In this document: positions 1 to 64,000 of the stretch, in pieces
Position numbering within the stretch: the first letter of the stretch is position 1
Layout of the letters: each line of letters opens with the position of its first letter
Origin: Thermoanaerobaculia bacterium
Lineage (GTDB): Bacteria; Acidobacteriota; Thermoanaerobaculia; UBA5066; Gp7-AA6
Assembly: GCA_038203955.1 (NCBI GenBank)
Contig: JBBRDK010000002.1
Coordinates: 17,424-81,423, forward strand
Direction: 5' to 3'
Length of the DNA stretch: 64,000 nucleotides
Notes under the pieces: model-generated
What the model saw: only the letters and a program-made list of their open reading frames with translations
The model's database searches: none
Told to the model about the DNA's origin: nothing
Translations under genes and position numbers: made by a program

Positions 1-417
1 GTCGGGTGTTCGTGCGCGCCGTCCCCGGCATTCACGACCCCCGCGCGGAGATTCCGCGCCAGAAAATGAGGCACTCCGGGCGTGCCGTGGCGGATGACGA
101 TGAGGTCGGGCGCCATCGCCTGAAGGTTGCGGGCGGTATCGAGAAGCGACTCGCCCTTCTCGACGGAGCTTCCCTTCGCCGCGAAGTTGAGCGAGTCGGC
201 CGAGAGCCATTTCTCCGCGGTCTCGAAGGAGAACCGCGTTCGGGTGGAGGCCTCGAAGAAGAGGTTGACGACCATCCGGCCGCGCAGCGCCGGAACCTTC
301 TTGATCTGCCGCTCCCCGATCGAGCGCATCGCCTCCGCGGTGTCGAGGATCAGCCTGATCTCGTCAGGCGAAAGGGTCTCGATTCCGAGCAGATCTTTGG
401 ACTGGAGCGTGGGCACC
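1..417 (-). CDS. pyrB: aspartate carbamoyltransferase catalytic subunit, N-terminal part (gene continues past the left window edge)
   Basis: Reverse-strand translation from a GTG near 417 gives [31 protein letters not shown]...[15 protein letters not shown]...HPT (ATCase STRTR and HPT motifs). Not in the ORF track because it is truncated. Confidence 0.85.
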
Positions 418-518
418 GGGAGGGCGTCAGGCGTCAGGCGCCAGGCGCGGGGCGAAGAGAGGAAGGGAAGACCTGCAGCCGCCAGCGCCCGGCGCCGAGC
501 GCCCAGCGCCCTCTGCGA

Positions 519-1073
519 TCACGCCGTCTTCTCGAGGATCCAGACTTCGTCCGTCCCGTCGGTCTCCTGAAACATGACCTTGATCACCTCGCGGCCCGCC
601 GTGGGGACGCTCTTCCCCACGTAGTTCGCTTCGATCGGCAGCTCCCGGTGGCCTCGGTCGATCAGGACCGCGAGGCGCATCGCCCGGGGCCTGCCGAGAT
701 CGATGATCCCGTCGAGCGCGGCCCGGATGGTTCGCCCGGTGTACAGCACGTCGTCGCACAGGAGAACGGTTCTCCCGTTCAGGTCGAAGTCGATCTCCGT
801 CTTCTTCAGGAGCGGCTGCGGGGCGACGAGGGAGAGGTCGTCCCGGTACAGGGTGATGTCGAGCGTGCCCACCGGGAACGGCCGCTCGACGAGCTCGCCG
901 AGGCGCGCCGCGAGGCGGGTGGCCAGGGGGACGCCCCGGGTGCGTATCCCGATGAAGGCCAGGTCGGGAAGGTCCTTCTGGCGCTCGGCGATCTCGTGCG
1001 CCATGCGATCGACCATGCGACGGATCCGCTCGCTGTCGAGAATCCGGGCCTTTTTGACGAGCGTTTCAGCCAA
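519..1073 (-). CDS. pyrR: bifunctional pyrimidine operon regulator / uracil phosphoribosyltransferase PyrR
   Basis: 184 aa; VLLCDDVLYTGRTIRAALD PRTase motif; PyrR-like over its full length; directly upstream of pyrB. Confidence 0.9.
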   Translation of the reverse strand: MAETLVKKARILDSERIRRMVDRMAHEIAERQKDLPDLAFIGIRTRGVPLATRLAARLGELVERPFPVGTLDITLYRDDLSLVAPQPLLKKTEIDFDLNGRTVLLCDDVLYTGRTIRAALDGIIDLGRPRAMRLAVLIDRGHRELPIEANYVGKSVPTAGREVIKVMFQETDGTDEVWILEKTA

Positions 1074-1189
1074 CGTCGGGGCAGTCTATGGGCGATGTCC
1101 CCCCCCGTCAAGGCGCGGGCCCCGGCGGAAAACGGCCGAAAACTGCCCTCTGTCCGGACGATTCGAGTTAGAATTGCACAAAAATAGAA

Positions 1190-3202
1190 ATGGTCATCTA
1201 CAACGCGGCTACGCGTGAGCTGACGGCGAAGATCGTGTACTACGGTCCGGGTCTGGGCGGCAAGACCACGAACCTGCACCTGCTCCACGAGCGCCTGGAG
1301 CCCGCGACCGTCGGGAAGCTCCTGAATCTCGCGACGCAGACGGACCGGACGATCTACTTCGACCTTCTTCCGGTCGAGCTCGGCGACATCAAGGGCTACA
1401 AGATCCGTTTTCAGCTCGCGACGGTGCCGGGACAGACCGCCTTCAACGAAACGCGCCGCGTCGTCTTGAAGGGAACCGACGGCATCGTCTTCGTCGCGGA
1501 TTCCCAGTGGACCATGCTTCCGAAGAACCTCGAAAGCTGGCAGAACCTCAAGGAAAACCTGAAGGCCAACGGGGTCTCGTTCGAGGGCATCCCGATCGTC
1601 ATCCAGTACAACAAGCGCGACTTGAGCGACATCCTCTCCGTCGACGCGCTGCAGGAGGCCCTCGGGCTTTCCGCCTATCCCTTCGTCGAAGCGGTCGCGA
1701 GCGCCGGACGGGGCGTCACCGAGACGTTCAAGCTGATTTCCAAGCTGACATTCGTCGATCTCCTTCGCCGGCTGCAGGGCCGGAAGCCCGAGGAGGCCGG
1801 GCCGCTCCCTCCCCGCCGGGAGCCGGACGACCTGCTCTCGTGGAAGGATTCACTCTTGAACCGGGGCGCGGCTCCCCCGCCGGCGCCCGCTCCCTCCCGC
1901 GAGGCTCCGCCGGCGGCCGATTCCGGATCCCTCGCGAAACGGCCTCTCGCGCTCGTGCCGTCGCTTCCCGACGAAGCGCCGTTCGAGACGGAGGACGCGG
2001 CGGACGTCGCGTCGGAGGTTTCCGCGGAGTCCGACGCTCCGTTCTCCGAAACCGGCGCCTCGCATCGCGCGGCCGCCGGCCCGCCGGCGCACTCCGACGG
2101 TCCGCCGCCTCCCTCCTCGGAGGCGTGGTCCACAGGCGCGCTCCCGGAGCTTTCGCTGCCCCCGCTGCCGGCGATCCCCGATCTCGAGCCGGCCGGCCCC
2201 ATTGCGGCGGAGACCACACCGGAGGCGCTCACGCGGGAATCCCTCGGTAGCCCGTCGCCCGAATCGCCGGAACCGCTCGAGTTCCTGGATCCCGCGACCG
2301 CCCTGGACGCTCCCTCGGAGATGGAGCACGGCGCGAGCTCGGAATCCGGCGCGAGCGCCGAGTCCGCTGCCACGCCGACGCTCGCTTCCGTCTCGAGCGA
2401 GGCTCGCGAGCCGGTCGAAGCCTCCCGCGGGGCGGCGTCAGCCGAGGCCGCGGTAAACGAGCAGACGGACGCCCGCTTCCGGGCTCTCGAGGCGAAGGTG
2501 GAAGAGGCCGTGGAGGAAATCGCCCGCGAGCGTGAGGAGCGACACCGCGCGGAAGTAGAACGCCGCCGCTCGGAAAGCGACGCGGCGGCGCTGACGGCGC
2601 GCCTGGAGACCATCGAGCGCGAGGCGCGGGACCTCGGAAAGACTCTTGGAGAAAAACACGACTCGTTCGAGGGACGAATCCAGGCGCTCGCCGGATCGCT
2701 CGAGGGACGGGACGACGTGGAGGCCCGGATTCGTGAGGCGCACGACCGGCTTTCCGCCAGCGAGAAACGGCAGCGCACCTACGAGGACGACGTCTCGATC
2801 TCGCTGCGCAGTTTCGGCGAGCGCGGCGAGAAGGTATCGGCGCAGATCGCCGGGATCGCAGAACGCCACGACCGTCTCCAGGAACAGATCGCCACGATCC
2901 ACCAGCAGATCGAGGTGCTCGAGGCCGCTCTCAGGGAGAAGACGTCGCAGAGCCGCCGCGAGGCGGATGACATTCGGACCGAGCTTCAGACGCTCCGCGG
3001 AGCGATCGAGGAGCGGATCGGGCACGGCCATCGCGAGGCCGAAGACATCCGGAGCCAGATCGCGCCGCTTCTCGAGGCCCACGGGCAGCGCGGCGCGGAC
3101 GACGAGCGCCTCTCGCAGGAGTTCGACCGCCTTCGGGAATCGCTGGCCGACTCGCTGGGAGACCTTTCGGAGCGGCTGCGGAGAGCCGTGCGGGGGGCGT
3201 AA
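1190..3202 (+). CDS. MglA-like Ras-family small GTPase (residues 1 to ~195) fused to a ~250-aa Pro/Ala/Ser/Glu-rich disordered linker and a ~230-aa coiled-coil C-terminal region
   Basis: N-terminus MVIYNAATRELTAKIVYYGPGLGGKTTN...TVPGQ...IQYNKRD matches the MglA G1/G3/G4 motifs almost position for position. The C-terminus is ERE/heptad-rich (EARIREAHDRL, LQEQIATIHQQIEVLEAAL). The ORF is unbroken for 670 codons. Confidence 0.7.
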   Translation: MVIYNAATRELTAKIVYYGPGLGGKTTNLHLLHERLEPATVGKLLNLATQTDRTIYFDLLPVELGDIKGYKIRFQLATVPGQTAFNETRRVVLKGTDGIVFVADSQWTMLPKNLESWQNLKENLKANGVSFEGIPIVIQYNKRDLSDILSVDALQEALGLSAYPFVEAVASAGRGVTETFKLISKLTFVDLLRRLQGRKPEEAGPLPPRREPDDLLSWKDSLLNRGAAPPPAPAPSREAPPAADSGSLAKRPLALVPSLPDEAPFETEDAADVASEVSAESDAPFSETGASHRAAAGPPAHSDGPPPPSSEAWSTGALPELSLPPLPAIPDLEPAGPIAAETTPEALTRESLGSPSPESPEPLEFLDPATALDAPSEMEHGASSESGASAESAATPTLASVSSEAREPVEASRGAASAEAAVNEQTDARFRALEAKVEEAVEEIAREREERHRAEVERRRSESDAAALTARLETIEREARDLGKTLGEKHDSFEGRIQALAGSLEGRDDVEARIREAHDRLSASEKRQRTYEDDVSISLRSFGERGEKVSAQIAGIAERHDRLQEQIATIHQQIEVLEAALREKTSQSRREADDIRTELQTLRGAIEERIGHGHREAEDIRSQIAPLLEAHGQRGADDERLSQEFDRLRESLADSLGDLSERLRRAVRGA

Positions 3203-3272
3203 GAAAGTTGAGAGTTTAGAGTCAGGAGTTCAGACCAAGAAGCCGGCGGTGTGCACTCTCAACTCTCAACTC
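3203..3272. terminator. putative bidirectional terminator hairpin built from AGTTGAG-type heptamers between the convergent mglA-like gene and era
   Basis: AGTTGAGAGTT ... AACTCTCAACT are perfectly complementary arms; the unit carries TGA on both strands; it lies between two convergent stop codons. Confidence 0.4.
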
Positions 3273-4207
3273 CCTCCCACCAGCCTCGATAGAAACCTCT
3301 CGTCTTCCCGCCAGTCCGCGCGGACGCGGACGGTGAGCTCTAAGAAGTAGCGCCGGCCGCTCTGCGCTTCGAGCTCCTGGCGGGCGGCGGTGCCGATGTC
3401 CCGGATCATCGTGCCGCCCCGCCCGACGATGATCCCCTTCTGCCCTTCCTTCTCGACCACGATGGACGCGGAGACGACCGTCAGGTTCTTCGCCTCGTCT
3501 TCGCGGACGGACTCGACCAGGACGGCGGAGGCGAAGGGCAGCTCTTCGCGCGTGCGCTCCAGAAGCTTCTCCCGCACGACTTCGCCGATCCATTCCGACT
3601 CCGGCGTCGCGGTCAGAAAGTCGTCGTCGTACGCCGCCTCGCCCGCGGGAAGGGCGGCGACGAGAAGGGAGGCCAGACGCTCGACGCCGTCTCCGGTCTT
3701 CGCGGAGATCGGAATCACGTCGCGAAAGGCATAACGGGCGGAAAAATCCGCGAGCAGCGGGAGCAAGGCGGGCTTGGGGAGAAGATCGACCTTGTTCAGG
3801 GCGAGAATGGCGGGCTTTCCGGCCCGCTCGAGAAGGCGGATCAGAAACTCCTCTCCCTTGCCGCGCCGATCGGCTGCGTCGATCACGAGCAGAACCAGGT
3901 CGGCCGTCGACAGCGCGTCCGTCGCGTCGCGAACCATGGCGGAATTCATGCGGTGCTCCGGCCGGTGGATCCCGGGCGTGTCCACGAGAGCGATCTCGGC
4001 CCCCGGCCGCCGCGCAATGCCCAGAATCCGCCGCCGGGTCGTCTGAGGCTTGTCGGAGACGATGGCCACTTTTTCGCCGACCAGCCGGTTGACGAGAGTG
4101 GATTTTCCGGCGTTCGGGCGCCCGACGACGGCGACCGCGCCCGCCCGGAAGGGGACGGCGTCTTCGGAGGGGACGGAGTCTCCGACGGGGACGGCGTCTT
4201 CGTTCAC
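3266..4207 (-). CDS. era: GTPase Era
   Basis: AVVGRPNAGKSTLVN G1 motif, DTPG, NKVD, C-terminal KH domain (VVREKLLERTREELPFA...). GTG start overlaps the corC stop as GTGA. Confidence 0.85.
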   Translation of the reverse strand: MNEDAVPVGDSVPSEDAVPFRAGAVAVVGRPNAGKSTLVNRLVGEKVAIVSDKPQTTRRRILGIARRPGAEIALVDTPGIHRPEHRMNSAMVRDATDALSTADLVLLVIDAADRRGKGEEFLIRLLERAGKPAILALNKVDLLPKPALLPLLADFSARYAFRDVIPISAKTGDGVERLASLLVAALPAGEAAYDDDFLTATPESEWIGEVVREKLLERTREELPFASAVLVESVREDEAKNLTVVSASIVVEKEGQKGIIVGRGGTMIRDIGTAARQELEAQSGRRYFLELTVRVRADWREDERFLSRLVGGS

Positions 4208-5463
4208 GACGCCGCGCCCGAACGCGGCCCGGCGACCTCCGGCTCGGCGAGGGGAACCGCCGGCTCGATGCGCACCCGGTGGACCCGCCGGCGGTCCGCC
4301 TCTTCGACGGTGAACATCAGCTCCGACTCCCGGTGGGTCTCCCCCGGCCGGGGAATGTGGCCGAGCCGCGCCGCCAGAAAACCGCCGAGGGACGAGAACT
4401 CTTCCTCCTCCGGGCCCCTGCCGAAGAGCTCCCGGACCGTCTGGACGTTCTCCTTGCCGGAAACGGAGTAGGCGTTCTCGCCGGCGGGAGTGACCGCCTC
4501 GCGCTCGTCCTCGTGTTCGTCCCAGATCTCTCCGACGATCTCCTCGAGAAGGTCTTCGACGGTGACGAGCCCCGAGACGCCGCCGTACTCGTCGACGACG
4601 ATCGCCATCCAGAGATGCCGCCGCTGAAACTCCCGGAGCAACTCGGACACCTTCTTCGACTCCGGGACGAAATACGCCTCGCGAAGGATGTCGGCGATTC
4701 CGCTCATCCGGCCATGCCGCATCGTAAAGAAGAGGTCCTTCACGTGCACGGTCCCGACGACCTTGTCCGTCGAGCCGCGGACGACGGGGATCCGCGAGTA
4801 CTTCGCCGAGGTGAAGAGCTCCGCGAGCGCCTCGGGCGATTCCGATTCCTCGATCGAAACCATGTCGGTCCGCGGGGTCATCACTTCGCGAACGCGCGTC
4901 TCGCCGAAATCGACGATCGAGAGAAGGAGCTTCTCCTCTTCCTTCTCGAGGATCCCTTCCTCCCGCCCGACGTCGATGTACGCCTGGACTTCTTCCTCGG
5001 TGGCGGGCGGCACTTCGGGCCGTTCGCGGCTGCCGAAGATCTTGCGCACGGGGATCGCGACCGGGAGCAGGAGCCACGAGGCCGCCGTGATCGTGGGCAG
5101 CAACCGGGCCACGATCTTCTCGGGGTCCGACTTCGCGCCCCAGCTCAGGAGCAGGATCTCCGTCACGAGCCAGCCGAAGAGGAAAACCGCGCCGCCCCAC
5201 GCCCAGGGCGGCCGCAGGCCGAAACCCGCAAACGCGTGAACGACCGTGAGGAGTCCCGTCAGCAGGAGCACCTGAACGAGCACCTTCGTCGTGGTGCGGG
5301 TGATCTCGATCTCGCCGGGGCCCGAGAGGATCCTCGCGCGGTCCGGATGCTCCTCGAACAGGCCCCGCAGCCGGATCGGCGAAAGGCGGTCGAGCGCGAG
5401 CGCGAACGTTTCGAACAGCAGGAATGCCAGGTAGCAGAACCCGGCGGTCATCAAAGCCATCAT
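4204..5463 (-). CDS. corC: CorC/HlyC family transporter-associated protein (DUF21 + CBS pair + CorC_HlyC)
   Basis: Four N-terminal TM segments, CBS pair ([12 protein letters not shown]...), C-terminal transporter-associated domain. ATG is the internal MMALMTAG; ATGA overlap with the ybeY stop. Confidence 0.8.
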
Positions 5464-5885
5464 GAGTCGGCGATCCCGAGCCGGAGCCGGACGCGGCTCT
5501 CGAGAGCTTCCATTTCGCCGCGGTCCGTCTCGTGGTCGTACCCCAGGAGGTGCAGGAACCCGTGCACCAGGAGCCGGTCGATCTCGCGGGACGCGGGCTC
5601 GCCCCGCCGCCGGGCCTGGCGCGCCGCGTAGGGCACCGACACAACGATGTCTCCGAGCAACCAACCGCCGGCGGCGGGGAAAGCGAGCACGTCCGTCGAA
5701 CGGTCCTTCCCCCGGTAGTCCCGGTTCAGGCGGCGCATCCGCGCGTCGCCGCAGAACAGGACCGACACCTCCTCCGCCCGCGCCCTCGTGAACCGCGCCG
5801 TCCGCGAGAGAAGCGACCGGACCCGCGCGGGTCGAGGAGCCCCCGAGGCGCTCGCCTGCACGTCGCACCTCACCGCGACTCGGAC
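5460..5885 (-). CDS. ybeY: rRNA maturation endoribonuclease YbeY
   Basis: HGFLHLLGYDHETD zinc motif; ~140 aa; start (GTG/TTG near 5885) is uncertain. Confidence 0.8.
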   Translation of the reverse strand, partial: VRVAVRCDVQASASGAPRPARVRSLLSRTARFTRARAEEVSVLFCGDARMRRLNRDYRGKDRSTDVLAFPAAGGWLLGDIVVSVPYAARQARRRGEPASREIDRLLVHGFLHLLGYDHETDRGEMEALESRVRLRLGIADS

Positions 5886-8224
5886 GCCCGCGTTCCGCTC
5901 GGCCGGGGGGCCGCCGAATCGTGCGTCGGGGCCTCTCCGGTCTTCCGGCGGGAAAACCCGCGGTTGAACTCGAAGCCCGGATAGTCGATCCGATGGTGGT
6001 AGATGTTCGAGACCGTCCGCTCCAGCGTGTCGACGATGATGGCGAGATCGCGCATCGTGAGGTCGCAGTCGTCGAACTGCCCGTCGCGAAGGCAATCGTC
6101 GACGATCGTCTGGATCATCGCGCGGATTCTCGCCGGCGACGGCTCGATCAGGGTTCGGGAGGCGGCCTCGACGGCGTCGGCGATCATCAGGATCCCGTTC
6201 ACACGCGTCGTGGGCCGCGGGCCCGAGTGCCGGTACTCCGTCTCGCGGATCGGCGAGTCTTCCGGGCCCGACTTGGTCAGCGCCTTCTGGTAGAAGTAAC
6301 GGATCAGCTTGGTCCCGTGGTGCTCGCTGATGGCCGAGACGAGCTGTTCCGGCAGGCGCGCCTTCGTCGCGAGATCGACCCCTTCCTTCACGTGCGCCGC
6401 GATGACGAGCGCGCTCATCGAAGGCTCCAGCCGGTCGTGGCGGTTCGCCCCCTTTGGCTGGTTCTCGATGAAGTAATCCGGCATCTTCGTCTTGCCGATG
6501 TCGTGGTAGTAGCCCGCGACGCGGGCGAGCAGCGCATCGGCGCCGACAGCCTCCGCGGCGGCCTCCGCGAGGTGTCCCAGCACGAGGGAGTGCTGGTACG
6601 TGCCCGGAGCCTCGAGCGCGAGCGTGCGCAGAAGTGGCAGGTTCTGGTTCGAGAGCTCGAGCAGGCGGATGTCCGTCGTGACGTGAAAGAGGTGTTCGAA
6701 GACGGGCAGGAAAACCCCGACGATCATCGCGACGAACCATCCGCCGGCGAGCCCGCCGAGCACGTCCGCCGCGAAGTCCCAGCCCCTCGCCTCGCCGTTC
6801 AAAAAGGCGATCGCGGAGATGGAGACCAGGTTCGCCGCGGCGACGATCGCCCCCATCCCGAGCAGGACGCTGCGCGAGCGCAGCTTCCCGATTACGAAGA
6901 TGCCGGCGAGCGATCCCACGAGCGCGAAGAGGACGAACGGGAAGCTCTGGCCCATGAGGATGCCGGCCCCGATGGCGTGCACCGCGGCGAACAGGAGCGC
7001 CGGGCCCATCCCGGCGACGAGGCTGACCATGATCGAGCCCGCGGCGAACGGGATCGCGTAGTACGTGTGCGCCGCCCAGGCGGAGCCCTCGAAGCTCGAG
7101 GAGAGCCCCTGCGCGAGGACGAAGGCGCCGCGCGTCAGGAGGGAGAACAGGATTCCGGCCGCGAGGATCGAGGCGTAAACCATCTCCGGCCGGCGCTCCC
7201 GCCTCCGGCGGCGCTGCCGCCGCGCATCCACCCAGAAGGCAGCTGCCGCGAGGAGCTGAAGGATGACGATCCCCATGACCTTGACCCAGGACGAAGGGTC
7301 GGCCGCGGACGCGCGGACCGCGGCGATCCACTCCGCGGCCTTGGGAGAGATCTCGTCTCCCTTGCGAACGATCACCTTCCCGCGCGGGATCCGCGTCAGC
7401 ACCGTCTCGACGGACCGGGCCGCCTCCTGGCGGCGTCGCAGCGTCTCCGTCGCGTCGTACGTCAGATTCGGGCGAAGTCCGGCGGCCAGAAACGCGGAGA
7501 CCTCGGTGAGCGCGCGCCCCGCCAGCGGGCCGGCGGCCAGCCGCTTCGCCACCGCGTTCTTCGTCTGCGACCCGTACTCGACGACGTCCGAAAGGTCCTT
7601 CCGCCGAAGCTCGCGTCCGCTGCGCGTGTCGCGGAGGACGATCCCCCTGTCATGGCTGTCGGACAGAAGTTCGCGGTTGTCGACGACGCCCGCCCGGTAG
7701 AGGTCCGCGCCCGCCTGCAGAAGCCGCTCCTCGATCGCCGGCGAAAACTGCAGGCCCGCCAGCGCGAGAAGGGCCTCGTCGCCCACCGGGAGATCGAACG
7801 CGTCTCTCAGAGCCGGAGGAAGCCCGTTGCGCCGCCGCCCGCCGGTCTCGGCCGCGCGCGCCTTCGAGAAGGATCCGCGGATCTCCGCCGTCAGCCGGTC
7901 GGGGGCCGCCGTGTCCCAGTCGTAGACCGGGAGAACCTCGGCCGCGGCTTCGACGCGCCGGTGCGCCGTGGCCGCCGCGTCGGGAACGATCAGGTCGCGG
8001 GGGGCGATGACGTCGCGCGTCGCGATCTCCCCCGCCCGAGCCGGTGCCCGGCGGAACGAGAACGCCGGCGCGAAGGCGAACGTGGTCGCGAACACGTAGG
8101 CGACGGCCCAGGCCCAGAATCGCCAGGGACGCCGCTGCTTCGCGGGCTGCCCGGGCTCTCGCGGCGCGCCGCCGGAACCGCGCAATGTGATCGTCGAGCG
8201 CCGAGATGGCGCGCCGGGTCCCAT
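5870..8224 (-). CDS. 7TM receptor with intracellular HD hydrolase domain (PgpH/YqfF family)
   Basis: N-terminal extracytoplasmic region, 7 TM helices, C-terminal HD domain (YHDIGK, EHHGT). Sits in the conserved phoH / 7TM-HD / ybeY neighbourhood. Confidence 0.8.
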   Translation of the reverse strand: MGPGAPSRRSTITLRGSGGAPREPGQPAKQRRPWRFWAWAVAYVFATTFAFAPAFSFRRAPARAGEIATRDVIAPRDLIVPDAAATAHRRVEAAAEVLPVYDWDTAAPDRLTAEIRGSFSKARAAETGGRRRNGLPPALRDAFDLPVGDEALLALAGLQFSPAIEERLLQAGADLYRAGVVDNRELLSDSHDRGIVLRDTRSGRELRRKDLSDVVEYGSQTKNAVAKRLAAGPLAGRALTEVSAFLAAGLRPNLTYDATETLRRRQEAARSVETVLTRIPRGKVIVRKGDEISPKAAEWIAAVRASAADPSSWVKVMGIVILQLLAAAAFWVDARRQRRRRRERRPEMVYASILAAGILFSLLTRGAFVLAQGLSSSFEGSAWAAHTYYAIPFAAGSIMVSLVAGMGPALLFAAVHAIGAGILMGQSFPFVLFALVGSLAGIFVIGKLRSRSVLLGMGAIVAAANLVSISAIAFLNGEARGWDFAADVLGGLAGGWFVAMIVGVFLPVFEHLFHVTTDIRLLELSNQNLPLLRTLALEAPGTYQHSLVLGHLAEAAAEAVGADALLARVAGYYHDIGKTKMPDYFIENQPKGANRHDRLEPSMSALVIAAHVKEGVDLATKARLPEQLVSAISEHHGTKLIRYFYQKALTKSGPEDSPIRETEYRHSGPRPTTRVNGILMIADAVEAASRTLIEPSPARIRAMIQTIVDDCLRDGQFDDCDLTMRDLAIIVDTLERTVSNIYHHRIDYPGFEFNRGFSRRKTGEAPTHDSAAPRPSGTRASESR

Positions 8225-8232
8225 CAGATGTT

Positions 8233-9285
8233 TCAGCGCCCGAGAGCGGGGCGGCTGGCTTCGCGCTGCTCGCGCTCGCGGTCGAGGGCCTCGTAGGCCG
8301 TGATGATCGACTGGACGAGGGGATGCCGCACCACGTCCTTCTGATCGAAGAGCACAAACTTGATGCCGTCGAGATTGGAGAGAAGCTGCTGGGCCTCCCG
8401 CAGGCCGGAGGTCTTGCCTGAGGGCAAGTCGATCTGCGTGACGTCGCCCGTCACCACGGCCTTCGAGCCGAACCCGATGCGCGTCAGGAACATCTTCATC
8501 TGCTCGGATGTGGTGTTCTGCGCTTCATCCAGGATGATGAAGGCATCGTTCAAGGTGCGCCCTCGCATGAAGGCGATCGGCGCCACTTCGATGACCCCGC
8601 GCTCGAGAAGCTTCGCGGTCTTCTCGTAACCGAGGATGTCGTACAGGGCGTCGTAGAGCGGCCTCAAATACGGGTTGATTTTTTCGACGAGATCGCCGGG
8701 AAGAAAGCCGAGTCTCTCCCCCGCCTCGACGGCCGGGCGGGCGAGGACGATCCGCTTGACCTTTTTCTCGAGGAGCGCCGCCGCCGCCATCGCCACGGCG
8801 AGATAGGTCTTCCCCGTTCCGGCGGGACCGACCGCGAAGACGAGGTCGTGGCGCTCGATCGTCTGGACGTACACGCGCTGTTTCACGTTGCGAGCCGTCA
8901 CGACCGACTTCAGCGTCGGCCCGAACGGGCTGTCGATGAAGAACTCGACCAAGGAGGCGTTCGGGTCCTCCTTGACGACGCGGATCGCGGTCAGAACGTC
9001 GCTGCCGCGCAGTGGATATCCCAGCGTCAGGAGCTCCGAAAAGCCCCCGAGAAGCCGCCGGGCCGCGTCCTGCGGCGCCCCTTCGCCGACCACGGAGATC
9101 TCGTTTCCGCGCGCGGCCAGCCGGACGCCGAACGCGTCCTCGATGGCGCGAAGGTTTTCGTCCGCGATTCCGAAGAACTCCGTCAGCCCCGATTCGGGAA
9201 AGGTCAGAGCCGTCGTTGGTTCAGGAATTTTGCTCGCTCCTTGCGACCGGGCGCCGGATGGGCGGGCGCCTCTCGGATCGCGCAC
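8233..9285 (-). CDS. phoH: PhoH-like ATPase
   Basis: Walker A GPAGTGKTYLA, Walker B ILDEAQN; PhoH family throughout; the true start may be internal. Confidence 0.85.
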   Translation of the reverse strand: MRDPRGARPSGARSQGASKIPEPTTALTFPESGLTEFFGIADENLRAIEDAFGVRLAARGNEISVVGEGAPQDAARRLLGGFSELLTLGYPLRGSDVLTAIRVVKEDPNASLVEFFIDSPFGPTLKSVVTARNVKQRVYVQTIERHDLVFAVGPAGTGKTYLAVAMAAAALLEKKVKRIVLARPAVEAGERLGFLPGDLVEKINPYLRPLYDALYDILGYEKTAKLLERGVIEVAPIAFMRGRTLNDAFIILDEAQNTTSEQMKMFLTRIGFGSKAVVTGDVTQIDLPSGKTSGLREAQQLLSNLDGIKFVLFDQKDVVRHPLVQSIITAYEALDREREQREASRPALGR

Positions 9286-9411
9286 TCAAAGCTACCACGC
9301 GGGAAAGGCGAGCAAAAAGCGGGCCCCGGAAAATGCCGGAGCTCCCTCTAGAATCAACCCTCATCGAATCAGCCGTTTCCAGCGGGATTGCGTTCCCGCG
9401 GCCCGCGCGCC

Positions 9412-9987
9412 CTAGCGACCGTCGGCGATCGCCTTCGCGACTTCCTCGAGGCCGTTCTCGACCGCGTCCCGGATCGTCGAGCCCTTGTTCTTGTGGCGGA
9501 TCTCACCGACGACGTTGCCCTTCGCATCCTTGACCAGGACCTCCACGCCCACGCCCGGGTTGGCCATCCAGCCTCCCCAGTAACGGCCGGCGCCCCGCGG
9601 CTCCCAGGCGTTGAAGACGTTGCCGGTGACCACGAGGTCCCCGCCCGACTTGACGACCTTGAAGCCCTGCTTGTCCAGCCACTGCTCCATGTAGTCACGG
9701 GCGTCGTGAGCGGCGTCACGCGCCTCGCGGCCGCGGCCGTTCTCGTCGAACTCCTTCACCGAGACAGTCCGGTACTTCTTGAGGCTTCCCTCCGGGAAAT
9801 AGACCCAGTCGGCGTCCTTGCCCTTGGTGAGCTTGTCGTAATCGGGCAGGAACTTCGCGGGCTCGTCCCTTTCCTTCGCATCGTCCGAGTCCTGGAATCC
9901 CTTCTTGGCCGCTTCTGCGGGGCGGGCGGAGAGTACGAGGAAGGCGACGAGAGACATGGCAAACAAACGCGTCGTGTGACGAAGCAT
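9412..9987 (-). CDS. secreted hypothetical protein (signal peptide)
   Basis: Signal peptide MLRHTTRLFAMSLVAFLVLSARPAEA; strong RBS (AAGGAGG); no motif I can name. Confidence 0.6.
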   Translation of the reverse strand: MLRHTTRLFAMSLVAFLVLSARPAEAAKKGFQDSDDAKERDEPAKFLPDYDKLTKGKDADWVYFPEGSLKKYRTVSVKEFDENGRGREARDAAHDARDYMEQWLDKQGFKVVKSGGDLVVTGNVFNAWEPRGAGRYWGGWMANPGVGVEVLVKDAKGNVVGEIRHKNKGSTIRDAVENGLEEVAKAIADGR

Positions 9988-10049
9988 GATCAGGGCCTCC
10001 TTAATTGCGGTTCAAATTCTACCAAAACCCCAGCCTCCCGGGCGGACCG

Positions 10050-11099
10050 TCAACCGGCCAGGCGCTCGCAGACGGCATCGGCGGCGGCGGACGTCGAGAG
10101 CTCCCCTCCCACGTCCCAGGTGCATTTCCGGGCGGCCACGCAGGAGGCCACGGCCCGCTCGATCGCCAGCGCCTCCTCCCTTTTTCCGAGGTGTTCGAGC
10201 ATCAGAGCCACCGTCAGGATCGCGCCAAAGGGGTTGGCCCGCCCCGTCCCGGCGTACTTGGGCGCGGAGCCGTGGACCGGCTCGAACATCGATACCCGTC
10301 CCGGGTGGATGTTCCCCGACGCGGCCATGCCGAGCCCTCCCTGGAGAGCCGCTCCGAGGTCGGTGACGATGTCCCCGAACATGTTGTTGGTGACGATCAC
10401 CTCGAACGGACGGGGGTCCCGGATCAGCTGAAGGCAGAGCGCGTCCACGTAGAGGTGCGACGCTTCGATCCCGGGGTACTCGCGCGACACCTCCGCGAAA
10501 GTGCGCTGCCAGAGGTCCCCGACGAACCGCATGGCGTTCGACTTGTCCGACATGACGACCCGCCGGCGTCCATTCTCCTTCGCGAAGGAGAACGCATGGC
10601 GGATGATCCTCTCGACGCCCCGCCGGGTCGAGAGGTCCTCCTGAGTCGCCACCTCGTCGGGGGTTCCCTTCTTGAAGTTTCCCCCGATCCCGACGTACGA
10701 CCCTTCCGTGTTCTCGCGGAACACCACGAAATCGACGTCCGCCGCGGTATAGCCCTTCAGCGGCGAGAGCCGGTCGTCGAGGCAGCGGACCGGCCGGTAG
10801 TTGACATAGAGGTCGAGCTGGAACCGGGCGCCCAGGAGGATGTCCGCCGCGTGCTTCATGTCCGGCACCCGCGGGTCGCCGAAGGCCCCCATGAAGATGG
10901 CGTCGTAGTTCCGGGCGAGGTCGTCGAACGCCCCCGGGGCGATGGTCTCGCCCGTCGCCAGGTAGTGGTCCGCGCTCCAGGGGAACGACACGAGCTCGAG
11001 GCCGAGAGAGCGGCGCGCGTCCAGGCGCTCCAAGACCTTGACGGCTTCCCGGGTGACGTCGACGCCGATGCCGTCCCCCGGAACGATCGCGAGCTTCAT
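10050..11099 (-). CDS. isocitrate/isopropylmalate dehydrogenase family protein (3-IPM / tartrate dehydrogenase-like)
   Basis: MKLAIVPGDGIG N-terminus, NMFGDIVTDLGAALQGGLGMAASGNI signature of beta-decarboxylating dehydrogenases. Confidence 0.8.
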   Translation of the reverse strand: MKLAIVPGDGIGVDVTREAVKVLERLDARRSLGLELVSFPWSADHYLATGETIAPGAFDDLARNYDAIFMGAFGDPRVPDMKHAADILLGARFQLDLYVNYRPVRCLDDRLSPLKGYTAADVDFVVFRENTEGSYVGIGGNFKKGTPDEVATQEDLSTRRGVERIIRHAFSFAKENGRRRVVMSDKSNAMRFVGDLWQRTFAEVSREYPGIEASHLYVDALCLQLIRDPRPFEVIVTNNMFGDIVTDLGAALQGGLGMAASGNIHPGRVSMFEPVHGSAPKYAGTGRANPFGAILTVALMLEHLGKREEALAIERAVASCVAARKCTWDVGGELSTSAAADAVCERLAG

Positions 11100-11126
11100 G
11101 CGGCGGGGAAGATAGCAGAACGAGGG

Positions 11127-11195
11127 TTAGCTCTCAGCTGTCAGCTGTCAGCTCTCAGCTGTCAGCGGTTCTCAGTTCTCAGTCGTCAGTTGCTG
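11127..11195. repeat. tandem heptamer array (CTCAGCT/GTCAGCT then TCAGTTC)
   Basis: ~10 units of 7 nt in the divergent spacer between the IDH-family gene and the cupin gene; TGA on the minus strand in every unit. Confidence 0.9.
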
Positions 11196-11247
11196 AAACC
11201 GCGCCCCTATCCATGCCCTTGGCCCTTCACCCGGTTAGTATTACCGC

Positions 11248-11775
11248 ATGAAGATCGGTGACTGTGTCCGGGAGATCCTGATCGAGGCGGGAGCCGCGCC
11301 GGAACGTCCCACGCCCGCCGGACTCGTGCCCCGGATTGCCCGCGAGGCCGAGCGGTACCTGGAGCGCGTGCGATTCGATCCGGCGCGGTACGTGCGGCAC
11401 GCTCTTCTTCTCTGGGAGGACTGGGAGGTCATGGTCATCGGGTGGGAGGCCGGCCAGATCACGCCCATCCACGACCACCGCGGCGTCCTCGGAGGAATGG
11501 CCGTGCTTTCCGGCGCCGTCCTCGAAGAGCGGTTCACGACGCCTCATCTCGCGCCGCAGCTTTCCGACTCGAGGGTCCGCCCGGAGGGAGACCTCTGTGA
11601 CACGGGACCCACCGTTCTGCACCGGCTCATGCCGCAGACGCCGCGCGCGGTCACGCTCCACGTTTACAGGCCTCCCCTGCGGAGCATGGGAATCTGGGAC
11701 GACGGAGGGCTGCGAGAGATCCGCGGCTCCGAGTTCGAGATCGGCGTCGAGGAGTTTGCCGGGGCGGGGCGTTGA
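11248..11775 (+). CDS. cupin-fold protein, cysteine dioxygenase type I-like
   Basis: PIHDH metal-binding motif, cupin beta-strands; 175 aa. Confidence 0.55.
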   Translation: MKIGDCVREILIEAGAAPERPTPAGLVPRIAREAERYLERVRFDPARYVRHALLLWEDWEVMVIGWEAGQITPIHDHRGVLGGMAVLSGAVLEERFTTPHLAPQLSDSRVRPEGDLCDTGPTVLHRLMPQTPRAVTLHVYRPPLRSMGIWDDGGLREIRGSEFEIGVEEFAGAGR

Positions 11776-11776
11776 G

Positions 11777-11826
11777 GAAGAAGTTGAGAGTTGAGAGTTA
11801 AGCGTCAAGACTTAAGCGCTGAGCCC
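11777..11826. repeat. tandem heptamer array (AGTTGAG / variants) between convergent genes
   Basis: gaagaAGTTGAGAGTTGAGAGTTAAGCGTCAAGACTTAAGCGCTGAG; stop codons in all frames on the plus strand. Confidence 0.85.
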
Positions 11827-13572
11827 TTAGTTCGTTCGCTTCCCCAGCACGACGGCCCACGGCGCGCCGCGCTCGTCTGAGATTCGCGACACGACTCGCT
11901 CTCCGAAATCGAGGGGAGTTTCCGGAGGCGCGACGCGGAATAACCGCCGCCCGGGTGGAACCGGCGCCTTTGGGGCGTCGGCTCGACGCACGCGTCTGAC
12001 CGCCTCCACCGCGGGTGTCCAGTGGACGAGCCGGGAGTCGATCTCCACGCGCCCGAATCGCTCCCACACGAGCGCGGTCCGCGCGAGGAGGTTGTCGTGC
12101 CCCTCGAATCCGTCGAGCACCTCCAACCGGGGGGCCCAGTCGAGGAAGAGCGCGCGCACCGAAAGAGCTCCCGCGACGAGGAGAGCCCCGACGGCGGCGA
12201 GGGCCGCCGGCCGCGCCGCCCGGAGAGACACGGCCCCGACGAGCGCGAGAACGCCCGCCGCGGCGGCCACGCCGGTCACCGTCGTCAGATAGGCGAACCG
12301 GAATCCGTTCGGCTGCATGACCGGTCCGGAGGCGACGAAGGCGGCGGAAGCCGCCGCCGCATGGGCGAGGAGAAACGCGGAGAGCTCCCGGGCCGGGAAC
12401 AACAGCGCACGCCCGAGCGCGAGGGCGACGGGAACTCCGATCAGCCATCCTAGCCGGGGCCTTGGGACGTCCTGCCAGGGAGAGGGATCCGGGAGCCACC
12501 ACGGCGCGGCGATCGCGTCGGCCGCCGCGGTGAGCGCAGGCCACGGCGAGCGCGCGGCGCGCAGCTCACGAACCATGCTCTGGTCGCCGGCGCGCGCGAA
12601 ATAGGCAGCGCGCCGCCCTTCGCGCAGCAGAAACAGCGGCGCGGCGATCAGCGCAAAGCCCGCCGCCACCGCCAGCGCGTGGCGGACGCGGCGCGGCGCC
12701 GGCGGCCCCGCTTCGAGAGGCCAGAGGGCGAAGAGAAGGGAGGCGCCGAGGGCGATCCACGACGCCAGGTAAACGTGCGCCCCGAGGCCGAGAAGGGCTC
12801 CGGCAGCGAAGGCGGCGGACGCCGACCGCCGGCGCACGGCGCGCAGAAGAGCGAGCGCCGCGAGATCGACGAGCGGCGCGATCACGACGGCCACGTATCC
12901 CCAGCGGGAAAGGATCAGGCTCCAGCGCAGTCCGGCGACGACCAGCCCCGCGAGGGTCCCTCCCCCGCGCGGTAGGAGCGCGCGTCCCAGCAGGATCGCG
13001 GTCACAACGGAGAGACTGCCGGCGAGCGCGGAGAGGAATCGCACGCCGAACACCGTCGCGCCGAACGCGTGAAGCGTCGCGCGGAAGAGCTCGAGGTAGA
13101 GCACCCCGACGCTGCCGTACGGCCGGGCGACGCCGAAGGGCGCGGGGCGGATCGCATCCGCGAAGTCACGCCACGTCCCGGAGAGGGCAAGCGAAGGATG
13201 GATCAGCGTGAGGTCCTCGATCCACAACGCAACCGGCACCGACGAGAGCCGCCAGAAACGCAGCGCCGCGCCCGCCGCGACCACGCCGACCGCCAGCGCG
13301 GCCAGAGTGGTCCCGCGCCACCGGAGCGGTTCGAGCGGCGCGCGGGCGACCGCCGTTTCGCTCCACAGAAGGAAGGCCGCCGCGCCCAAAGCGCCCGCGG
13401 CCCCCGCCGCAGCGATGGCGGCCAGGGTGAGTACGAGCCGCGGCAGCGCCCAGGCTGGATCGGGGTCGGTCAGCAGCAGGGGACGGATGGCGCGGACCAC
13501 CGCCGCGGCGGCGACGAGAGCGGCGCCCAAGCCGGCGGCCAGCGCGGCGCGCTCCGGACGCGCGAGCGTCAT
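11827..13572 (-). CDS. GT-C fold membrane glycosyltransferase (ArnT/PMT-like), paralog B
   Basis: ~12 predicted TM helices; first loop LWIEDLTL (D/E motif); similar to the upstream paralog along its whole length; ATG overlaps the upstream stop (ATGA). Confidence 0.65.
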   Translation of the reverse strand: MTLARPERAALAAGLGAALVAAAAVVRAIRPLLLTDPDPAWALPRLVLTLAAIAAAGAAGALGAAAFLLWSETAVARAPLEPLRWRGTTLAALAVGVVAAGAALRFWRLSSVPVALWIEDLTLIHPSLALSGTWRDFADAIRPAPFGVARPYGSVGVLYLELFRATLHAFGATVFGVRFLSALAGSLSVVTAILLGRALLPRGGGTLAGLVVAGLRWSLILSRWGYVAVVIAPLVDLAALALLRAVRRRSASAAFAAGALLGLGAHVYLASWIALGASLLFALWPLEAGPPAPRRVRHALAVAAGFALIAAPLFLLREGRRAAYFARAGDQSMVRELRAARSPWPALTAAADAIAAPWWLPDPSPWQDVPRPRLGWLIGVPVALALGRALLFPARELSAFLLAHAAAASAAFVASGPVMQPNGFRFAYLTTVTGVAAAAGVLALVGAVSLRAARPAALAAVGALLVAGALSVRALFLDWAPRLEVLDGFEGHDNLLARTALVWERFGRVEIDSRLVHWTPAVEAVRRVRRADAPKAPVPPGRRLFRVAPPETPLDFGERVVSRISDERGAPWAVVLGKRTN

Positions 13573-15395
13573 GCGGGGCCGCGCGCGGGGCGCGGGACCG
13601 CCAGGACGACTCCCCAGTCGCGCCCCCAGGCATCGCGCACGCGCTCCACCACTCTCTCTCCTCCGCGGGGCGCGGAGCGCGGGGCGGCGACGCGGAAAGC
13701 GCGAGGGGAAATCGACGCGAGCAGCGGCATTCCCGGCGCCGCGCGATCCGGGTCCAGCCGGTACCGGCGGACCGCGTCGACGGTGATCGGAGAGTGCTCG
13801 GTGCCGGATTCGACCGATACCGGGCCGAAGGTTTCCCACCGGGCGGCCGCCCGTCCGAGGAGGGTGTCCTGTCCGTGGAACGCGTCGAAGGTCTCGCGCT
13901 GGACCGGCCAGACGGCGAGAGCATCCCGGGCGCCGAGTGCTCCCGAGACCGCCACGACGCCGACGGCCGCGATGGCAGCCGCCCGCCGCGAGAAATCGAC
14001 CGGCCGCGGCGCGCGCGGCTGCCGCCGCGACGCGGCGAATGCGCGGCCGGCGAGAAGCAGAATCCCGCAGGCGGCGGCGACGGCCGCCACGTCGGCGAGA
14101 TAGCCGAAGCGGTAGCCGTTGGGGATTCCCGCCTGCCCTCCGACCACGGAGGCGGCGAGCGCGGCGGCGCCGTGAGACAGGAAAAACGCGGAAGGCTCCT
14201 CGCCGGGACGCGCGAGCGCGCGCGCCGCCGCGACTCCGAGGGGCACGACCATCAGCCAGCCGAGGAGGGCGTACCCCGAGAAGGGATCCGGGCGCCCCCA
14301 GGGAGCGGAGAGCGAGTCGGCGGCCGCCGCGAAGAGCGGCATGGGAGAGCGGGTCCGGCGCATCTCCCGAACCACGTTGTGATCCGACGCCCGCGCGAAA
14401 TAGGGAGCGACGCGCCCCTCCTTCCAGAGAAAGATGGGGAGGGTGACGAGAAAAAAAGCGGCAGCGAAGGTGAGAGGTAACCGCGCAAGAGGGCGCAAGC
14501 GAGTGACCGCCGCGGGAGTCCCCGAAGGGCCCGGCACCGGCATCGGCCAGAGCGCCAGCAGCAGGAGCGCCGCCGCGGCGACCCACGCGGCGAGATACAC
14601 GTGGGTTCCGATCCCCGCGACCGCTCCGGCGGCGGCGGCGAGCCACGCGCTCCGGCGCCGCCGCGCGAGAAGAACGAGAAGACCGGCCGCGTCGACTATC
14701 GGCGCGAGCACCACCGCGTTCCAGCCCCACCGGGAGTTCAGGAGGTTCCACCGCAGCGCCGCGAACGCGAGGGCGGCCAGGGCGCCTCCGCCGGAGGGGA
14801 GGAGCATCCGTCCGAGGAGGTAGACCGTTCCGATCGAGCAAACGCCCGCCGCCGCGGCGAGGAACCTCACTCCCAGGACCGTGGTGCCGAACTTAGAGAG
14901 GGCCGCGCGATATCCCTCGAGGTAGAGAACGCCCACGCTTCCGTACGGCTTCTCCACCCCGTACGGGGCGGGGCGGATCGCGTTGACGAAGTCCGACGGC
15001 GCTCCCCGCAGCTCGAGAGCGGGGGTCACGAGCGAGAGGTCGTCGATCCACAGAGACGAAGGCAGGCGTTCGAGCGCGGCGAAGCGAAACAAGGCACCGA
15101 GGATCAGCGCGAGCAGCGCGAGCCCCCCGAGCGAGCGCTTCGACAGCGCGAGCGGCTCGACGGGTGTGGTCAGAATCCCCCCCCGGTCGACCCAAACGCG
15201 AAAGATTCCGGCGGCGGAGCCGGCCGCGAACGCGGCCCCGGCGATCGCGGCGAGGCCGAGCAGCATCCGCGGCGCCGCCCACGCGGGATCGGGGTCGGTG
15301 AGGGGGAGCGGACGGAAGACCCGCACGAGGTCGACCGCGGCGACGAAACCGAAGAGAAGCCCGACGAGGAAAGCGGCCGGGTTCCCCGGCCTCAC
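13569..15395 (-). CDS. GT-C fold membrane glycosyltransferase (ArnT/PMT-like), paralog A
   Basis: 608 aa, polytopic; LWIDDLSL loop motif; RPAPYGVEKPYGSVGVLYLE conserved with paralog B. Confidence 0.65.
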   Translation of the reverse strand: MRPGNPAAFLVGLLFGFVAAVDLVRVFRPLPLTDPDPAWAAPRMLLGLAAIAGAAFAAGSAAGIFRVWVDRGGILTTPVEPLALSKRSLGGLALLALILGALFRFAALERLPSSLWIDDLSLVTPALELRGAPSDFVNAIRPAPYGVEKPYGSVGVLYLEGYRAALSKFGTTVLGVRFLAAAAGVCSIGTVYLLGRMLLPSGGGALAALAFAALRWNLLNSRWGWNAVVLAPIVDAAGLLVLLARRRRSAWLAAAAGAVAGIGTHVYLAAWVAAAALLLLALWPMPVPGPSGTPAAVTRLRPLARLPLTFAAAFFLVTLPIFLWKEGRVAPYFARASDHNVVREMRRTRSPMPLFAAAADSLSAPWGRPDPFSGYALLGWLMVVPLGVAAARALARPGEEPSAFFLSHGAAALAASVVGGQAGIPNGYRFGYLADVAAVAAACGILLLAGRAFAASRRQPRAPRPVDFSRRAAAIAAVGVVAVSGALGARDALAVWPVQRETFDAFHGQDTLLGRAAARWETFGPVSVESGTEHSPITVDAVRRYRLDPDRAAPGMPLLASISPRAFRVAAPRSAPRGGERVVERVRDAWGRDWGVVLAVPRPARGPA

Positions 15396-15453
15396 GCGAA
15401 GATCAGCGCCGGGCCCGTCTGTTCTCGAGGAACCGTCACCTCTGAAAGAGCCG

Positions 15454-15978
15454 TCACTTCTCGAAGAAGAGGAAGAGATTCACGGCCGTCGGGCCGAGCG
15501 AGAAGAAGTCCCCCGAGCGCAGCGTCGCCGCGCAATCGTCCTCCGTCGCTCCGCCGAGATCGTCGGGGACGGGGATCGCCTCGCCGTTCAAGTACGTGCC
15601 GCACGTGGACCGCATGTCGACCAGGCGAAAATGCGGCGTCGAAGAGAAGAGACGGCGATAGAGCTTCGCGTGGATCCGCGAGACCTCGGCGTTTAAAAAC
15701 GCGTCGGGAGACGACACGCGAAATCCCGAGACGGGCATCCCGACGCCGATGAACTCGGGAACCTCGCGCCCGATCAGCAGCTCCTCGAAATCGAGCTTGA
15801 CGAGGCCGGCGTTGTACGGGCCGAGCCCCAGCAGGTAGTGCCCCTCCGGCAGCCGCAGAAGAGTCTTCTCGAGGCGGGAGGACATGCCGGCCATTCCGTT
15901 ATCGACGAAGGACATGACGTCCCGCTGGCGGGATTCCAGCGCTTCCCGGCAGATCGCGGAATAGAGATCGTCTTTCAT
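15454..15978 (-). CDS. FHA domain-containing protein
   Basis: C-terminal FHA signature ...LLIGRE...FRLVDMRSTCGTYLNGEAI...; 59 nt upstream of the GT-C pair on the same strand. Confidence 0.65.
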   Translation of the reverse strand: MKDDLYSAICREALESRQRDVMSFVDNGMAGMSSRLEKTLLRLPEGHYLLGLGPYNAGLVKLDFEELLIGREVPEFIGVGMPVSGFRVSSPDAFLNAEVSRIHAKLYRRLFSSTPHFRLVDMRSTCGTYLNGEAIPVPDDLGGATEDDCAATLRSGDFFSLGPTAVNLFLFFEK

Positions 15979-16090
15979 GGTGACGTGGGGAACAGCAAAA
16001 GCCGCGCCTTGCGGAACCGAAGAGCAGGGCGCTCGAAGACCGCGGGCCGAGCCGAAGGCCTCACGCGCTCATTGTCGCACAGGAGAGGGC

Positions 16091-16132
16091 GTTGGGCGCC
16101 GGGCGCGAGACGTTGGGCGCCGGGCGCAACCG
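16091..16132. repeat. GC-rich 21-bp (3 x 7) direct repeat GTTGGGCGCCGGGCGCGAGAC x2
   Basis: Spacer between the helicase stop and the FHA gene start. Confidence 0.85.
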
Positions 16133-16147
16133 GGCCCCTCTGCCCGA

Positions 16148-18208
16148 TCAGTTCACCGGGCCGTCCGGATTCGAGCGCGGCGTGTCCTCGGAAGCGGGCG
16201 TCTCCTCCGGGACGGCCTCCGTCTCGATCGTCCACCGCTCGTAGACCTCGGCGGGAAGCTCGACGAGAAACCGCGACGGCTCCAGGATCACGTCGACCCC
16301 GTAACGGTCACGGGCGAGCATCGGATAGACCAGGTTGACCTCGTTCTTCGCGCGCGTGACCGCCACGTAGAAGAGGCGGCGCTCCTCTTCCAGCCCCTGG
16401 TCGGTGTTCGCGGACCGGTAGCTCGGGAACCGTCCTTCCGAGAGCCCCATCACGACGACGCGGCTCCACTCGAGCCCCTTCGCCTGATGGATCGAGGAGA
16501 GGACGACGCGGTCGTCGTCGGCCTCGCCCGCCACGACGTCTTCTCCCGAGAGCTCGTTGAAGAGCGTGACTTCCTCCAGGAACGCGGGCAGCGAGTCGTA
16601 CGACTGGGCGAACTGCGCGAACTGCTCGAGATCGTCGAGCCGCGCGTCCCCGTTGGGAAACTTCGCGCGCGCAAAATCCCGGTAGACGCCATCGACGACC
16701 GCGCGGATCGCCTCGGCCGGGGACGAGCGAACCGACGGAGACTCGAGGCGCCCGAGCAGGGTGCGGAACGGCTGCAGGGCGGCCGCCGCGCCGCGCGGAA
16801 GCTCGATTCCCCCGGCGCCCTCGCGCTCGCGGAACGATGCGAGCGGATCCGGCCGCCCGCCGATCGCCTGCCAGACCGCCGTCGCGGCGCGCTCCCCCAC
16901 GCGCGGGAAGAGCTTCAGTGCCCGCTTCCAGGACAGCTCGTCCTTCGGGTTCACGACGAGCCTCAGGAAAGCGAGGACGTCCTTGACGTGGCGTTGCTCG
17001 AAGAACCGCATGCCCGAACGGATCTCGTAAGGAATTCCGCGGCGCGTCAGCTCGATCTGGAGCTCCAGCGCCTGGTAATGCGCCCGATAGAGCACGGCGA
17101 GATCGGCCAGCTTCTCTCCCTCGTCGTGCCACTCGAGGAGCCGCTGAGCGACGAAGCGGGCCTGGTCGGGAATGTCGGGCAGCGCCACGACGGCGGGAAA
17201 CACTCCGCCGTCCCGGGCCGCGCGAAGGTCCTTCGGAAACTGCCTCACGTTGTGCGCGATCGAAGCGTTGGCGAGCGCCAGGATCTGCGGCGTCGAGCGG
17301 TAGTTGGTGGTGAGCCGGTACGTCTTCGCTTCCGGGTATCGCTCGGGGAAGCCGAGGATGTTCTCGAAAGACGCCCCCCGAAACGAGTAGATCGCCTGTG
17401 CGTCGTCGCCCACGACCGTTACGTTGCGGCGGACGCGGGCCATGCCGTCGACGAGATCGCCCTGAAGCCGGTTCGTGTCCTGGTACTCGTCCACGAGGAC
17501 GTGGTCGTAGGACGCCGCCATCTGCGCCGCCGTCTCGGGGCTCTCGTCGAGGAGCCGCTTCCAGAGCAGGAGCAGGTCGTCGTAGTCGCACGCGTTGCCG
17601 AGACGCTTGCGCTCCCGGTAACGCTGGAAAACGCCGGCGATCTCCGCCTCGAGGGCGGAGAAATGCGGGGCGCGCTCGCCCAAGACTTCCGCGAACGGCC
17701 GGCCCGTGTTGATCGTGTTGGAGTAGAGGTCGAGCAGCACGTCGCCCTTGGGGAAGCGGCGCTCGACGACGGGGATGCCGCGGTCCGACGTCGACGCCTC
17801 GAGGAGCTCGCGCGCGTCTTCCGGGTCGAGGATCGTGAAGTTCGGGGCCAGGCCCACCCGGACGCCGAAGCGCCGGAGCAGGCGGTTTCCGACGGAATGG
17901 AACGTCCCGCCGAGGAGACGCCGGGTGTCCACGGTGAGCAACGCTTCGACCCGCCGCAGCATCTCGCGGGACGCCTTGTTCGTGAAGGTCAGCAGCACGA
18001 TCCGCGAGGGGTCCGTCCCCGATTCGATGAGCCGGGAAACGCGGTAGACGAGCGTCCGGGTCTTCCCCGAACCCGCCCCCGCGATGACGAGCAGCGGGCC
18101 CCCGCCTGCCAGGACCACCTCCCGCTGCTCTTCGTTCAACTCCCGGTCGTAGTCGACGCGGTAATTCCGGAGAGGAACGGGCTTCTTGAGGACGTATCGG
18201 CGTTCCAC
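16148..18208 (-). CDS. UvrD/PcrA/Rep-family ATP-dependent DNA helicase
   Basis: GAGSGKTRTL Walker A, helicase motifs through VTRAK; 686 aa; GTG start. Confidence 0.85.
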   Translation of the reverse strand: MERRYVLKKPVPLRNYRVDYDRELNEEQREVVLAGGGPLLVIAGAGSGKTRTLVYRVSRLIESGTDPSRIVLLTFTNKASREMLRRVEALLTVDTRRLLGGTFHSVGNRLLRRFGVRVGLAPNFTILDPEDARELLEASTSDRGIPVVERRFPKGDVLLDLYSNTINTGRPFAEVLGERAPHFSALEAEIAGVFQRYRERKRLGNACDYDDLLLLWKRLLDESPETAAQMAASYDHVLVDEYQDTNRLQGDLVDGMARVRRNVTVVGDDAQAIYSFRGASFENILGFPERYPEAKTYRLTTNYRSTPQILALANASIAHNVRQFPKDLRAARDGGVFPAVVALPDIPDQARFVAQRLLEWHDEGEKLADLAVLYRAHYQALELQIELTRRGIPYEIRSGMRFFEQRHVKDVLAFLRLVVNPKDELSWKRALKLFPRVGERAATAVWQAIGGRPDPLASFREREGAGGIELPRGAAAALQPFRTLLGRLESPSVRSSPAEAIRAVVDGVYRDFARAKFPNGDARLDDLEQFAQFAQSYDSLPAFLEEVTLFNELSGEDVVAGEADDDRVVLSSIHQAKGLEWSRVVVMGLSEGRFPSYRSANTDQGLEEERRLFYVAVTRAKNEVNLVYPMLARDRYGVDVILEPSRFLVELPAEVYERWTIETEAVPEETPASEDTPRSNPDGPVN

Positions 18209-18210
18209 GT

Positions 18211-18303
18211 GTTGAGTTTATTGGAGTTGAGAGTGGGCGGTTCAGAGTTGAGAGTTGAGAGTCCGGCGGCCGGAACGAACGCTCAACGCTGAACGCGCTC
18301 AAC
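18211..18303. repeat. tandem heptamer array (AGTTGAG family) with a partly complementary GCTCAAC half
   Basis: gttgagtttattggAGTTGAGAGTgggcggttcagAGTTGAGAGTTGAGAGtc...gctcaacgctgaacgcgctcaacc. Confidence 0.85.
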
Positions 18304-18408
18304 CTTCCCCCTCCCGCCTCCCGCCCCGTCACAGTAATCTTTTTGCCTGCCTTCGCGTTCTAATGGACGGGCCTGGCGACGTTACGGGCCGGCCAAGGAG
18401 ACCGAGTC

Positions 18409-18909
18409 ATGAGCATTCAACAGTTTCGCCGATCCGTCCTGGTGGTGGCCGGGGTCGCTGCTCTGGCGGCCGCGGGCCTTTTCGCCGGGCGTCTGTCCGC
18501 CGACGCCTTTCCGAACAAGGGCCGCGGCGATTTCGCTCCCCGGATGTTCGGGCGGATGGCGCGATTCCTCGAGCTGACCGACGACCAGCAGGCGCAGATC
18601 AAGACCGTTCTGAAGGCGCACGCCGCCGAGATCGAAGCGCAGATGGCCGCCAAACGAACCGCCCGGCAGGCCCTGCGGCAGGCGATGCTCTCGCAGCCCG
18701 TCGACGAAGCGGCGATCCGGGCCCGGGCCGAGGAGGGTGGAAAGGTCGAAGCCGACGGCGCCGTGCTCTTCGCGCGGATCCGGACGGAGATCGATCCGAT
18801 CCTAACCCCCGACCAGCGAACGAAGGTTCAGACGTTTGCGACGCGGTCGCGCCGCCGCCGCGACAACGCGATCCAGTCCTTCGACCGGTTCATCAAGAGC
18901 GGCTCGTAG
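18409..18909 (+). CDS. periplasmic Spy/CpxP/ZraP-family (LTXXQ motif) protein
   Basis: Signal peptide; two LTxxQ motifs (LTDDQQAQI, LTPDQRTKV); helical repeat architecture. Confidence 0.75.
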   Translation: MSIQQFRRSVLVVAGVAALAAAGLFAGRLSADAFPNKGRGDFAPRMFGRMARFLELTDDQQAQIKTVLKAHAAEIEAQMAAKRTARQALRQAMLSQPVDEAAIRARAEEGGKVEADGAVLFARIRTEIDPILTPDQRTKVQTFATRSRRRRDNAIQSFDRFIKSGS

Positions 18910-18914
18910 CATCG

Positions 18915-19477
18915 TCTTGACCGCGCCCGTCCCCGCCTCTCCTCCGGCGTCCTCTCCCCGGTCCGACGAAGCGGCCCTGGTCGAGAAGGCGCGCCGCGGG
19001 GACGAAGACGCCTTCGCGGAGCTGATTCGTCTGGGCGGGCCCGCGGCCCTCGGAGCCGCGCGCCGAATCACCCGGGACCCGGCCCTCGCCCAGGATGCGG
19101 CCCAGGAGGCCTTCCTCCGCGCGTACCGGGCGCTCGGGGACTACCGGCAGGAATCGTCGTTCGTCGCATGGATCCGGAAGATTGCGGTTCGCACCGCGAT
19201 CGATCTTGTCCGCCGCCGCCGCCCGGAAGACCCGCTTCCCGAAGGCTCGCTGGCAGGCGCGTCGGAAGAGAAGCGGCAGGAGGACGCCGACCTCCTTCGC
19301 GTGGCCCTCGCCACGCTCTCTCCGCTCGACCGGGAGATTCTTATCGCCCGGGAAGTCGAGGGGACAGGCGACGCGGAGGTCGCCCGCCGTTTCGAGATGA
19401 CCGTCACGGGAGTGCGCGTGAGGATGCACCGGGCGCGCAAGAAGCTGCGGGCCCGTTTTCTGGGGGGGATGGTATGA
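18915..19477 (+). CDS. ECF (sigma-70 family) RNA polymerase sigma factor
   Basis: Region 2 (FAELIRL...AQDAAQEAFLRAYRAL) and region 4 (LSPLDREILIAREVEG...VARRFEMTVTGVRVRMHRARKKLR); start probably TTG near 18915. Confidence 0.8.
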
Positions 19478-19866
19478 GCATCGAGAAGACGAGCTGCGCG
19501 CGAGTCGTCGCGGACCTTCGCAGAGGGACTCTGACGCCGCGGGAGGAGTCGCATCTCTTCGTCTGCCGGTCCTGCCGCGGCGAAGCGAGGCTCGCCGCCG
19601 CGTGGAAAGCGATGCCCTCCCCGCGGGACGGGGAGAGAGCCGACCCGGTCGACGAGAGCTTCGTCCAGGGCGTGCTGCGCCGGGTCCGCGAAGACCGGCT
19701 TCGGCGAGTCCGCCGCCGCATGGGGATCGCCGCCGCCGCCGCGCTGCTGTTCTTCTTCGCGGCCGGCCTCGGGCAGAGGGCGAATGCGAGCCCGCCGGAT
19801 GACGGCGACGAGTCGTATGCCCAGATCGTGACCGCCTCGCCGGAGTCGGTTCTGCCGAGTGAGTAG
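19474..19866 (+). CDS. anti-sigma factor (Cys-rich N-terminus, single TM)
   Basis: ATG overlaps the sigma stop (ATGA); HLFVCRSCRGE zinc-finger-like motif; TM segment IAAAAALLFFFAAGL. Confidence 0.6.
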   Translation: MSIEKTSCARVVADLRRGTLTPREESHLFVCRSCRGEARLAAAWKAMPSPRDGERADPVDESFVQGVLRRVREDRLRRVRRRMGIAAAAALLFFFAAGLGQRANASPPDDGDESYAQIVTASPESVLPSE

Positions 19867-19938
19867 TCAGTTATCGGTTAGCAGTCATCAGTCGTGGGGA
19901 AACTCGGAACTGACAACTGAAAACTGAGAACTGAAAAC
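19864..19938. repeat. bipartite heptamer array (TCAGTnn half, then AACTGAN half)
   Basis: agtcagttatcggttagcagtcatcagtc ... ggaACTGACAACTGAAAACTGAGAACTGAAAAC; the halves are mutually complementary; TGA on both strands. Confidence 0.85.
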
Positions 19939-19974
19939 GCGCGCGGCGCGCCTGCGCTCGTTTACACTCCGGCC

Positions 19975-21153
19975 GTGCCTCTCCGACTCACGACGGCGGG
20001 CGAATCCCACGGCCCTCGGCTGACGGCCGTGCTCGAAGGAGTCCCCGCCGGGCTCGCCGTCGACCGGGCTTCGGTCGCTCTAGATCTCGCGCGTCGGCAG
20101 CACGGCTACGGGCGCGGCGGCCGCATGAAGATCGAAAAGGATGAAGCCGTCTTCGAAGGAGGAGTTCGAGGTGGCGTGACTCTCGGCTCGCCGATCGCGA
20201 TCGGAATCGCCAACCGGGACCACGCGAGCTGGGAATGCGTCATGGGCGCCTTCGGAGTCGACCCCGAAGCGGCGCGTGCCCGCCGGCTCACGCGTCCGCG
20301 CCCCGGCCACGCGGATCTCGCCGGAGGCATGAAGTTCGGGTCGCGCGATCTCCGGGACGTGCTCGAACGCGCCTCCGCGCGCGAATCCGCCGCCCGAGTG
20401 GCCGCCGGCGCCGTGTGCCGGCTTCTGCTGCGCGCCTGCGGCGTCGAGGTCGCGAGCGGCGTGCTCTCGGTGGGAGCCATCGCCGATGCCGCATCGCCTC
20501 GCAGCTTCGCGACCGCGGCGGCGGCGCGCGACGACTCGCCGCTTCGCGCCACCGATCCCGCTCTGGAACCGAAGATGATCGCGGAAATCGACGCCGCCAA
20601 ACGCGACGGAGAAACGCTCGGCGGTTCGATTCTGCTGGCCGCGTCCGGTGTCCCCGCGGGCCTCGGCTCCTACGTCTCCTGGGACCGCAAGCTCGACGGC
20701 CGCATCGCCCACGCGCTCCTCTCCGTCCCCGCGGTCAAGGCGATCGAGTTCGGCGCGGCGATCGACGCCTCGCGCGGGCCCGGCTCGCACGCGCACGACG
20801 AGATCGAGCGGGCGCCCGGCGGAGGGCTCCGCCGCCGGAGCAACCGCGCCGGCGGGCTGGAGGCGGGAGTGACCAACGGAGAAGAGATCGTAGCCGTTCT
20901 CTTCATGAAGCCGATCTCGACGCTCGCCCGGGGGCTCGATTCGGTCGACCTCGAGACCGGGGAGGCCGCGCGCTCCGCCTACGAGAGAAGCGACGTGACC
21001 GCGGTCCCCGCCTGCGGCGTCATCGCGGAGGCGATGCTCGCGTTCGTTCTCGCGGACGCGTTGCTGGAGATGACGGGCGGAGACCGGATGGAAGACGTCC
21101 TCGACCGACTCTCCCGCCACCGCGCCCGAACGGAGAGCTACGGAACACGCTGA
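19975..21153 (+). CDS. aroC: chorismate synthase
   Basis: LTTAGESHGP, RQHGYGRGGRM signatures; 392 aa; GTG start. Confidence 0.9.
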   Translation: MPLRLTTAGESHGPRLTAVLEGVPAGLAVDRASVALDLARRQHGYGRGGRMKIEKDEAVFEGGVRGGVTLGSPIAIGIANRDHASWECVMGAFGVDPEAARARRLTRPRPGHADLAGGMKFGSRDLRDVLERASARESAARVAAGAVCRLLLRACGVEVASGVLSVGAIADAASPRSFATAAAARDDSPLRATDPALEPKMIAEIDAAKRDGETLGGSILLAASGVPAGLGSYVSWDRKLDGRIAHALLSVPAVKAIEFGAAIDASRGPGSHAHDEIERAPGGGLRRRSNRAGGLEAGVTNGEEIVAVLFMKPISTLARGLDSVDLETGEAARSAYERSDVTAVPACGVIAEAMLAFVLADALLEMTGGDRMEDVLDRLSRHRARTESYGTR

Positions 21154-21188
21154 AGGCTCGCTGAACGCTCGACGCTGAAGGCTCAACG
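21150..21188. repeat. short heptamer array (GCTGAAG/GCTGAAC) between convergent aroC and the M23 peptidase gene
   Basis: TGAAGGCTCGCTGAACGCTCGACGCTGAAGGCTCAAC. Confidence 0.7.
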
Positions 21189-22238
21189 GTTTCTTCTCCC
21201 CCGTACCCGTCGCAGCGGCTGAGGCCGCGGCGCGGCGGCGCTCTCCGCTGCCATGCCGATTCCCGGAAGCGGCGAGACCGGCCCGGGCGCCCACGTCGCC
21301 TCCATCTGAGCGAGAGACCAGCGGTGTGACTCGAGCGGAGAGTCGAGGACGGCAAACAGCGGGTCGGTCGGCCGGAGCTCTCCGGCGTCGAAGCGCCAGT
21401 ACTCGTACCGCAGGCGCGGCGAGACCGCCCAGCCGCTGCTGCCGACGAGACCTAGCGGCGCGCCTCGGACGACGCGCTGACCGCGCCGGACGTCGACGCG
21501 GGCGAGATGACCGAAGATCGTCGCGCCCCGAGCGCCGTGCGACAGCACCACGACGTTGCCGAGCTGCCAGAGGGCGCCAACGCCCCGGCGCACGGTCCCC
21601 GCAAACGCGACGACGCCCTCGCCCGGGGCCACGACCGCGGAGCCCGCCGCCGCGGCGATCTCGACCCCCGAGAGAAACTCCTCTTCCCCGGTCCAGGGGG
21701 AGCGCCGCGGCCCGAAGTACGCGGCCGGCTCGAACACCGCGTGGCCGATCGGCAGGATAGCGGGCACTTCCCGGGGCAGCGCAGGATCCGCCCCTTCGCG
21801 CGCGCCGAGCAGCGCGAAACCGCGGTCGAGAGCGCGAAGGTAGGGCGGGAGGCGTTCCGCGACGCGCTCCGGCTCGTCTTCCCCGAGAAGAGGATGCTCG
21901 GGTCCGAGCACTCGCGGCCAGGCGGACGGCGCGATCCCGTAGAGAAACGCGATGCGGTTCATGAGGTCCGCGCTCGACCGGGCGCGCAGGCGGAGGTCCG
22001 CCGCGAGGCGCCGGACGGACTGTTCCTCCGCCCGGAGAACCTGTGACTCCCGATGCGCGCCCTCCCGGTCCTGATCACGCCCGAGCCGCGCCGCCACCGC
22101 GGGAACCGTGAACCAGAGAGAGATCGCGAGAAGAGCGAGCGCGGCCGCGGCTCCCGTGAGGACGCGCTCGCCGCCGGGCCCGATCGAGAGGGTTCGGACG
22201 GTCCCGCGGCTCGATCCCGGGTGGAACTGGATCTGCAC
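21183..22238 (-). CDS. membrane-anchored M23 (LytM) family metallopeptidase
   Basis: N-terminal TM; C-terminal M23 signature (HGARGATIFGHLARVDVRRGQRVVRGAPLGLVGSSG). Confidence 0.75.
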   Translation of the reverse strand: MQIQFHPGSSRGTVRTLSIGPGGERVLTGAAAALALLAISLWFTVPAVAARLGRDQDREGAHRESQVLRAEEQSVRRLAADLRLRARSSADLMNRIAFLYGIAPSAWPRVLGPEHPLLGEDEPERVAERLPPYLRALDRGFALLGAREGADPALPREVPAILPIGHAVFEPAAYFGPRRSPWTGEEEFLSGVEIAAAAGSAVVAPGEGVVAFAGTVRRGVGALWQLGNVVVLSHGARGATIFGHLARVDVRRGQRVVRGAPLGLVGSSGWAVSPRLRYEYWRFDAGELRPTDPLFAVLDSPLESHRWSLAQMEATWAPGPVSPLPGIGMAAESAAAPRPQPLRRVRGRRNR

Positions 22239-22239
22239 G

Positions 22240-24222
22240 TCAGGGCCCTGCGGGCGCGCCTTCCGCCGTCGACGTGCTGAGAAGGCCGAGAGACCGGCGA
22301 TCGGAAGACAGTCCCATGCCTTTGGGCACGAAGCTCCGGTCGAGCGAGAACCGGACGGCGGCGGGAACGCCCGCGGTCGTGATGCGGATCGCGGTCACGC
22401 CACCCGGGGGAAGGGCGCCGGAGAGAGTTCGTCTTCCCGACCGCGCCTCGAAGGCGACCGGCTGGCCCGACGGGCCGAAGTTCGCGAGCCCGATCCGAAG
22501 CGTCTGGCGGGCCGGGACGAAAACCGCGAAACGCCGCCGCGTCCAGCGGAACGGCCCTCCCGGACCCGTCTCGAGAGAATGGAATCCGATCCGAGGGGCG
22601 TAGCGAAAGGCCTCAGCGGACGATCCCGTCCGGGCGACGGCGAAAAGCGCCGCGCCGCCGTACGCAAGCATCGCCGCGATGCCGAGTCTGCGCGCCAGGT
22701 TCCCCGGCTCGGCGCGAGCGGGCGCCGCGCTCACCGCCGCGAGCAGGAAGAAAAACAGAGCGACGTCGGGCGCGAGCCAGTGAGAGCCGGCCGCCAGCGC
22801 CGCGATAAAGACCACGACGGAGATCCCGGAGGCCGCGACCTTCGGCTCCGCGGCGGGGTCCCGGGCGCTTCGCCAGGCCTGCGCCGCGAGGGCAAAAACG
22901 GCGGCGGCCGTCACCAGGAATCCGAACGCGCCCGTTTCGGCGAGAGCCTGCACGTATCCGCTTCCCGGGTTGTCGCGGGAGGAGAGCGAGCGGCCCTCCT
23001 CCGCGAGCAGGTCCGGCAACTCCCAGGAGAACGCTCCCATCCCGGCGCCCGCGACGGGATGGTGGAGAAAGAGACGCCCGGCGGCGCGCCAGAGCACGGG
23101 CCGCGCCGAAACGCGGAACTCGAGGGGGAGCGAGGGATCGAACGTCTGAGCGACCCGGGCGCCGGCGCTGCCACGCCCCGCCGACAGCGCCACCCCCGCC
23201 GCGCCCGCGGCGAGGACGACGAGAGCCGCCCCGGCGGCGACGCGCGCGCGGGCCGAAAATGCGGGCGCGAACAGAAGGAGCGCGAGACTCCCCGCGGCGA
23301 CGGCAAAGCCGCTGCGCGAGCCGGAGAGAAGGAGACCGGCGGCGAGGAGAACGGAGAGGGCGACCGGCGCGGGAGAGCGGCGCGCCGGCGTCCGGACGGC
23401 CGACGCGACGGCGGCGAGAAGCCCGAGCGCGCAGAGAAGACCCAGGGAATTCGGATCTACCGCTCCCCCTTCCAGCCGCCCCGTCAATTTCCAGTACGGT
23501 CCGACACGGGACGGCAACGCGCCGAGTCGCTCGAGCACCGCCGTTCCGGAGGAGACGGCGATCCCGGCCAGGCCGGCGGAGAGAGCCGCGCGGCGCGCCG
23601 CCTCTCCCGCGCGCCGCAGCAGGAAATAGAACGCGGCTCCCCCCGCGAGCGCCGCGAAGGCGAAGAGAGTCTCCTTGAGCGCCGCCGCGTCCGACAGGCC
23701 CTCCCGATTGACGGCGCGGCCGGACAGACCGCGGAGCGCGGCCCACAGAGTCACGGCTCGGCCCGCGGCGAGAAGCGTCGCGAGAGACCAGATGGCGAGG
23801 AGGGCCCGCAACGCCGGGTCCGCCGGCGCGGGACGGGGCGCGCTCTCGAAGTCGTAGAGGAACCGAAAGCACCATCCCGCGGCCAGGCCCGCGAGGAGAA
23901 CTCCCGGCCAGGTCACCGGTTCGGCGCCGCCCGATGCCCGCGCGAGGAGGCCGACGCATGGAAAGACGAAGCAGAAAAGCGCGATCCCGCGCGCGGGAGA
24001 GACCGCTGCGCACAGCGCGATCACGACGGCGAGCGCGACGACGGGGAGCCGGTCGCGCGCGCCCGGCGGAAAGCCCGCCGTCAGAAGAAGCGCGCCCGAC
24101 GCCAGCGCCGCAAAAAAGAGGATCACACGAAGGGGCGTGCCCGGAGAGCGGAGATAGAACCCGGGAGTCTTCAAGATTGCGCCGGCAGCCGGAACGGACA
24201 ACGGATAACCGACAACGGACAA
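22240..24222 (-). CDS. O-antigen ligase (Wzy_C / WaaL-like) family membrane protein
   Basis: Polytopic; Wzy_C motif region LSGSRSGFAVAAGSLALLL; long C-terminal periplasmic tail. The true start may be the TTG near 24178, since 24190-24224 is a heptamer array. Confidence 0.7.
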   Translation of the reverse strand: MSVVGYPLSVPAAGAILKTPGFYLRSPGTPLRVILFFAALASGALLLTAGFPPGARDRLPVVALAVVIALCAAVSPARGIALFCFVFPCVGLLARASGGAEPVTWPGVLLAGLAAGWCFRFLYDFESAPRPAPADPALRALLAIWSLATLLAAGRAVTLWAALRGLSGRAVNREGLSDAAALKETLFAFAALAGGAAFYFLLRRAGEAARRAALSAGLAGIAVSSGTAVLERLGALPSRVGPYWKLTGRLEGGAVDPNSLGLLCALGLLAAVASAVRTPARRSPAPVALSVLLAAGLLLSGSRSGFAVAAGSLALLLFAPAFSARARVAAGAALVVLAAGAAGVALSAGRGSAGARVAQTFDPSLPLEFRVSARPVLWRAAGRLFLHHPVAGAGMGAFSWELPDLLAEEGRSLSSRDNPGSGYVQALAETGAFGFLVTAAAVFALAAQAWRSARDPAAEPKVAASGISVVVFIAALAAGSHWLAPDVALFFFLLAAVSAAPARAEPGNLARRLGIAAMLAYGGAALFAVARTGSSAEAFRYAPRIGFHSLETGPGGPFRWTRRRFAVFVPARQTLRIGLANFGPSGQPVAFEARSGRRTLSGALPPGGVTAIRITTAGVPAAVRFSLDRSFVPKGMGLSSDRRSLGLLSTSTAEGAPAGP

Positions 24223-24224
24223 CC
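24190..24224. repeat. heptamer array (CGGACAA)x4-5
   Basis: ggaaCGGACAACGGATAACCGACAACGGACAAcc between the carB stop and the ligase start. Confidence 0.8.
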
Positions 24225-24232
24225 CCTTCGCA

Positions 24233-27439
<3,207 letters not shown>

Positions 27440-27515
27440 CAGCCGCGGCCCGGGCCGGGGCAATCGGGAAATGAATTCATCGGGCGGGCGGGGAGTTTAT
27501 CGCGTTCAAGGGAGC

Positions 27516-27665
27516 GCGCGGATCGCGCGGATCCGGATGGGAGGCCGCGCCCGGCCGGTGGCGGCCGAACCATCCGCTCAAAATCGCCCGCGGATCGCGC
27601 GGATCCGGATGGGAGGCCGCCCGGCCGGTGGGCGGCCGAACCATCCGCTCAGAATCCGGCCGCAA
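27516..27665. repeat. tandem direct repeat of a ~75-bp element, each copy containing an internal (CGCGGAT)x2 and a ~44-nt imperfect hairpin
   Basis: GCGGATCGCGCGGATCCGGATGGGAGGCCGC(GC)CCGGCCGGTGG(G)CGGCCGAACCATCCGCTCA(A/G)AATC occurs twice, ~95% identical; located in the carB upstream region. Confidence 0.9.
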
Positions 27666-27731
27666 CCCTTTGGAACACGAGAAGCGGCGCAAGCGCGCGA
27701 TCACCGCGCGAGCGACTCCGGACGTCAGGTC

Positions 27732-29552
27732 CTAGGATCCGGCCCGCGGCGCCTGCTCCCGCACGCGCCGGGTTCCGGGGCGCGCCGAGGCCGGGGGGGC
27801 GACGGACCGTTCCGGCCCGCACGTTCCACGCAGGATCGTGCCGTGCCGGCCGACCGCAAAGATCTGGCCCGAGAGGGCGCGGATTTTGTAGAGGTCGTTG
27901 GTCGTCTGGGACGGCACCGGCGCCCACGTCGCGCCGTCCGGGCTCTCGAGCCTCACCCCGCCCTCGCCGACCGCGACGTAGCGGGATCCCGTCCACGCGA
28001 CGCCTCCCAGGCCGGCGCCGGTGCCGGCATACCGCTCTTCCCAGCGAATGCCGTCCGTGCTCGTCAACACGGCGCCGCTATCACCGACCGCGACGAACCC
28101 GGAGCCGTTCGACGCCACGTCGGATAAGGTGCCTCCGGAGTTCGCATAGCGGAGGGTCCAGTGGAGGGCATCCGGGCTCGTCGACACGACGCGCGCCGCG
28201 TCTGCGCCCACGCCGACGTACTGCCGCCCGTCGTAAGCGACCGCGTAGAAGCCGCCCTGCGCGCGATCACCGGCGAGCCAGGTGATCCCGTCCCGGCTCG
28301 TCTCCGTGGTCCCCGAGTAGCCAACCGCGACGAATTGAGACCCGTCCCACAAAACGTCCATGAACGTGTCGGTCCGCTCGGGAGAGACGGATGCCCACGT
28401 CACGCCGTCTGCACTGGAGAGAATCGTGCCCTGGTTGCCGACCGCGACCCAGCGGCTTCCGCTCCCGGCCACTCCGTAGAGGTGCCGCGTGCTGTTCTTC
28501 CCGCGGGGCGTCCACGTCGCGCCGTCCGGACTCGTCAGGATCGTCGTGTACACGCCGACCGCGACGAACTGTTTTCCATCCCAGGCGATCGAAGTGATGG
28601 CGTTGTTGCGATAGCCACCGCCGGCGGGAGTCCACGTCGCAGCGTCGCGGCTCGTCAGAACGGTGCCCCGGGCGCCGACGGCAACCAGGGTCGAGCCGTC
28701 GGTCGCGAGCGCGGCGAGATCGCTGATCGTCGGAGAAGCCGCATGCGTCCATCGCGCGCCGTCGGCGCTCGAGAAAACGGTGCCGGCCTCCCCGACTCCG
28801 ACGAAGCCGGAGCCCGTCCACTGGATCGACTGCATCGGATACGCGAGCCCTTGCGAGTCGCTCGACCACTGCATCCCGTCGGCGCTGCGCAGGACGCTCG
28901 CGGTCGCCATGAATCCGGTCGATCCGACGACGAACTGCGAGCCGTTCCAGGCGACGGCGGAAAGGATGTCGCGCGTTTCGAAAGGCGCCGCGGCCCACGA
29001 GACCCCGTCCGCGCTGACGAGCAGCGCGCCGAGATCTCCGACCGCCACGTAACGGGACCCGTTCCACGCGATGTCACGGAGGTTCTTCGAGGAGCCCGAC
29101 GTCCTCGGCGTCCACGCGGCCCCGTCCGGGCTGGTGGTCACCGCGCCACCGGCGCCGACCGCGACGAACTGCGAACCGCTCCAGGAGATCCGGCGAAGCG
29201 TCTGCGCCGTTCCCGAACCGTGAGGGGTCCAGGAGACTCCGTCCGGGCTCGTCATCGCCGCTCCGCCGGCCCCGACGGCCAGGAAGAGAGAGCCGTTCCA
29301 GGAGACCGCCTCGAAGTCGGCCCGGGAGTTCGACACGCGCGGCGTCCACGTCGATCCGTCCGGGCTCGTCAGGACCGTCCCGGCGGCGCCGACCGCGACG
29401 AACGTCCCTTTTCCGAACGCGACGCCGCCCAGGCGGTTGCCCTGGGGCGTCGGGTTCAGCCACTGGAAGTCTCCGCACTGTCCTGCGGCGGGAAGGGCCA
29501 GCAGAATCGACACCGCGGCCGCGAAGAGGGATTTCGTCAACGTGCGGTACAT
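27732..29552 (-). CDS. secreted BNR/Asp-box repeat beta-propeller protein
   Basis: Signal peptide; ~12 repeats of W-x-G-x-x-FVAVG...G..L.S.DG..W with the S-x-D-G-x-T/S-W Asp-box (TSPDGSTW, SSADGVTW, ...). Confidence 0.75.
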   Translation of the reverse strand: MYRTLTKSLFAAAVSILLALPAAGQCGDFQWLNPTPQGNRLGGVAFGKGTFVAVGAAGTVLTSPDGSTWTPRVSNSRADFEAVSWNGSLFLAVGAGGAAMTSPDGVSWTPHGSGTAQTLRRISWSGSQFVAVGAGGAVTTSPDGAAWTPRTSGSSKNLRDIAWNGSRYVAVGDLGALLVSADGVSWAAAPFETRDILSAVAWNGSQFVVGSTGFMATASVLRSADGMQWSSDSQGLAYPMQSIQWTGSGFVGVGEAGTVFSSADGARWTHAASPTISDLAALATDGSTLVAVGARGTVLTSRDAATWTPAGGGYRNNAITSIAWDGKQFVAVGVYTTILTSPDGATWTPRGKNSTRHLYGVAGSGSRWVAVGNQGTILSSADGVTWASVSPERTDTFMDVLWDGSQFVAVGYSGTTETSRDGITWLAGDRAQGGFYAVAYDGRQYVGVGADAARVVSTSPDALHWTLRYANSGGTLSDVASNGSGFVAVGDSGAVLTSTDGIRWEERYAGTGAGLGGVAWTGSRYVAVGEGGVRLESPDGATWAPVPSQTTNDLYKIRALSGQIFAVGRHGTILRGTCGPERSVAPPASARPGTRRVREQAPRAGS

Positions 29553-29698
29553 GTCGGACCTCCGGCTGGTGCGTCGATTATAGACCGGGCGTCGGGGCGC
29601 GCCGCGAAGAAAGGGGCTGGCGATTCTCGCCCGACCGCGGCGTGCGAGGGGGATCGAAATGGGCGGATCGCGACCGCCGTCTCTCGTCGGGCGCGCTG

Positions 29699-30154
29699 TT
29701 ATTCGTCGCGGAGCTTTTCGGGGTCCCGCCGCGCGAGCGCGCGCATGCGCGTCCAGAGATCCAGCCGGCCGGGAGCCATCGAGGGTCCGAACCCGAAGCC
29801 GGCGGAAACCCGCGCCGCGACGGCGTCCGGATTCTCGGCCAGCAAAGCGGCCATCTTGCGGTCGGCAGCATCGGTCTCGCTGATGCGCGCCTGATATCCG
29901 CGTCCGAAGGAGCACGCGAGCGAGACTAAGGCCAGCGTCTGCGCTTCCGGACTCGCGTCGCGATTGCGCCTGGCGTAGCGGATCAGCCAGGCGGCCAGAT
30001 CGGTCTCGACCGATACGGCCGCGGAAGCGGGCACCCGATACTCTTCGAGAGCGGCTCGGATCGGGGGGAGCGCTCTTCGAAACACCTCGCTCACTCGAAC
30101 TCCGGGGGCCTGTTCCCCGCCTGGGCGTCCGTTTCCGGTGTGCGTCATCGCCAC
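29699..30154 (-). CDS. hypothetical protein
   Basis: Complete ORF with an RBS-like AGGAAGGGTGG upstream; no motif I can name. Confidence 0.45.
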   Translation of the reverse strand: MAMTHTGNGRPGGEQAPGVRVSEVFRRALPPIRAALEEYRVPASAAVSVETDLAAWLIRYARRNRDASPEAQTLALVSLACSFGRGYQARISETDAADRKMAALLAENPDAVAARVSAGFGFGPSMAPGRLDLWTRMRALARRDPEKLRDE

Positions 30155-30274
30155 CCTTCCTCTGACGTCGCTTGTGTTCTGATACGCAAGATCTTACTCC
30201 CGTTCGGCCCAAACGGCCTCCGGCGGGCCGGAAACGGGCCGTCCGCCCGGCGGACCGGCGGCTCCCGGCGGCGG

Positions 30275-31522
30275 CTACTCGTACCGGAGCGCCTCGGCAA
30301 TGTCGATCCGGGAAGCGCGCCGGGCGGGCAGCCAGGACGCCACCAGAATCGCGAGTGCCGCGAAGCCGACGATGGCGAGAAGGTCGATGCCTCGCACGAG
30401 AAACGGGATGAACGAGACGAAATAGATCTCGGCGACCCCCGGTGGGAAGGACAGCAGGCGGAACCTCGTCGCGGCCCAGCAGATGAGCGCCCCGAAGAGG
30501 ATTCCCGCCAGCACGCCGCTGCCCCCCAGAAGCGCTCCGAGCCAGACGAACACCCGGGAGAAGAAGCGCGGCTCCGCCCCGAGTGTGGCGAGGACGCCGA
30601 TGTCGCGCTTCTTTTCCTGAACCGTCATGACGAGCGTGGCCACCACGTTGAAGGTCGAGACGGCGACGATCAGTCCGATCACCAGGAAGAGCGTCGTCTG
30701 CTGGAGCGCCAGCGCGGAGAAGAGCCCGCCGTTCATCGAGCGCCAGTCGGTGACAGAGAATCCCCGCCCGGCGGCCGTCTCGATCGCGCGGGCGGCGCCG
30801 CCCACGTCCGAAGAGGGTGTCAGGCGGACCTCGATGACGTCGGCGGGCGAGTCCAGGCGGCAGAGCGCGCGCAGGACCGTGCGGTCCAGGAAGACCCACT
30901 CGGAGTCGTACTCCGCGAAATTCGTGCGGAAGATCCGCGTGACGCGAAACTGCCCGAACCTCGGCGAAAGCCGTCCGGTCTCCCGCGCGCGGTCGGGGAC
31001 CCCGAGCGTGACGGCGTCGCCCGATCGGACGTCGAGGCGGCGGGCGAGCTCGGTCCCGATGGCGATTCCGGGCAGCTCGCCCGCGCCGCCCCGGGTCAGC
31101 GCCCGTTCGGCGTCGGGCAGGTAGGCGTCGATCTCCGAGACCGCCCGCTCGCGCGCGGGATCCACGCCCTTCAGGATCGCGTCCGTCCCGTCGGGCGTCG
31201 AGGCCGAGGAAGCGACCCCCGCCTGATAGATCACCGGGGCGACCGCGCGCACGCCCCGCACCGCCGCGATCCGGCGCTCCGCGGCCTCCGTATCCGAGTA
31301 GCCGCCCGACGGCAGGGAGAGCGGGAACACCACGACCTCGGCGTTCGAGCCGATCAGCTTCTCGCGGATCTCCGTCCGATACCCGGACAGGAGACCCATC
31401 GCCACGACGAGCGCGGCCACGCCGAGGCCGATGCCGGCGATCGAGAGCAGGGAGACCGAGGAGACGAGCCGCGAAGGCCGCGCGCGCAGATAGGCGAGCG
31501 CCACCTCGAGCTCGAGCGGCAT
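30275..31522 (-). CDS. FtsX-family ABC transporter permease, LolC/LolE-like
   Basis: [16 protein letters not shown]-terminus typical of LolC/E/MacB; large periplasmic loop; four TM helices; ATG overlaps the carA stop (TGATG). Confidence 0.75.
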
Positions 31523-32657
31523 CAGGAGCGCGTCGGGCTCGAGGCGGCCGGCTGGCGCGAGACGCCCTCCCTGGCCTCGCGCATCGATCGAACGAAATCG
31601 CGAAACAGCCCGTGCGAGTCGCGCGGGCCGGGCGCCGACTCCGGATGGAACTGGGCCGCCAGAATGGGAAGCGTCGCGTGCCGGAAGCCTTCGAGGGTGC
31701 CGTCGTTCAAGTTGCGGTGCGTCGGCACGATCCCGGCCGGAAGCCGCTCGGGGTCGACGGCGAACCCGTGATTCTGCGACGTGATCGCGACGGCGCCGGT
31801 CGTGACGTCGGCGACGGGATGGTTGGCGCCCCGGTGACCGAATTTCAGCTTGAAGGTCTCGCCTCCGAGCGCGAGGCCGAGGAGCTGGTGGCCGAGGCAG
31901 ATCCCGAAGATCGGGCGCTCCTGGATCAGCCGCTCGATCTGACGAATCGGGCCGGCAAGCGCCGAGGGATCTCCCGGCCCGTTCGAGAGAAAGATGCCGT
32001 CCGGGCGGGCCGCCAGAATCGCCTCGGCCGTCGACGACGCCGGAAACACGGTGACGCGGCAGTGCGCCGCGTTCAGCAGCCGGACGATGTTTCTCTTCAT
32101 ACCGTAGTCGATGGCCGCGACGTGAAACTGCTCCGAACCCGACGCCGGCGACACGGAGATCTCCGGCGAGGAGACCGCGAGCGCGAGGTCGCTTCCCACC
32201 ATCCCCGGCGAGGAAACCACCTTCTGGAGGAGCTCCTCCGGCTTCTCGAATTCCGTGGAGATCCCGGCGCGCATGGCGCCTTCCGTCCGGATTCTCCGCA
32301 CGAGCGCGCGCGTGTCGAGGCCGTGGAGCCCGAGAACGCCCGCCTCGTCGAGGTACCCCGCGAGACCGCGCTCGCCCCCGGTGCCGCTCCAACGTTCCGG
32401 AAAGTCGCGCGCCACGAAACCCGATACGTGGACGTCGCCCGACTCGGCTTCGTCGGCGCGGACGCCGTAGTTGCCGATGTGCGCCGCGGTCATCACGACG
32501 ATCTGTCCCGCGTAGGACGGGTCCGTCAGGACTTCCTGGTAGCCGCTCATCGCCGTGTTGAAGACGATCTCGCCGAACCGCGTACCGGGCCGCCCGATGA
32601 CCTCCCCCCGCCAGGCGCTGCCGTCTTCGAGGACGAGGAGGCCGTTCACGCCGTGCG
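31522..32657 (-). CDS. carA: carbamoyl-phosphate synthase small subunit (glutamine amidotransferase)
   Basis: LVLEDGS...[11 protein letters not shown]-terminus; GATase triad region GICLGHQ...HPE; GTG start overlaps the DAHP synthase stop (GTGA). Confidence 0.9.
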
Positions 32658-33659
32658 GCCGACGACCGGCGCGAGCAGGCGCACCTCGCGGACGAGCTCG
32701 GTGAACATGTCGGGAAGCAGCGACTGCGGCCCATCCGACAGGGCGGACTCCGGATGCGCGTGGACTTCGATCAGCAGTCCGTCCGCGCCGCAGGCGACGG
32801 CCGCTCGAGAGAGAGGGAGGACCTTCTGGCGCTTCCCGGTCCCGTGAGACGGGTCGACCAGGATCGGGAGGTGCGAGATGCGCCGCACGTAGGGGATGGC
32901 GGCGAGATCGAGGGTGTTCCTCGTGTGGTCCGCGAACGTGCGGACTCCGCGCTCGCAGAGAATGACCTCGTAGTTGCCTTCCGACAGGAGGTACTCGGCC
33001 GAGAGAAGCAGCTCCTCGATCGTGGCGGACATCCCGCGCTTCAACAGGACCGGCTTGCGCATCTGGCCGACTTTTCGCAGCAGGGAGAAATTCTGCATGT
33101 TTCGCGCGCCGATCTGAAGGCAGTCGGCGTACTCCGCGACCGTCTCCGCCGTTTCCGTGTCCAGGACCTCGGTCACGATCGGCAGCCCCGTCTCCTCGCG
33201 CACCTTCGCCAGGATCCTGAGCCCCGGCACCCCGAGGCCCTGGAACGAGTAGGGCGACGTCCGCGGCTTGAAGGCGCCCCCGCGATACAGATTCGCGCCC
33301 GCCGCCTTGACCAGGTGGCCGATCTCCAGGGCCTGCGCTTCCGACTCGACGGCGCACGGACCGGCGACGATCGCGAGATGCTTCCCTCCCACGGGCACGC
33401 CCCGGATCGAGACGACCGTGTCCTCGCGCTTGGCTTCCCGGGAAACGAGCTTGTACGGCGCGGAGACCGGGATGACCTCGGCGACGCCCGGGAGGTTCTC
33501 GAAGGCGCCCGCTTCGACGGTGCCGCGATTGCCCGTGATTCCGATCGCCGTGCGCTGCGCGCCCGGAATCGGATGCGCGTCGAGTCCCAGTCCCTGGACC
33601 GTTTCGACGACGCGCCGGACATCCTCGGCACTGGCCCCCGCGTCCATGACGATTAGCAT
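32646..33659 (-). CDS. 3-deoxy-7-phosphoheptulonate (DAHP) synthase, type I-beta, with N-terminal ferredoxin-like/ACT regulatory domain
   Basis: KDO8PS/DAHPS Ibeta core ([12 protein letters not shown]...[21 protein letters not shown]...) preceded by a ~70-aa domain [33 protein letters not shown]. Confidence 0.8.
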
Positions 33660-33720
33660 CGGGGTGCTATCATCATGGTCCGGATCACACCCTGTCAAAC
33701 TCGTCGAAAGGCAGCCCGGA

Positions 33721-34464
33721 ATGAGACGGATCGCTCTTTCACGGCTCCCGTCGCGGCTCGCATGCGTCGCGGTGGCCGCGCTTTTGTTTTCCTCTACGCT
33801 CCTCGCTTACAACGTCAAGCTGAAGGACGGGTCGATCATTTTCGCCCGCACGAAGTACGAGGTGAAGGGCAAGAAGGCCATCATCACTCTCCAGAACGGG
33901 ACCGTCACGAGCTACGACCTCTCGCAGATCGACATCCCGGGAACCGAGCAGTACAACAAGGACAACCCGGGCAACGTGCTCGTGATCGACAACACCGGCG
34001 ACAGTCAGCTCGCGGTCCCGCTCCCGACCGCCAATCCGACGGTCAGCCTGCAGGACGTGATCCGCAAGAAGAAGGTCTCTCTGGATACCCGGACGGGGCG
34101 CAACACGGCCGCCGAGAACGCCGCCGCCGCGTCCATGCAGGTCGACGCGGCCGTGGATCAGGCGTTCCGGAAGGTCCTCGACGGCGCCGGCATCGCCCAG
34201 TACAGACTCACCTCGACGCGAGGCAAGATCCGCTTTCTCGCGACGACCAACAACGAAGAGACGGTGTTCAACACGATTTCGGCGGCCGCCCGAGCCGTGG
34301 CCGACCTCGCCGCGAGAGGACGGGACATTTCCGCGGAGATCGTGCTGACCACCTCCGGCGGCGAGTCGGGCGGCGTTTTCGAGATGAATGCCGACCAGGC
34401 GCGCCTGATCGTCAACGGCAACATCACCGTCGCGGATTATTTCCTGAAGAACGTGATCCTCTGA
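33721..34464 (+). CDS. secreted hypothetical protein
   Basis: Signal peptide MRRIALSRLPSRLACVAVAALLFSSTLLA; 247 aa; no motif I can name. Confidence 0.55.
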   Translation: MRRIALSRLPSRLACVAVAALLFSSTLLAYNVKLKDGSIIFARTKYEVKGKKAIITLQNGTVTSYDLSQIDIPGTEQYNKDNPGNVLVIDNTGDSQLAVPLPTANPTVSLQDVIRKKKVSLDTRTGRNTAAENAAAASMQVDAAVDQAFRKVLDGAGIAQYRLTSTRGKIRFLATTNNEETVFNTISAAARAVADLAARGRDISAEIVLTTSGGESGGVFEMNADQARLIVNGNITVADYFLKNVIL

Positions 34465-34533
34465 CCCTCTGACCCTCTGCCCCGCGCGCCGCAGGGCGTT
34501 TCGGGGAGACGCGGTCCGGCATCGAGGAAAGAC

Positions 34534-34974
34534 ATGGCTCAGGCGCATCCCCAGAACTACAAGAATCACCGGCGGTTCATCCCGATCTACCACCTCGTGG
34601 CGTTCGGAATTCTCGCGATCAACGCGATCTACGCGCTCGTCCGTCTGGTTCGGGTTCCATCCTGGGAATCCGGCCTCTCTCTCGCGGTCGCCTTTGCGCT
34701 GCTCTGTCTCTTCTTCTTCTCGAGAGTCTTCGCCTTGACCGTTCAGGATCGGGTGATCCGCCTCGAGATGCGGCAGCGGCTCACCGCGATTCTTCCGGCG
34801 GACCTGCGCGGGCGGATCGAAGAGCTGAACCGGGACCAGCTCGTCGCGCTCCGTTTCGCGGGCGACGGTGAGATGTCCGACCTCGTTCGGGAGGTCTTGA
34901 CGAACAAGATCGTCAACCGCGATGAGATCAAGAAGCGGATCAAGGACTGGCAGGCCGACTACTTCAGGTGCTGA
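34534..34974 (+). CDS. hypothetical membrane protein (2 TM)
   Basis: RBS GAGGAAAGAC before the ATG; two hydrophobic helices followed by a charged C-terminal domain. Confidence 0.55.
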   Translation: MAQAHPQNYKNHRRFIPIYHLVAFGILAINAIYALVRLVRVPSWESGLSLAVAFALLCLFFFSRVFALTVQDRVIRLEMRQRLTAILPADLRGRIEELNRDQLVALRFAGDGEMSDLVREVLTNKIVNRDEIKKRIKDWQADYFRC

Positions 34975-35036
34975 GGAGCTCTCAGCTCTCAGCTCTCAGC
35001 TCTCAGCTCTCAGCTCTCAGCTCTCAGCTCTCAGTC
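34975..35036. repeat. tandem heptamer array (GAGCTCT / CTCAGCT) x ~8
   Basis: Perfect period-7 array between convergent genes; it supplies the TGA stop of the minus-strand gene 35024-35722. Confidence 0.95.
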
Positions 35037-35722
35037 CTGAGTCCCCTGGTCTCCGCCTTCTTCCAGATCGCCATCTCGCGGCACAGCCACGTGCCGGCGA
35101 TCACCGCAGCGGCCCAGATGACGAAAGACAGCCCACGCGTCAACGCGGCGAGACCGCGGTCCCAGTCGAGGAGTCCGACCCGCGACAGCATCCAGTTCCA
35201 GTCGTGGATGGGATCCGGGACGAACCCCACGAGGGGAAGCTCCTGCGCCCGCGCGTCGCCGACGTACGCCGCGAGCCCGGACAGGGACGAGGCGAGCCAC
35301 GCGGCCGCGACCGTGATGCCGAACCAGTCCCGCTGACGCGCGAGCATCCATCCCGCCGCGACCGGCGCCGCCACCTGCGCCAGGCTTCCGCCCGCGATCG
35401 AGGGCCACTGCCCCGCCCAGGCGAGGACCAGGTGGCCGAGCTCGTGGAATCCGAGAGTGATTCCCCCGAAGAGGTCCGTCGAGAGCGGGTCGCGCAGCCG
35501 GCGAAGACCGGACCAGGCGAAGTAGACGACGAGGGGCGCTCGCCAGAGCCACGACCGGCCGGCGCACCATTCCCGGGCCTGCGCCTTCCAGGCGGAGAGC
35601 CGGGAGGACACGGACGCGGAGTCGATCACCGGCGGGGGGGAGGCGGGCCGAGGCGGCGATTTCCCGGCCTCGCGCGCCGTCGAGGGCGGGCGCGTCGAGG
35701 GAGGCGGGACGAACACTCCCAA
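35024..35722 (-). CDS. polytopic membrane protein with HExxH motif (possible M50/S2P-like intramembrane metalloprotease)
   Basis: GFHELGHLVLAW within a predicted TM helix; several further TM helices; N-terminus and start (TTG/GTG) uncertain. Confidence 0.4.
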   Translation of the reverse strand: MGVFVPPPSTRPPSTAREAGKSPPRPASPPPVIDSASVSSRLSAWKAQAREWCAGRSWLWRAPLVVYFAWSGLRRLRDPLSTDLFGGITLGFHELGHLVLAWAGQWPSIAGGSLAQVAAPVAAGWMLARQRDWFGITVAAAWLASSLSGLAAYVGDARAQELPLVGFVPDPIHDWNWMLSRVGLLDWDRGLAALTRGLSFVIWAAAVIAGTWLCREMAIWKKAETRGLRTES

Positions 35723-35737
35723 TGGGCGCTCGCTCCG

Positions 35738-36063
35738 TCAGGACCCTTCGAGCGTATCCGGGACCGGAGTCAGGTGGTAGCGGGCATCCTCCCCGACCGC
35801 ACGCTGGAACCGGTCCGCGAACGACGGGAGCTCTCCGGCCGGCTCGTCCGCGAAGATCCGCTCGACGCGGTGCAGCGGGAAGAACACGGTCGCGGGAAAA
35901 AACGTGAGCGGCTCCTTGTGCGCGAGCTCTCTCACCCACCCCTCGAACCCTTCGAGCGAGAGCCCCCGGACGATGACGCCGGTCGCGTCTCTCTCCCGCA
36001 GAAGTCCCCAGAACTTCTCGCGCGGGTTGACCAGGGCGACCAGGACGAAGTCGCCCGGCTTCA
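35738..36063 (-). CDS. hypothetical protein (108 aa)
   Basis: ATG overlaps the mce stop (ATGA); MKPGDFVLVALVNPREKFWGLL...; no motif I can name. Confidence 0.5.
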
Positions 36064-36468
36064 TGGCGCCGCCGCCTGCGACAACTCGATCAAGAGGCCG
36101 TGGCCGGCATCCGGATGGAGGAACGCGATCTTCTTTCCGTCGGCTCCGGCCACGGCGGCGCGGTGCAGGAGACGGAAACCCCGGGAGGCGAGATCTTCGA
36201 GCGCCTTCTCGATGTCGTCGACGGAGAAGCACACGTGGTGGACCCCCGGCCCGCGCTTCACGAGGAACTTCGCGACCGGCGAATCCTCCGCCGTGGGCTC
36301 GAGCAGCTCGATCCGGCTCTCCCCGACCGGGAGAAACGCCGTCCGCACTTTCTGCGACGGCAACTCCTCGCGGTACGCGACTTCGAGGCCGAGCGCGGCG
36401 TAGATGTCGAGCGTGTCGTCGATCGAGACGACCGCCACACCGATGTGGTCGATCCTGTAGGCGGACAT
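36061..36468 (-). CDS. mce: methylmalonyl-CoA epimerase (VOC/glyoxalase family)
   Basis: IDHIGVAV...HHVCFSV...IAFLHP metal-binding pattern of MCE; 135 aa. Confidence 0.8.
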   Translation of the reverse strand: MSAYRIDHIGVAVVSIDDTLDIYAALGLEVAYREELPSQKVRTAFLPVGESRIELLEPTAEDSPVAKFLVKRGPGVHHVCFSVDDIEKALEDLASRGFRLLHRAAVAGADGKKIAFLHPDAGHGLLIELSQAAAP

Positions 36469-36473
36469 GGAAA

Positions 36474-36507
36474 AGAAGTTATCAGTTGTCAGTTTTCAGT
36501 TTTCAGA
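36474..36507. repeat. heptamer array (TCAGTTN)x4
   Basis: tatcagttgtcagttttcagttttcag between the meaB stop and the mce start. Confidence 0.85.
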
Positions 36508-37479
36508 ACCACGCCTGCGAACGACTTCGCCGAAGAGGCGCGCCGAGGCGGCGTGAGGATCTTCCTGGCGGGCCGCGACGCGCGCCACCGCCTCTGCCAG
36601 GCTGCCGCCGGCGCGCGAGGGCGTCTCGACCTCCCGCCGAAACCGCTCGTCGAGAACGGCTAAGAGACGCGCCCGCGCGCGGCGCTGCGCCCGCCTCTCG
36701 CCTTCTCCTCCCGAGCGGAGGTGTTCGGCGTGGCGCTCGAACGCGTCGAGCGCTTCAGGAACTCCGGCGGCCGAGGGGGCGACCGTCCGGATGATCGGAG
36801 GGCGCCAGCCGGAAACGGGGGAGAGGTCGAGCATCATCGAGAGCTCCGTCTCGGTGCGGGAAGCCCCCTCGCGGTCGGCCTTGTTGACGACGAAGACGTC
36901 CGCGATCTCGAGAATCCCGGCCTTGATCGCCTGGATGTCGTCTCCGAGCCCCGGCACGAGGACGACGGCGACGGTCTCCGCCGCTTTCACGATGTCGACC
37001 TCGCCCTGCCCGACTCCGACGGTCTCGAGGATCACGACGTCGTAGCCGGCCGCATCCAGGACGTCGGCGGCGTCCCAGGTGGCTCGCGCGAGCCCTCCGA
37101 GCGCACCGCGCGTCGCCATCGACCGGATGAAAACTCCCGGGTCCGTGTAGATCTCCGCCATGCGGATGCGATCTCCGAGGATCGCGCCTCCCGTGTACGG
37201 CGACGAGGGATCGACGGCGATGATGCCGACCCGGCGGCCGCCGGCGCGGTAGGCCTGAGCCAGCCGCTGCACCAGGGTCGACTTTCCGGCTCCGGGCGGT
37301 CCCGTGATCCCGAGAGTGCGCGCGCGCCCCGTGTGCGGGAAGAGCGCGGCAAGAAGATCGGGGGCGCCTCCGTCGCGCTCGAGCGCGGAGATCGCGCGCC
37401 CGATCGCGCGGGGGTTTCCGGCGAGGACCCCTTCCCCGATCTCGGGAATTCCCGGACGCACACGCGAGCGGGCGGTCAA
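36496..37479 (-). CDS. meaB: methylmalonyl-CoA mutase-associated GTPase MeaB/ArgK
   Basis: GITGPPGAGKSTL P-loop, VGVGQ, NKAD motifs; 327 aa. Confidence 0.85.
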   Translation of the reverse strand: MTARSRVRPGIPEIGEGVLAGNPRAIGRAISALERDGGAPDLLAALFPHTGRARTLGITGPPGAGKSTLVQRLAQAYRAGGRRVGIIAVDPSSPYTGGAILGDRIRMAEIYTDPGVFIRSMATRGALGGLARATWDAADVLDAAGYDVVILETVGVGQGEVDIVKAAETVAVVLVPGLGDDIQAIKAGILEIADVFVVNKADREGASRTETELSMMLDLSPVSGWRPPIIRTVAPSAAGVPEALDAFERHAEHLRSGGEGERRAQRRARARLLAVLDERFRREVETPSRAGGSLAEAVARVAARQEDPHAASARLFGEVVRRRGSEN

Positions 37480-37486
37480 AACGGGA

Positions 37487-38629
37487 TCAGGAACCGAGGA
37501 GGCTGCGCGCGATCACGAGCCGCTGTATCTCGCTCGTCCCCTCGCCGATCGTGCAGAGCTTCACGTCGCGGTAGAATTTCTCGACCGGGTAGTCCTTGAT
37601 GAAGCCGTAGCCTCCATGGATCTGGATGGCCTTCTCGGTGGCGCGCACGGCGACTTCCGAGGCGTAGAGCTTCGCCTGGGCGGAGAAGCGCGTCACCTCC
37701 TCGCCCGAATCCTTCGCTGCGGCCGCCCGCATCGTCAGGAGCCGCGCCGCGTCGATCTCCGTCGCCATGTCCGCGAGATAGAACTGGATCGCCTCGAATT
37801 CGGAAATCGGGCGGCCGAACTGGCGGCGCTGCTGCGCGTACCGGAGGGACGCCTCGTAGGCCCCGCGGGCGATTCCGATCGAGAGCGCCGCGATCGAGAT
37901 CCTTCCGCCGTCCAAGACCTTCATCGAGTCCACGAACCCGCTGCCCTCTTTTCCGAGCAGGTTCTCCGCGGGAATGCGGCAGTCCTCCATGACGAGCGTG
38001 CACGTGTCCGAAGCGCGCATGCCGAGCTTGTTTTCCTTCTTGCCGACCCGGATTCCCGGATTGTCGAGCTCGACGATGAAGGCGGAGATCCCGTGCTTGC
38101 CCGCCGGGCGGTCGGTCACCGCCATGAGAACCGCGACGCGCGCCACCGACGCGTTCGTGATGAAGTTCTTCGACCCGTTCAGCACCCAGTCGTTGCCGTC
38201 GCGAACGGCGGTCGTCTTCGTCCCGCTCGCGTCGGACCCCGCCTCGGGCTCCGTGAGCCCCCATGCCGCGAGCCACTCCCCCGACGCCAGCTTCGGAATG
38301 TAGCGGCGCCGCTGGGCCTCGCTGCCGAATTGAAAGATGTGATTCGACCCGAGCGAATTGTGGGCGGCCAGAGACAGGGCGATCGAGGCGTCCACGGCTG
38401 CAAGCTCCTCGACGATCGCGGCGTAGTCGCCGTACGAGAGGGCCGAGCCTCCGTACTCTTCCGGGAAGAGCACGCCCAGGAATCCGAGCTCACCCAGCTG
38501 CCGGAAGACGTCGAGGGGAAAATGCTGCGTCTCGTCCCACTCCATGACATGGGGCCGGATCTCCGCATCGGCGAACTCGCGGACCGACTGGAGAATGGCG
38601 TCCCGCTCGGCAACCTGGGTCGTCGTCAT
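37487..38629 (-). CDS. acyl-CoA dehydrogenase (short/branched-chain type)
   Basis: [26 protein letters not shown]..., catalytic region ...IQIHGGYGF...; 380 aa. Confidence 0.9.
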
Positions 38630-38813
38630 TTCCCTATTCTAAACGGCGGGACCCGCTTTCGGGACGCAACCCCCGGCCTCCCCGCGCGGCCCCGGAAAAA
38701 GCCCTCTTGAATGCTTGCGTCCGAAACATTCTTGTGGGACGTTGCGGGCACAGGCGCCCCGGGGCAGGGCGCAATCGCGTGAGGGTGTTCTAGAGCGAAC
38801 CGAGGAGGTCGAT

Positions 38814-40334
38814 ATGTTTCCTGGGAAATCCCTGAGAATCGCGGTTTCGATCGCTGTCGCCCTCGCGTTCGGCGCGCTTCTGGCGCCGGCAGACGCGGCG
38901 GCGCAAACGGGCACGGTGCTCGCGACCGGCCTGAAGGCGCCGATGAAAATCTCGTTTACGCCCGCCGGCAACCTCCTCGTCTCCGAGGCGGGCACCGGGC
39001 CGAACACGGGCCGCCTCTCCCTCGTCAAGCGCGACGGAACCCGGACTACGATCCTGGACGGCCTGCCGTCCGGCCTTTCCGCCGTGGGAGGCAACGCGCC
39101 GTCGGGGCCCGCCGGCATCGAGCAGCTGGGAGACTCCTGGTTCCTGGCAATCGGCGCCGGCGACGAGAGCCTCCCCGGCGCGACGCCCGGCGTCGAGATC
39201 GCCAATCCGAACCCCGCCTCGCCGATCTTGAGCTCGGTCCTCAAGCTGCGTTTTAGCGCCTCGATCGACTCCACCTTCGGGAACTTCGTCATGACCCCGA
39301 CGCAGCACGCCGCGTTGAAGGGCGGAAGCGCGCTCGTCATCAACAACCCCGCGGGCGAAAACCTCCACGTCTCGCTGCTAGTCGACTTTCCGGACCTGAC
39401 CGGCCCGCGCTCCTCCAATCCGTTCGGAATCCTGGCGTTCGGAGGCCGCCTCTACGTCGTCGACGCGAGCCTGAACGCGATCCAGAACGTCGATCCCAAC
39501 ACGGGCGTCTACGTGACCGCCGCCACGTTCGCGCCGCTCTCGAATCCCTCGCCCCCGCCCCCCGTCGTGGACGCGGTGCCGGACAGCATCCGGACCACGA
39601 ACGGCCAGTTCCTGGTCTCCTTCCTCACGGGATTCCCCTTCGCGCCCGGCCGCGCGGAAGTCCGGCTCGTGGATCCGGCGACGGGAGCCAGCACGGCGCT
39701 TCTGACCGGTCTGAACTCGGCGATCGACGTCCTGCCCGTGGTGGGCGGCGCCAACGAGTATCTCGCGCTCGAGTTCAGCGTGAATCAGTCGGCCAATGCG
39801 CCCGGACGGCTCCTCCTGTTCAATCCCGCCTCGGCGCCTCCGACCGTCGTGGCGTCGGATCTCATCACGCCAACGAACATGGCGTTCGATCGCACGAGCC
39901 GCGAGCTCTTCGTGACGGAATTCGGGCCGGGGCGCATCCGCAGGCTCACCCTGGGCGGCGTGATTCCTGCGCTCCCGTGCGGCCTCGGGTCGACCACCCT
40001 GTGCCTCGGCGGCGGACGGTTCCAGGTCCAGGCGGCCTGGAGGAGCGGCCAGGCGTCCGGGGTGGGCATTCCGGTCGCCCTGACGGACACGACCGGGCAC
40101 TTCTGGTTCTTCAGCGCCGACAACGTGGAAGTGTTCGTGAAGGTCGTGCGAGGCTGCGCATTCAACTCCAAGTTCTGGGTCTTCGCGGGCGGGATGACGA
40201 ACGTGGAGGTCACCCTGACGGTCACCGACACGCAAACGGGCGTCGTCAGGACGTACGTGAATCCGCTCAACACGCCCTTCGCGCCGATCCAGGACACGAA
40301 CGCGTTCGGCGGGTGCCCGTTTAACTTCCCGTAG
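38814..40334 (+). CDS. secreted beta-propeller-like hypothetical protein with a Cys-containing ~110-aa C-terminal domain
   Basis: Signal peptide MFPGKSLRIAVSIAVALAFGALLAPADAAAQ; repetitive G/T/P-rich beta-strand segments; C-terminal CGLGSTTLCLGGGRFQVQAAW...GCAFNSKFWVF...GGCPF. Confidence 0.6.
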   Translation: MFPGKSLRIAVSIAVALAFGALLAPADAAAQTGTVLATGLKAPMKISFTPAGNLLVSEAGTGPNTGRLSLVKRDGTRTTILDGLPSGLSAVGGNAPSGPAGIEQLGDSWFLAIGAGDESLPGATPGVEIANPNPASPILSSVLKLRFSASIDSTFGNFVMTPTQHAALKGGSALVINNPAGENLHVSLLVDFPDLTGPRSSNPFGILAFGGRLYVVDASLNAIQNVDPNTGVYVTAATFAPLSNPSPPPPVVDAVPDSIRTTNGQFLVSFLTGFPFAPGRAEVRLVDPATGASTALLTGLNSAIDVLPVVGGANEYLALEFSVNQSANAPGRLLLFNPASAPPTVVASDLITPTNMAFDRTSRELFVTEFGPGRIRRLTLGGVIPALPCGLGSTTLCLGGGRFQVQAAWRSGQASGVGIPVALTDTTGHFWFFSADNVEVFVKVVRGCAFNSKFWVFAGGMTNVEVTLTVTDTQTGVVRTYVNPLNTPFAPIQDTNAFGGCPFNFP

Positions 40335-40360
40335 TCCCGCGCCGGAAGAGGGCCGCGCTG

Positions 40361-40401
40361 GACGATCGACGGATCGACGGATCGACGGATCGAGGGATCG
40401 T
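40361..40401. repeat. octamer tandem array (CGACGGAT)x4 with inverted ends (GACGATC...GATCGTC)
   Basis: gacgatCGACGGATCGACGGATCGACGGATCGAGGGATcgtc between convergent genes. Confidence 0.9.
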
Positions 40402-42684
40402 CTAGCGCGTCGAGGGGGGCGCCGCGGAGAGGGTCGACGCCGGGACGATCTGGATGCCGGTGTAGTAGTGCGTCAGGATGCGGTCGTAGCTCGCGCCCGC
40501 GAGGGCCATGCCGTACGCCCCGTTCTGACACATTCCCACCCCGTGGCCCCACCCGCGTCCGAGAAAGAGAAACTCGGTCTCCCCCTGCGGTCCGCGAACC
40601 CGCTGGACGGTGAAGAGGGCGTCGGGCATCTCGAGCGCCTGGCGCAGGTCGAACCGCTTCATCGTGGCCTCCGCGGCGTCGGTCACCACGCGGATCTCGA
40701 TGACACGCCCGGACGCGCTCCGCCGAACGATCTGGATGTCGCGCACTTCGGCTCCGGCGACGCGCGCGGCCATGCGGCGAGCGAGCTCGCGGCCCGACAC
40801 GCGCCGGACCCACTCCGTCCAGGAAGATTCGCGCTCGAAGGACGGACCCGCCGCATCGAGCTCCACCCAGAGCGCCACGACGTCGGAGCCCCGCTTCCAC
40901 CACCGGAGCCGGTCTCCCGACCTCAGCGTCAGGTTCGCGGCGGCCAGGAAGCGGTCGCCGACGCGCCGCGCGAGGGGAAGCTCGGGATCGACTGGCAACC
41001 CCAGCCGGCCTTCCGCGGTCTTGACCCACACGTTGGCGCCTTCGCGCCGGAGGAAGCGGCCCGACCCCTCGACCACGCCGGCGGCGCGCACGGCCGCCGA
41101 CAGGAGGAGGCCCGCATACTCCTCTTCCGTCAGGTTGCGGTCGGGGGCGGGCAGCGATTCTCCGGCGCCGAATCGAAAGCGCAGGAGAAAGTCGTACGCC
41201 TCCCGCCCGGCTCCCCCGAGACGCCCGGAGACCGCCGGCGGCTCGGCGTAGTACCGCTCGTTCCCCGGCAGGAGGTGGGCCGCGCGGGCCGGCGCGAGCG
41301 CGAAGGCGCTCACGATCGAGGGATAGACGGCGGAGGGATGGAGCGTCGAAGGGGGCGCGCCTTCCACCGGCACTCCCGCCCAGCGCTGCGCCGTCTCGAG
41401 CGCGCCGGCTCGCGTCGCCCGCCGGCGGCCCGCGTGCTTCGTCAGGACGTAGCCGCGCCACTCTAGCCCGCTGCGGTCGCGGGCGGGCGACCGCCGGTCG
41501 AGAGCGGCGCCGGGAAGCTCGGTCGTCGCGAGCTCGCCGCACTCGACGGACACCAGGTAGGGCACCGGCGTCTCGCCGAAAACGTTCTCGACATCTTCGG
41601 TCCGGCCGCCGCACGTCGAGATGAAGAGCGCGTCGGCGAACCGCCCTCCCGAGGCGAGGGCAAGGCCGCGCGTCGCGTCGACCGCGGCGTTCGAGAGCGG
41701 GTCTTCGGCCGAGAGTCCCGAGTAGACCTGGCACTTCGGGGTGGCGCACAGGTCGTACCCTTCGCCCTCGAACTGTCCGCGGTGCGCCATCGCATACGTC
41801 CGCGCGGCGATCGACTGCGCCTTCAGGGCTTCGAGCTCGTCGAAACGCTTCGGCCCCATCTCCGCCGGAACGACCCCGTACAGGTACTCCTCGAGGTCCA
41901 CGCGGTTGACCACGTTCAAGGTCCCGCGCGCGTTCACGAGAATCCGGAGACTCCCGCGGTAGGGCTTGCCGTCCCACAGGACGGGCCCGTCGGCGCCGTC
42001 GGAGTAGACCGCGACCGGCGAGGGAAGACGCCGCGCGACACCGTCTTCGGCGGCCACCAGGATCGCCCCCGCCGCGCCGGCGGCGGCAGCCGCGCTGCCC
42101 TCCACGGGGAGAGCGTCCTGCCCCGTGGCGCGCAGCGTCGCCGCAAAGGCCTCGGCCCCCGCGCGATCCGGGAAGCTTCCGAGCAGCGCGCGATAAACGC
42201 CGCGATCCGCCGAAAACGCAACCGTGCCGGGCGTCGAGAATTCCCGCGCGAGCCGGTCGACCAGTTGCCGGGCGGGCTCCTCCTGCGAGAAGGCGCCGGC
42301 CTGCACCTGGAAGGAAACGGCCCGGCGGCCCTCGGGCCGGAGGCGCAGCGGTCCCCGGAGGATCTCGGCGCGCCCGGCGGCGGCCACGAGCCAGCGGCGG
42401 CCCGGGGGTCCGTAGACGAGCTCGGGAAGGTCGCTCTTCAACCCCACTCCGAACAGCACGCCGGACGGCGCCACGTCTGCCGGTGCGGCGAGCGGCGGCG
42501 GCGACTTCGAGCCGCGAGGGGGGGCCGGGGCCGGCGTCGGAGAAACGGCCGCCGGGGGCGCGGAGGCGCCGGGCGGCGACACGGGGCGCGGCGCCGGCAC
42601 GGAGCGCGCGCACGCGGATGCGAGACAGAGGGCCGCGAAGACCGCGCGAAAAAAGGAGGCGGGCGCCAGAGCCCGCGGGAGCAT
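40402..42684 (-). CDS. SpoIID/LytB-domain lipoprotein with SPOR domain
   Basis: Lipoprotein signal (LCLASAC); SPOR-like VQAGAFSQEEPARQLVDRL...; C-terminal SpoIID signature GRGWGHGVGMCQNGAYGMA. Confidence 0.75.
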   Translation of the reverse strand: MLPRALAPASFFRAVFAALCLASACARSVPAPRPVSPPGASAPPAAVSPTPAPAPPRGSKSPPPLAAPADVAPSGVLFGVGLKSDLPELVYGPPGRRWLVAAAGRAEILRGPLRLRPEGRRAVSFQVQAGAFSQEEPARQLVDRLAREFSTPGTVAFSADRGVYRALLGSFPDRAGAEAFAATLRATGQDALPVEGSAAAAAGAAGAILVAAEDGVARRLPSPVAVYSDGADGPVLWDGKPYRGSLRILVNARGTLNVVNRVDLEEYLYGVVPAEMGPKRFDELEALKAQSIAARTYAMAHRGQFEGEGYDLCATPKCQVYSGLSAEDPLSNAAVDATRGLALASGGRFADALFISTCGGRTEDVENVFGETPVPYLVSVECGELATTELPGAALDRRSPARDRSGLEWRGYVLTKHAGRRRATRAGALETAQRWAGVPVEGAPPSTLHPSAVYPSIVSAFALAPARAAHLLPGNERYYAEPPAVSGRLGGAGREAYDFLLRFRFGAGESLPAPDRNLTEEEYAGLLLSAAVRAAGVVEGSGRFLRREGANVWVKTAEGRLGLPVDPELPLARRVGDRFLAAANLTLRSGDRLRWWKRGSDVVALWVELDAAGPSFERESSWTEWVRRVSGRELARRMAARVAGAEVRDIQIVRRSASGRVIEIRVVTDAAEATMKRFDLRQALEMPDALFTVQRVRGPQGETEFLFLGRGWGHGVGMCQNGAYGMALAGASYDRILTHYYTGIQIVPASTLSAAPPSTR

Positions 42685-42689
42685 CGGTC

Positions 42690-43433
42690 TCAAAAGCGCG
42701 ATCGGATCTGACCCTGCACGACGGTCCGCCGGAAGTCCTCTCCCCGCATGGTGACCATCAGGCACATCTCGAAAAGGCGGCTGCGGATCCGGCTTCCGAT
42801 CCGGTCTTCCAGCCGGTCCCGCTCCCCCGACTTCACGTCCGGCTCGTCCTCGAAGTTCGACGTCGCGATGGTGATCTTCTTGCGGTTGTACCGGGTGTTC
42901 AGGAGGTTGTAGAGCACGTCGAGAACCCAGGGATGCGGCTTGGACGTGCCGAGCTCGTCCAGAACGAGCAGCTCCGCCTCCGCCATCGGCGAGAGGATCG
43001 ATTCCTTCGAAAGGTCCGCGTCGGGGCGAAAGCTCGTCTGAATCTTCATCAGGAGGTCGGAAAAGTCGACGTACAGCCCGGTGACGCCCTTTTTCGACAC
43101 GAGATCCGAGAGGACGGCACAGGCGAGATGGGTCTTGCCGAGGCCGGAGGGGCCGAGCAGCAGAAGGCCCGCGTCGACGCCCGGCCACGTGTCGACGAAC
43201 TCCCGCGCGATCGACTTGGCCTTCTTGAGTGAGGCGTTCGTGTCCGAGAAGTTGGCGAAGTTGCAGACGCGATACCGCTCCGGAATTCCCGCGGCAGCGA
43301 CGCGGTCGGATCGCAGCATGCCGTCGCGGCACGCGCAGGAGCGCGCGAGCTTCCTTCCGTCGACGTTTTCCAGGATCCAGCCGGTGCCTCCGCAGTCGCC
43401 GCAGGGAACCGGATCGGATGCCACGAACCCCAT
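42690..43433 (-). CDS. DnaC/DnaI/IstB-like AAA+ ATPase with N-terminal zinc-ribbon
   Basis: CGDCGGTGW...CACRDG zinc ribbon; Walker A LLLLGPSGLGKTHL; Walker B LLVLDELG. No transposase nearby, so a helicase-loader-like role is more likely than an IS21 helper. Confidence 0.65.
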   Translation of the reverse strand: MGFVASDPVPCGDCGGTGWILENVDGRKLARSCACRDGMLRSDRVAAAGIPERYRVCNFANFSDTNASLKKAKSIAREFVDTWPGVDAGLLLLGPSGLGKTHLACAVLSDLVSKKGVTGLYVDFSDLLMKIQTSFRPDADLSKESILSPMAEAELLVLDELGTSKPHPWVLDVLYNLLNTRYNRKKITIATSNFEDEPDVKSGERDRLEDRIGSRIRSRLFEMCLMVTMRGEDFRRTVVQGQIRSRF

Positions 43434-43442
43434 AATAGCCGC

Positions 43443-43922
43443 TCAATTCTCCGGCAGGCCGCTCTCGATGTAGAACCGGCGCTCGCGGGGGCTCTCGAGA
43501 TATTTCTTCAGATCCTGCAGGCTGGAGTCCCAGCCGGACCCGACTTCTCCCCGGTATCGGTCGTACTCCGGGCCCGCGTCCGGGACGTCGAACTCGACCG
43601 TGACCAGGCAGCCCGATTCGCGGTCTGAAAACGTCAGAACCATCCCGAGCCCCTCGAGCGCCTCTCCGGCGCCAGGCTCGTAGGAAATGTCCCGCACGAC
43701 GAGCCGGCGTCCGATCTCGAACTCCACGATCTTGCCGAGCACCGTGGCTTCGGTGCGGCCGCGCTGGTCGGTGAAGCCGATCGCCCAGTTCCCTCCGGGG
43801 CGCAGACCCACGAGAGCGCCCTCACACCACCACGAGAGAAGCTCGGACACGCGCGTGAAGGCGTCGAACGCCTCGGAGGCGCTCGCGCCGACAGCCACGG
43901 AACGGATCACCGAATCGCTCAC
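43443..43922 (-). CDS. SRPBCC (Aha1/polyketide cyclase-like) family protein
   Basis: 159 aa; fold-family pattern (WW..GAL...W...F......T.V.E); my confidence in the family is moderate. Confidence 0.5.
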   Translation of the reverse strand: MSDSVIRSVAVGASASEAFDAFTRVSELLSWWCEGALVGLRPGGNWAIGFTDQRGRTEATVLGKIVEFEIGRRLVVRDISYEPGAGEALEGLGMVLTFSDRESGCLVTVEFDVPDAGPEYDRYRGEVGSGWDSSLQDLKKYLESPRERRFYIESGLPEN

Positions 43923-43940
43923 ACGAACATATTAGCCAAA

Positions 43941-43993
43941 GACGTCGAGAGTTCAGAGTTCGGAGTCGAGAGTCGAGAGTTGAGAGTCGAAGT
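43941..43993. repeat. tandem heptamer array (GAGAGTY / AGTTCAG)
   Basis: cgaGAGTTCAGAGTTCGGAGTCGAGAGTCGAGAGTTGAGAGTCGAAGTC in the divergent spacer before argS. Confidence 0.85.
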
Positions 43994-44065
43994 CGGCCCG
44001 GGCGTCTCCGCCGACGCGCTCGGGCAGAACGGCAATTCTGCGCGGGAGACATATATTCTGCCGCC

Positions 44066-46093
<2,028 letters not shown>

Positions 46094-46097
46094 GATG

Positions 46098-46183
46098 GGT
46101 TATCAGATATCAGATATCAGATATCAGTTATCAGTTATCAGTCGGACGGACCGTAAACTCAAGACTGAAAACTGAGAACTGAA
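46098..46183. repeat. bipartite heptamer array: (TATCAGA/TTATCAG)x5, then (AACTGAN)x4
   Basis: ggttatcagatatcagatatcagttatcagttatcagtc...ctcaagactgaaaactgagaactgaagact; complementary halves; TGA on both strands. Confidence 0.9.
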
Positions 46184-46191
46184 GACTCCTC

Positions 46192-46551
46192 ATGAACAAA
46201 ATCAATCTCGCCCAGAAGCTCGCCCTCTTCCACGAGCCCTTCACGCCGAAGATCGTCGGGGACTTGAACGACAACCACGTCAAGCTGGTCAAGGTCCTCG
46301 GTGAATTCGTCTGGCATTCCCACGAGGCCGAGGACGAGATGTTCCTCGTGGTCAAGGGCCGCTTGACGATCAGCTTCCGGGACGGCGACGTGGAGCTCTC
46401 CGAGAACGAAATGCTCATCGTCCCGAAGGGCGTCGAGCACAGGCCCCTGGCGAGAGAGGAGGCGCACGTCCTGCTGATCGAGCCGAAGACGACCGTCAAC
46501 ACGGGGAATTCTCCCGGGGAGCGGACCGTGCCGGCGCCGGAGCGCATCTAG
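46192..46551 (+). CDS. cupin domain protein
   Basis: 119 aa; cupin motifs G(X)5HXH... (VWHSHEAEDEMFLVVKG) and PKGVEHRP. Confidence 0.7.
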   Translation: MNKINLAQKLALFHEPFTPKIVGDLNDNHVKLVKVLGEFVWHSHEAEDEMFLVVKGRLTISFRDGDVELSENEMLIVPKGVEHRPLAREEAHVLLIEPKTTVNTGNSPGERTVPAPERI

Positions 46552-46565
46552 AACGATTCGAACGG

Positions 46566-46608
46566 ATAACTGATAGCTGATAGCTGATAGCTGATAGCTG
46601 AAAACTGA
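46566..46608. repeat. tandem heptamer array (CTGATAG)x4 + CTGAAAACTGA
   Basis: Perfect period 7; TGA and TAG in every frame on the plus strand. Confidence 0.95.
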
Positions 46609-46610
46609 TC

Positions 46611-47471
46611 ATGGCTTCCCTCCGGGATCGCTGGGCGGACAACGCGGACGGGAAGTTCTACGTCGACCGGACGTGCATCGACTGCGACGCCTGCCGGCGG
46701 ATCGCGCCCACGGTGTTCGCCGAGGCTTCGGACCACTCGTTCGTCGCGCGCCAGCCCTCGGATGAGGCGGAGAAACGCCGCGCCCTGATGGCCTTAGTCG
46801 CCTGCCCGACGGGCTCGATCGGGACATCCCCCCGGGAGAACGCGCGGCCCGGCGTGGAAGCATTTCCCGAAACCGTCGAAGAAAACGTCTCGTTCTGCGG
46901 GTTTACGTCGAAGGACTCCTTCGGCGCGTGGAGCTATCTCATCGAGCGGCCGGGCGGCAACGTGCTGGTCGATTCGCCGCGAGCCGTCGCGCACCTGCTT
47001 CGGGAATTCGAGGCGCGGGGCGGGATCGCCACTCTCTTCCTGACCCACCGGGACGACGTCGCCGATCACGCCGCCTTCCGGCGCCGCTTTTCCTGCGAGC
47101 GCGTCCTGCACGAGGCCGATCGATCCCGGGAGACTTCGGATCTGGAACGGTACCTTTCGGGCGAGGACCGGGTGCCGCTCGCGGACGACCTTCTCGCCAT
47201 CCCGACGCCCGGCCACACACGGGGTCATACGGTGCTGCTCTACCGGGAGAAGTACCTCTTCACGGGCGATCACCTCGCCTGGTCCAGGCGCCGCAACGGG
47301 CTGATCGCCTTCCGGGACGCGTGCTGGTACTCGTGGAAGGAGCAGACGCGGTCCATGGAGCGCCTTCTCGACTACTCGTTCGAGTGGGTGCTGCCCGGAC
47401 ACGGCCAGTGGCATCGCGCGGAATCGGCGGAGCGATGCGCAAGGAGCTCGAGCGGTGCGTCGCGTGGATGA
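46611..47471 (+). CDS. ferredoxin-like [4Fe-4S] domain fused to MBL-fold metallo-hydrolase
   Basis: N-terminal CIDCDAC...CP cluster motif; MBL motifs THRDD/H..D.H...GHTRGH; the C-terminal ~15 aa may be frameshifted (see findings). Confidence 0.7.
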   Translation: MASLRDRWADNADGKFYVDRTCIDCDACRRIAPTVFAEASDHSFVARQPSDEAEKRRALMALVACPTGSIGTSPRENARPGVEAFPETVEENVSFCGFTSKDSFGAWSYLIERPGGNVLVDSPRAVAHLLREFEARGGIATLFLTHRDDVADHAAFRRRFSCERVLHEADRSRETSDLERYLSGEDRVPLADDLLAIPTPGHTRGHTVLLYREKYLFTGDHLAWSRRRNGLIAFRDACWYSWKEQTRSMERLLDYSFEWVLPGHGQWHRAESAERCARSSSGASRG

Positions 47472-47483
47472 AGGGAGTTTGAA

Positions 47484-47516
47484 GCTCTCAGCTGTCAGCT
47501 GTCAGCTGTCAGCTCT
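47484..47516. repeat. tandem heptamer array (CTCAGCT/GTCAGCT)x4-5
   Basis: agctctcagctgtcagctgtcagctgtcagctctc; provides the TGA stop of the GHMP kinase on the minus strand. Confidence 0.95.
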
Positions 47517-48510
47517 CCAATTCCACCTCCAGGCCGCGGGAGACGACGGCGGCCGCGACCACGCGGCCGACACCTAGATCCGAGAGCTCCAAGCGGACTC
47601 CCGGCGTCGCCTCCGCGGGCGAGAGGATCACGACGAACCCGCCTCCCCCGGCGCCGCACGCCTTCCCGCCCCACGCCCCCACCGCGATCGCGGCGGCGAT
47701 GGCGCGCTCGATCACAGGCGTCGAAACGACCGGAGCGAGCCGCCGGCGGGCCTCCCATTCACTCGCGAGAGCCGTTCCCATGGCCTCGAAATCCCGGCGC
47801 GCCGCCGCGCGCGCCATCTCGGCCGCCGCGCGCCGCACGCCCTCGATCTCCCGGGTCACGGCGGCGTCTCCCTCGAGCCGCGCGCGCAACACCTCCCAGT
47901 TGTTCATCCCGGAAGAGTGCGCCGCCCCGGTGTCGTACAGCGTCAGGTGCCGCTCCCAGGCCTCGGGCTCCACGTCTTCCCTGGCCGCGCGGGTCGCGCC
48001 GGGCAGGAACTCGATCGTATGGAGGCCGCCGGCGAGCGCCGGATAGTAGTCCTGAACACCGGCGGGCTTCCCGAGCACCCGCGTCTCGACGTCGCGCACG
48101 AAGTCGACGCGGTCGACGCCCGCCATGTCCCTCGGCGCGAACCGTTCGAGGGCTCCCATCAACGCGACGGTCAGCGCCGACGATCCTCCCAGTCCCGAAC
48201 CGATCGGAACGGACGTTTGAAGCTCGATCTCGAGAGACTCCCGGATCAGCAGAGCATCGAGAATAGATCCCACGAGAGCCGCGCGCGGGTCGGCCAGCAG
48301 ACCATCGGATTCGGCCGAGCGGCAATCAAACGAGCCGTCCGACGCGAAAACCCGGAAGACCCCCTCGGAGGGCCGGACCCGGCAGGAGGCAAAGAGATCG
48401 ATGGCGACGTTGATCGTGAAGGTACCGGGATGCAGAACATGAAGCGGCCAGAGGTCGAGCGTCCCGCCAGCCAGATCGACGCGCGCGGGTGCCGAAGACA
48501 GAATCTTCAT
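47509..48510 (-). CDS. GHMP family sugar kinase (HddA/fucokinase-like)
   Basis: APARVDLAGGTLD N-terminus, GHMP ATP motif PIGSGLGGSSA; 333 aa. Confidence 0.7.
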   Translation of the reverse strand: MKILSSAPARVDLAGGTLDLWPLHVLHPGTFTINVAIDLFASCRVRPSEGVFRVFASDGSFDCRSAESDGLLADPRAALVGSILDALLIRESLEIELQTSVPIGSGLGGSSALTVALMGALERFAPRDMAGVDRVDFVRDVETRVLGKPAGVQDYYPALAGGLHTIEFLPGATRAAREDVEPEAWERHLTLYDTGAAHSSGMNNWEVLRARLEGDAAVTREIEGVRRAAAEMARAAARRDFEAMGTALASEWEARRRLAPVVSTPVIERAIAAAIAVGAWGGKACGAGGGGFVVILSPAEATPGVRLELSDLGVGRVVAAAVVSRGLEVELES

Positions 48511-48609
48511 GGACGCGAGAAACTATCAGCTCGGGGGATGTTCAGCGCTCAGACTTTGCGACAGCGGGAAGAGCGTGCATCACGCCGTGAGCATCTCTCT
48601 CTTCTTCGA

Positions 48610-48860
48610 GACTTGTCAGGCTGGACGTTCCGCCCCTCACCCCAACCCTCTCCCCCGGCGCGCGGGGACGCCGTAAGCAAGTCCTGACACTCGGCATCGC
48701 CTTCCACTTGAGTGCCGCCCCTCACCCCGCCCTCTCCCCGGCGCGCGGGGAGAGGGAGCGGGGGAGCTCAGCGTGGCTTCTTCGCCCGCACTGGCTAATA
48801 CGCTCGCCCCGAGAGGAGTCTCCTGACCGAAGGGAAGGAGGAGCCTCTCGGGGTGGGAGC
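48610..48860. repeat. REP-like GC-rich palindromic elements (two copies of CCGCCCCTCACCCCNNCCCTCTCCCCGGCGCGCGGGGA.. plus a CCCCGAGAGG...CCTCTCGGGG hairpin)
   Basis: Copy 2 is a perfect 10-bp stem CCCTCTCCCC/GGGGAGAGGG around GGCGCGC; copy 1 has a degenerate right arm; a second 10-bp stem lies 3'. Confidence 0.8.
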
Positions 48861-48963
48861 CGCCGCGAACGGAGGGGCAGGCGAGCGGTCGAGCCGTCAG
48901 GCGAGCCGCTTGCCGCTGCGGTCGCCGCGGCGACCGCAGCCCCGCAGTGAGCGAAGGCGACGG

Positions 48964-49617
48964 TTAGTAACCGACCCGGCTCGCGCGGAGGAATCCCGAT
49001 TGCGGGAAGCCGACCCCTTCGACGGTCAACGTCTGGCCTGCCGACTTCGACGTCATCGCGGGGTCGCGGGACATCAGCCTCCACACCTCGCCGTTTTCGG
49101 CGCAGAACGCGGCTTCATGGTGCGCCTGCGGGAGGGGGCAGAGGCCGGCTTCCACCCGGGACTCGCAGTCGAGGCACACGAGAGTTCCCGTCATCCGGCG
49201 GGAGACGAGCGTCGGCCCGTTCAGGGTCGGACCGCGGGAACCCGAAAGGGAGGCCAGGGTCGCGATCCCGGAGGACGCGCTCGAGAGGCTCGCGTCCTCG
49301 GTCTGGAGCCGCCGGCTGGAGACGTCGGCGACTAACGGGACCAGGAGGAACAGGACGACGGCGGCCGTGGCCAGGAGGGGATACTCGAAGCGCGCCGGCC
49401 GAACGTCTCCCTGATGAAGGCGCTGCCTCAGGCGGGTGGGGGCCGGCGAACGATCGCGGTGGGTCCGGAGGACCTGGGCGAGCCCCCGGGCCGAACGCGC
49501 GCGCGCCTCGCAGGGGTCGCATTCGGCAAGGTGTCGCGAGAGCGCCTCGGCCTCGACACTGCAGATGTCCCGCTCGAGGTGAGCGTAGAGGAGGAAGCGA
49601 GCCTGGGCGCAGTTCAT
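48964..49617 (-). CDS. anti-sigma factor (zf-HC2-like Cys/His motif + TM + C-terminal Cys-rich domain)
   Basis: HLAECDPCEARARS... zinc-finger; one TM; C-terminal CxxC...C...C; downstream of the ECF sigma gene. Confidence 0.65.
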   Translation of the reverse strand: MNCAQARFLLYAHLERDICSVEAEALSRHLAECDPCEARARSARGLAQVLRTHRDRSPAPTRLRQRLHQGDVRPARFEYPLLATAAVVLFLLVPLVADVSSRRLQTEDASLSSASSGIATLASLSGSRGPTLNGPTLVSRRMTGTLVCLDCESRVEAGLCPLPQAHHEAAFCAENGEVWRLMSRDPAMTSKSAGQTLTVEGVGFPQSGFLRASRVGY

Positions 49618-49726
49618 GGTGCCGGGGACAGCAACGAGCCGTCCGGCGCCTAAATTCCAGCCGGGGCGCGCCTGACGCGAGTTCGGAAGGCTCGGCGGGT
49701 CGAGCGCGCGCCCCGCCGCTAACGGA

Positions 49727-50368
49727 CTACGCGGCCGGGCTCTTCGGCCGGGTCCGCATCTTGGTCGGCTCGGCGCCCCGGATGTACCCGTGCTGGCGGG
49801 CGTACTTCAAGAGCGCTTTCTCGAGCAGCTTGCGTCCCCGGTACAGGCGCGACATCACGGTGCCTACGGGGCAGTCCAGAATGTCCGCGATCTCCTTGTA
49901 CGAGAAGTCCTCGAGGTCCGCCAGCAGAACCACCATCCGGTAGTCGTACGGCAGCGACTCGAGGGCCTTCTTGACGTCCTCATCCATCACACCCGTGAAG
50001 TACTCGGACTCGGGATCGGCGGCCTGGTCGGTGTTGTCGCGGCGCACGATGCGCTCGAAGGAGTCCTCGATCTCGGCGAAATCCACGCTGCGAGGCTCGA
50101 GCTTCTTCTTGCGGTAGTTGTTGATGAAGGTGTTCTTCAGGATCTTGAAGAGCCACGCCTTCAAGTTCGTGCCCTCTTCGAACTTGTCGTAGTACTTGTA
50201 CGCCTTGAAGTAGGTCTCCTGAACGAGATCCTCGGCGTCCTCCGCGCTCCGGGTCATCCGGTATGCGGTGTTGTAGAGCGAGTCCAGATACGGCATCACG
50301 AGGGAATCGAAGTCCCACGACGAGACGCCGGACTGTTCCGTTTTCGGCTGCACGTTCACCTTTTCCAT
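49727..50368 (-). CDS. ECF sigma factor (RpoE/SigE-like)
   Basis: Region 2 ([20 protein letters not shown]...) and region 4 ([40 protein letters not shown]); ATG at MEKVNVQ with RBS GGGGAGA. Confidence 0.85.
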
Positions 50369-50636
50369 GTCTCCCCGTATTTCAATAATCCTGCCCGCCC
50401 CGTGGGTTCCGGCCGCCCGAAGGAGGCTCGTCCAATAAGCTTCTTGTCTTCTACGGATTACGCCCCGCGAGTGTTGAGGGGGCGACAAGAAGAAATACGC
50501 GTAGAGGCCGGGAATGGTTTCCGATTGGGGTCACTTTGTCCCCGAACGGGGACGGCCGGCCCCCTCAGAGGACGGCCTCTGCCGGGCGATCGGGGGAATA
50601 GGGCTCCGGTGGAGGACGCCAGAGCCCCGGAAGGAC

Positions 50637-50957
50637 CTACTTGTTCTGGATCAGGAAGCAGATGAGCAGGGCGTAGAGCACCAGCGATTCGATCAGCACG
50701 AGGCCGAGGAGCGTCATTCCGCGGATGTCCTTGGCCGCGCCGGGATTCCGGGACATTCCTTCCGAAGCCGCCGCGGTCGCCCTCCCTTGGGCGGTGGCAC
50801 CGGCCGCCGCCGCGATCGCCAGCAGGAAAGCCGCTCCGATGACTCCCCACCGCACTCCCGTGGGGGCCGCCGCGGCCGTCGTCGCGGCCTCCTGCGCGAA
50901 CGCCGGAAGCGCCGAAACGAGCGACACCGCGCACAACAGAACCGTCTTCTTCACCAT
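50637..50957 (-). CDS. atpE: F0F1 ATP synthase subunit c with N-terminal signal-peptide-like extension
   Basis: Helix 1 Gly/Ala motif, loop RNPGAAKDIR, helix 2 LIESLVLYALLICF with the conserved Glu; first ~22 aa MVKKTVLLCAVSLVSALPAFA resemble a cleavable signal. Confidence 0.75.
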   Translation of the reverse strand: MVKKTVLLCAVSLVSALPAFAQEAATTAAAAPTGVRWGVIGAAFLLAIAAAAGATAQGRATAAASEGMSRNPGAAKDIRGMTLLGLVLIESLVLYALLICFLIQNK

Positions 50958-51011
50958 CCGCAGATCTCCTTCTTTGACGCGCCGCCGGCGCGGTGATGCC
51001 GGAAACTATCA

Positions 51012-51046
51012 TGAGCTGTCAGCTCTCAGCTGTCAGCTTTCAGTGA
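51012..51046. repeat. heptamer array (GAGCTGT/CAGCTCT) between atpB and atpE
   Basis: gagctgtcagctctcagctgtcagctttcagtgac; intra-operon. Confidence 0.9.
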
Positions 51047-51062
51047 CTCGATTGATTGTCCG

Positions 51063-51818
51063 TCAGTGCTCCTCGTGCGCGGTGGCGCCGGCGACGTAGA
51101 CCGCGGAGAGCAGCGCGAAAACGTATGCCTGCAGGGCCGCGGTGAACAGGCCGAGGGCCATCATGGGCCAGGGGACCCCGATCGGGACCAGGCTCGCGAA
51201 CACTCCCGTCGTCGTGTGCTCTCCGTAGATGTTCATGAAGAGCCGCAGCGAGAGCGACAGGATCCGGGCGAAGGTTCCGATGATCTCGATGACGAAAAAC
51301 AGCGGCGCGATGAGCAGCAGCGGCCCCGTGAAGTGCTTCAGATACGCCAGCAGGCCGTGCTCCTGGATGCCCTTCCAGTTGAAATAGACGAAGGAGATGA
51401 CGGCCAGGGCCACCGTCGTCGACAGAGAACCCGTCGGCGGCTGGAGGAAAAAGAAGAGCCCGAACAGGTTGGCCACGCCGATGAAGATCGCGAACGTCCC
51501 GATGATCGGCACGTACTTCTCGCCCCCGTGCCCGATCACGTCCTGGCACATGCTCCGAAGACCGGAGACCAGCATCTCGAAGAAGCTCTGGAGCTTGGAC
51601 GGCTTCTCGCGGTCGTACCGGCGCGCCACGAGGGGAAAGAAAATCGCGAAGATCAGAAGAAGCAGGAGGGTCATGATCGCCGCGTCCGGGATCCAGGCCT
51701 CCTTCCCGTCGGGAAAGAAGAACGCGGCCTGGCCGGGGGAAAGCCTCTCGACCGGCGGCTCGCCGAGGAGCCTCTTCAGCAGCCCGTTGAGCGGGCCGTA
51801 CAGGATCGAATGATGCTC
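51063..51818 (-). CDS. atpB: F0F1 ATP synthase subunit a
   Basis: LSLSLRLFMNIYGEH with the conserved Arg; 5-6 TM helices; probable TTG start after GAGGAG. Confidence 0.8.
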   Translation of the reverse strand, partial: EHHSILYGPLNGLLKRLLGEPPVERLSPGQAAFFFPDGKEAWIPDAAIMTLLLLLIFAIFFPLVARRYDREKPSKLQSFFEMLVSGLRSMCQDVIGHGGEKYVPIIGTFAIFIGVANLFGLFFFLQPPTGSLSTTVALAVISFVYFNWKGIQEHGLLAYLKHFTGPLLLIAPLFFVIEIIGTFARILSLSLRLFMNIYGEHTTTGVFASLVPIGVPWPMMALGLFTAALQAYVFALLSAVYVAGATAHEEH

Positions 51819-51834
51819 TTCCAAACGTTTCTCC

Positions 51835-52155
51835 TCACTCCTGACCCGGCCGGCCGATCCAGAGCTCCGGGACGATGGCCAGCACCACGATCGAAAGGCC
51901 GGCCGCGCCGGCAACCGGGTCGAAATCCTTCCAGCGAAACAGAACGACGGCGAAGAGTAACAAACTGGCGGCCGTCACCAGGAGAAGAGGCGCAATGGTC
52001 CTGAATCCGGGCCGATTCTGCTGGGGTATGAGACGCAGGGTCAGTCTCTCGAGCGCGAGAAAGCTGAAAATAACGACGGCTGCCGCGATTGTCAAGGACA
52101 CGCCGGCGCGCCACCCGAAGGCAAAAGCGCCCGCGATCGCGAGCGCGCCGAGCAC
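51835..52155 (-). CDS. ATP synthase protein I-like small membrane protein
   Basis: 106 aa, 3-4 TM; sits between atpZ and atpB as AtpI does in many operons. Confidence 0.5.
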   Translation of the reverse strand: MLGALAIAGAFAFGWRAGVSLTIAAAVVIFSFLALERLTLRLIPQQNRPGFRTIAPLLLVTAASLLLFAVVLFRWKDFDPVAGAAGLSIVVLAIVPELWIGRPGQE

Positions 52156-52200
52156 GAAGGCGCGCCGCCGGACGCGGGAAATGAGGGGGTCGGTGGAGGA

Positions 52201-52234
52201 GTTGTCAGTCTTCAGTTTTCAGTTTTCAGTTCAG
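52201..52234. repeat. heptamer array (TCAGTTT)x4
   Basis: gttgtcagtcttcagttttcagttttcagttcag. Confidence 0.9.
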
Positions 52235-52253
52235 CCTCGGAACGACGTTCTCG

Positions 52254-52478
52254 TCAGCGATTCAGCCTTCCGGCGAGGCGGAAAAAGTTTACGAACGCGG
52301 CCGCAAGACCGAGCCCTCCGCCTACCCAGGAGGCGGCGCCCCCCCACCCGAACCGTCGAGCAATCCAGGCGCCCAGAAAGTAGCCGGCGAGGGGCCCCGC
52401 GAGGAAAAGAAGGCCCGCAGAGGTTCCCTCCGCGACGGCAGAGGCGCGGGAACGCCCAGGGGGCTCGGCATCACTCAT
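52254..52478 (-). CDS. AtpZ/AtpI-family small membrane protein (putative F0F1 ATPase-associated)
   Basis: 74 aa, two TM with Gly-rich helices; position immediately upstream of atpI/atpB. Confidence 0.5.
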   Translation of the reverse strand: MSDAEPPGRSRASAVAEGTSAGLLFLAGPLAGYFLGAWIARRFGWGGAASWVGGGLGLAAAFVNFFRLAGRLNR

Positions 52479-52493
52479 ATCGAGATCGATTCC

Positions 52494-52527
52494 GAACTGA
52501 GAACTGATAACTGAGAACTGAAAACTC
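52494..52527. repeat. heptamer array (GAACTGA / TAACTGA)x4-5
   Basis: ccgaactgagaactgataactgagaactgaaaactc; TGA every 7 nt on the plus strand. Confidence 0.95.
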
Positions 52528-52529
52528 TC

Positions 52530-53981
52530 TCAGTACTTGCTCGGCACGCACCGGTGCAGAACGTCCAGCACGCTCTCGGGGGCGACGCCGATCACGAGCG
52601 TTCCGACCGCGCAGATGATGACGGCGGCGGTCAGCGCGTAGGAGACGGGAATCTTCGCGCTGACGCCGTCGGTGAAGAACATCGCCGCCGCGATCCGGAA
52701 GTAGTAGAAGAGGGAGACCGCGGAGGCGAGCACGGCAATGACGGCGAGCCAGGCGTAGCCCGCGTCCATCGCCGCGGTGAACAGGTAGTACTTGCCGATG
52801 AAGCCGGCGGTCGGAGGGATTCCCGCGAGCGAGAGCAGGAAGAGAAGCATGACGACCGCCGCCGGCATGTTGCGCTTCGCGAGACCGTTGAAGTCGGACA
52901 CCGACTCGGCCGCGTAACCCTTCGCCTCGAGGAAGATGATGAGCCCGAAGGCGCCGAAGTTCATGAGCGTGTATGCCAGCAGGTAGACCAGCACGCCCCA
53001 CATCCCGAACTTCGTCTGGAACCCGAGGACGCCCAGGAGCGCGTATCCCGCGTGGGCGATCGACGAGTACGCAAACATCCGCTTGACGTTCGTCTGTAGC
53101 AGCGCGGCGAGGTTTCCCCAGATCATGGTCGCTGCCGCGACGAGGGCCACGATCAATCCCCAGTCGGCCTGGAACTTCGGGAACGCGACGTAGAAGATGC
53201 GCGCGAAGATCGCGTAAGCGGCGACCTTGGGCCCGACGGAGAAGAACGCGGTCACCGGCGTCGGCGAGCCCTCGTAGACGTCCGGAGTCCAGAGATGGAA
53301 CGGGACGGCCGCGATCTTGAAGAGCAGCCCCGCCAGAATCATGAGGATCCCGAGGACGATGGCGTTCGTCCGCTGCATGCCCGTGTAGAGCTGCGCGAGG
53401 TCGGCGAGGCCCATCTTCCCGCCGAGACCGTAGACGAGAGAGAGGCCGTAGAGGAGAACGGCCGACGAGAACGCGCCGAGGATGAAGTACTTGAGCGCCG
53501 CCTCCGTCGACTTGATCTCTCCCTTGAAGTATCCGGCCAGCACGTACGAAGCCAGCGCCATGAGCTCGAGGGCGACGTAGATGGAAATGAGATTGCTCCC
53601 GGACGCCATGAAGAACATCCCGACGCCGGAGAACAGGACCAGCGCGTAGTACTCGCCTCCCGGGTAGGGCGCTTCGCCGACGAACCGCACGGACGCGAGG
53701 ACGGTCAGCACCATCGCCAGCAGCACGAGAAACTTGAAGAAGAGGGCGAAGTTGTCGACCACGAACATGCCGCCGAGAATCGGGCCGTGGGCCCGCTCGG
53801 GCATCGTGGAGACGAAGACGAGCAGCACCCCGGTCACCCCGAGCATCAGCACCGAGAGGAACCCGAAGAGCTCTTCCTTCGCCTTCCCGACGAAGACGCT
53901 CGACGCCAGCAGGATCATCCCCGCGGCGGTCAAGAACAGCTCCGGCGAGAGCAGGAGCCAGTCGGTGGCCTGAACCTTCAC
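52530..53981 (-). CDS. nuoN: NADH-quinone oxidoreductase subunit N
   Basis: 483 aa, 14 TM, NuoN family; GTG start overlaps the nuoM stop (GTGA). Confidence 0.85.
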   Translation of the reverse strand: MKVQATDWLLLSPELFLTAAGMILLASSVFVGKAKEELFGFLSVLMLGVTGVLLVFVSTMPERAHGPILGGMFVVDNFALFFKFLVLLAMVLTVLASVRFVGEAPYPGGEYYALVLFSGVGMFFMASGSNLISIYVALELMALASYVLAGYFKGEIKSTEAALKYFILGAFSSAVLLYGLSLVYGLGGKMGLADLAQLYTGMQRTNAIVLGILMILAGLLFKIAAVPFHLWTPDVYEGSPTPVTAFFSVGPKVAAYAIFARIFYVAFPKFQADWGLIVALVAAATMIWGNLAALLQTNVKRMFAYSSIAHAGYALLGVLGFQTKFGMWGVLVYLLAYTLMNFGAFGLIIFLEAKGYAAESVSDFNGLAKRNMPAAVVMLLFLLSLAGIPPTAGFIGKYYLFTAAMDAGYAWLAVIAVLASAVSLFYYFRIAAAMFFTDGVSAKIPVSYALTAAVIICAVGTLVIGVAPESVLDVLHRCVPSKY

Positions 53982-55606
53982 CGGACCGCCGCTGCCGGGG
54001 CGGCGGGCGCCAGTTCCCCCGACGCCGCCGGGATCCCCGTTCCCGGCGCGCCCGCGTACGCCGGAGGAGTCATCGTCGCGCCTCCGACCGAGCGCACGAT
54101 GTTCTCGGAGGGAACCCGCAGGACGTCGAAGAACGGCTTCGGATAGAGGCCAATCCAGAGAGCGAGAACGACAAGCGGCGCCAGCGTCAGCTGCTCCCGA
54201 AAGGAGAGGTCGGGAAGCTTCGCGTTGGCCGGATTGGAGAGCTCTCCGAAGAAGACGCGCTGGTAGAGCCAGAGGAGGTACGCGGCTCCGAGCACGATGC
54301 CGGTGCAGGCGAAGAGAGCCCACCAGAAATTCTTCGCGAACGCTCCCTGCAGGATCGAGAACTCCCCGATGAATCCGTTCAAGAGAGGAAGGCCCATCGA
54401 CGAGAGCGCCATGATCAGGAAGTACGTGGCGTAGATCGGCATCTGCCGGGCGAGGCCGCCGTACTCGGCGATCATGCGCGTGTGCCGGCGCTCGTAGACC
54501 ACGCCGACTAAGAGGAAGAGGGCGCCCGTCGAGATGCCGTGGTTGATCATCTGCAGGACGCCGCCCTGCACGCCCGCCATGTTGAGCGCGAAGATCCCGA
54601 GCATCACGAACCCGAGATGCGACACCGAGGAGTACGCGATCAGCTTCTTCATGTCCTTCTGGACGAGAGTGACCATGGCGCCGTACACGATGCCGACGAT
54701 CGCGAGGAACACCATCGTCCCTATCACCCACGGCGTCTTCACGGCCTCCGGGAACATCGGCAGGGAGAACCGGACGAAGCCGTACGTGCCCATCTTCAGC
54801 AGGACCGCGGCGAGGATCACGGACCCCGCGGTCGGCGCCTCGGTGTGGGCGTCCGGCAGCCAGGTGTGGAACGGGAACATGGGCACCTTGATCGCGAACC
54901 CGAAGAAGAACGCGAAGAAGAGCCACACCTGGAGCTCCGGCGGCATCGCCGCGGCCACCGCGGTCAGCTTCGGAACGGAGAACGTCGCGGCGTGTCCGAG
55001 GCCCTTGTACCCGAGGAAGCCCGTGGTGTTGTAGAAATAGAGAGCGATGATGCCGAGCAGCATCAGCACCGACCCCGCCAGCGTGTACAGGAAGAACTTG
55101 ATCGCCGCGTAGAGCCGTCGCTGTCCTCCCCACACGCCGATCAGGAAGTACATCGGCACCAGCATGATTTCCCAGAACACGTAGAACAGGAAGAAGTCGA
55201 GGCAGCAGAACGTGCCGATCATGAACGTCTGCAGGAGGAGCAGGAGGATGTAGTACTCCTTCTGCCGCTCCGCGATCGCCGAGTAGGACGAATAGATCGC
55301 GATCACCCCGATCAACGTGGTCAGGAGGATCAGAAGCAGGGTGATTCCGTCGATCCCGAAGTGATAGTCGACTCCGAGAGACGGGATCCACGAAATGCGC
55401 TCGACGAACTGATACCCGGCCTTCGCGCGGTCGAAGGAGAACCAGAGCGGGAGCGAGACCGCAAAGTCGAGAGCGGCGACGGCCGTCGCGAACGCCTTGA
55501 TCGCTCCCGTTTTTTCCTTCGGGATCAGGAACATGATGATCAGCGCGCCGGCGAGCGGAATGTACGCGATCATCGAGAGAAGCGGCAGCTGTTGCAGTGT
55601 GTTCAT
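53978..55606 (-). CDS. nuoM: NADH-quinone oxidoreductase subunit M
   Basis: 542 aa; antiporter-like subunit signature (HTWLPDAH, LIAYSSVSHLG). Confidence 0.9.
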   Translation of the reverse strand: MNTLQQLPLLSMIAYIPLAGALIIMFLIPKEKTGAIKAFATAVAALDFAVSLPLWFSFDRAKAGYQFVERISWIPSLGVDYHFGIDGITLLLILLTTLIGVIAIYSSYSAIAERQKEYYILLLLLQTFMIGTFCCLDFFLFYVFWEIMLVPMYFLIGVWGGQRRLYAAIKFFLYTLAGSVLMLLGIIALYFYNTTGFLGYKGLGHAATFSVPKLTAVAAAMPPELQVWLFFAFFFGFAIKVPMFPFHTWLPDAHTEAPTAGSVILAAVLLKMGTYGFVRFSLPMFPEAVKTPWVIGTMVFLAIVGIVYGAMVTLVQKDMKKLIAYSSVSHLGFVMLGIFALNMAGVQGGVLQMINHGISTGALFLLVGVVYERRHTRMIAEYGGLARQMPIYATYFLIMALSSMGLPLLNGFIGEFSILQGAFAKNFWWALFACTGIVLGAAYLLWLYQRVFFGELSNPANAKLPDLSFREQLTLAPLVVLALWIGLYPKPFFDVLRVPSENIVRSVGGATMTPPAYAGAPGTGIPAASGELAPAAPAAAVR

Positions 55607-55608
55607 GC

Positions 55609-55648
55609 GTTCAGTTCTCAGTCATCCGTTTTCAGTTCTCAGTTTCCG
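55609..55648. repeat. heptamer array (TTCAGTT / TCTCAGT)
   Basis: gttcagttctcagtcatccgttttcagttctcagtttcc between nuoL and nuoM. Confidence 0.85.
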
Positions 55649-55654
55649 TTCGCG

Positions 55655-57877
55655 TCACCGGAAGAGCAGGTACACGGCGACGAGGCAGAAGAGCCCGCCG
55701 CCCATCACGAGGGCGTAGTTCTGAACGCGGCCGGTCTGCGCGCGCCGGAAGCCGCGGAAACCGGCCTGGAGCGTGTTCGCGACGCCGTTGACGAGGCCGT
55801 CCACCACGTACTGGTCGAAGAAGGAAGACAGCCACGAAAGCCCGACGGTCACGTGGCGCGCGCCGTTGACCGCTCCATCGATGACGGTGGCGTCGAAGTC
55901 CCAGAGGAAACGGCCGCCGCCCTTGGCGAGTCCCTGGACGAAGACCGAGTCGTAGGCCTCGTCCACGTAGTACTTGTTGGACACGGCCCGATACACTCCG
56001 GGGAACCGGGCGGCGATGCGTGCCGGTACCGCTCCCTCTCCCTTCGCGTACCAGACGTAAGCGATGGCGAGGCCGATCGCCGCCGCCGCCACGGAGGCCG
56101 CCATCAGGAGGGCTTCGGTCGACGCCGCCGCTTCGTGCGCCGCCGTATGCGCGCCCGCGCCGGCGAGAGGCAGCAGGATCGAATGGAGAAACGCCCCGAT
56201 CCGGTCCCCGCCGCGCACCATCGGAATCCCGACGTAGCCACCCACGACCGACAGGAACGCGAGGACGATCAGGGGGACGGTCATCGAGCGGGGAGATTCA
56301 TGGATCTGCGCCTCCTGCTCGGTTCCGCCGCGGAATTTTCCCCAGAAGGTCAGGGAGACGACCCGCAGCATGTAGAACGCGGTCAGGCCCGCCGTGAAGA
56401 GCGCCGCCGCCCAGAGCACTCGGCCGAGCCACGGGGCGCTCTCGAAGTGCGCCTCGAAAGCCGCGGCGAGGATCGCGTCCTTGGAGAAGAACCCGGCCAG
56501 AAGCGGCACTCCCGCGATCGCCAGCGTCGCGACGAGGAAAGTCCGGTACGTCACGGGTATCTTCGACGCGAGCCCGCCCATCTTGCGGATATCCTGCTCT
56601 CCCCCGAGCGCGTGGATGACGGATCCGGATCCTAAGAAGAGGCAGGCCTTGAAGAACGCGTGCGTCATCACGTGGAACATGCCGGCGACGAAGGCGCCGA
56701 CCCCGCAGGCGAGAAACATGTATCCCAGCTGCGACACGGTCGAGTAGGCGAGCACCTTCTTGATGTCGTTCTGAGCGATGCCGATCGTCGCGGCGAACAG
56801 CGCGGTGAATCCGCCAATCGCCGCGACGACCAGAAGGGCGTCGGGCGAGAGGCGGAAGAGGACGTTGCAGCGCGCGACCATGTACACGCCCGCCGTCACC
56901 ATCGTCGCCGCGTGGATCAGCGCCGAGACAGGCGTCGGGCCCGCCATGGCGTCCGGCAGCCAGACATAGAGCGGAAACTGGGCGGACTTGCCGCACGCGC
57001 CGACGAAGAGGCAGAGGCAGACCAGGGTCAGGTAGGGAGCGTACGCGGCCGGATGCGCGGCCGCCGCCGGGAAGACCTTGCCGAAGTCGAGCGAGCCGAA
57101 GAGGCTGAAGATTCCGAAGATCCCGAGGATGAAGCCGAAGTCTCCGATCCGGTTGACGACGAAGGCCTTCTTGCCCGCATCCGCGGCGGCGTCCCGATCG
57201 TAGAAGTAGCCGATCAGGAGGTACGAGCAGAGGCCGACTCCTTCCCAGCCCACGAAGAGCATCAGGAAGTTCGCGCCCAGCACGAGCAGCAGCATCGAGA
57301 ACATGAAGAGGTTGAGATAGGCGAAGTAGCGCCCGTAGCCCTCCTCGTGCCCCATGTACCCGACGGAGTAGACGTGGATCAGGAAGCCGACGAACGTGAC
57401 GAACGCGATCATCAGCGCCGACAGCGAATCGAGGCGGAACGCGGCGTCTACGAACCACTCACCGGCCGGGCCGTGCACCTGTCCGACGGCCTGGTTCACG
57501 CCGAGCGGCAGCCAGCGGTAGAGAGTCACGACGTGGGCCGCACCCTCCGAGAGGCGGGCGATGCCGACGTCGAAGATCGCGAGAAAAGCGAAGACGCAGG
57601 CGAGACCGACCGAAACGGTTCCGACGACCGTGTGGACCGTCTTGAACGGAATCGGCGAGTGCCCGGCCGGGTCGTGCGCGGGCGACGCGGCGTGCGTGTG
57701 AGCGGGATTCTCGCCGTGCACGGAAGGAGCGGGGGCCCCGGCAGGAGCCGGCGCGCCGTGCGACCCGTGAGCGTCGGCCGCCTCCCCCCGGGTGCGATGG
57801 GAGACCAGGTACAGAACCCCGTTGACGAGGAATCCCGCCAGCGGAAAGAGGGGCACGAGCCAGAGCAGGTCCTTCAA
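55655..57877 (-). CDS. nuoL: NADH-quinone oxidoreductase subunit L (with ~50-aa His/Pro/Ala-rich insertion after TM1)
   Basis: 740 aa; NuoL N-terminus MKDLLWLVPLFPLAGFLVNG; insertion HRTRGEAADAHGSHGAPAPAGAPAPSVHGENPAHTHAASPAHDPAGHSP; long C-terminal amphipathic helix region. Confidence 0.85.
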   Translation of the reverse strand: MKDLLWLVPLFPLAGFLVNGVLYLVSHRTRGEAADAHGSHGAPAPAGAPAPSVHGENPAHTHAASPAHDPAGHSPIPFKTVHTVVGTVSVGLACVFAFLAIFDVGIARLSEGAAHVVTLYRWLPLGVNQAVGQVHGPAGEWFVDAAFRLDSLSALMIAFVTFVGFLIHVYSVGYMGHEEGYGRYFAYLNLFMFSMLLLVLGANFLMLFVGWEGVGLCSYLLIGYFYDRDAAADAGKKAFVVNRIGDFGFILGIFGIFSLFGSLDFGKVFPAAAAHPAAYAPYLTLVCLCLFVGACGKSAQFPLYVWLPDAMAGPTPVSALIHAATMVTAGVYMVARCNVLFRLSPDALLVVAAIGGFTALFAATIGIAQNDIKKVLAYSTVSQLGYMFLACGVGAFVAGMFHVMTHAFFKACLFLGSGSVIHALGGEQDIRKMGGLASKIPVTYRTFLVATLAIAGVPLLAGFFSKDAILAAAFEAHFESAPWLGRVLWAAALFTAGLTAFYMLRVVSLTFWGKFRGGTEQEAQIHESPRSMTVPLIVLAFLSVVGGYVGIPMVRGGDRIGAFLHSILLPLAGAGAHTAAHEAAASTEALLMAASVAAAAIGLAIAYVWYAKGEGAVPARIAARFPGVYRAVSNKYYVDEAYDSVFVQGLAKGGGRFLWDFDATVIDGAVNGARHVTVGLSWLSSFFDQYVVDGLVNGVANTLQAGFRGFRRAQTGRVQNYALVMGGGLFCLVAVYLLFR

Positions 57878-57881
57878 GACG

Positions 57882-58187
57882 TCAGCCCTTCATCGTGTTC
57901 GCCTCTTCCACGTTCAGCGTCTTACGCTGGCGGAAGAGAGAGATGGTGAGCGCGAGGCCGATGGCGGCCTCACCGGCGGCGATCGTGATGACGAACACCG
58001 AGAAGACCTGGCCCGTCAGGTCCGAGAGCCTGCGGGAAAATGCGATGAAGTTGATGTTCACGGCGTTCAACATCAGCTCGATCGACATGAGCACGGTCAG
58101 AAAATTGCGGCGCACGAGCACGCCGAAGAACCCGATCGCGAAGAGGAGGAACGACAGGATGAGGAAATGGTTGATGGTGATTGTCAT
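57882..58187 (-). CDS. nuoK: NADH-quinone oxidoreductase subunit K
   Basis: 101 aa, 3 TM, conserved Glu residues (SIELMLNA, AAGEAAIGLAL). Confidence 0.9.
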   Translation of the reverse strand: MTITINHFLILSFLLFAIGFFGVLVRRNFLTVLMSIELMLNAVNINFIAFSRRLSDLTGQVFSVFVITIAAGEAAIGLALTISLFRQRKTLNVEEANTMKG

Positions 58188-58207
58188 GGGCGCCTCTCGC
58201 GGAGAGG

Positions 58208-58312
58208 CGCTGGGCGCTGGGCGCTGCGCAGCGGGCGCCGGGCGCCGGGCGCTGGGCGCTGGGCGAACGTCGAACGCCCCCGCCTAGCGCCTCCCGCCTC
58301 ACGCCTCACGCC
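58208..58312. repeat. GC-rich heptamer arrays (GCTGGGC/GCCGGGC)x8 followed by (CGCCTCA)x3
   Basis: ggcGCTGGGCGCTGGGCGCTGCGCAGCGGGCGCCGGGCGCCGGGCGCTGGGCGCTGGGCg...cgcctcccgcctcacgcctcacgcc; inside the nuo operon between nuoK and nuoJ. Confidence 0.9.
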
Positions 58313-58320
58313 CTCTTTCA

Positions 58321-58890
58321 TCAATCCACCTTCTCGAAGGAGCGTTTGCCGAGGACGACCGCGCCGATCATGGCGACGAGCAGGAACACCGACGCGACTT
58401 CGAAGGGCAGAAGGTAGTCGCGGAACATCAGCCAGGAGACGGCCTCCGTGTTGCCGACCACGCGCCCGGCGACGGCGCGGAAGGCGTCGGGATTGCGGGC
58501 GATGTCGGTGAACTTCTCGGTGCCGAGGATGTAGAGGAACGGGATAAGGAATACGGGCAGCAGGAGCAGCGCGATGTCCCACTGGTGCTGGAACGCCGGC
58601 GTGCCGGCCGCCGTGCGCTGGTGCACGAGCATGATCACGAAGAGAAACAGCACCATGATCCCGCCGGCGTAGACGAGGATCTGGACCGCGCCGACGAACT
58701 CCGCCTCCTCCAGGATGAAGACGCACGCGACCAGGAGGAACGACGCCAGCAGGAAGAGCGCCGAGTGGACCGGGTTCTTCGACCAGACGACCGCGATCGC
58801 GGTGCCGAGGATGAGCAGGGCGAAGCCGATGAACAGCCACCCGCCAACTCCCGTCAGGAGCGCGCTGCCCGCCGCCTCCGCCGCTCCCAT
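58321..58890 (-). CDS. nuoJ: NADH-quinone oxidoreductase subunit J
   Basis: 189 aa; NuoJ family TM pattern; ATG overlaps the nuoI stop (TGATG). Confidence 0.8.
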   Translation of the reverse strand: MGAAEAAGSALLTGVGGWLFIGFALLILGTAIAVVWSKNPVHSALFLLASFLLVACVFILEEAEFVGAVQILVYAGGIMVLFLFVIMLVHQRTAAGTPAFQHQWDIALLLLPVFLIPFLYILGTEKFTDIARNPDAFRAVAGRVVGNTEAVSWLMFRDYLLPFEVASVFLLVAMIGAVVLGKRSFEKVD

Positions 58891-59372
58891 CAGCCCTGCT
58901 CCATCACGGTGAAGGGCTTGACGTTCGGCGCCTCCTGCCAGTCTGTGAGCTTGCGGATGTCGAGGTACAGCGAGTCGTTGCGGTCGTACGACGCCATCTC
59001 GTAGGTCTTCGTCGTCAGCCAGATCGACTTGGGAACCGTCGGGCACGCCTCCTCGCAGAGCTGGCAGAACATGCACCGCTTCAGGTCCACGTCGAAGCGG
59101 TCGAGGACCTTGACGCCCTTGCCCGCCTCGTTCTTTTCATTGTGCCAGTCGATGTAGATGATGTTGATCGGACACTCGATCGCGCAGAGCGTGCACTTGA
59201 TGCAGCGCTCCTCGTCCAGGCGGAACATCCCGCGGAACCGATCCGACGGGATCTTCTTCTGCTCCGGGTACTGGATCGTCACCTTCTTGCCGAAGAGGTG
59301 CCGTCCCGTGACCCCGAGCCCGTCGAAGAGATCGAGGAGGGTCAGCTTGTCGAGCCACTTCTTGAGAGCCAT
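58890..59372 (-). CDS. nuoI: NADH-quinone oxidoreductase subunit I (2x[4Fe-4S])
   Basis: CIKCTLCAIECP and CMFCQLCEEACP motifs; 160 aa. Confidence 0.95.
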   Translation of the reverse strand: MALKKWLDKLTLLDLFDGLGVTGRHLFGKKVTIQYPEQKKIPSDRFRGMFRLDEERCIKCTLCAIECPINIIYIDWHNEKNEAGKGVKVLDRFDVDLKRCMFCQLCEEACPTVPKSIWLTTKTYEMASYDRNDSLYLDIRKLTDWQEAPNVKPFTVMEQG

Positions 59373-59401
59373 GGGACCTTTTCCTCTTCTCTTCTATGCC
59401 T

Positions 59402-60588
59402 TCAAGCCTTCAAAGCCGACTGCCGCGTGCCCGCCGGCTCGGACGCCAGCCGGTCGCGGCGGGCGAGACCCTGGCGCAGCTTCGCCAGGAAGAACATGAG
59501 CAGGAACAGCGCGCCGAAGATCCACCCGAGCCGCACGAGCCCGTCGGTGCGTCCGGGGGTCCACAGAATCGCGAGCGCGACGATCACGATGTTGACGAGC
59601 GAGAGGGGGATCATCCACTTCCAGCCGAGAGCCATCAGCTGATCGAATCGGTATCGCGGAAACGTGGATCGGAACCAGATGTAGCAGAAGATGAAGAACC
59701 CGACCTTCGCCAGGAACCACACGAAGGGCGGGACGATGTGGAGGAACGACAGCGCCTTGACGTGGCCGAAAGGCGGCAGCCAGCCGCCGAAGAACACGGT
59801 GACGGCCACGCACGAGATGATGATCATCGCCGCGTATTCGCCCAGGAAGAAGAAGGCGAACTTCACCCCCGAGTACTCCGTGTTGAACCCGGACACGAGC
59901 TCGGACTCCGCCTCCGGCAGGTCGAAGGGGTTGCGGTTGGTCTCGGCCACCCCCGACACGAAATAGAGAAAGAAGGAGAGAAGGCCGGGGAAGACGAACC
60001 AGAGCTGCATCCGGTCCTGCCGCATGACGATCTCGACGAGCGAGAGCGACCGCGTCATCAGGAGCACCGCGACGAGGGAAAGCCCCATCGGGACCTCGTA
60101 GGACACGAGCTGCGCGGCCGACCGAAGGCCGCCGAGCATCGAGTACTTGTTGTTGGAGGCCCAGCCGCCGAGGATGATCCCGTACACGCCGATCGAGGTG
60201 ATCGCGAGCAGGAACAGAAGCCCGATGTTGATGTCGGCGACCCAGAGCGGGGTCGAGACGTGCCGCGCCAGCCGGACCGACGGGCCCATCGGGATGACCG
60301 CCAGCGCGGTGAGCGCCGGGATGACCGCCAGCACGGGCGCTAAGAAATGAACGAACTTCTCCGCCCGCGCGGGCGTCACGTCCTCCTTCGTCACGAGCTT
60401 CAGGAGATCGGCGAGCCCCTGAAGCGTGCCCTTGGGCCCGACGCGGTTGGGCCCGAGCCGCACCTGCATGAAGCCCATGATCCGGCGCTCGGCGAGCACG
60501 ATGACGAACCCGACGATCGCGGGAACGACGGCCACGATCAGCAGCACCTTCACGTAGGTCAGGAAGGTGGGCGTGAGGATTTTCATGC
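59402..60588 (-). CDS. nuoH: NADH-quinone oxidoreductase subunit H
   Basis: VLAERRIMGFMQVRLGPNRVGP... NuoH signature; ATG is the internal MKILTPTF. Confidence 0.9.
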
Positions 60589-60602
60589 GTGACCCCCGGG
60601 GC

Positions 60603-60742
60603 CGGGAATCGGGAATCGGGAGCCAAGCGACCAACGGGAGCGAGACGGCCGCGGTACGCCGCGGTCAACTAGATCGGGAATCGAAAAGGCGGGACGCCCC
60701 GGGATTCCCTCGTTTCCCGTTTCCCGTTTTCCGTTTTCCGTC
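60603..60742. repeat. heptamer arrays (GGGAATC)x3 and (CGTTTYC)x4 in the nuoD-nuoH spacer
   Basis: gGGAATCGGGAATCGGGAGCC ... cgtttcccgttttccgttttccgtcc. Confidence 0.85.
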
Positions 60743-60746
60743 CTCC

Positions 60747-61985
60747 TCACCTGTCCACCTCGCCCAGCACGATGTCGATCGTGCCGATCAGGGCAACGAG
60801 GTCTGAGATCAGGTGGCCCTTCGCCATCTTGGGCAGGGCCTGCAGGTTGATGAACGAGGGCGGACGGCAGTGCATCCGATAGGGCCGGTTGCTGCCGTTC
60901 GAGACGCAGTAGAAGCCGAGCTCGCCCTTCGGCGACTCGATCGACGCGTAGACTTCCTCGGCGGGCGGCTTGATCACGCGCGGGACCTTCCCGCGGATCT
61001 CTCCGGGCTCGAGCCGGTCCAGGCACTGGCGAAGGATGCGCACGCTCTGCCGCATCTCCTGGACGCGGACGATGTACCGGTCGTACGTGTCTCCGTTCTG
61101 CCGCGTCGGGACGGCGAAGTCGAGCTCGTCGTAGCACTCGTAGGGCTGCGCCCGCCGCAGGTCCCACTCGATCCCGGACGCGCGGATCAGGGGCCCGGTC
61201 AGGCCGTACTCGACGCACTCCGCGGCGGTCAGCACGCCGATCCCGACCGTCCGCCGCTTCCAGATCCGGTTGTCGGTGAGCAGCTGCTCGTAGTCGTCGA
61301 TGCGCCCTGGGAGGTCGTCGACGAACTCCAGGAGCCGCTCGACCCACCCGGCCGTCAGGTCGAACGGAAGGCCGCCGATCCGCATGCAGTTCAAGGTCAG
61401 GCGCGCGCCGCAATACTCCTCGAAGAAGTCCAGGATCTGCTCGCGCTCCCGGAACGCGTACCAGAAGGGCGTCACCGCCCCGAGGTCGATGCCGGACGTG
61501 CCGAGCCAGACGAGATGGCTCGAGAGACGCTGGAGCTCGTCCAGAATCACCCGGATCAGCTGAGCCCGCCGCGGGACCTCGACGTCGATGAGCTTCTCGA
61601 TCGTCAGGCAGAACGCGTGGTTGTTCGTCGCCGCCGCCACGTAGTCCATGCGGTCGGTGTGCGGAATTCCCATCGGGTACGTCTCGGTCTCGAAGAGCTT
61701 CTCGGTCCCGCGGTGCAGGAATCCGACGTCGGGGAGCGCCTCCAGGATCTTCTCGCCGTCGACCTTCAGCACGATCCGGAGGACGCCGTGCGTCGAGGGA
61801 TGCTGGGGCCCGAAGTTGAGCTCCATCTCCTGCACGTCGAAGAGCGTCGGAGGCTCTCCCGGCGCCGGGGGCGTGTCCCCCTGGGAGAGCGGCCTCGCGA
61901 CGCCGGCCGCTGCCGCGCGCTCCGCGAAGTGCGCGGCTTCGTCGCGCTCGGCCTGAGAGAGCTTCTCGTCAACCATGAGAAACAC
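60747..61985 (-). CDS. nuoD: NADH-quinone oxidoreductase subunit D (49 kDa)
   Basis: NuoD signature throughout (GPQHPSTHGVLR, ...HRGTEKL...); followed directly by nuoH, with no nuoE/F/G. Confidence 0.9.
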   Translation of the reverse strand: MFLMVDEKLSQAERDEAAHFAERAAAAGVARPLSQGDTPPAPGEPPTLFDVQEMELNFGPQHPSTHGVLRIVLKVDGEKILEALPDVGFLHRGTEKLFETETYPMGIPHTDRMDYVAAATNNHAFCLTIEKLIDVEVPRRAQLIRVILDELQRLSSHLVWLGTSGIDLGAVTPFWYAFREREQILDFFEEYCGARLTLNCMRIGGLPFDLTAGWVERLLEFVDDLPGRIDDYEQLLTDNRIWKRRTVGIGVLTAAECVEYGLTGPLIRASGIEWDLRRAQPYECYDELDFAVPTRQNGDTYDRYIVRVQEMRQSVRILRQCLDRLEPGEIRGKVPRVIKPPAEEVYASIESPKGELGFYCVSNGSNRPYRMHCRPPSFINLQALPKMAKGHLISDLVALIGTIDIVLGEVDR

Positions 61986-61987
61986 TC

Positions 61988-62070
61988 GGGAAACGGGAAA
62001 CGGGAAACGGGAAACGAAGGGAATCGAACCGCATGGGCGTTTTACGTTTTACGCTTTCCGTTTCCCGACC
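61988..62070. repeat. heptamer arrays (GGGAAAC)x4 and (CGTTTTA)x2-3 in the nuoC-nuoD spacer
   Basis: cGGGAAACGGGAAACGGGAAACGGGAAACgaagggaatcgaacc...CGTTTTACGTTTTACGCTTTCCGTTTCCC; the two halves are partly complementary. Confidence 0.9.
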
Positions 62071-62078
62071 TCGTTCCC

Positions 62079-62687
62079 TCACGACACCACCTTGCGATTG
62101 GGATCGCTGGCGCCCGGGCCGCCGCCTTCCGGCCATTCTTCCGGGTAGATCGCGGCGCCCGTGTCGATCCCTTCGAGGGGAAAGTCCTTGCGCAGCGGGT
62201 GGCCGTGGAACCCCTCCCAGGTCAGGATCCGGCGAAGGTCCGGGTGCCCCGAGAAGCGGATCCCGAACATGTCGAATGTCTCCCGCTCGCACCAGTTCGC
62301 CGCGAGATAGACGCGCGCGATCGAAGGGACGTCTTCGCCCTCGGCCGCGCCGCATTTGACGCGGATTCGGTCGTTCTTCGAGAAGGAGTAGAAGTGGTAG
62401 ACGACGTCGAAGCGCGGCGCGCGCTCCTTCCAGTCCACCGCCGTAACGTCGACGCAGTAAGCGAAGTCCTCGGCCTGCTTCAGGTGCCGGGCGACGTCGG
62501 CGATCTTCTCGCGGGCGACCGTCACCGTCACCTGGCCCGCGAATTTCTTGGAGGCGAGCACGGCGCCCGGGACGCCCGCGGAAAGAGATACGACCCACGG
62601 ATGGCTCGCCGCGTCCGCCGCGACCAGCTTCGGCTTCGCAACTTCTTTGGCACCGGTCGTGGCCGGGGGCGTGATCTCCTCGGCCAT
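62079..62687 (-). CDS. nuoC: NADH-quinone oxidoreductase subunit C (30 kDa)
   Basis: [22 protein letters not shown] NuoC signature; ATG is the internal MAEEITPP. Confidence 0.85.
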
Positions 62688-62695
62688 GCGATGGT

Positions 62696-63181
62696 TTAAG
62701 AGGCCTTCCGGATGACTTTCATCCGGTCGATCTTCTTCTGGAGCGCCATGATCCCGTAGATCAGCGCCTCCGGCCGCGGCGGGCAGCCGGGAACGTACAC
62801 GTCCACCGGGACGATCCGGTCCACCCCCTGGGTGACGGCGTAGGTCCGGTAGGGCCCGCCGCAGGTCGCGCAGGAGCCCATCGCGATGACCCACTTGGGA
62901 TCGGGCATCTGGTCGTAGAGGCGCTTGACGACGGGAGCCATCTTTTCGACGACGGTCCCTGCGACGATCATGAGATCCGACTGCCGTGGCGTTCCCCGGA
63001 ACACCTCGGCGCCGAACCGGGCCAGGTCGTGCCGGGCGTCCATCACCGCCATCATCTCGATCGCGCAGCACGCCAGGCCGAACTGCATCGGCCAAATGGA
63101 GGACCGCCGCGCCCAGTTGATGACGGAGTCGACCGTCGTCGTCAGGACGTTTTCTTCGAATCTGTTGTCGACGAGACCCAT
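62696..63181 (-). CDS. nuoB: NADH-quinone oxidoreductase subunit B (20 kDa)
   Basis: GLACCAIEM...GSCATCGG...PGCPP N2 cluster cysteines. Confidence 0.95.
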
Positions 63182-63200
63182 GGGACGGTTCGCCCTTCTG

Positions 63201-63571
63201 CTACGCCCAGTCGAGCGCCTGGCGCTTCCAGACGTAGAAATATCCGACGACGAGAATCACCAGGAAAATCACCATTTCGATCAAACCGAAGAGCCCGAGC
63301 CGGTGGAAGAGGACGGCCCAGGGGAAGAGAAAGATCGTCTCGACGTCGAACACCACGAAGAGGACCGCGATCAAGAAATAGCGGACAGAAAAGCGCGTGT
63401 CGAAAGCGAACGTCGTCGCCGCGATACCGGATTCGTAAGGCTCTAGCTTCGCTGGGTTTGGCCGCCGCGTCTGGATGGCCCGAGCGAGAAAAATCGTAGC
63501 CAGAGGCAGAGCCGCCGCCAGCAGGCCCAGAATCAGAATCGGAAAGTAGTTGGCCACCTGAGCGGTCATTC
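63201..63571 (-). CDS. nuoA: NADH-quinone oxidoreductase subunit A
   Basis: KLEPYESGI...FDVE NuoA signature; ATG is the internal MTAQVANYF. Confidence 0.85.
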
Positions 63572-63591
63572 TATCGGAGGGAAAAAAGGAA

Positions 63592-64000
63592 TCAACCCGC
63601 ATTCCCGGCCGTCTCCGACGCGTCGAGAACGGGAGACGTCAAGCCGCGCGACTGGACGAGCACGGAGATCTCATCGCCCATTCCCTCGGGATCGACGAGC
63701 CGGTACGCGCGCCATCGGGCCGCGTCGTCCGGAGTGAAATCGAAGACGCCCGACTCGACGAGGAAGCGGCCCTGGCGCGAAATGCCTTCGGTCGTCAGCC
63801 CCTCCGCCTCTCCCGCCTCGATCAACAGGTCCCAGTGCACGTGCGCGGTCAGGTCGACCTGCCCCGGCCGCGACAGGGGGTCTCCCCGGCGCAGGCCCGC
63901 AAAATGCACCGCGAGGGTCCCGTGCCGGCGCGCCGTCGCATGGTAGAGGACAGGCGAGCGGTGCCCGTAGTCGAAGGAGACGAGGGACCCGTGGCCGAGC
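63592..64000 (-). CDS. class I SAM-dependent methyltransferase, DUF185/MidA (NDUFAF7-like), C-terminal part (gene continues past the right window edge)
   Basis: C-terminal DUF185 pattern ...VDLTAHVHWDLL...EGISRQGRFLVESG...; the ORF runs to the window edge. Confidence 0.6.
   Translation of the reverse strand, partial: LGHGSLVSFDYGHRSPVLYHATARRHGTLAVHFAGLRRGDPLSRPGQVDLTAHVHWDLLIEAGEAEGLTTEGISRQGRFLVESGVFDFTPDDAARWRAYRLVDPEGMGDEISVLVQSRGLTSPVLDASETAGNAG

Follow-up and report, generated by a model that had tools for sequence, protein, structure and literature searches.

Paired heptamer arrays at operon junctions of a Thermoanaerobaculia bacterium and their possible origin as looped-out repeats

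A GC-rich array of 7-nt units lies between nuoJ and nuoK, at 58208-58312, in a 64,000-nucleotide stretch of DNA (the window) from a Thermoanaerobaculia (Acidobacteriota) MAG with 68% G+C. The first-pass annotation described this array together with similar ones between pyrR and pyrB, between the genes for a UvrD-like helicase and an FHA protein, and on both sides of nuoD, and proposed that they tune expression within operons as G-quadruplex-like structures or protein-binding arrays. The question raised by this locus is whether such arrays regulate the genes that they separate, or whether they are repeats that these junctions tolerate.

Heptamer arrays of the window and their paired arms

Twenty-five period-7 arrays are detected in the 64-kb window, where 1.07 are expected and the maximum in Markov-1 simulations is 4; by TRF and a custom detector, the count is 25-31. 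Arrays with periods of 8 and 9 are almost absent (2 and 1, respectively). The period-7 arrays consist of tandem 7-nt units in at least three copies, commoner than chance, and comprise 17 distinct heptamer units. Twenty-three of the 25 arrays are located outside the gene calls, which are crude and GC3-based and miss several membrane-protein genes. The sequence GGGCGCYGGGCGC is matched 13 times at up to 1 mismatch (3.6 expected), and none of 100 shuffles reaches 13. Every array of the first-pass annotation is present, all five loci (nuoJ-nuoK, pyrR-pyrB, UvrD-FHA and both nuoD flanks) lie between co-oriented genes, and the identities given to the flanking gene products hold (PyrR, the PyrB N-terminus, NuoJ, NuoK, NuoD, NuoC, the UvrD helicase and the FHA protein). 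That description is incomplete, because the GGGCGCY/GGGAAAC-type arrays are a minority of the approximately 25-30 heptamer arrays of the window and because their inverted complementary pairing was missed. The units were also said to carry no stop codon, but on the mRNA strand the CGCCTCA arm is TGAGGCG and the GGCGTCA arm is TGACGCC.

A coding role for the arrays is rejected, because a 7-nt period disrupts the reading frame and because open reading frames with coding-like GC3 do not include the arrays. A CRISPR is rejected, because the repeats are contiguous and without spacers. The tRNA scan of the window gives none, and the whole window gives no Rfam match at the gathering score. The promoter and terminator scans place no site at any array, and none of the terminator-like sites in 52000-64000 and 1-3600 coincides with an array.

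The array between nuoJ (58321-58890, minus strand; PF00499, E 1.2e-40) and nuoK (57882-58187, minus strand; PF00420, E 5.9e-32), which had been described as 8 units plus a CGCCTCA triplet, is present as 8.6 copies of GGCGCTG with one internal irregularity at 58206-58265 and 3.6 copies of CGCCTCA at 58288-58312. The 8.6-unit copy number rests on one assembly, because no second assembly of the array is found by exact-protein look-ups, those with NuoJ and PyrR of the window giving nothing and that with NuoI giving only a different strain. Array detection and RNA folding place an intercistronic hairpin at 58212-58313 on the minus strand. On the mRNA strand, its G-rich 5' arm reads GGGCGTGA GGCGTGA GGCGGGA GGCGCTA GGCGGGGG (about 58274-58313), its loop is GTTCGACGTTCG, and its C-rich 3' arm is composed of CGCCCAG/CGCCCGG units (58212-58267). 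The nuoJ stop codon (58321-58323) precedes the stem by 7 nt. When folded as RNA, 58188-58320 of the minus strand has an energy of -86.2 kcal/mol (z -3.13), and 0 of 200 shuffles is as stable. A second, small hairpin, GCGCCUCUC-CGC-GAGAGGCGC, is predicted upstream of nuoK at 58190-58210 on the minus strand (positions 111-131 of the spacer fold). It is built from the last unit of the 3' arm and pairs the Shine-Dalgarno-like GAGAGG just 5' of the nuoK ATG (58185-58187), and this pairing would hinder rather than preserve initiation. The relatives that lack the nuoJ-nuoK array also lack this small hairpin.

Each GC-rich or GGGAAAC array of the five loci has an inverted partner, which is weak in the UvrD-FHA spacer. 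Along the mRNA strand, the stop codon is followed in turn by the G/purine-rich arm, the loop, the complementary C/pyrimidine-rich arm, a Shine-Dalgarno-like sequence and the start codon, with arms of approximately 4-5 units. In 23 paired elements of nuo operons, from which the nuoN junctions are left out, the consensus unit of one arm agrees with that of the other at 5.5 of 7 positions, as compared with 3.7 of 7 for arms from different elements. In these elements, the 5' arm starts at a median of approximately 4 nt after the stop codon and the 3' arm ends at a median of approximately 14 nt before the start codon. The 5' arm contains more G than C in 19 of the 23 elements, and more C than G in none. 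When compared with shuffles, the nuoJ-nuoK, pyrR-pyrB and nuoC-nuoD spacers fold with z-scores of -3.1, -4.4 and -2.8, respectively, whereas the other two of the five loci, nuoD-nuoH (z -0.21, for its long-range fold) and UvrD-FHA (z -1.74), fold no better than shuffles. The sense strand folds better than the antisense strand in 12 of the 23 elements, with a mean difference of -0.8 kcal/mol, and G-U and A-C appositions are about equally frequent in the stems. Because the strands fold equally and these appositions are balanced, nothing points specifically to selection on RNA rather than DNA. Base composition confounds a sense/antisense comparison with array-free spacers, which is therefore not used.

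The proposal that the arrays form structures is plausible. The structure proposed is a G-quadruplex, which the GGG-bearing arms would form in DNA or RNA and through which they would affect transcription or translation at the junction. A (GGGNNNN)4 sequence fits the G3N1-7 motif, arms of approximately four units provide the minimum needed, and canonical motifs are found at 58233-58256, 60598-60620 and 61988-62011 on the plus strand and at 60697-60725 on the minus strand. GGGAATC-type oligonucleotides, whose unit is present at 60601-60624, formed G-quadruplexes in vitro by CD (PMC4692102). However, the GGGCGCY arrays have a mean G4Hunter score of only 0.6-0.9, with a maximum of 1.16 (threshold about 1.2-1.5), and the pyr and FHA spacers contain no canonical G3 motif. 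The three plus-strand motifs of the nuo arrays are not on the mRNA strand, and a G3 motif is present on the sense strand of only 2 of the 23 paired elements. Many arms contain only GG or no G runs (GACAGGT, GCGAGGT and GAAGACG, for example), the third position of the unit toggles between G and A across species, and the CTGA-type arrays share the period and placement without any G tracts. In addition, each G-rich arm faces a C-rich complement, and a complement 10-25 nt away competes strongly. The G-quadruplex part of the proposal is not well supported on these points, and an action of the arrays through such structures is quite improbable.

Sequence evidence against a PyrR attenuator between pyrR and pyrB

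The gene upstream of pyrB is a bona fide pyrR gene (NF003549, 228.6 bits versus a cutoff of 138), and the spacer between the two genes is filled by a very stable hairpin (420-513, minus strand; arrays and RNA fold, -64.0 kcal/mol, z -4.37). Both features would suit a PyrR-dependent attenuator or a riboswitch-like regulator in which the array hairpin serves as a terminator or anti-terminator. The spacer contains 3.6 copies of GGCGTCA at 423-447 and 4.3 copies of CCAGCGC at 482-511. On the mRNA strand, the 5' arm reads GGGCGCT GGGCGCT CGGCGCC GGGCGCT and the 3' arm reads CGCGCCT GGCGCCT GACGCCT GACGCCC, and the loop between them is pyrimidine-rich and approximately 27 nt long. The stem starts 5 nt after the pyrR stop codon (519-521), and 3-5 nt separate its end from the called pyrB GTG (416).

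The sequence of this spacer does not agree with such a regulator. No Rfam PyrR element is found at the gathering score in the window or at E<=10 in 1-1500. The PyrR binding-loop motif (…UCCAGAGAGGCU…), with up to 3 mismatches, gives 43 matches in contrast to 54 expected, and none of them in 1-1500, so that the failure of the first-pass annotation to find a canonical PyrR-binding loop in the spacer is confirmed, with the motif at chance level. No terminator-like site is found in 417-518, and the stem is followed by CCCUCCCGGUG, with no U-tract. The insert is 102, 92 (degenerate), 55, 25 or 14 nt long among relatives, being degenerate in those that are 99% identical and only 14-25 nt in others, and similar hairpins are also present in the nuo junctions. 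A PyrR attenuator is refuted as far as sequence analysis reaches, and we regard it as close to inconceivable that the hairpin works as one. The Rfam search of 1-1500 at E<=10 returns a single chance match, which is snoRNA-like (E 0.14).

Elements around nuoD, further arrays and turnover among relatives

The arrays reported on both sides of nuoD are borne out. In the nuoD-nuoH element, they consist of CGGGAAT at 60603-60621 and CGTTTCC at 60711-60741. Its 5' arm (60708-60746, minus strand; GGAAAAC/GGGAAAC units on the mRNA strand) begins directly after the nuoD stop codon at 60747, and its 3' arm (60601-60624, minus strand; CCCGATT units on the mRNA strand, GGGAATC on the plus strand) ends 14 nt before the nuoH ATG (60586). 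The two arms are separated by approximately 80 nt, including a CCGCGG...CCGCGG hairpin. Upstream of nuoD, the nuoC-nuoD hairpin (61989-62078, minus strand; RNA fold, -37.7 kcal/mol, z -2.77) contains 4.3 copies of CGGGAAA at 61987-62016 and a CGTTTTA array at 62038-62063. Its 5' arm reads GGAAAGC GTAAAAC GTAAAAC on the mRNA strand (62037-62060), and its 3' arm consists of four GTTTCCC units (61984-62018) that adjoin the called nuoD GTG at 61985. In L004, a loop segment of approximately 75 nt is common to the nuoC-nuoD and nuoD-nuoH spacers.

The nuoD-nuoH element of the window is orthologous to the 4+4 elements of L005, L007, L028, L034 and L035, and it is 103 nt long in four species with a NuoD identity of 82-95% to the window. 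The units share a register (GGRANNC) across species, but their sequence is species-specific. RNAalifold gives the orthologues a 27-bp stem, in which 6 bp and 1 mismatch alternate four times. In this alignment 92.6% of the cells are paired, whereas partners that have been slid give 37-49%. Compensatory pairs are present at 13 of the 27 positions of the stem, and 0 of 500 shuffles reaches that number; these pairs lack independence, since a single change of the unit is repeated in all four copies.

The UvrD-FHA spacer array (16087-16132, minus strand) contains GTTGGGCGCCGGGCGC twice at 16091-16127, 21 bp apart, in agreement with the 21-bp duplication reported there. This array is C-rich on the mRNA strand, and a hairpin is only weakly predicted at this spacer, because the array has no more than a weak partner. 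It is identical in two independent assemblies, which indicates that it is not an assembly artefact. The polarity of the arms follows the orientation of the genes, because an element on the plus strand at 3199-3275, following the stop codon of the gene for an Arf-like GTPase (1190-3202), also has a purine-rich arm (GTTGAGA-type), a loop and a pyrimidine-rich arm (ACTCTCA) in this order. An AT-richer paired element at 46098-46182 lies between two plus-strand genes, with a TATCAGA/TTATCAG arm after the stop codon and an AAACTGA/GAACTGA arm that ends 9 nt before the ATG at 46192. CTGA-core arrays are located by start codons at 46561-46608, 36477-36507, 55611-55644, 51014-51043 and 19907-19938, the first ending 2 nt before an ATG and the third ending 4 nt before the nuoM ATG. 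The exact unit TAACTGA occurs inside 52493-52526.

The nuoJ-nuoK spacer is 13 nt long and free of arrays in L001, L003 and L004, of which the NuoK proteins are identical to that of the window, whereas it is 116-133 nt long and contains a homologous array in L002 and the window. Elements are lost between near-identical genomes while the flanking proteins stay unchanged. In outgroups, most nuo junctions measure -4 to +10 nt. Array copy numbers, including that of the 3199-3275 element, are not the same in the window as in a relative that is 99% identical (L085), and they change by whole heptads. The tuning of expression that had been ascribed to the arrays is not supported as a role specific to pyr or nuo, since close relatives have no insert, a shorter one or a degenerate one between pyrR and pyrB and between nuoJ and nuoK.

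Presence and absence at the same junction in close relatives would also be expected of mobile palindromic elements, similar to REP/BIME or MITE units, that are inserted into intercistronic gaps and spread by a transposase. In enterobacteria and pseudomonads, REP/BIME palindromes can increase the stability of the mRNA segments upstream of them; each REP unit, 20-40 nt long, has the conserved sequence of its family and a tagged head (GTAG/CGTC), and RAYT transposases are linked to these units. The window elements resemble them in being imperfect palindromes between co-transcribed genes. They are extragenic and 60-175 nt long, the same flavour of unit is seen at more than one unlinked site (GGGCGCY at three loci, GGGAAAC at both nuoD flanks), and the loop segment common to two spacers of L004 might be explained in the same way. 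Unlike REPs, however, the elements share no sequence and no conserved head such as GTAG or CGTC across their 17 units, they are heptad-periodic, and they change in whole-heptad steps. No target-site duplication is evident by eye at the nuoJ-nuoK insertion. Orthologous elements keep their flanks, length and register while their units change in concert, which argues for evolution in situ. The heptamers of Rehm et al. likewise showed no association with mobile elements (PMC4692102). A mobile origin is very unlikely.

Relation to known heptamer repeats and probable meaning

Bacterial heptamer repeats have been known for decades, to our knowledge with no function generally agreed upon and no account of why the period is seven. 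Cyanobacterial STRR heptamers were reportedly described by Mazel et al. in 1990. The GGGCGCY, CGCCTCA and GGGAAAC arrays are heptanucleotide simple-sequence repeats, a class known from Xanthomonas, cyanobacteria and Beggiatoaceae, and this class is extremely dense in the present Thermoanaerobaculia lineage. In the literature searched, no report of heptamer repeats in Acidobacteriota or Desulfobaccales is found.

Rehm et al. (2015) described GGGAATC heptamers between aligned ORFs in Xanthomonas, with four units preferred and 70-75 convergent inverted pairs per genome, and framed GGGNATC heptamers as G-quadruplex elements (PMC4692102). The arrays of the window are similar to these GGGNATC repeats of Xanthomonas and Nostoc in that they are tandem 7-nt units, intergenic and mostly between aligned ORFs, and in that they are G-rich on the coding strand after the stop codon or on the non-coding strand before the start codon, within 50 bp (PMC4692102). 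They are also similar in having approximately four units and convergent inverted pairs able to form stem-loops, and in varying in length between close relatives while the type is preserved (PMC4692102). The exact unit GGGAATC is present at 60601-60624 and in L005. However, this is the only site of the window at which the GGGNATC consensus is found, and GGGCGCY, GGCGTGA and GGGAAAC differ from it; for this reason, the window arrays are assigned to the broader kind of heptamer repeats. Many flavours are present per genome here (GGGCGCY, GGCGTGA, GGGAAAC, GAGTTGA, NNCTGAN and others), whereas one unit is dominant there, and most arms are without G3 tracts in this acidobacterium with 68% G+C. Concerted unit change with covariation of the arms is traced across species here and is not reported in PMC4692102.

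MacGregor (2015) described TAACTGA repeats just upstream of start codons and cited Mrazek 2007 for slippage (PMC4679880). The CTGA-core heptamers of the window, forward and a few nt from start codons, are similar to these repeats of marine Beggiatoaceae, cyanobacteria and Bacteroidetes, and both are in place of an obvious Shine-Dalgarno sequence. The TAACTGA system uses only one unit; related heptamers are seldom repeated there, and inverted sets are almost absent (PMC4679880). By contrast, the CTGA arrays of the window vary (AACTGAR, AGCTGAC, AGCTGAT), and some of them form one half, the 3' arm, of an inverted pair. The GC-rich and GGGAAAC arrays are outside the TAACTGA unit family; other arrays of the window are of the TAACTGA type. 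As summarised in PMC4679880, Mrazek, Guo and Shah (2007) treated long simple-sequence repeats with 5-11-nt units, with slippage as the proposed origin. The long repeats, as far as that summary extends, and the cyanobacterial STRR are similar to the present arrays in that heptamers are the commonest class, non-coding and phylogenetically sporadic, with polymerase slippage proposed, and these surveys are not known to describe a stop-arm-loop-arm-start architecture at operon junctions.

From these comparisons and from the sequence data, we hold with moderate confidence that repeats generated by slippage survive at coupled junctions by looping out as hairpins, and are tolerated and possibly mildly useful inserts. 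Replication slippage would create, resize and homogenise the arrays, and nearby inverted arrays would be kept complementary by template switching between the arms, by selection for pairing, or by both. The host sites would be junctions of co-transcribed genes that ancestrally overlapped or were a few bases apart. An insert of approximately 100 nt would fold into a long stem of 5-6-bp helices with 1-2 mismatches per heptad, and with the insert looped out, the upstream stop codon and the downstream ribosome-binding site would stay close, by which translational coupling would be preserved. The intercistronic stem-loop would probably add nuclease resistance. This reading gives the arrays no role as gene-specific regulators, as PyrR attenuators or as dedicated G-quadruplex switches. 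The earlier interpretation holds for the placement at junctions and the absence of a PyrR element and is plausible for the formation of structures, but it is not supported for G-quadruplexes or locus-specific tuning. Pure slippage leaves unexplained that the copy number of approximately 4+4 and the length of 103 nt are kept over a long divergence, and also that the G-rich arm is always first.

The period, unit number, arm complementarity and strand polarity persist across species, but the sequence and the G tracts do not. This pattern points to the hairpin geometry or to the mutational process itself, and speaks against one sequence-specific binder, as it does against G-quadruplexes as a general principle. 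In a reading based on a binder, each heptad is the site of one protein subunit or domain, and the bound protein would control translation, the decay of the mRNA or the local topology of the DNA; candidates are RNA-binding proteins (S1, Csp or CsrA, for example) or a nucleoid or DNA-binding protein. The strict 7-nt period and the approximately 4-5 units, kept while the sequence drifts, and a strand polarity that follows transcription are consistent with such sites, as is the position of the CTGA-type arrays, which adjoin start codons at the place of the Shine-Dalgarno sequence as in Beggiatoaceae, where S1, Csp and CsrA have been proposed. Deletion of heptamer repeats in Nostoc also changed reporter output (bioRxiv 10.1101/2022.06.06.494920). 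However, 17 units in one 64-kb window, with different units at orthologous sites, are hard to reconcile with one sequence-specific binder. Elements are also lost between near-identical genomes of which the flanking proteins are unchanged. Periodic binding sites are decidedly unlikely.

It is also possible, but unlikely, that the inverted arrays are a selected, sequence-independent structural module of which the cell reads the geometry, rather than tolerated products of slippage. The module would consist of four to five 6-bp helices with regular mismatches, set between a stop codon and the next ribosome-binding site, and might act as a ribosome hand-over device that bridges an expanded junction, as an insulator that is RNase-resistant but RNase III-proof, or as a docking site for a periodic binder. 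If true, this would explain why the period, unit number, 103-nt length and G-first polarity persist across species, and even phyla, despite the turnover of the sequence. The lineage offers a natural experiment, because one genome contains many units and a given junction element can be traced from species to species. For practical purposes, such arrays are not to be read as gene-specific regulators, for example as a substitute for a PyrR attenuator, and heptamer arrays are likely points at which short-read assemblies break or collapse.

Architecture of the array-bearing spacers

Every array listed in the first-pass annotation is found in the sequence. The nuoJ-nuoK spacer contains a GGCGCTG array of 8.6 copies (58206-58265) and a CGCCTCA array of 3.6 copies (58288-58312), the pyrR-pyrB spacer contains 3.6 copies of GGCGTCA (423-447) and 4.3 copies of CCAGCGC (482-511), the UvrD-FHA spacer contains GTTGGGCGCCGGGCGC twice at a spacing of 21 bp (16091-16127), and CGGGAAT, CGTTTCC, CGGGAAA and CGTTTTA arrays lie on both sides of nuoD. 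The genes were identified by Pfam and NCBIfam as those for PyrB, PyrR (NF003549, 228.6 bits), NuoJ, NuoK, NuoD, NuoC, a UvrD helicase and an FHA protein. For the GGGCGCY double unit, 13 occurrences were counted, as compared with 3.6 expected. The UvrD-FHA array is identical at every base in two independent read-set assemblies, and is therefore not an assembly artefact.

On the coding strand, each of these five spacers has the same order, which is a stop codon, a G/purine-rich heptamer arm, a loop, a C/pyrimidine-rich arm that is an imperfect complement of the 5' arm, a short stretch and a start codon. This order is repeated in the plus orientation for plus-strand genes at 3199-3275 and 46098-46182, indicating that the polarity of the element follows transcription and not the chromosome strand. 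The predicted RNA folds have energies of -86.2 kcal/mol for nuoJ-nuoK (z -3.1), -64.0 kcal/mol for pyrR-pyrB (z -4.4) and -37.7 kcal/mol for nuoC-nuoD (z -2.8). The signal is weaker for UvrD-FHA (-44.1 kcal/mol, z -1.7), and nuoD-nuoH, with 80 nt between its arms, shows no gain over shuffles (-64.5 kcal/mol, z -0.2). In the nuoJ-nuoK fold, the surplus 3' units and a Shine-Dalgarno-like GAGAGG form a second, perfect hairpin of 9 bp. The sense and antisense strands of the array-bearing spacers fold equally well, so that folding does not decide between an RNA-level and a DNA-level constraint. Terminator scans of 1-3600 and 52000-64000 detect no U-tract 3' of any array.

Frequency and turnover of the arrays

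Heptad arrays are shown by these counts and comparisons to be frequent and quick to change. Tandem Repeats Finder gives about 30 period-7 rows in the window, and our own detector gives 25 arrays of period 7, two of period 8 and one of period 9, as compared with 1.07 period-7 arrays (maximum 4) expected from first-order Markov simulations. All but two of the 25 fall outside gene calls, which are crude and GC3-based. The 17 distinct consensus units are most commonly those with a CTGA/TCAG core (AACTGAR, AGCTGTC, AGCTCTC, TATCAGA, GATAGCT), and a GAGTTGA-like type is also present. The GC-rich and GGGAAAC arrays are merely two flavours within this larger set.

The window belongs to the genome of an uncultured member of the Thermoanaerobaculia (Acidobacteriota), and the MAG contig nearest to it is JAIVJS010000004.1. 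Arrays of the window and its closest relative differ by whole heptads. The nuoJ-nuoK insert is present in homologous form in two related loci (L002, L036), and is missing in three others (L001, L003, L004), which have a 13-nt spacer and a NuoK identical to that of the window. In L004, the closest relative, the nuoC-nuoD and nuoD-nuoH spacers (6792-6921, 8152-8302) share a loop segment of about 75 nt, reading …CTTCGATTC.CGATCGAGTTGACCGCGGA.TACCGCGGCCGTCTCGCTCCCGTTGGTCGCT…, which the nuoC-nuoD spacer of the window does not contain. This shared segment suggests that the two elements flanking nuoD exchange sequence.

The pyrR-pyrB insert is 102 nt long in the window, a degenerate 92 nt in genomes with a 99%-identical PyrR, and 55, 25 or 14 nt in others, and the spacer is not conserved across relatives. 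Rfam gives no PyrR match at the gathering score in the window or at E<=10 in the pyrR-pyrB region, and neither the PyrR binding-loop motif in this region nor a terminator in the spacer was found. These searches confirm the earlier remark that the spacer holds only the array, and, as judged from them, the array is no device particular to pyr. A promoter-like TTGACG-17-TAGACT at 1074-1111 (minus), conserved in the window, its 99%-identical relative L085 and the related loci L087 and L088, lies about 9 nt upstream of the called TTG start of pyrR, so that in this clade the predicted mRNA would be nearly leaderless and could not accommodate a PyrR attenuator at its 5' end.

Arm complementarity at the nuo junctions

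Gene junctions were mapped in 80 nuo loci from other species. Outgroup junctions are mostly 4-nt overlaps or shorter than 10 nt. In the clade of the window, inserts of 60-175 nt, mostly heptamer arrays, occur sporadically at the C-D, D-H, J-K and L-M junctions. Among 127 spacers of 40-260 nt, 50 contain at least one array and 23 contain a pair. In these 23 pairs, the consensus unit of one arm agrees with the reverse complement of the other at 5.5 of 7 positions within an element versus 3.7 of 7 across different elements. G outnumbers C in the 5' arm of 19 elements, and C outnumbers G in none. The median distance is about 4 nt from the stop codon to the 5' arm and about 14 nt from the 3' arm to the start codon, which leaves space for the GGAG-like sequences present there. 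These predicted positions show the element to lie past the stop codon and ahead of the next ribosome-binding site, at gene junctions that are ancestrally tight. Paired heptamer architecture is also present at the nuo junctions of Desulfobaccales MAGs, which belong to another phylum (L079, L081, L077), with AT-rich units (AGCTTTA/AGCTTAN, GGTTTTC/AAAAACC, CAACTGT) and, in L079, 12 arrays within 20 kb. The nuo operon of the window (52530-63602) reads nuoA-B-C-D-H-I-J-K-L-M-N without nuoE/F/G between nuoD and nuoH; in the loci of Desulfobaccales and Bryobacteraceae, 2.7-6.5 kb separate these two genes.

The nuoD-nuoH element is 103 nt long in four species loci (L005, L007, L034, L035), and 106, 97 and 100 nt in L028, L003 and L015, respectively. 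Its heptads share one register behind a conserved GA(A/G)GAC lead, and the unit differs species by species: the 5' and 3' arms are GGGAATC and CCGATTA in L005, GGGAGGC and CGCCTTC in L034, GGAAGAC and CGTCTAC in L035, GGGACTC and CCCGCGT in L028, and GTCAGGG and CGCCTCA in L007. RNAalifold predicts from the four 103-nt sequences a stem of 27 bp, in which 6-bp helices are separated by single mismatches. It reports 12 compensatory pairs, and 13 of the 27 pairs of this structure are changed on both sides, although these are not independent events, because any change of the unit recurs in its four copies. None of 500 shuffles matches this count, and 92.6% of cells are paired, as compared with 37-49% for slid partners. 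As judged by this predicted pairing, the inverted arms are shown to be complementary and to remain so through unit change.

G-quadruplex formation had been proposed as an alternative. The nuo arrays contain four canonical G3 motifs, of which three lie on the non-mRNA strand. The GGGAAAC and GGGAATC arms may form quadruplexes, as was shown in vitro for GGGAATC-type units (Rehm et al. 2015, PMC4692102). The GGGCGCY arrays have G4Hunter scores of 0.6-0.9, the pyr and FHA spacers contain no G3 motif, and only two of the 23 related paired elements contain one on the sense strand. These motif counts speak against a quadruplex as the common principle of the arrays.

Proposed mechanism and likeness to known repeats

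The first-pass interpretation holds for structure-forming arrays and for the lack of a PyrR site, but not in its emphasis on quadruplexes and on pyr- or nuo-specific tuning; the arrays are hairpin pairs inside a genome-wide repeat class. We hold the following account with slightly more confidence than doubt. Arrays would be created and homogenised by slippage, and arm pairing would be upheld by arm-to-arm template switching, selection, or both. In mRNA, the insert would be folded away as a periodically mismatched hairpin, leaving the stop codon at most about 20 nt from the next initiation region, so that translational coupling would survive; the stem may also slow exonucleases. This mechanism does not account for the number seven, the roughly four units, the G-rich arm invariably coming first, or the constancy of the 103-nt length.

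The kind of element is already known, and the phylum is new for it; no account of heptamer repeats in Acidobacteriota was found in the literature searched. The window elements agree in their reported features with the GGGAATC and GGGGA(C/T)T heptamers of Xanthomonas and Nostoc, which are intergenic between aligned ORFs, lie no more than 50 bp past the stop on the coding strand or ahead of the start on the non-coding strand, prefer four units, form 70-75 convergent inverted pairs per genome, vary in length between relatives and have no assigned function (PMC4692102). The cross-species series reveals the conserved features of these elements. The CTGA arrays resemble the TAACTGA repeats of Beggiatoaceae in adjoining start codons (MacGregor 2015, PMC4679880), and that paper summarises a proposal by Mrazek that slippage favours heptamers.

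The CTGA-core arrays (AACTGAR, AGCTGAY, AGCTGAC; 46561-46608, 36477-36507, 55611-55644, 51014-51043, 19907-19938, 11127-11190) are sense-oriented, 0-27 nt before start codons, often in the Shine-Dalgarno position, and three units in succession give TGA in every frame. The family is reversed (TCAG) 3' of stop codons. A 72-bp tandem duplication (27517-27656, 2.0 copies, 94% identical, TRF score 248) in the gap separating two large minus-strand ORFs carries in each copy a GC-rich hairpin, GGCCGCCCGGCCGGTGGGCGGCC, unrelated to the heptamers. The longest perfect array of the window, AGCTCTC in 8.3 copies (34977-35034), whose unit adds one T to the palindrome GAGCTC, directly follows the stop codon of a plus-strand gene (34534-34974). 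Downstream of nuoN, inverted CTGA/TCAG arrays (52204-52233, 52493-52526) enclose a 74-aa hydrophobic ORF (52254-52478, minus), and between them, at 52435-52415, is a stem that resembles a terminator and has a T-run.

Follow-up and report, generated by a model that had tools for sequence, protein, structure and literature searches.

A MidA/NDUFAF7-family methyltransferase gene beside an 11-gene Nuo-type complex I operon in Thermoanaerobaculia: comparative evidence for possible arginine methylation of NuoD

Background

The 11-subunit NUO complexes of Bacteroides fragilis, Prevotella copri, Desulfitobacterium hafniense and Bacillus cereus share the gene set and order nuoABCDHIJKLMN, in which nuoEFG are absent and both the Q-module and the pump module are intact (Moparthi & Hagerhall 2011; PMC7002350; PMC11238625). 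The B. fragilis enzyme shows no NADH:quinone activity (PMC7002350), and the Desulfitobacterium enzyme is required for growth on cytoplasmic donors (PMC11238625). A further example comes from Ca. Actinomarina, a member of the Actinomycetota, in which an 11-gene nuo operon is followed by a gene of the PF02636/NDUFAF7 family, called an assembly factor by its authors, in a cluster comprising heliorhodopsin, the 11-subunit nuo genes, NDUFAF7, htpX and pspE (2021 preprint, bioRxiv 10.1101/2021.02.01.429150). The mitochondrial representative of this methyltransferase family, NDUFAF7, methylates Arg85 of NDUFS2, an activity proven in human (PMC3829151). In Paracoccus denitrificans, Arg65 of Nqo4 is symmetrically dimethylated, and in E. 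coli, where MidA was not found, the equivalent Arg249 is conserved without modification (PMC3750175). Mutating the equivalent arginine leads to the loss of cluster N2 (PMC8042128). As for the prokaryotic MidA proteins themselves, their function was, as of 2025, "only inferred in silico" (PMC12455994).

Against this background, a locus on a 64-kb stretch of DNA from a Thermoanaerobaculia acidobacterium (henceforth the window) displays the same eleven genes in the same order as the above NUO complexes and likewise lacks nuoEFG. Unlike them, it combines a conserved upstream MidA gene, downstream atp genes and heptamer-repeat hairpins between cistrons. It differs from the Ca. Actinomarina cluster in that the methyltransferase precedes nuoA instead of following nuoN, and in that heliorhodopsin and iron-uptake genes were not found at the acidobacterial locus. 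The mitochondrial and Paracoccus systems share with it the methyltransferase family and fold and the HRGxE arginine (PMC3829151, PMC3750175); those complexes, however, possess an N-module, and for them the activity has been proven (human) or the mark observed (Paracoccus). Both the type of complex I and the methyltransferase are of known kinds, and their pairing recurs in other bacterial groups.

The eleven-gene nuo operon

Per-ORF comparison with Pfam and NCBIfam places all 11 core genes, nuoA-B-C-D-H-I-J-K-L-M-N, in canonical order on a single strand, the minus strand, from 63557 to 52530 (Table 1), with the Pfam scores of all eleven far exceeding the gathering scores. This bears out the gene content and order given in a preliminary description of this DNA, including the direct succession of nuoD by nuoH. 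The segment treated there, 60747-64000, does hold nuoD, nuoC, nuoB, nuoA and a methyltransferase fragment, but the rest of the operon lies outside it, down to 52530. Judged from its sequence, the product of the locus is a complex I-like enzyme of the Nuo type with 11 subunits, NuoA-D and NuoH-N.

Table 1. Features of the nuo locus and its upstream flank, in coordinates of the window
Feature	Coordinates	Strand	Assignment and remarks
MidA/NDUFAF7-family SAM-dependent methyltransferase, 3' part	63592..64000	-	PF02636 (39.8 bits), COG1565
Predicted sigma-70-like promoter of nuo	63568..63595	-	TTGATT 63595-63590, 16-nt spacer, TAGAAT 63573-63568
nuoA	63201..63557 (longest ORF to 63602)	-	PF00507; 118 aa from GTG 63557
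nuoB	62696..63181	-	PF01058; TIGR01957 246 bits vs 142.7; N2-cluster subunit
nuoC	62079..62687	-	PF00329; TIGR01961 146.8 vs 122.45; 202 aa
nuoC-nuoD spacer	61986..62068	-	inverted heptamer arrays, (CGGGAAA)n on + strand; imperfect hairpin
nuoD	60747..61985	-	PF00346; TIGR01962 515 vs 459; NF004739 507 vs 360
nuoD-nuoH spacer	60587..60746	-	two heptamer arrays, 60711-60741 and 60603-60621
nuoH	59402..60634	-	PF00146; NF004741 360.9 vs 305
nuoI	58890..59372	-	Fer4 families; two CxxCxxCxxxCP 4Fe-4S motifs
nuoJ	58321..58890	-	PF00499
nuoK	57882..58187	-	PF00420
nuoL	55655..57877	-	PF00361, PF00662, PF01010; NF005141 712.8 vs 556; 740 aa
nuoM	53978..55606	-	PF00361; NF004499 594 vs 585
nuoN	52530..53981	-	PF00361; TIGR01770 448 vs 332.6; 483 aa

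Several of the gene boundaries could be refined by comparison with relatives. In the close relative L001 the upstream ATG is followed in frame by a TAA, and hence the GTG at 63557 is taken as the common nuoA start; the alternatives at ATG 63602 or 63569 were rejected on account of this stop, and the L001 gene call is likewise 118 aa long. NuoD could start at GTG 61985 (412 aa) or ATG 61976 (409 aa), and the translation of its N-terminal extension is conserved in two relatives, L005 and L006. The probable start of nuoH is ATG 60586, giving 394 aa, the same length as the gene call in L001. NuoI models are the top NCBIfam matches for nuoI, none of them at its cut-off. NuoL carries a His/Ala/Pro-rich insert of ~55 aa after its first helix, and the GTG start of nuoN overlaps the nuoM stop. 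Downstream of the operon lie an atpI-like gene, atpB and atpE, and the remaining genes of the window match Pfam families of housekeeping functions only.

Upstream of nuoA, a TTGATT/TAGAAT pair, whose -35 element overlaps the TGA stop of the methyltransferase (63594-63592), was identified by a consensus scan. A -35/-10 pair at this place is conserved in the window and 9 relatives, even though the intergenic spacer ranges from 22 to ~200 nt. Its conservation in the gap that separates MidA from nuoA points to predicted promoter activity of the pair, such that nuo would have its own promoter and co-expression of the two genes would not be required. Consequently, the linkage of methyltransferase and operon in the preliminary description holds as adjacency on the same strand rather than as demonstrated operon membership.

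Within the operon, the RNA of the nuoC-nuoD spacer folds at -39.7 kcal/mol (z = -2.4). The gap between nuoD and nuoH (about 112-160 nt) contains only heptamer repeats, with no ORF and no nuoEFG remnant. Terminator-like matches in the operon number 12 as against 10.2 expected from shuffled sequence, i.e., no excess, and an Rfam search of the window returned no match.

Absence of nuoEFG and the type of the complex

Searches with the E. coli NuoE, NuoF and NuoG sequences (tblastn, E <= 1e-3) yielded no match in the whole 64-kb window or in three relatives (L001-L003), while the controls NuoB and NuoCD matched strongly in the same search. Together with the direct succession of nuoD by nuoH, this upholds the reported absence of nuoEFG from the locus. 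The possibility that these genes lie just beyond the window edge was addressed in relatives of ~94% DNA identity, in which the methyltransferase is preceded by an FG-GAP/ASPIC gene in divergent orientation and not by nuoEFG; nor were nuoEFG found in the 10 kb upstream in the three relatives. Further, comparison of relatives as 20-kb pieces around the locus indicates that 9 more Thermoanaerobaculia/Acidobacteria genomes, with methyltransferases as little as 40% identical, keep the 11-gene D-to-H order.

The preliminary description had likened the enzyme to cyanobacterial NDH-1 and Fpo. This likeness extends to gene content alone, and the subunit scores are those of a respiratory Nuo-type enzyme. 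NuoD scores 393 against the NdhH model (cut-off 583) and 360 against FpoD (cut-off 600), and NuoL scores 559 against the Ndh subunit 5 model (cut-off 963) and 448 against FpoL (cut-off 1050); identity as a cyanobacterial/chloroplast NDH-1 or an archaeal Fpo was rejected on these grounds. NuoD, NuoL and NuoM instead exceed the NCBIfam thresholds for Nuo (NADH-quinone oxidoreductase) subunits, and among solved structures NuoD is closest to the NADH-dependent complex I of mitochondria, Paracoccus and Thermus. Genes for the donor-binding subunits NdhS/O/V or FpoF/O were not seen: the eleven genes have no additional ORFs among them or next to them, their neighbors being the methyltransferase on one side and the atp genes on the other. 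The Q-module has the features of a quinone reductase and not those of a hydrogenase: the N2 cysteines of NuoB (motifs CCxxE, C and CP all present), the two 4Fe-4S motifs of NuoI, and His/Tyr residues in NuoD in place of the NiFe ligands, of which His66 aligns with His59 in an alignment with ovine NDUFS2. The hydrogenase and Fpo models among the listed matches are all under cut-off.

The adjacent methyltransferase

The window contains the last 135 codons and the stop of the methyltransferase, the N-terminal ~226 codons lying past its edge. The edge ORF (63592-63999) matches positions 181-248 of the 249 positions of PF02636 (Methyltransf_28) at a score exceeding the cut-off of 23.3 bits. The catalytic N-terminal part was therefore read beyond the window itself, in relatives ~94% identical in DNA, where the full-length protein has 361 aa and reaches 120 bits against PF02636 (L001). 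There, motif I reads VEVGAGEGKF (ExGxGxG; L001/P0001), with E80, G84 and G86 invariant and G82 nearly so. An AlphaFold model (pLDDT 87.5) retrieves in Foldseek the COG1565 structures 4f3n (TM 0.83) and 1zkd (TM 0.77) as well as Dictyostelium MidA (5zu0/5ztz; TM 0.80, E 1e-22), with the next-best generic methyltransferases at TM of only about 0.4. The predicted model is thus of the two-domain MidA fold and not merely that of a generic Rossmann methyltransferase. The SAM-binding motif, the lack of which would have told against the preliminary description, is accordingly in place in the full-length relative, together with the predicted MidA fold.

Recurrence of the MidA-nuo adjacency

Genomes were scanned for MidA relatives with a 12-sequence MidA alignment. 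Among the 69 loci with sufficient downstream sequence, MidA lies directly upstream of nuoA in 8 Thermoanaerobaculia/Acidobacteria genomes, whose operons have 11 genes, and in 10 genomes of Nitrospirota, where the 6 contigs of sufficient length show 14-gene operons. The acidobacterial and Nitrospirota versions form separate clades in the MidA tree. The Nitrospirota loci (L016, L023, L034, L040, L046, L054 and others) resemble the acidobacterial one in the succession of MidA, a hairpin-rich spacer and nuoA, and in the LHRGxEK motif of NuoD; they differ in carrying nuoE, nuoF and nuoG between nuoD and nuoH, and their MidA is only ~34% identical. Additionally, one cyanobacterium has the arrangement ndhH-ndhH-MidA with a stop/start overlap, and in one Methylacidiphilales genome MidA follows a lone nuoA. 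There is no nuo gene within 10 kb in 58 of the 80 sampled MidA loci.

The occurrence of the same adjacency in other phyla strengthens the functional reading of the linkage offered in the preliminary description. The linkage is not peculiar to the 11-gene form of the enzyme, as the Nitrospirota operons carry nuoEFG.

Predicted methylation of NuoD and alternative explanations

Inspection of the alignment with ovine NDUFS2 shows that Arg92 of NuoD, within the motif LHRGTEK, is the counterpart of the methylated NDUFS2 Arg85, and LHRGxEK is found in every linked NuoD/NdhH. The residue on which the proposed function depends is hence conserved. Its presence does not discriminate, however, given that E. 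coli has the arginine in unmodified form.

These observations can be brought together in a model in which the 11-subunit enzyme has an intact quinone-reducing module (NuoB, C, D and I) and an intact proton-pumping membrane arm (NuoA, NuoH and NuoJ-N), with no NADH-oxidising module encoded alongside, and in which nuo would be transcribed from its own conserved promoter. By analogy with NDUFAF7, MidA would symmetrically dimethylate Arg92 of NuoD, the HRGxE arginine, which packs against the Fe-S cluster N2, in the course of Q-module assembly. The comparative analysis modestly favors this explanation, i.e., that MidA dimethylates NuoD Arg92 while a proton-pumping quinone reductase with a donor other than NADH assembles. 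As part of it, the electron donor of the 11-subunit enzyme would probably not be NADH.

One alternative would retain NADH as the donor and place nuoEFG elsewhere in the genome. It draws on subunit sequences that are typical of NADH-dependent complex I, as seen in the NCBIfam thresholds passed by NuoD, NuoL and NuoM and in the mitochondrial, Paracoccus and Thermus relatives of NuoD, and it has a precedent in Ca. Actinomarina, which carries an 11-gene operon in addition to a 14-gene one (bioRxiv 10.1101/2021.02.01.429150). The missing E/F/G homologs in the 64-kb window and the upstream flanks of its relatives, the stable conservation of the 11-gene order across the class, and the precedent of the B. 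fragilis 11-subunit NUO without NADH activity (PMC7002350) argue against it, and we regard this arrangement as unlikely.

Another alternative concerns the methyltransferase, which might stand beside nuo merely by inherited gene order and act on some other substrate, a protein or even DNA, leaving NuoD unmethylated. The separate promoter between the two genes is consistent with this, as are the majority of sampled MidA loci that have no nuo gene nearby, a 7-kb insertion with a NACHT/metallophosphatase gene that parts MidA from nuoA in one acidobacterial subclade (L041), and a report of preliminary DNA-methylation activity for Wolbachia MidA (PMC12455994). Inherited order would, however, have to contend with the recurrence of the adjacency in separate clades, before nuoA in Acidobacteriota and Nitrospirota, and with the other arrangements, namely after ndhH in the cyanobacterium, after a lone nuoA in Methylacidiphilales and after nuoN in Ca. 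Actinomarina. Moreover, a NuoD homolog is the one substrate that has been proven for this family, and the NuoD of P. denitrificans bears the dimethyl mark (PMC3750175). A substrate other than NuoD thus appears rather improbable, a little more so than nuoEFG encoded elsewhere.

With methylation of NuoD by MidA as the preferred reading, the comparative evidence extends the MidA-NuoD linkage well beyond mitochondria and alphaproteobacteria, even to enzymes without an NADH module. The latter linkage suggests that the modification would serve the Q-module, i.e., N2 and the quinone site, and not NADH oxidation. It is plausible, if somewhat less likely than not, that arginine methylation of NuoD/NdhH by MidA is a maturation step of long standing that is widely distributed among bacteria and independent of the NADH module. 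If so, it would cover the 11-subunit enzymes of Acidobacteriota and Actinomycetota, the 14-subunit enzymes of Nitrospirota and possibly cyanobacterial NDH-1, and would not be a trait peculiar to proteobacteria or mitochondria; whether MidA is present would then predict, across bacteria, the state of N2 and perhaps its redox potential. The locus bears on the role of a dimethyl-arginine beside N2 rather than on which donor feeds the widespread 11-subunit complex I.

Insertions at related loci

The 7-kb insertion of L041 was also considered as a candidate electron-input module and was rejected, as it consists of the NACHT/metallophosphatase gene and ORFs without a family match. A further relative, L013, has a 1.1-kb insert that corresponds to a DUF5700 peptidase-like gene.

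Gene content and affinities of the complex I operon

The minus strand from 52530 to 64000 is occupied by a compact series of ORFs in which Pfam searches recognize the nuo genes and, at the window edge, a methyltransferase gene (Table). The spacer between nuoD and nuoH (~112-160 nt) contains nothing other than heptamer repeats. In tblastn searches, E. coli NuoE, NuoF and NuoG (queries from NC_000913.3) found no match in the 64-kb window, with NuoB (E 1e-61) and NuoCD (E 1e-93) recovered as controls, and among 30 further window ORFs Pfam recognized housekeeping genes only, with hydrogenase, formate dehydrogenase and NuoEFG-like proteins all absent. The Pfam assignments and the tblastn results thus uphold the gene set, its order and the lack of nuoEFG at the locus, as put forward in the preliminary description.

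This picture extends beyond the window edge. An identical NuoB protein sequence is encoded on contigs of GCA_020200255.1 and GCA_046262695.1, which share 93-94% DNA identity with the window across the overlap. Both carry a complete methyltransferase gene (361 aa), preceded by a divergently oriented FG-GAP/ASPIC gene and, farther upstream, by two small unannotated ORFs and genes for malic enzyme, prolyl-tRNA synthetase and a TPR protein; the layout is unchanged on a 4.46-Mb contig of a third, more distant relative (64% methyltransferase identity). Since these upstream genes lack nuoEFG, the N-module genes are not located just past the edge, and the description of an operon without them stands. 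The sources of the homologues assign the organism to the class Thermoanaerobaculia of Acidobacteriota. At one related locus, L003, an M48 (HtpX-like) peptidase gene (5891-6739) lies ~3 kb upstream of MidA, a position without it in two others, L001 and L002; htpX adjoins NDUFAF7 in the Ca. Actinomarina cluster (bioRxiv 10.1101/2021.02.01.429150).

Features of the complex I locus and its surroundings (window positions)
Feature	Position	Strand	Remarks
Methyltransferase (edge ORF)	63592-63999	-	stop codon 63594-63592
-35 box TTGATT	63595-63590		overlaps methyltransferase stop codon
-10 box TAGAAT	63573-63568		
nuoA		-	PF00507, far above gathering score; GTG start 63557
nuoB		-	PF01058, far above gathering score
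nuoC		-	PF00329, far above gathering score
nuoD	60747-61985	-	PF00346, far above gathering score
nuoH		-	PF00146, far above gathering score
nuoI		-	4Fe-4S dicluster, far above gathering score
nuoJ		-	PF00499, far above gathering score
nuoK		-	PF00420, far above gathering score
nuoL	55655-57877	-	PF00361, far above gathering score
nuoM, nuoN		-	PF00361, far above gathering score
ATP-synt_I-like ORF (weak)	51835-52155	-	after nuoN
atpB (subunit a)	51063-51914	-	after ATP-synt_I-like ORF
atpE (subunit c)	50637-50957	-	after atpB
ECF sigma factor	49727-50488		next after atpE
zf-HC2 anti-sigma ORF	48964-49617		next after ECF sigma factor
Fer4_13/metallo-beta-lactamase fusion	46602-47468	+	~3 kb past end of nuo/atp row
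Heptamer arrays, nuo row (examples)	55611-55644, 58206-58312, 60603-60741, 61987-62063		
Heptamer arrays, elsewhere (examples)	3255-3272, 11129-11191, 18224-18325, 34977-35034, 46101-46187, 46565-46609, 47483-47514, 51014-51043, 52200-52231, 52494-52526		

By sequence, the subunits are Nuo-type. NuoD passes the NCBIfam NuoD models TIGR01962 (515 vs 459) and NF004739 (507 vs 360), and NuoL and NuoM likewise pass Nuo equivalog cut-offs, whereas the same subunits fall well short of the Ndh and Fpo models (for NuoD, 393 vs 583 with NdhH and 360 vs 600 with FpoD), ruling out an Ndh-type or Fpo-type identity. Among solved structures, NuoD scores best against mitochondrial NDUFS2 (409 bits), Paracoccus (387) and Thermus (386), with cyanobacterial NdhH (362) and E. 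coli (317) lower. On account of these scores and closest relatives, the likeness to cyanobacterial NDH-1 and to the F420-coupled archaeal Fpo, which had been drawn earlier, holds for gene content but does not extend to the subunits themselves.

The NuoB cysteines for cluster N2, the two NuoI ferredoxin motifs and the NuoD His/Tyr are all kept, which marks the complex as a quinone reductase rather than a hydrogenase. Many phyla are well known to have nuo operons of eleven genes (PMC3144371). NADH:quinone activity is absent from the 11-subunit enzyme of Bacteroides fragilis (PMC7002350). Desulfitobacterium requires its enzyme to grow on cytoplasmic donors, and the partners proposed there are ferredoxin or hydrogenase (PMC11238625). 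By analogy, a donor other than NADH would be the better guess for the present complex; nuoEFG encoded elsewhere in the genome are a less likely but serious alternative.

The methyltransferase and its predicted substrate

The edge ORF, whose frame was checked, matches the C-terminal quarter of PF02636 (Methyltransf_28; 39.8 bits vs a cut-off of 23.3), with a full-length relative reaching 120 bits. The latter has sequence matches to the solved COG1565/DUF185 proteins 4f3n (E 7e-34) and 1zkd and a weaker one to Dictyostelium NDUFAF7/MidA (5ztz). Its N-terminal half contains the class I SAM motif VEVGAGEGKF; across 12 aligned sequences, with identities down to 36%, E80, G84 and G86 never vary and G82 hardly does. 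An AlphaFold model (pLDDT 87.5, pTM 0.88) aligns end to end with 4f3n (TM 0.83), 1zkd (0.77) and MidA 5zu0/5ztz (0.80, E ~1e-22), the next best methyltransferases attaining only ~0.4. Together, the PF02636 score, SAM motif and predicted fold make the proposed membership of the DUF185/MidA/NDUFAF7 family well supported, the catalytic half being known from relatives, outside the window.

NuoD also keeps the residue expected of the substrate: Arg92, within PDVGFLHRGTEK, aligns with Arg85 of mature ovine NDUFS2, and His66 aligns with its quinone-site His59. NDUFAF7 symmetrically dimethylates Arg85 (PMC3829151); the residue is 3.7 A away from cluster N2, which is lost upon mutation of this arginine (PMC8042128). 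The arginine motif occurs in every NuoD or NdhH found beside MidA. Paracoccus denitrificans Nqo4 is dimethylated at Arg65, while E. coli Arg249 is unmodified (PMC3750175). The motif is necessary, yet without discriminating power for methylation, E. coli NuoCD carrying the arginine too.

Recurrence of the MidA-nuo neighborhood

Conserved MidA peptides were scanned against one genome per GTDB species, and the best 80 loci were searched with the window Nuo proteins and E. coli NuoE/F/G. Among these, 8 Thermoanaerobaculia/Acidobacteria loci carry MidA immediately before nuoA on the same strand, and without exception their nuoD is followed by nuoH; 10 Nitrospirota loci share the adjacency, and six of them have nuoE, nuoF and nuoG between nuoD and nuoH (the other four contigs end earlier). 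The MidA proteins of the two groups form separate clades in a neighbour-joining tree. In a Chroococcidiopsidaceae MAG (L047, 7458-11170), tandem ndhH genes (394 and 422 aa) precede MidA, whose start overlaps the stop of the second; at three other cyanobacterial loci (L027, L042, L075) no ndhH was found in the sequence available. A Methylacidiphilales MAG (L020, 9546-11146) has a lone nuoA-like gene (125 aa) directly before MidA and after a DAHP synthase gene, with no other nuo gene found within 10 kb. In one acidobacterial subclade, MidA and nuoA are separated by 7 kb of inserted sequence (L041, 11152-17722, in an Acidobacteriota MAG), which encodes a metallophosphatase-NACHT protein of 1280 aa alongside several ORFs without a family match and may be a defence-type island. 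Nuo genes are absent within 10 kb at the remaining 58 of the 80 loci, from Geobacter, Terriglobia, Bacillota, beta- and gammaproteobacteria and others. In Ca. Actinomarina, an 11-subunit nuo operon is likewise linked to NDUFAF7, read as an assembly factor in an independent 2021 preprint, the methyltransferase there following the operon (bioRxiv 10.1101/2021.02.01.429150). The adjacency thus recurs across phyla and arrangements, and is independent of the 11-gene form.

In the 34 nt between the methyltransferase stop codon and the nuoA start lies a sigma-70-like promoter, by itself a weak consensus match. The pair recurs, as TTGAC(T/A), ~17 nt, TA(G/A/C)AAT or GAGAAT, shortly before nuoA in 9/9 relatives examined; four -10 positions are invariant among the copies compared. 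Its distance from the methyltransferase stop ranges from 22 to ~200 nt, the extra sequence consisting of unrelated heptamer hairpins. In L001, the ATG lying in the -10 box runs into an in-frame TAA, so that the shared nuoA start is the GTG, ~10 nt past the -10 box, implying a very short leader. Conservation of the -35/-10 pair despite the variable distance suggests that the nuo genes probably have their own promoter. The linkage claimed initially thus stands as same-strand adjacency: the methyltransferase is a conserved neighbour, which read-through may join to the nuo transcript.

The NDUFAF7-like role first suggested for the methyltransferase, with predicted methylation of NuoD, is the best available explanation; it is backed by the adjacency recurring in other phyla, by the confirmed fold of the MidA family and by conservation of the target arginine. 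Neither the 11-subunit form nor the MidA link is new to the literature, the latter having been noticed in a single report. What is modestly new is comparative: MidA-NuoD coupling appears well beyond mitochondria and proteobacteria, an enzyme that lacks the NADH module included, which argues that the predicted methyl-arginine would serve the N2/quinone site itself.

Flanking genes and repeats

NuoL (740 aa) carries a His/Ala/Pro-rich low-complexity insert of ~55 aa (residues ~28-80) after its first helix, lacking in NuoL models. The atp genes behind nuoN (50637-52155), with no atpF among them, look like a split F-type ATPase operon. The ferredoxin portion of the downstream fusion ORF is of the single-cluster type.

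Heptamers such as AGCTGTC, AGTTTTC, GAACTGA, TATCAGA, CGGGAAA and GGCGCTG are repeated in tandem (2.6-8.6 copies) in ~30 arrays across the window; the arrays are nearly all intergenic and occupy most gaps within the nuo/atp row. No other repeat period is as common in the window: period 7 reaches 4.7 arrays/10 kb, a density that is ~1 or less in most other loci. The (G/A)AACTGA units are reminiscent of the TAACTGA repeats reported between genes of Beggiatoaceae (PMC4679880) and of cyanobacterial STRR heptamers. Not all arrays fold. Some, as in the nuoC-nuoD (-39.7 kcal/mol, z = -2.4) and nuoJ-nuoK (-86 kcal/mol, z = -3.3) gaps, pair into hairpins that are bulged at 7-nt intervals; hairpins of a similar kind also occupy the spacer between MidA and nuoA in relatives and in Nitrospira genomes.
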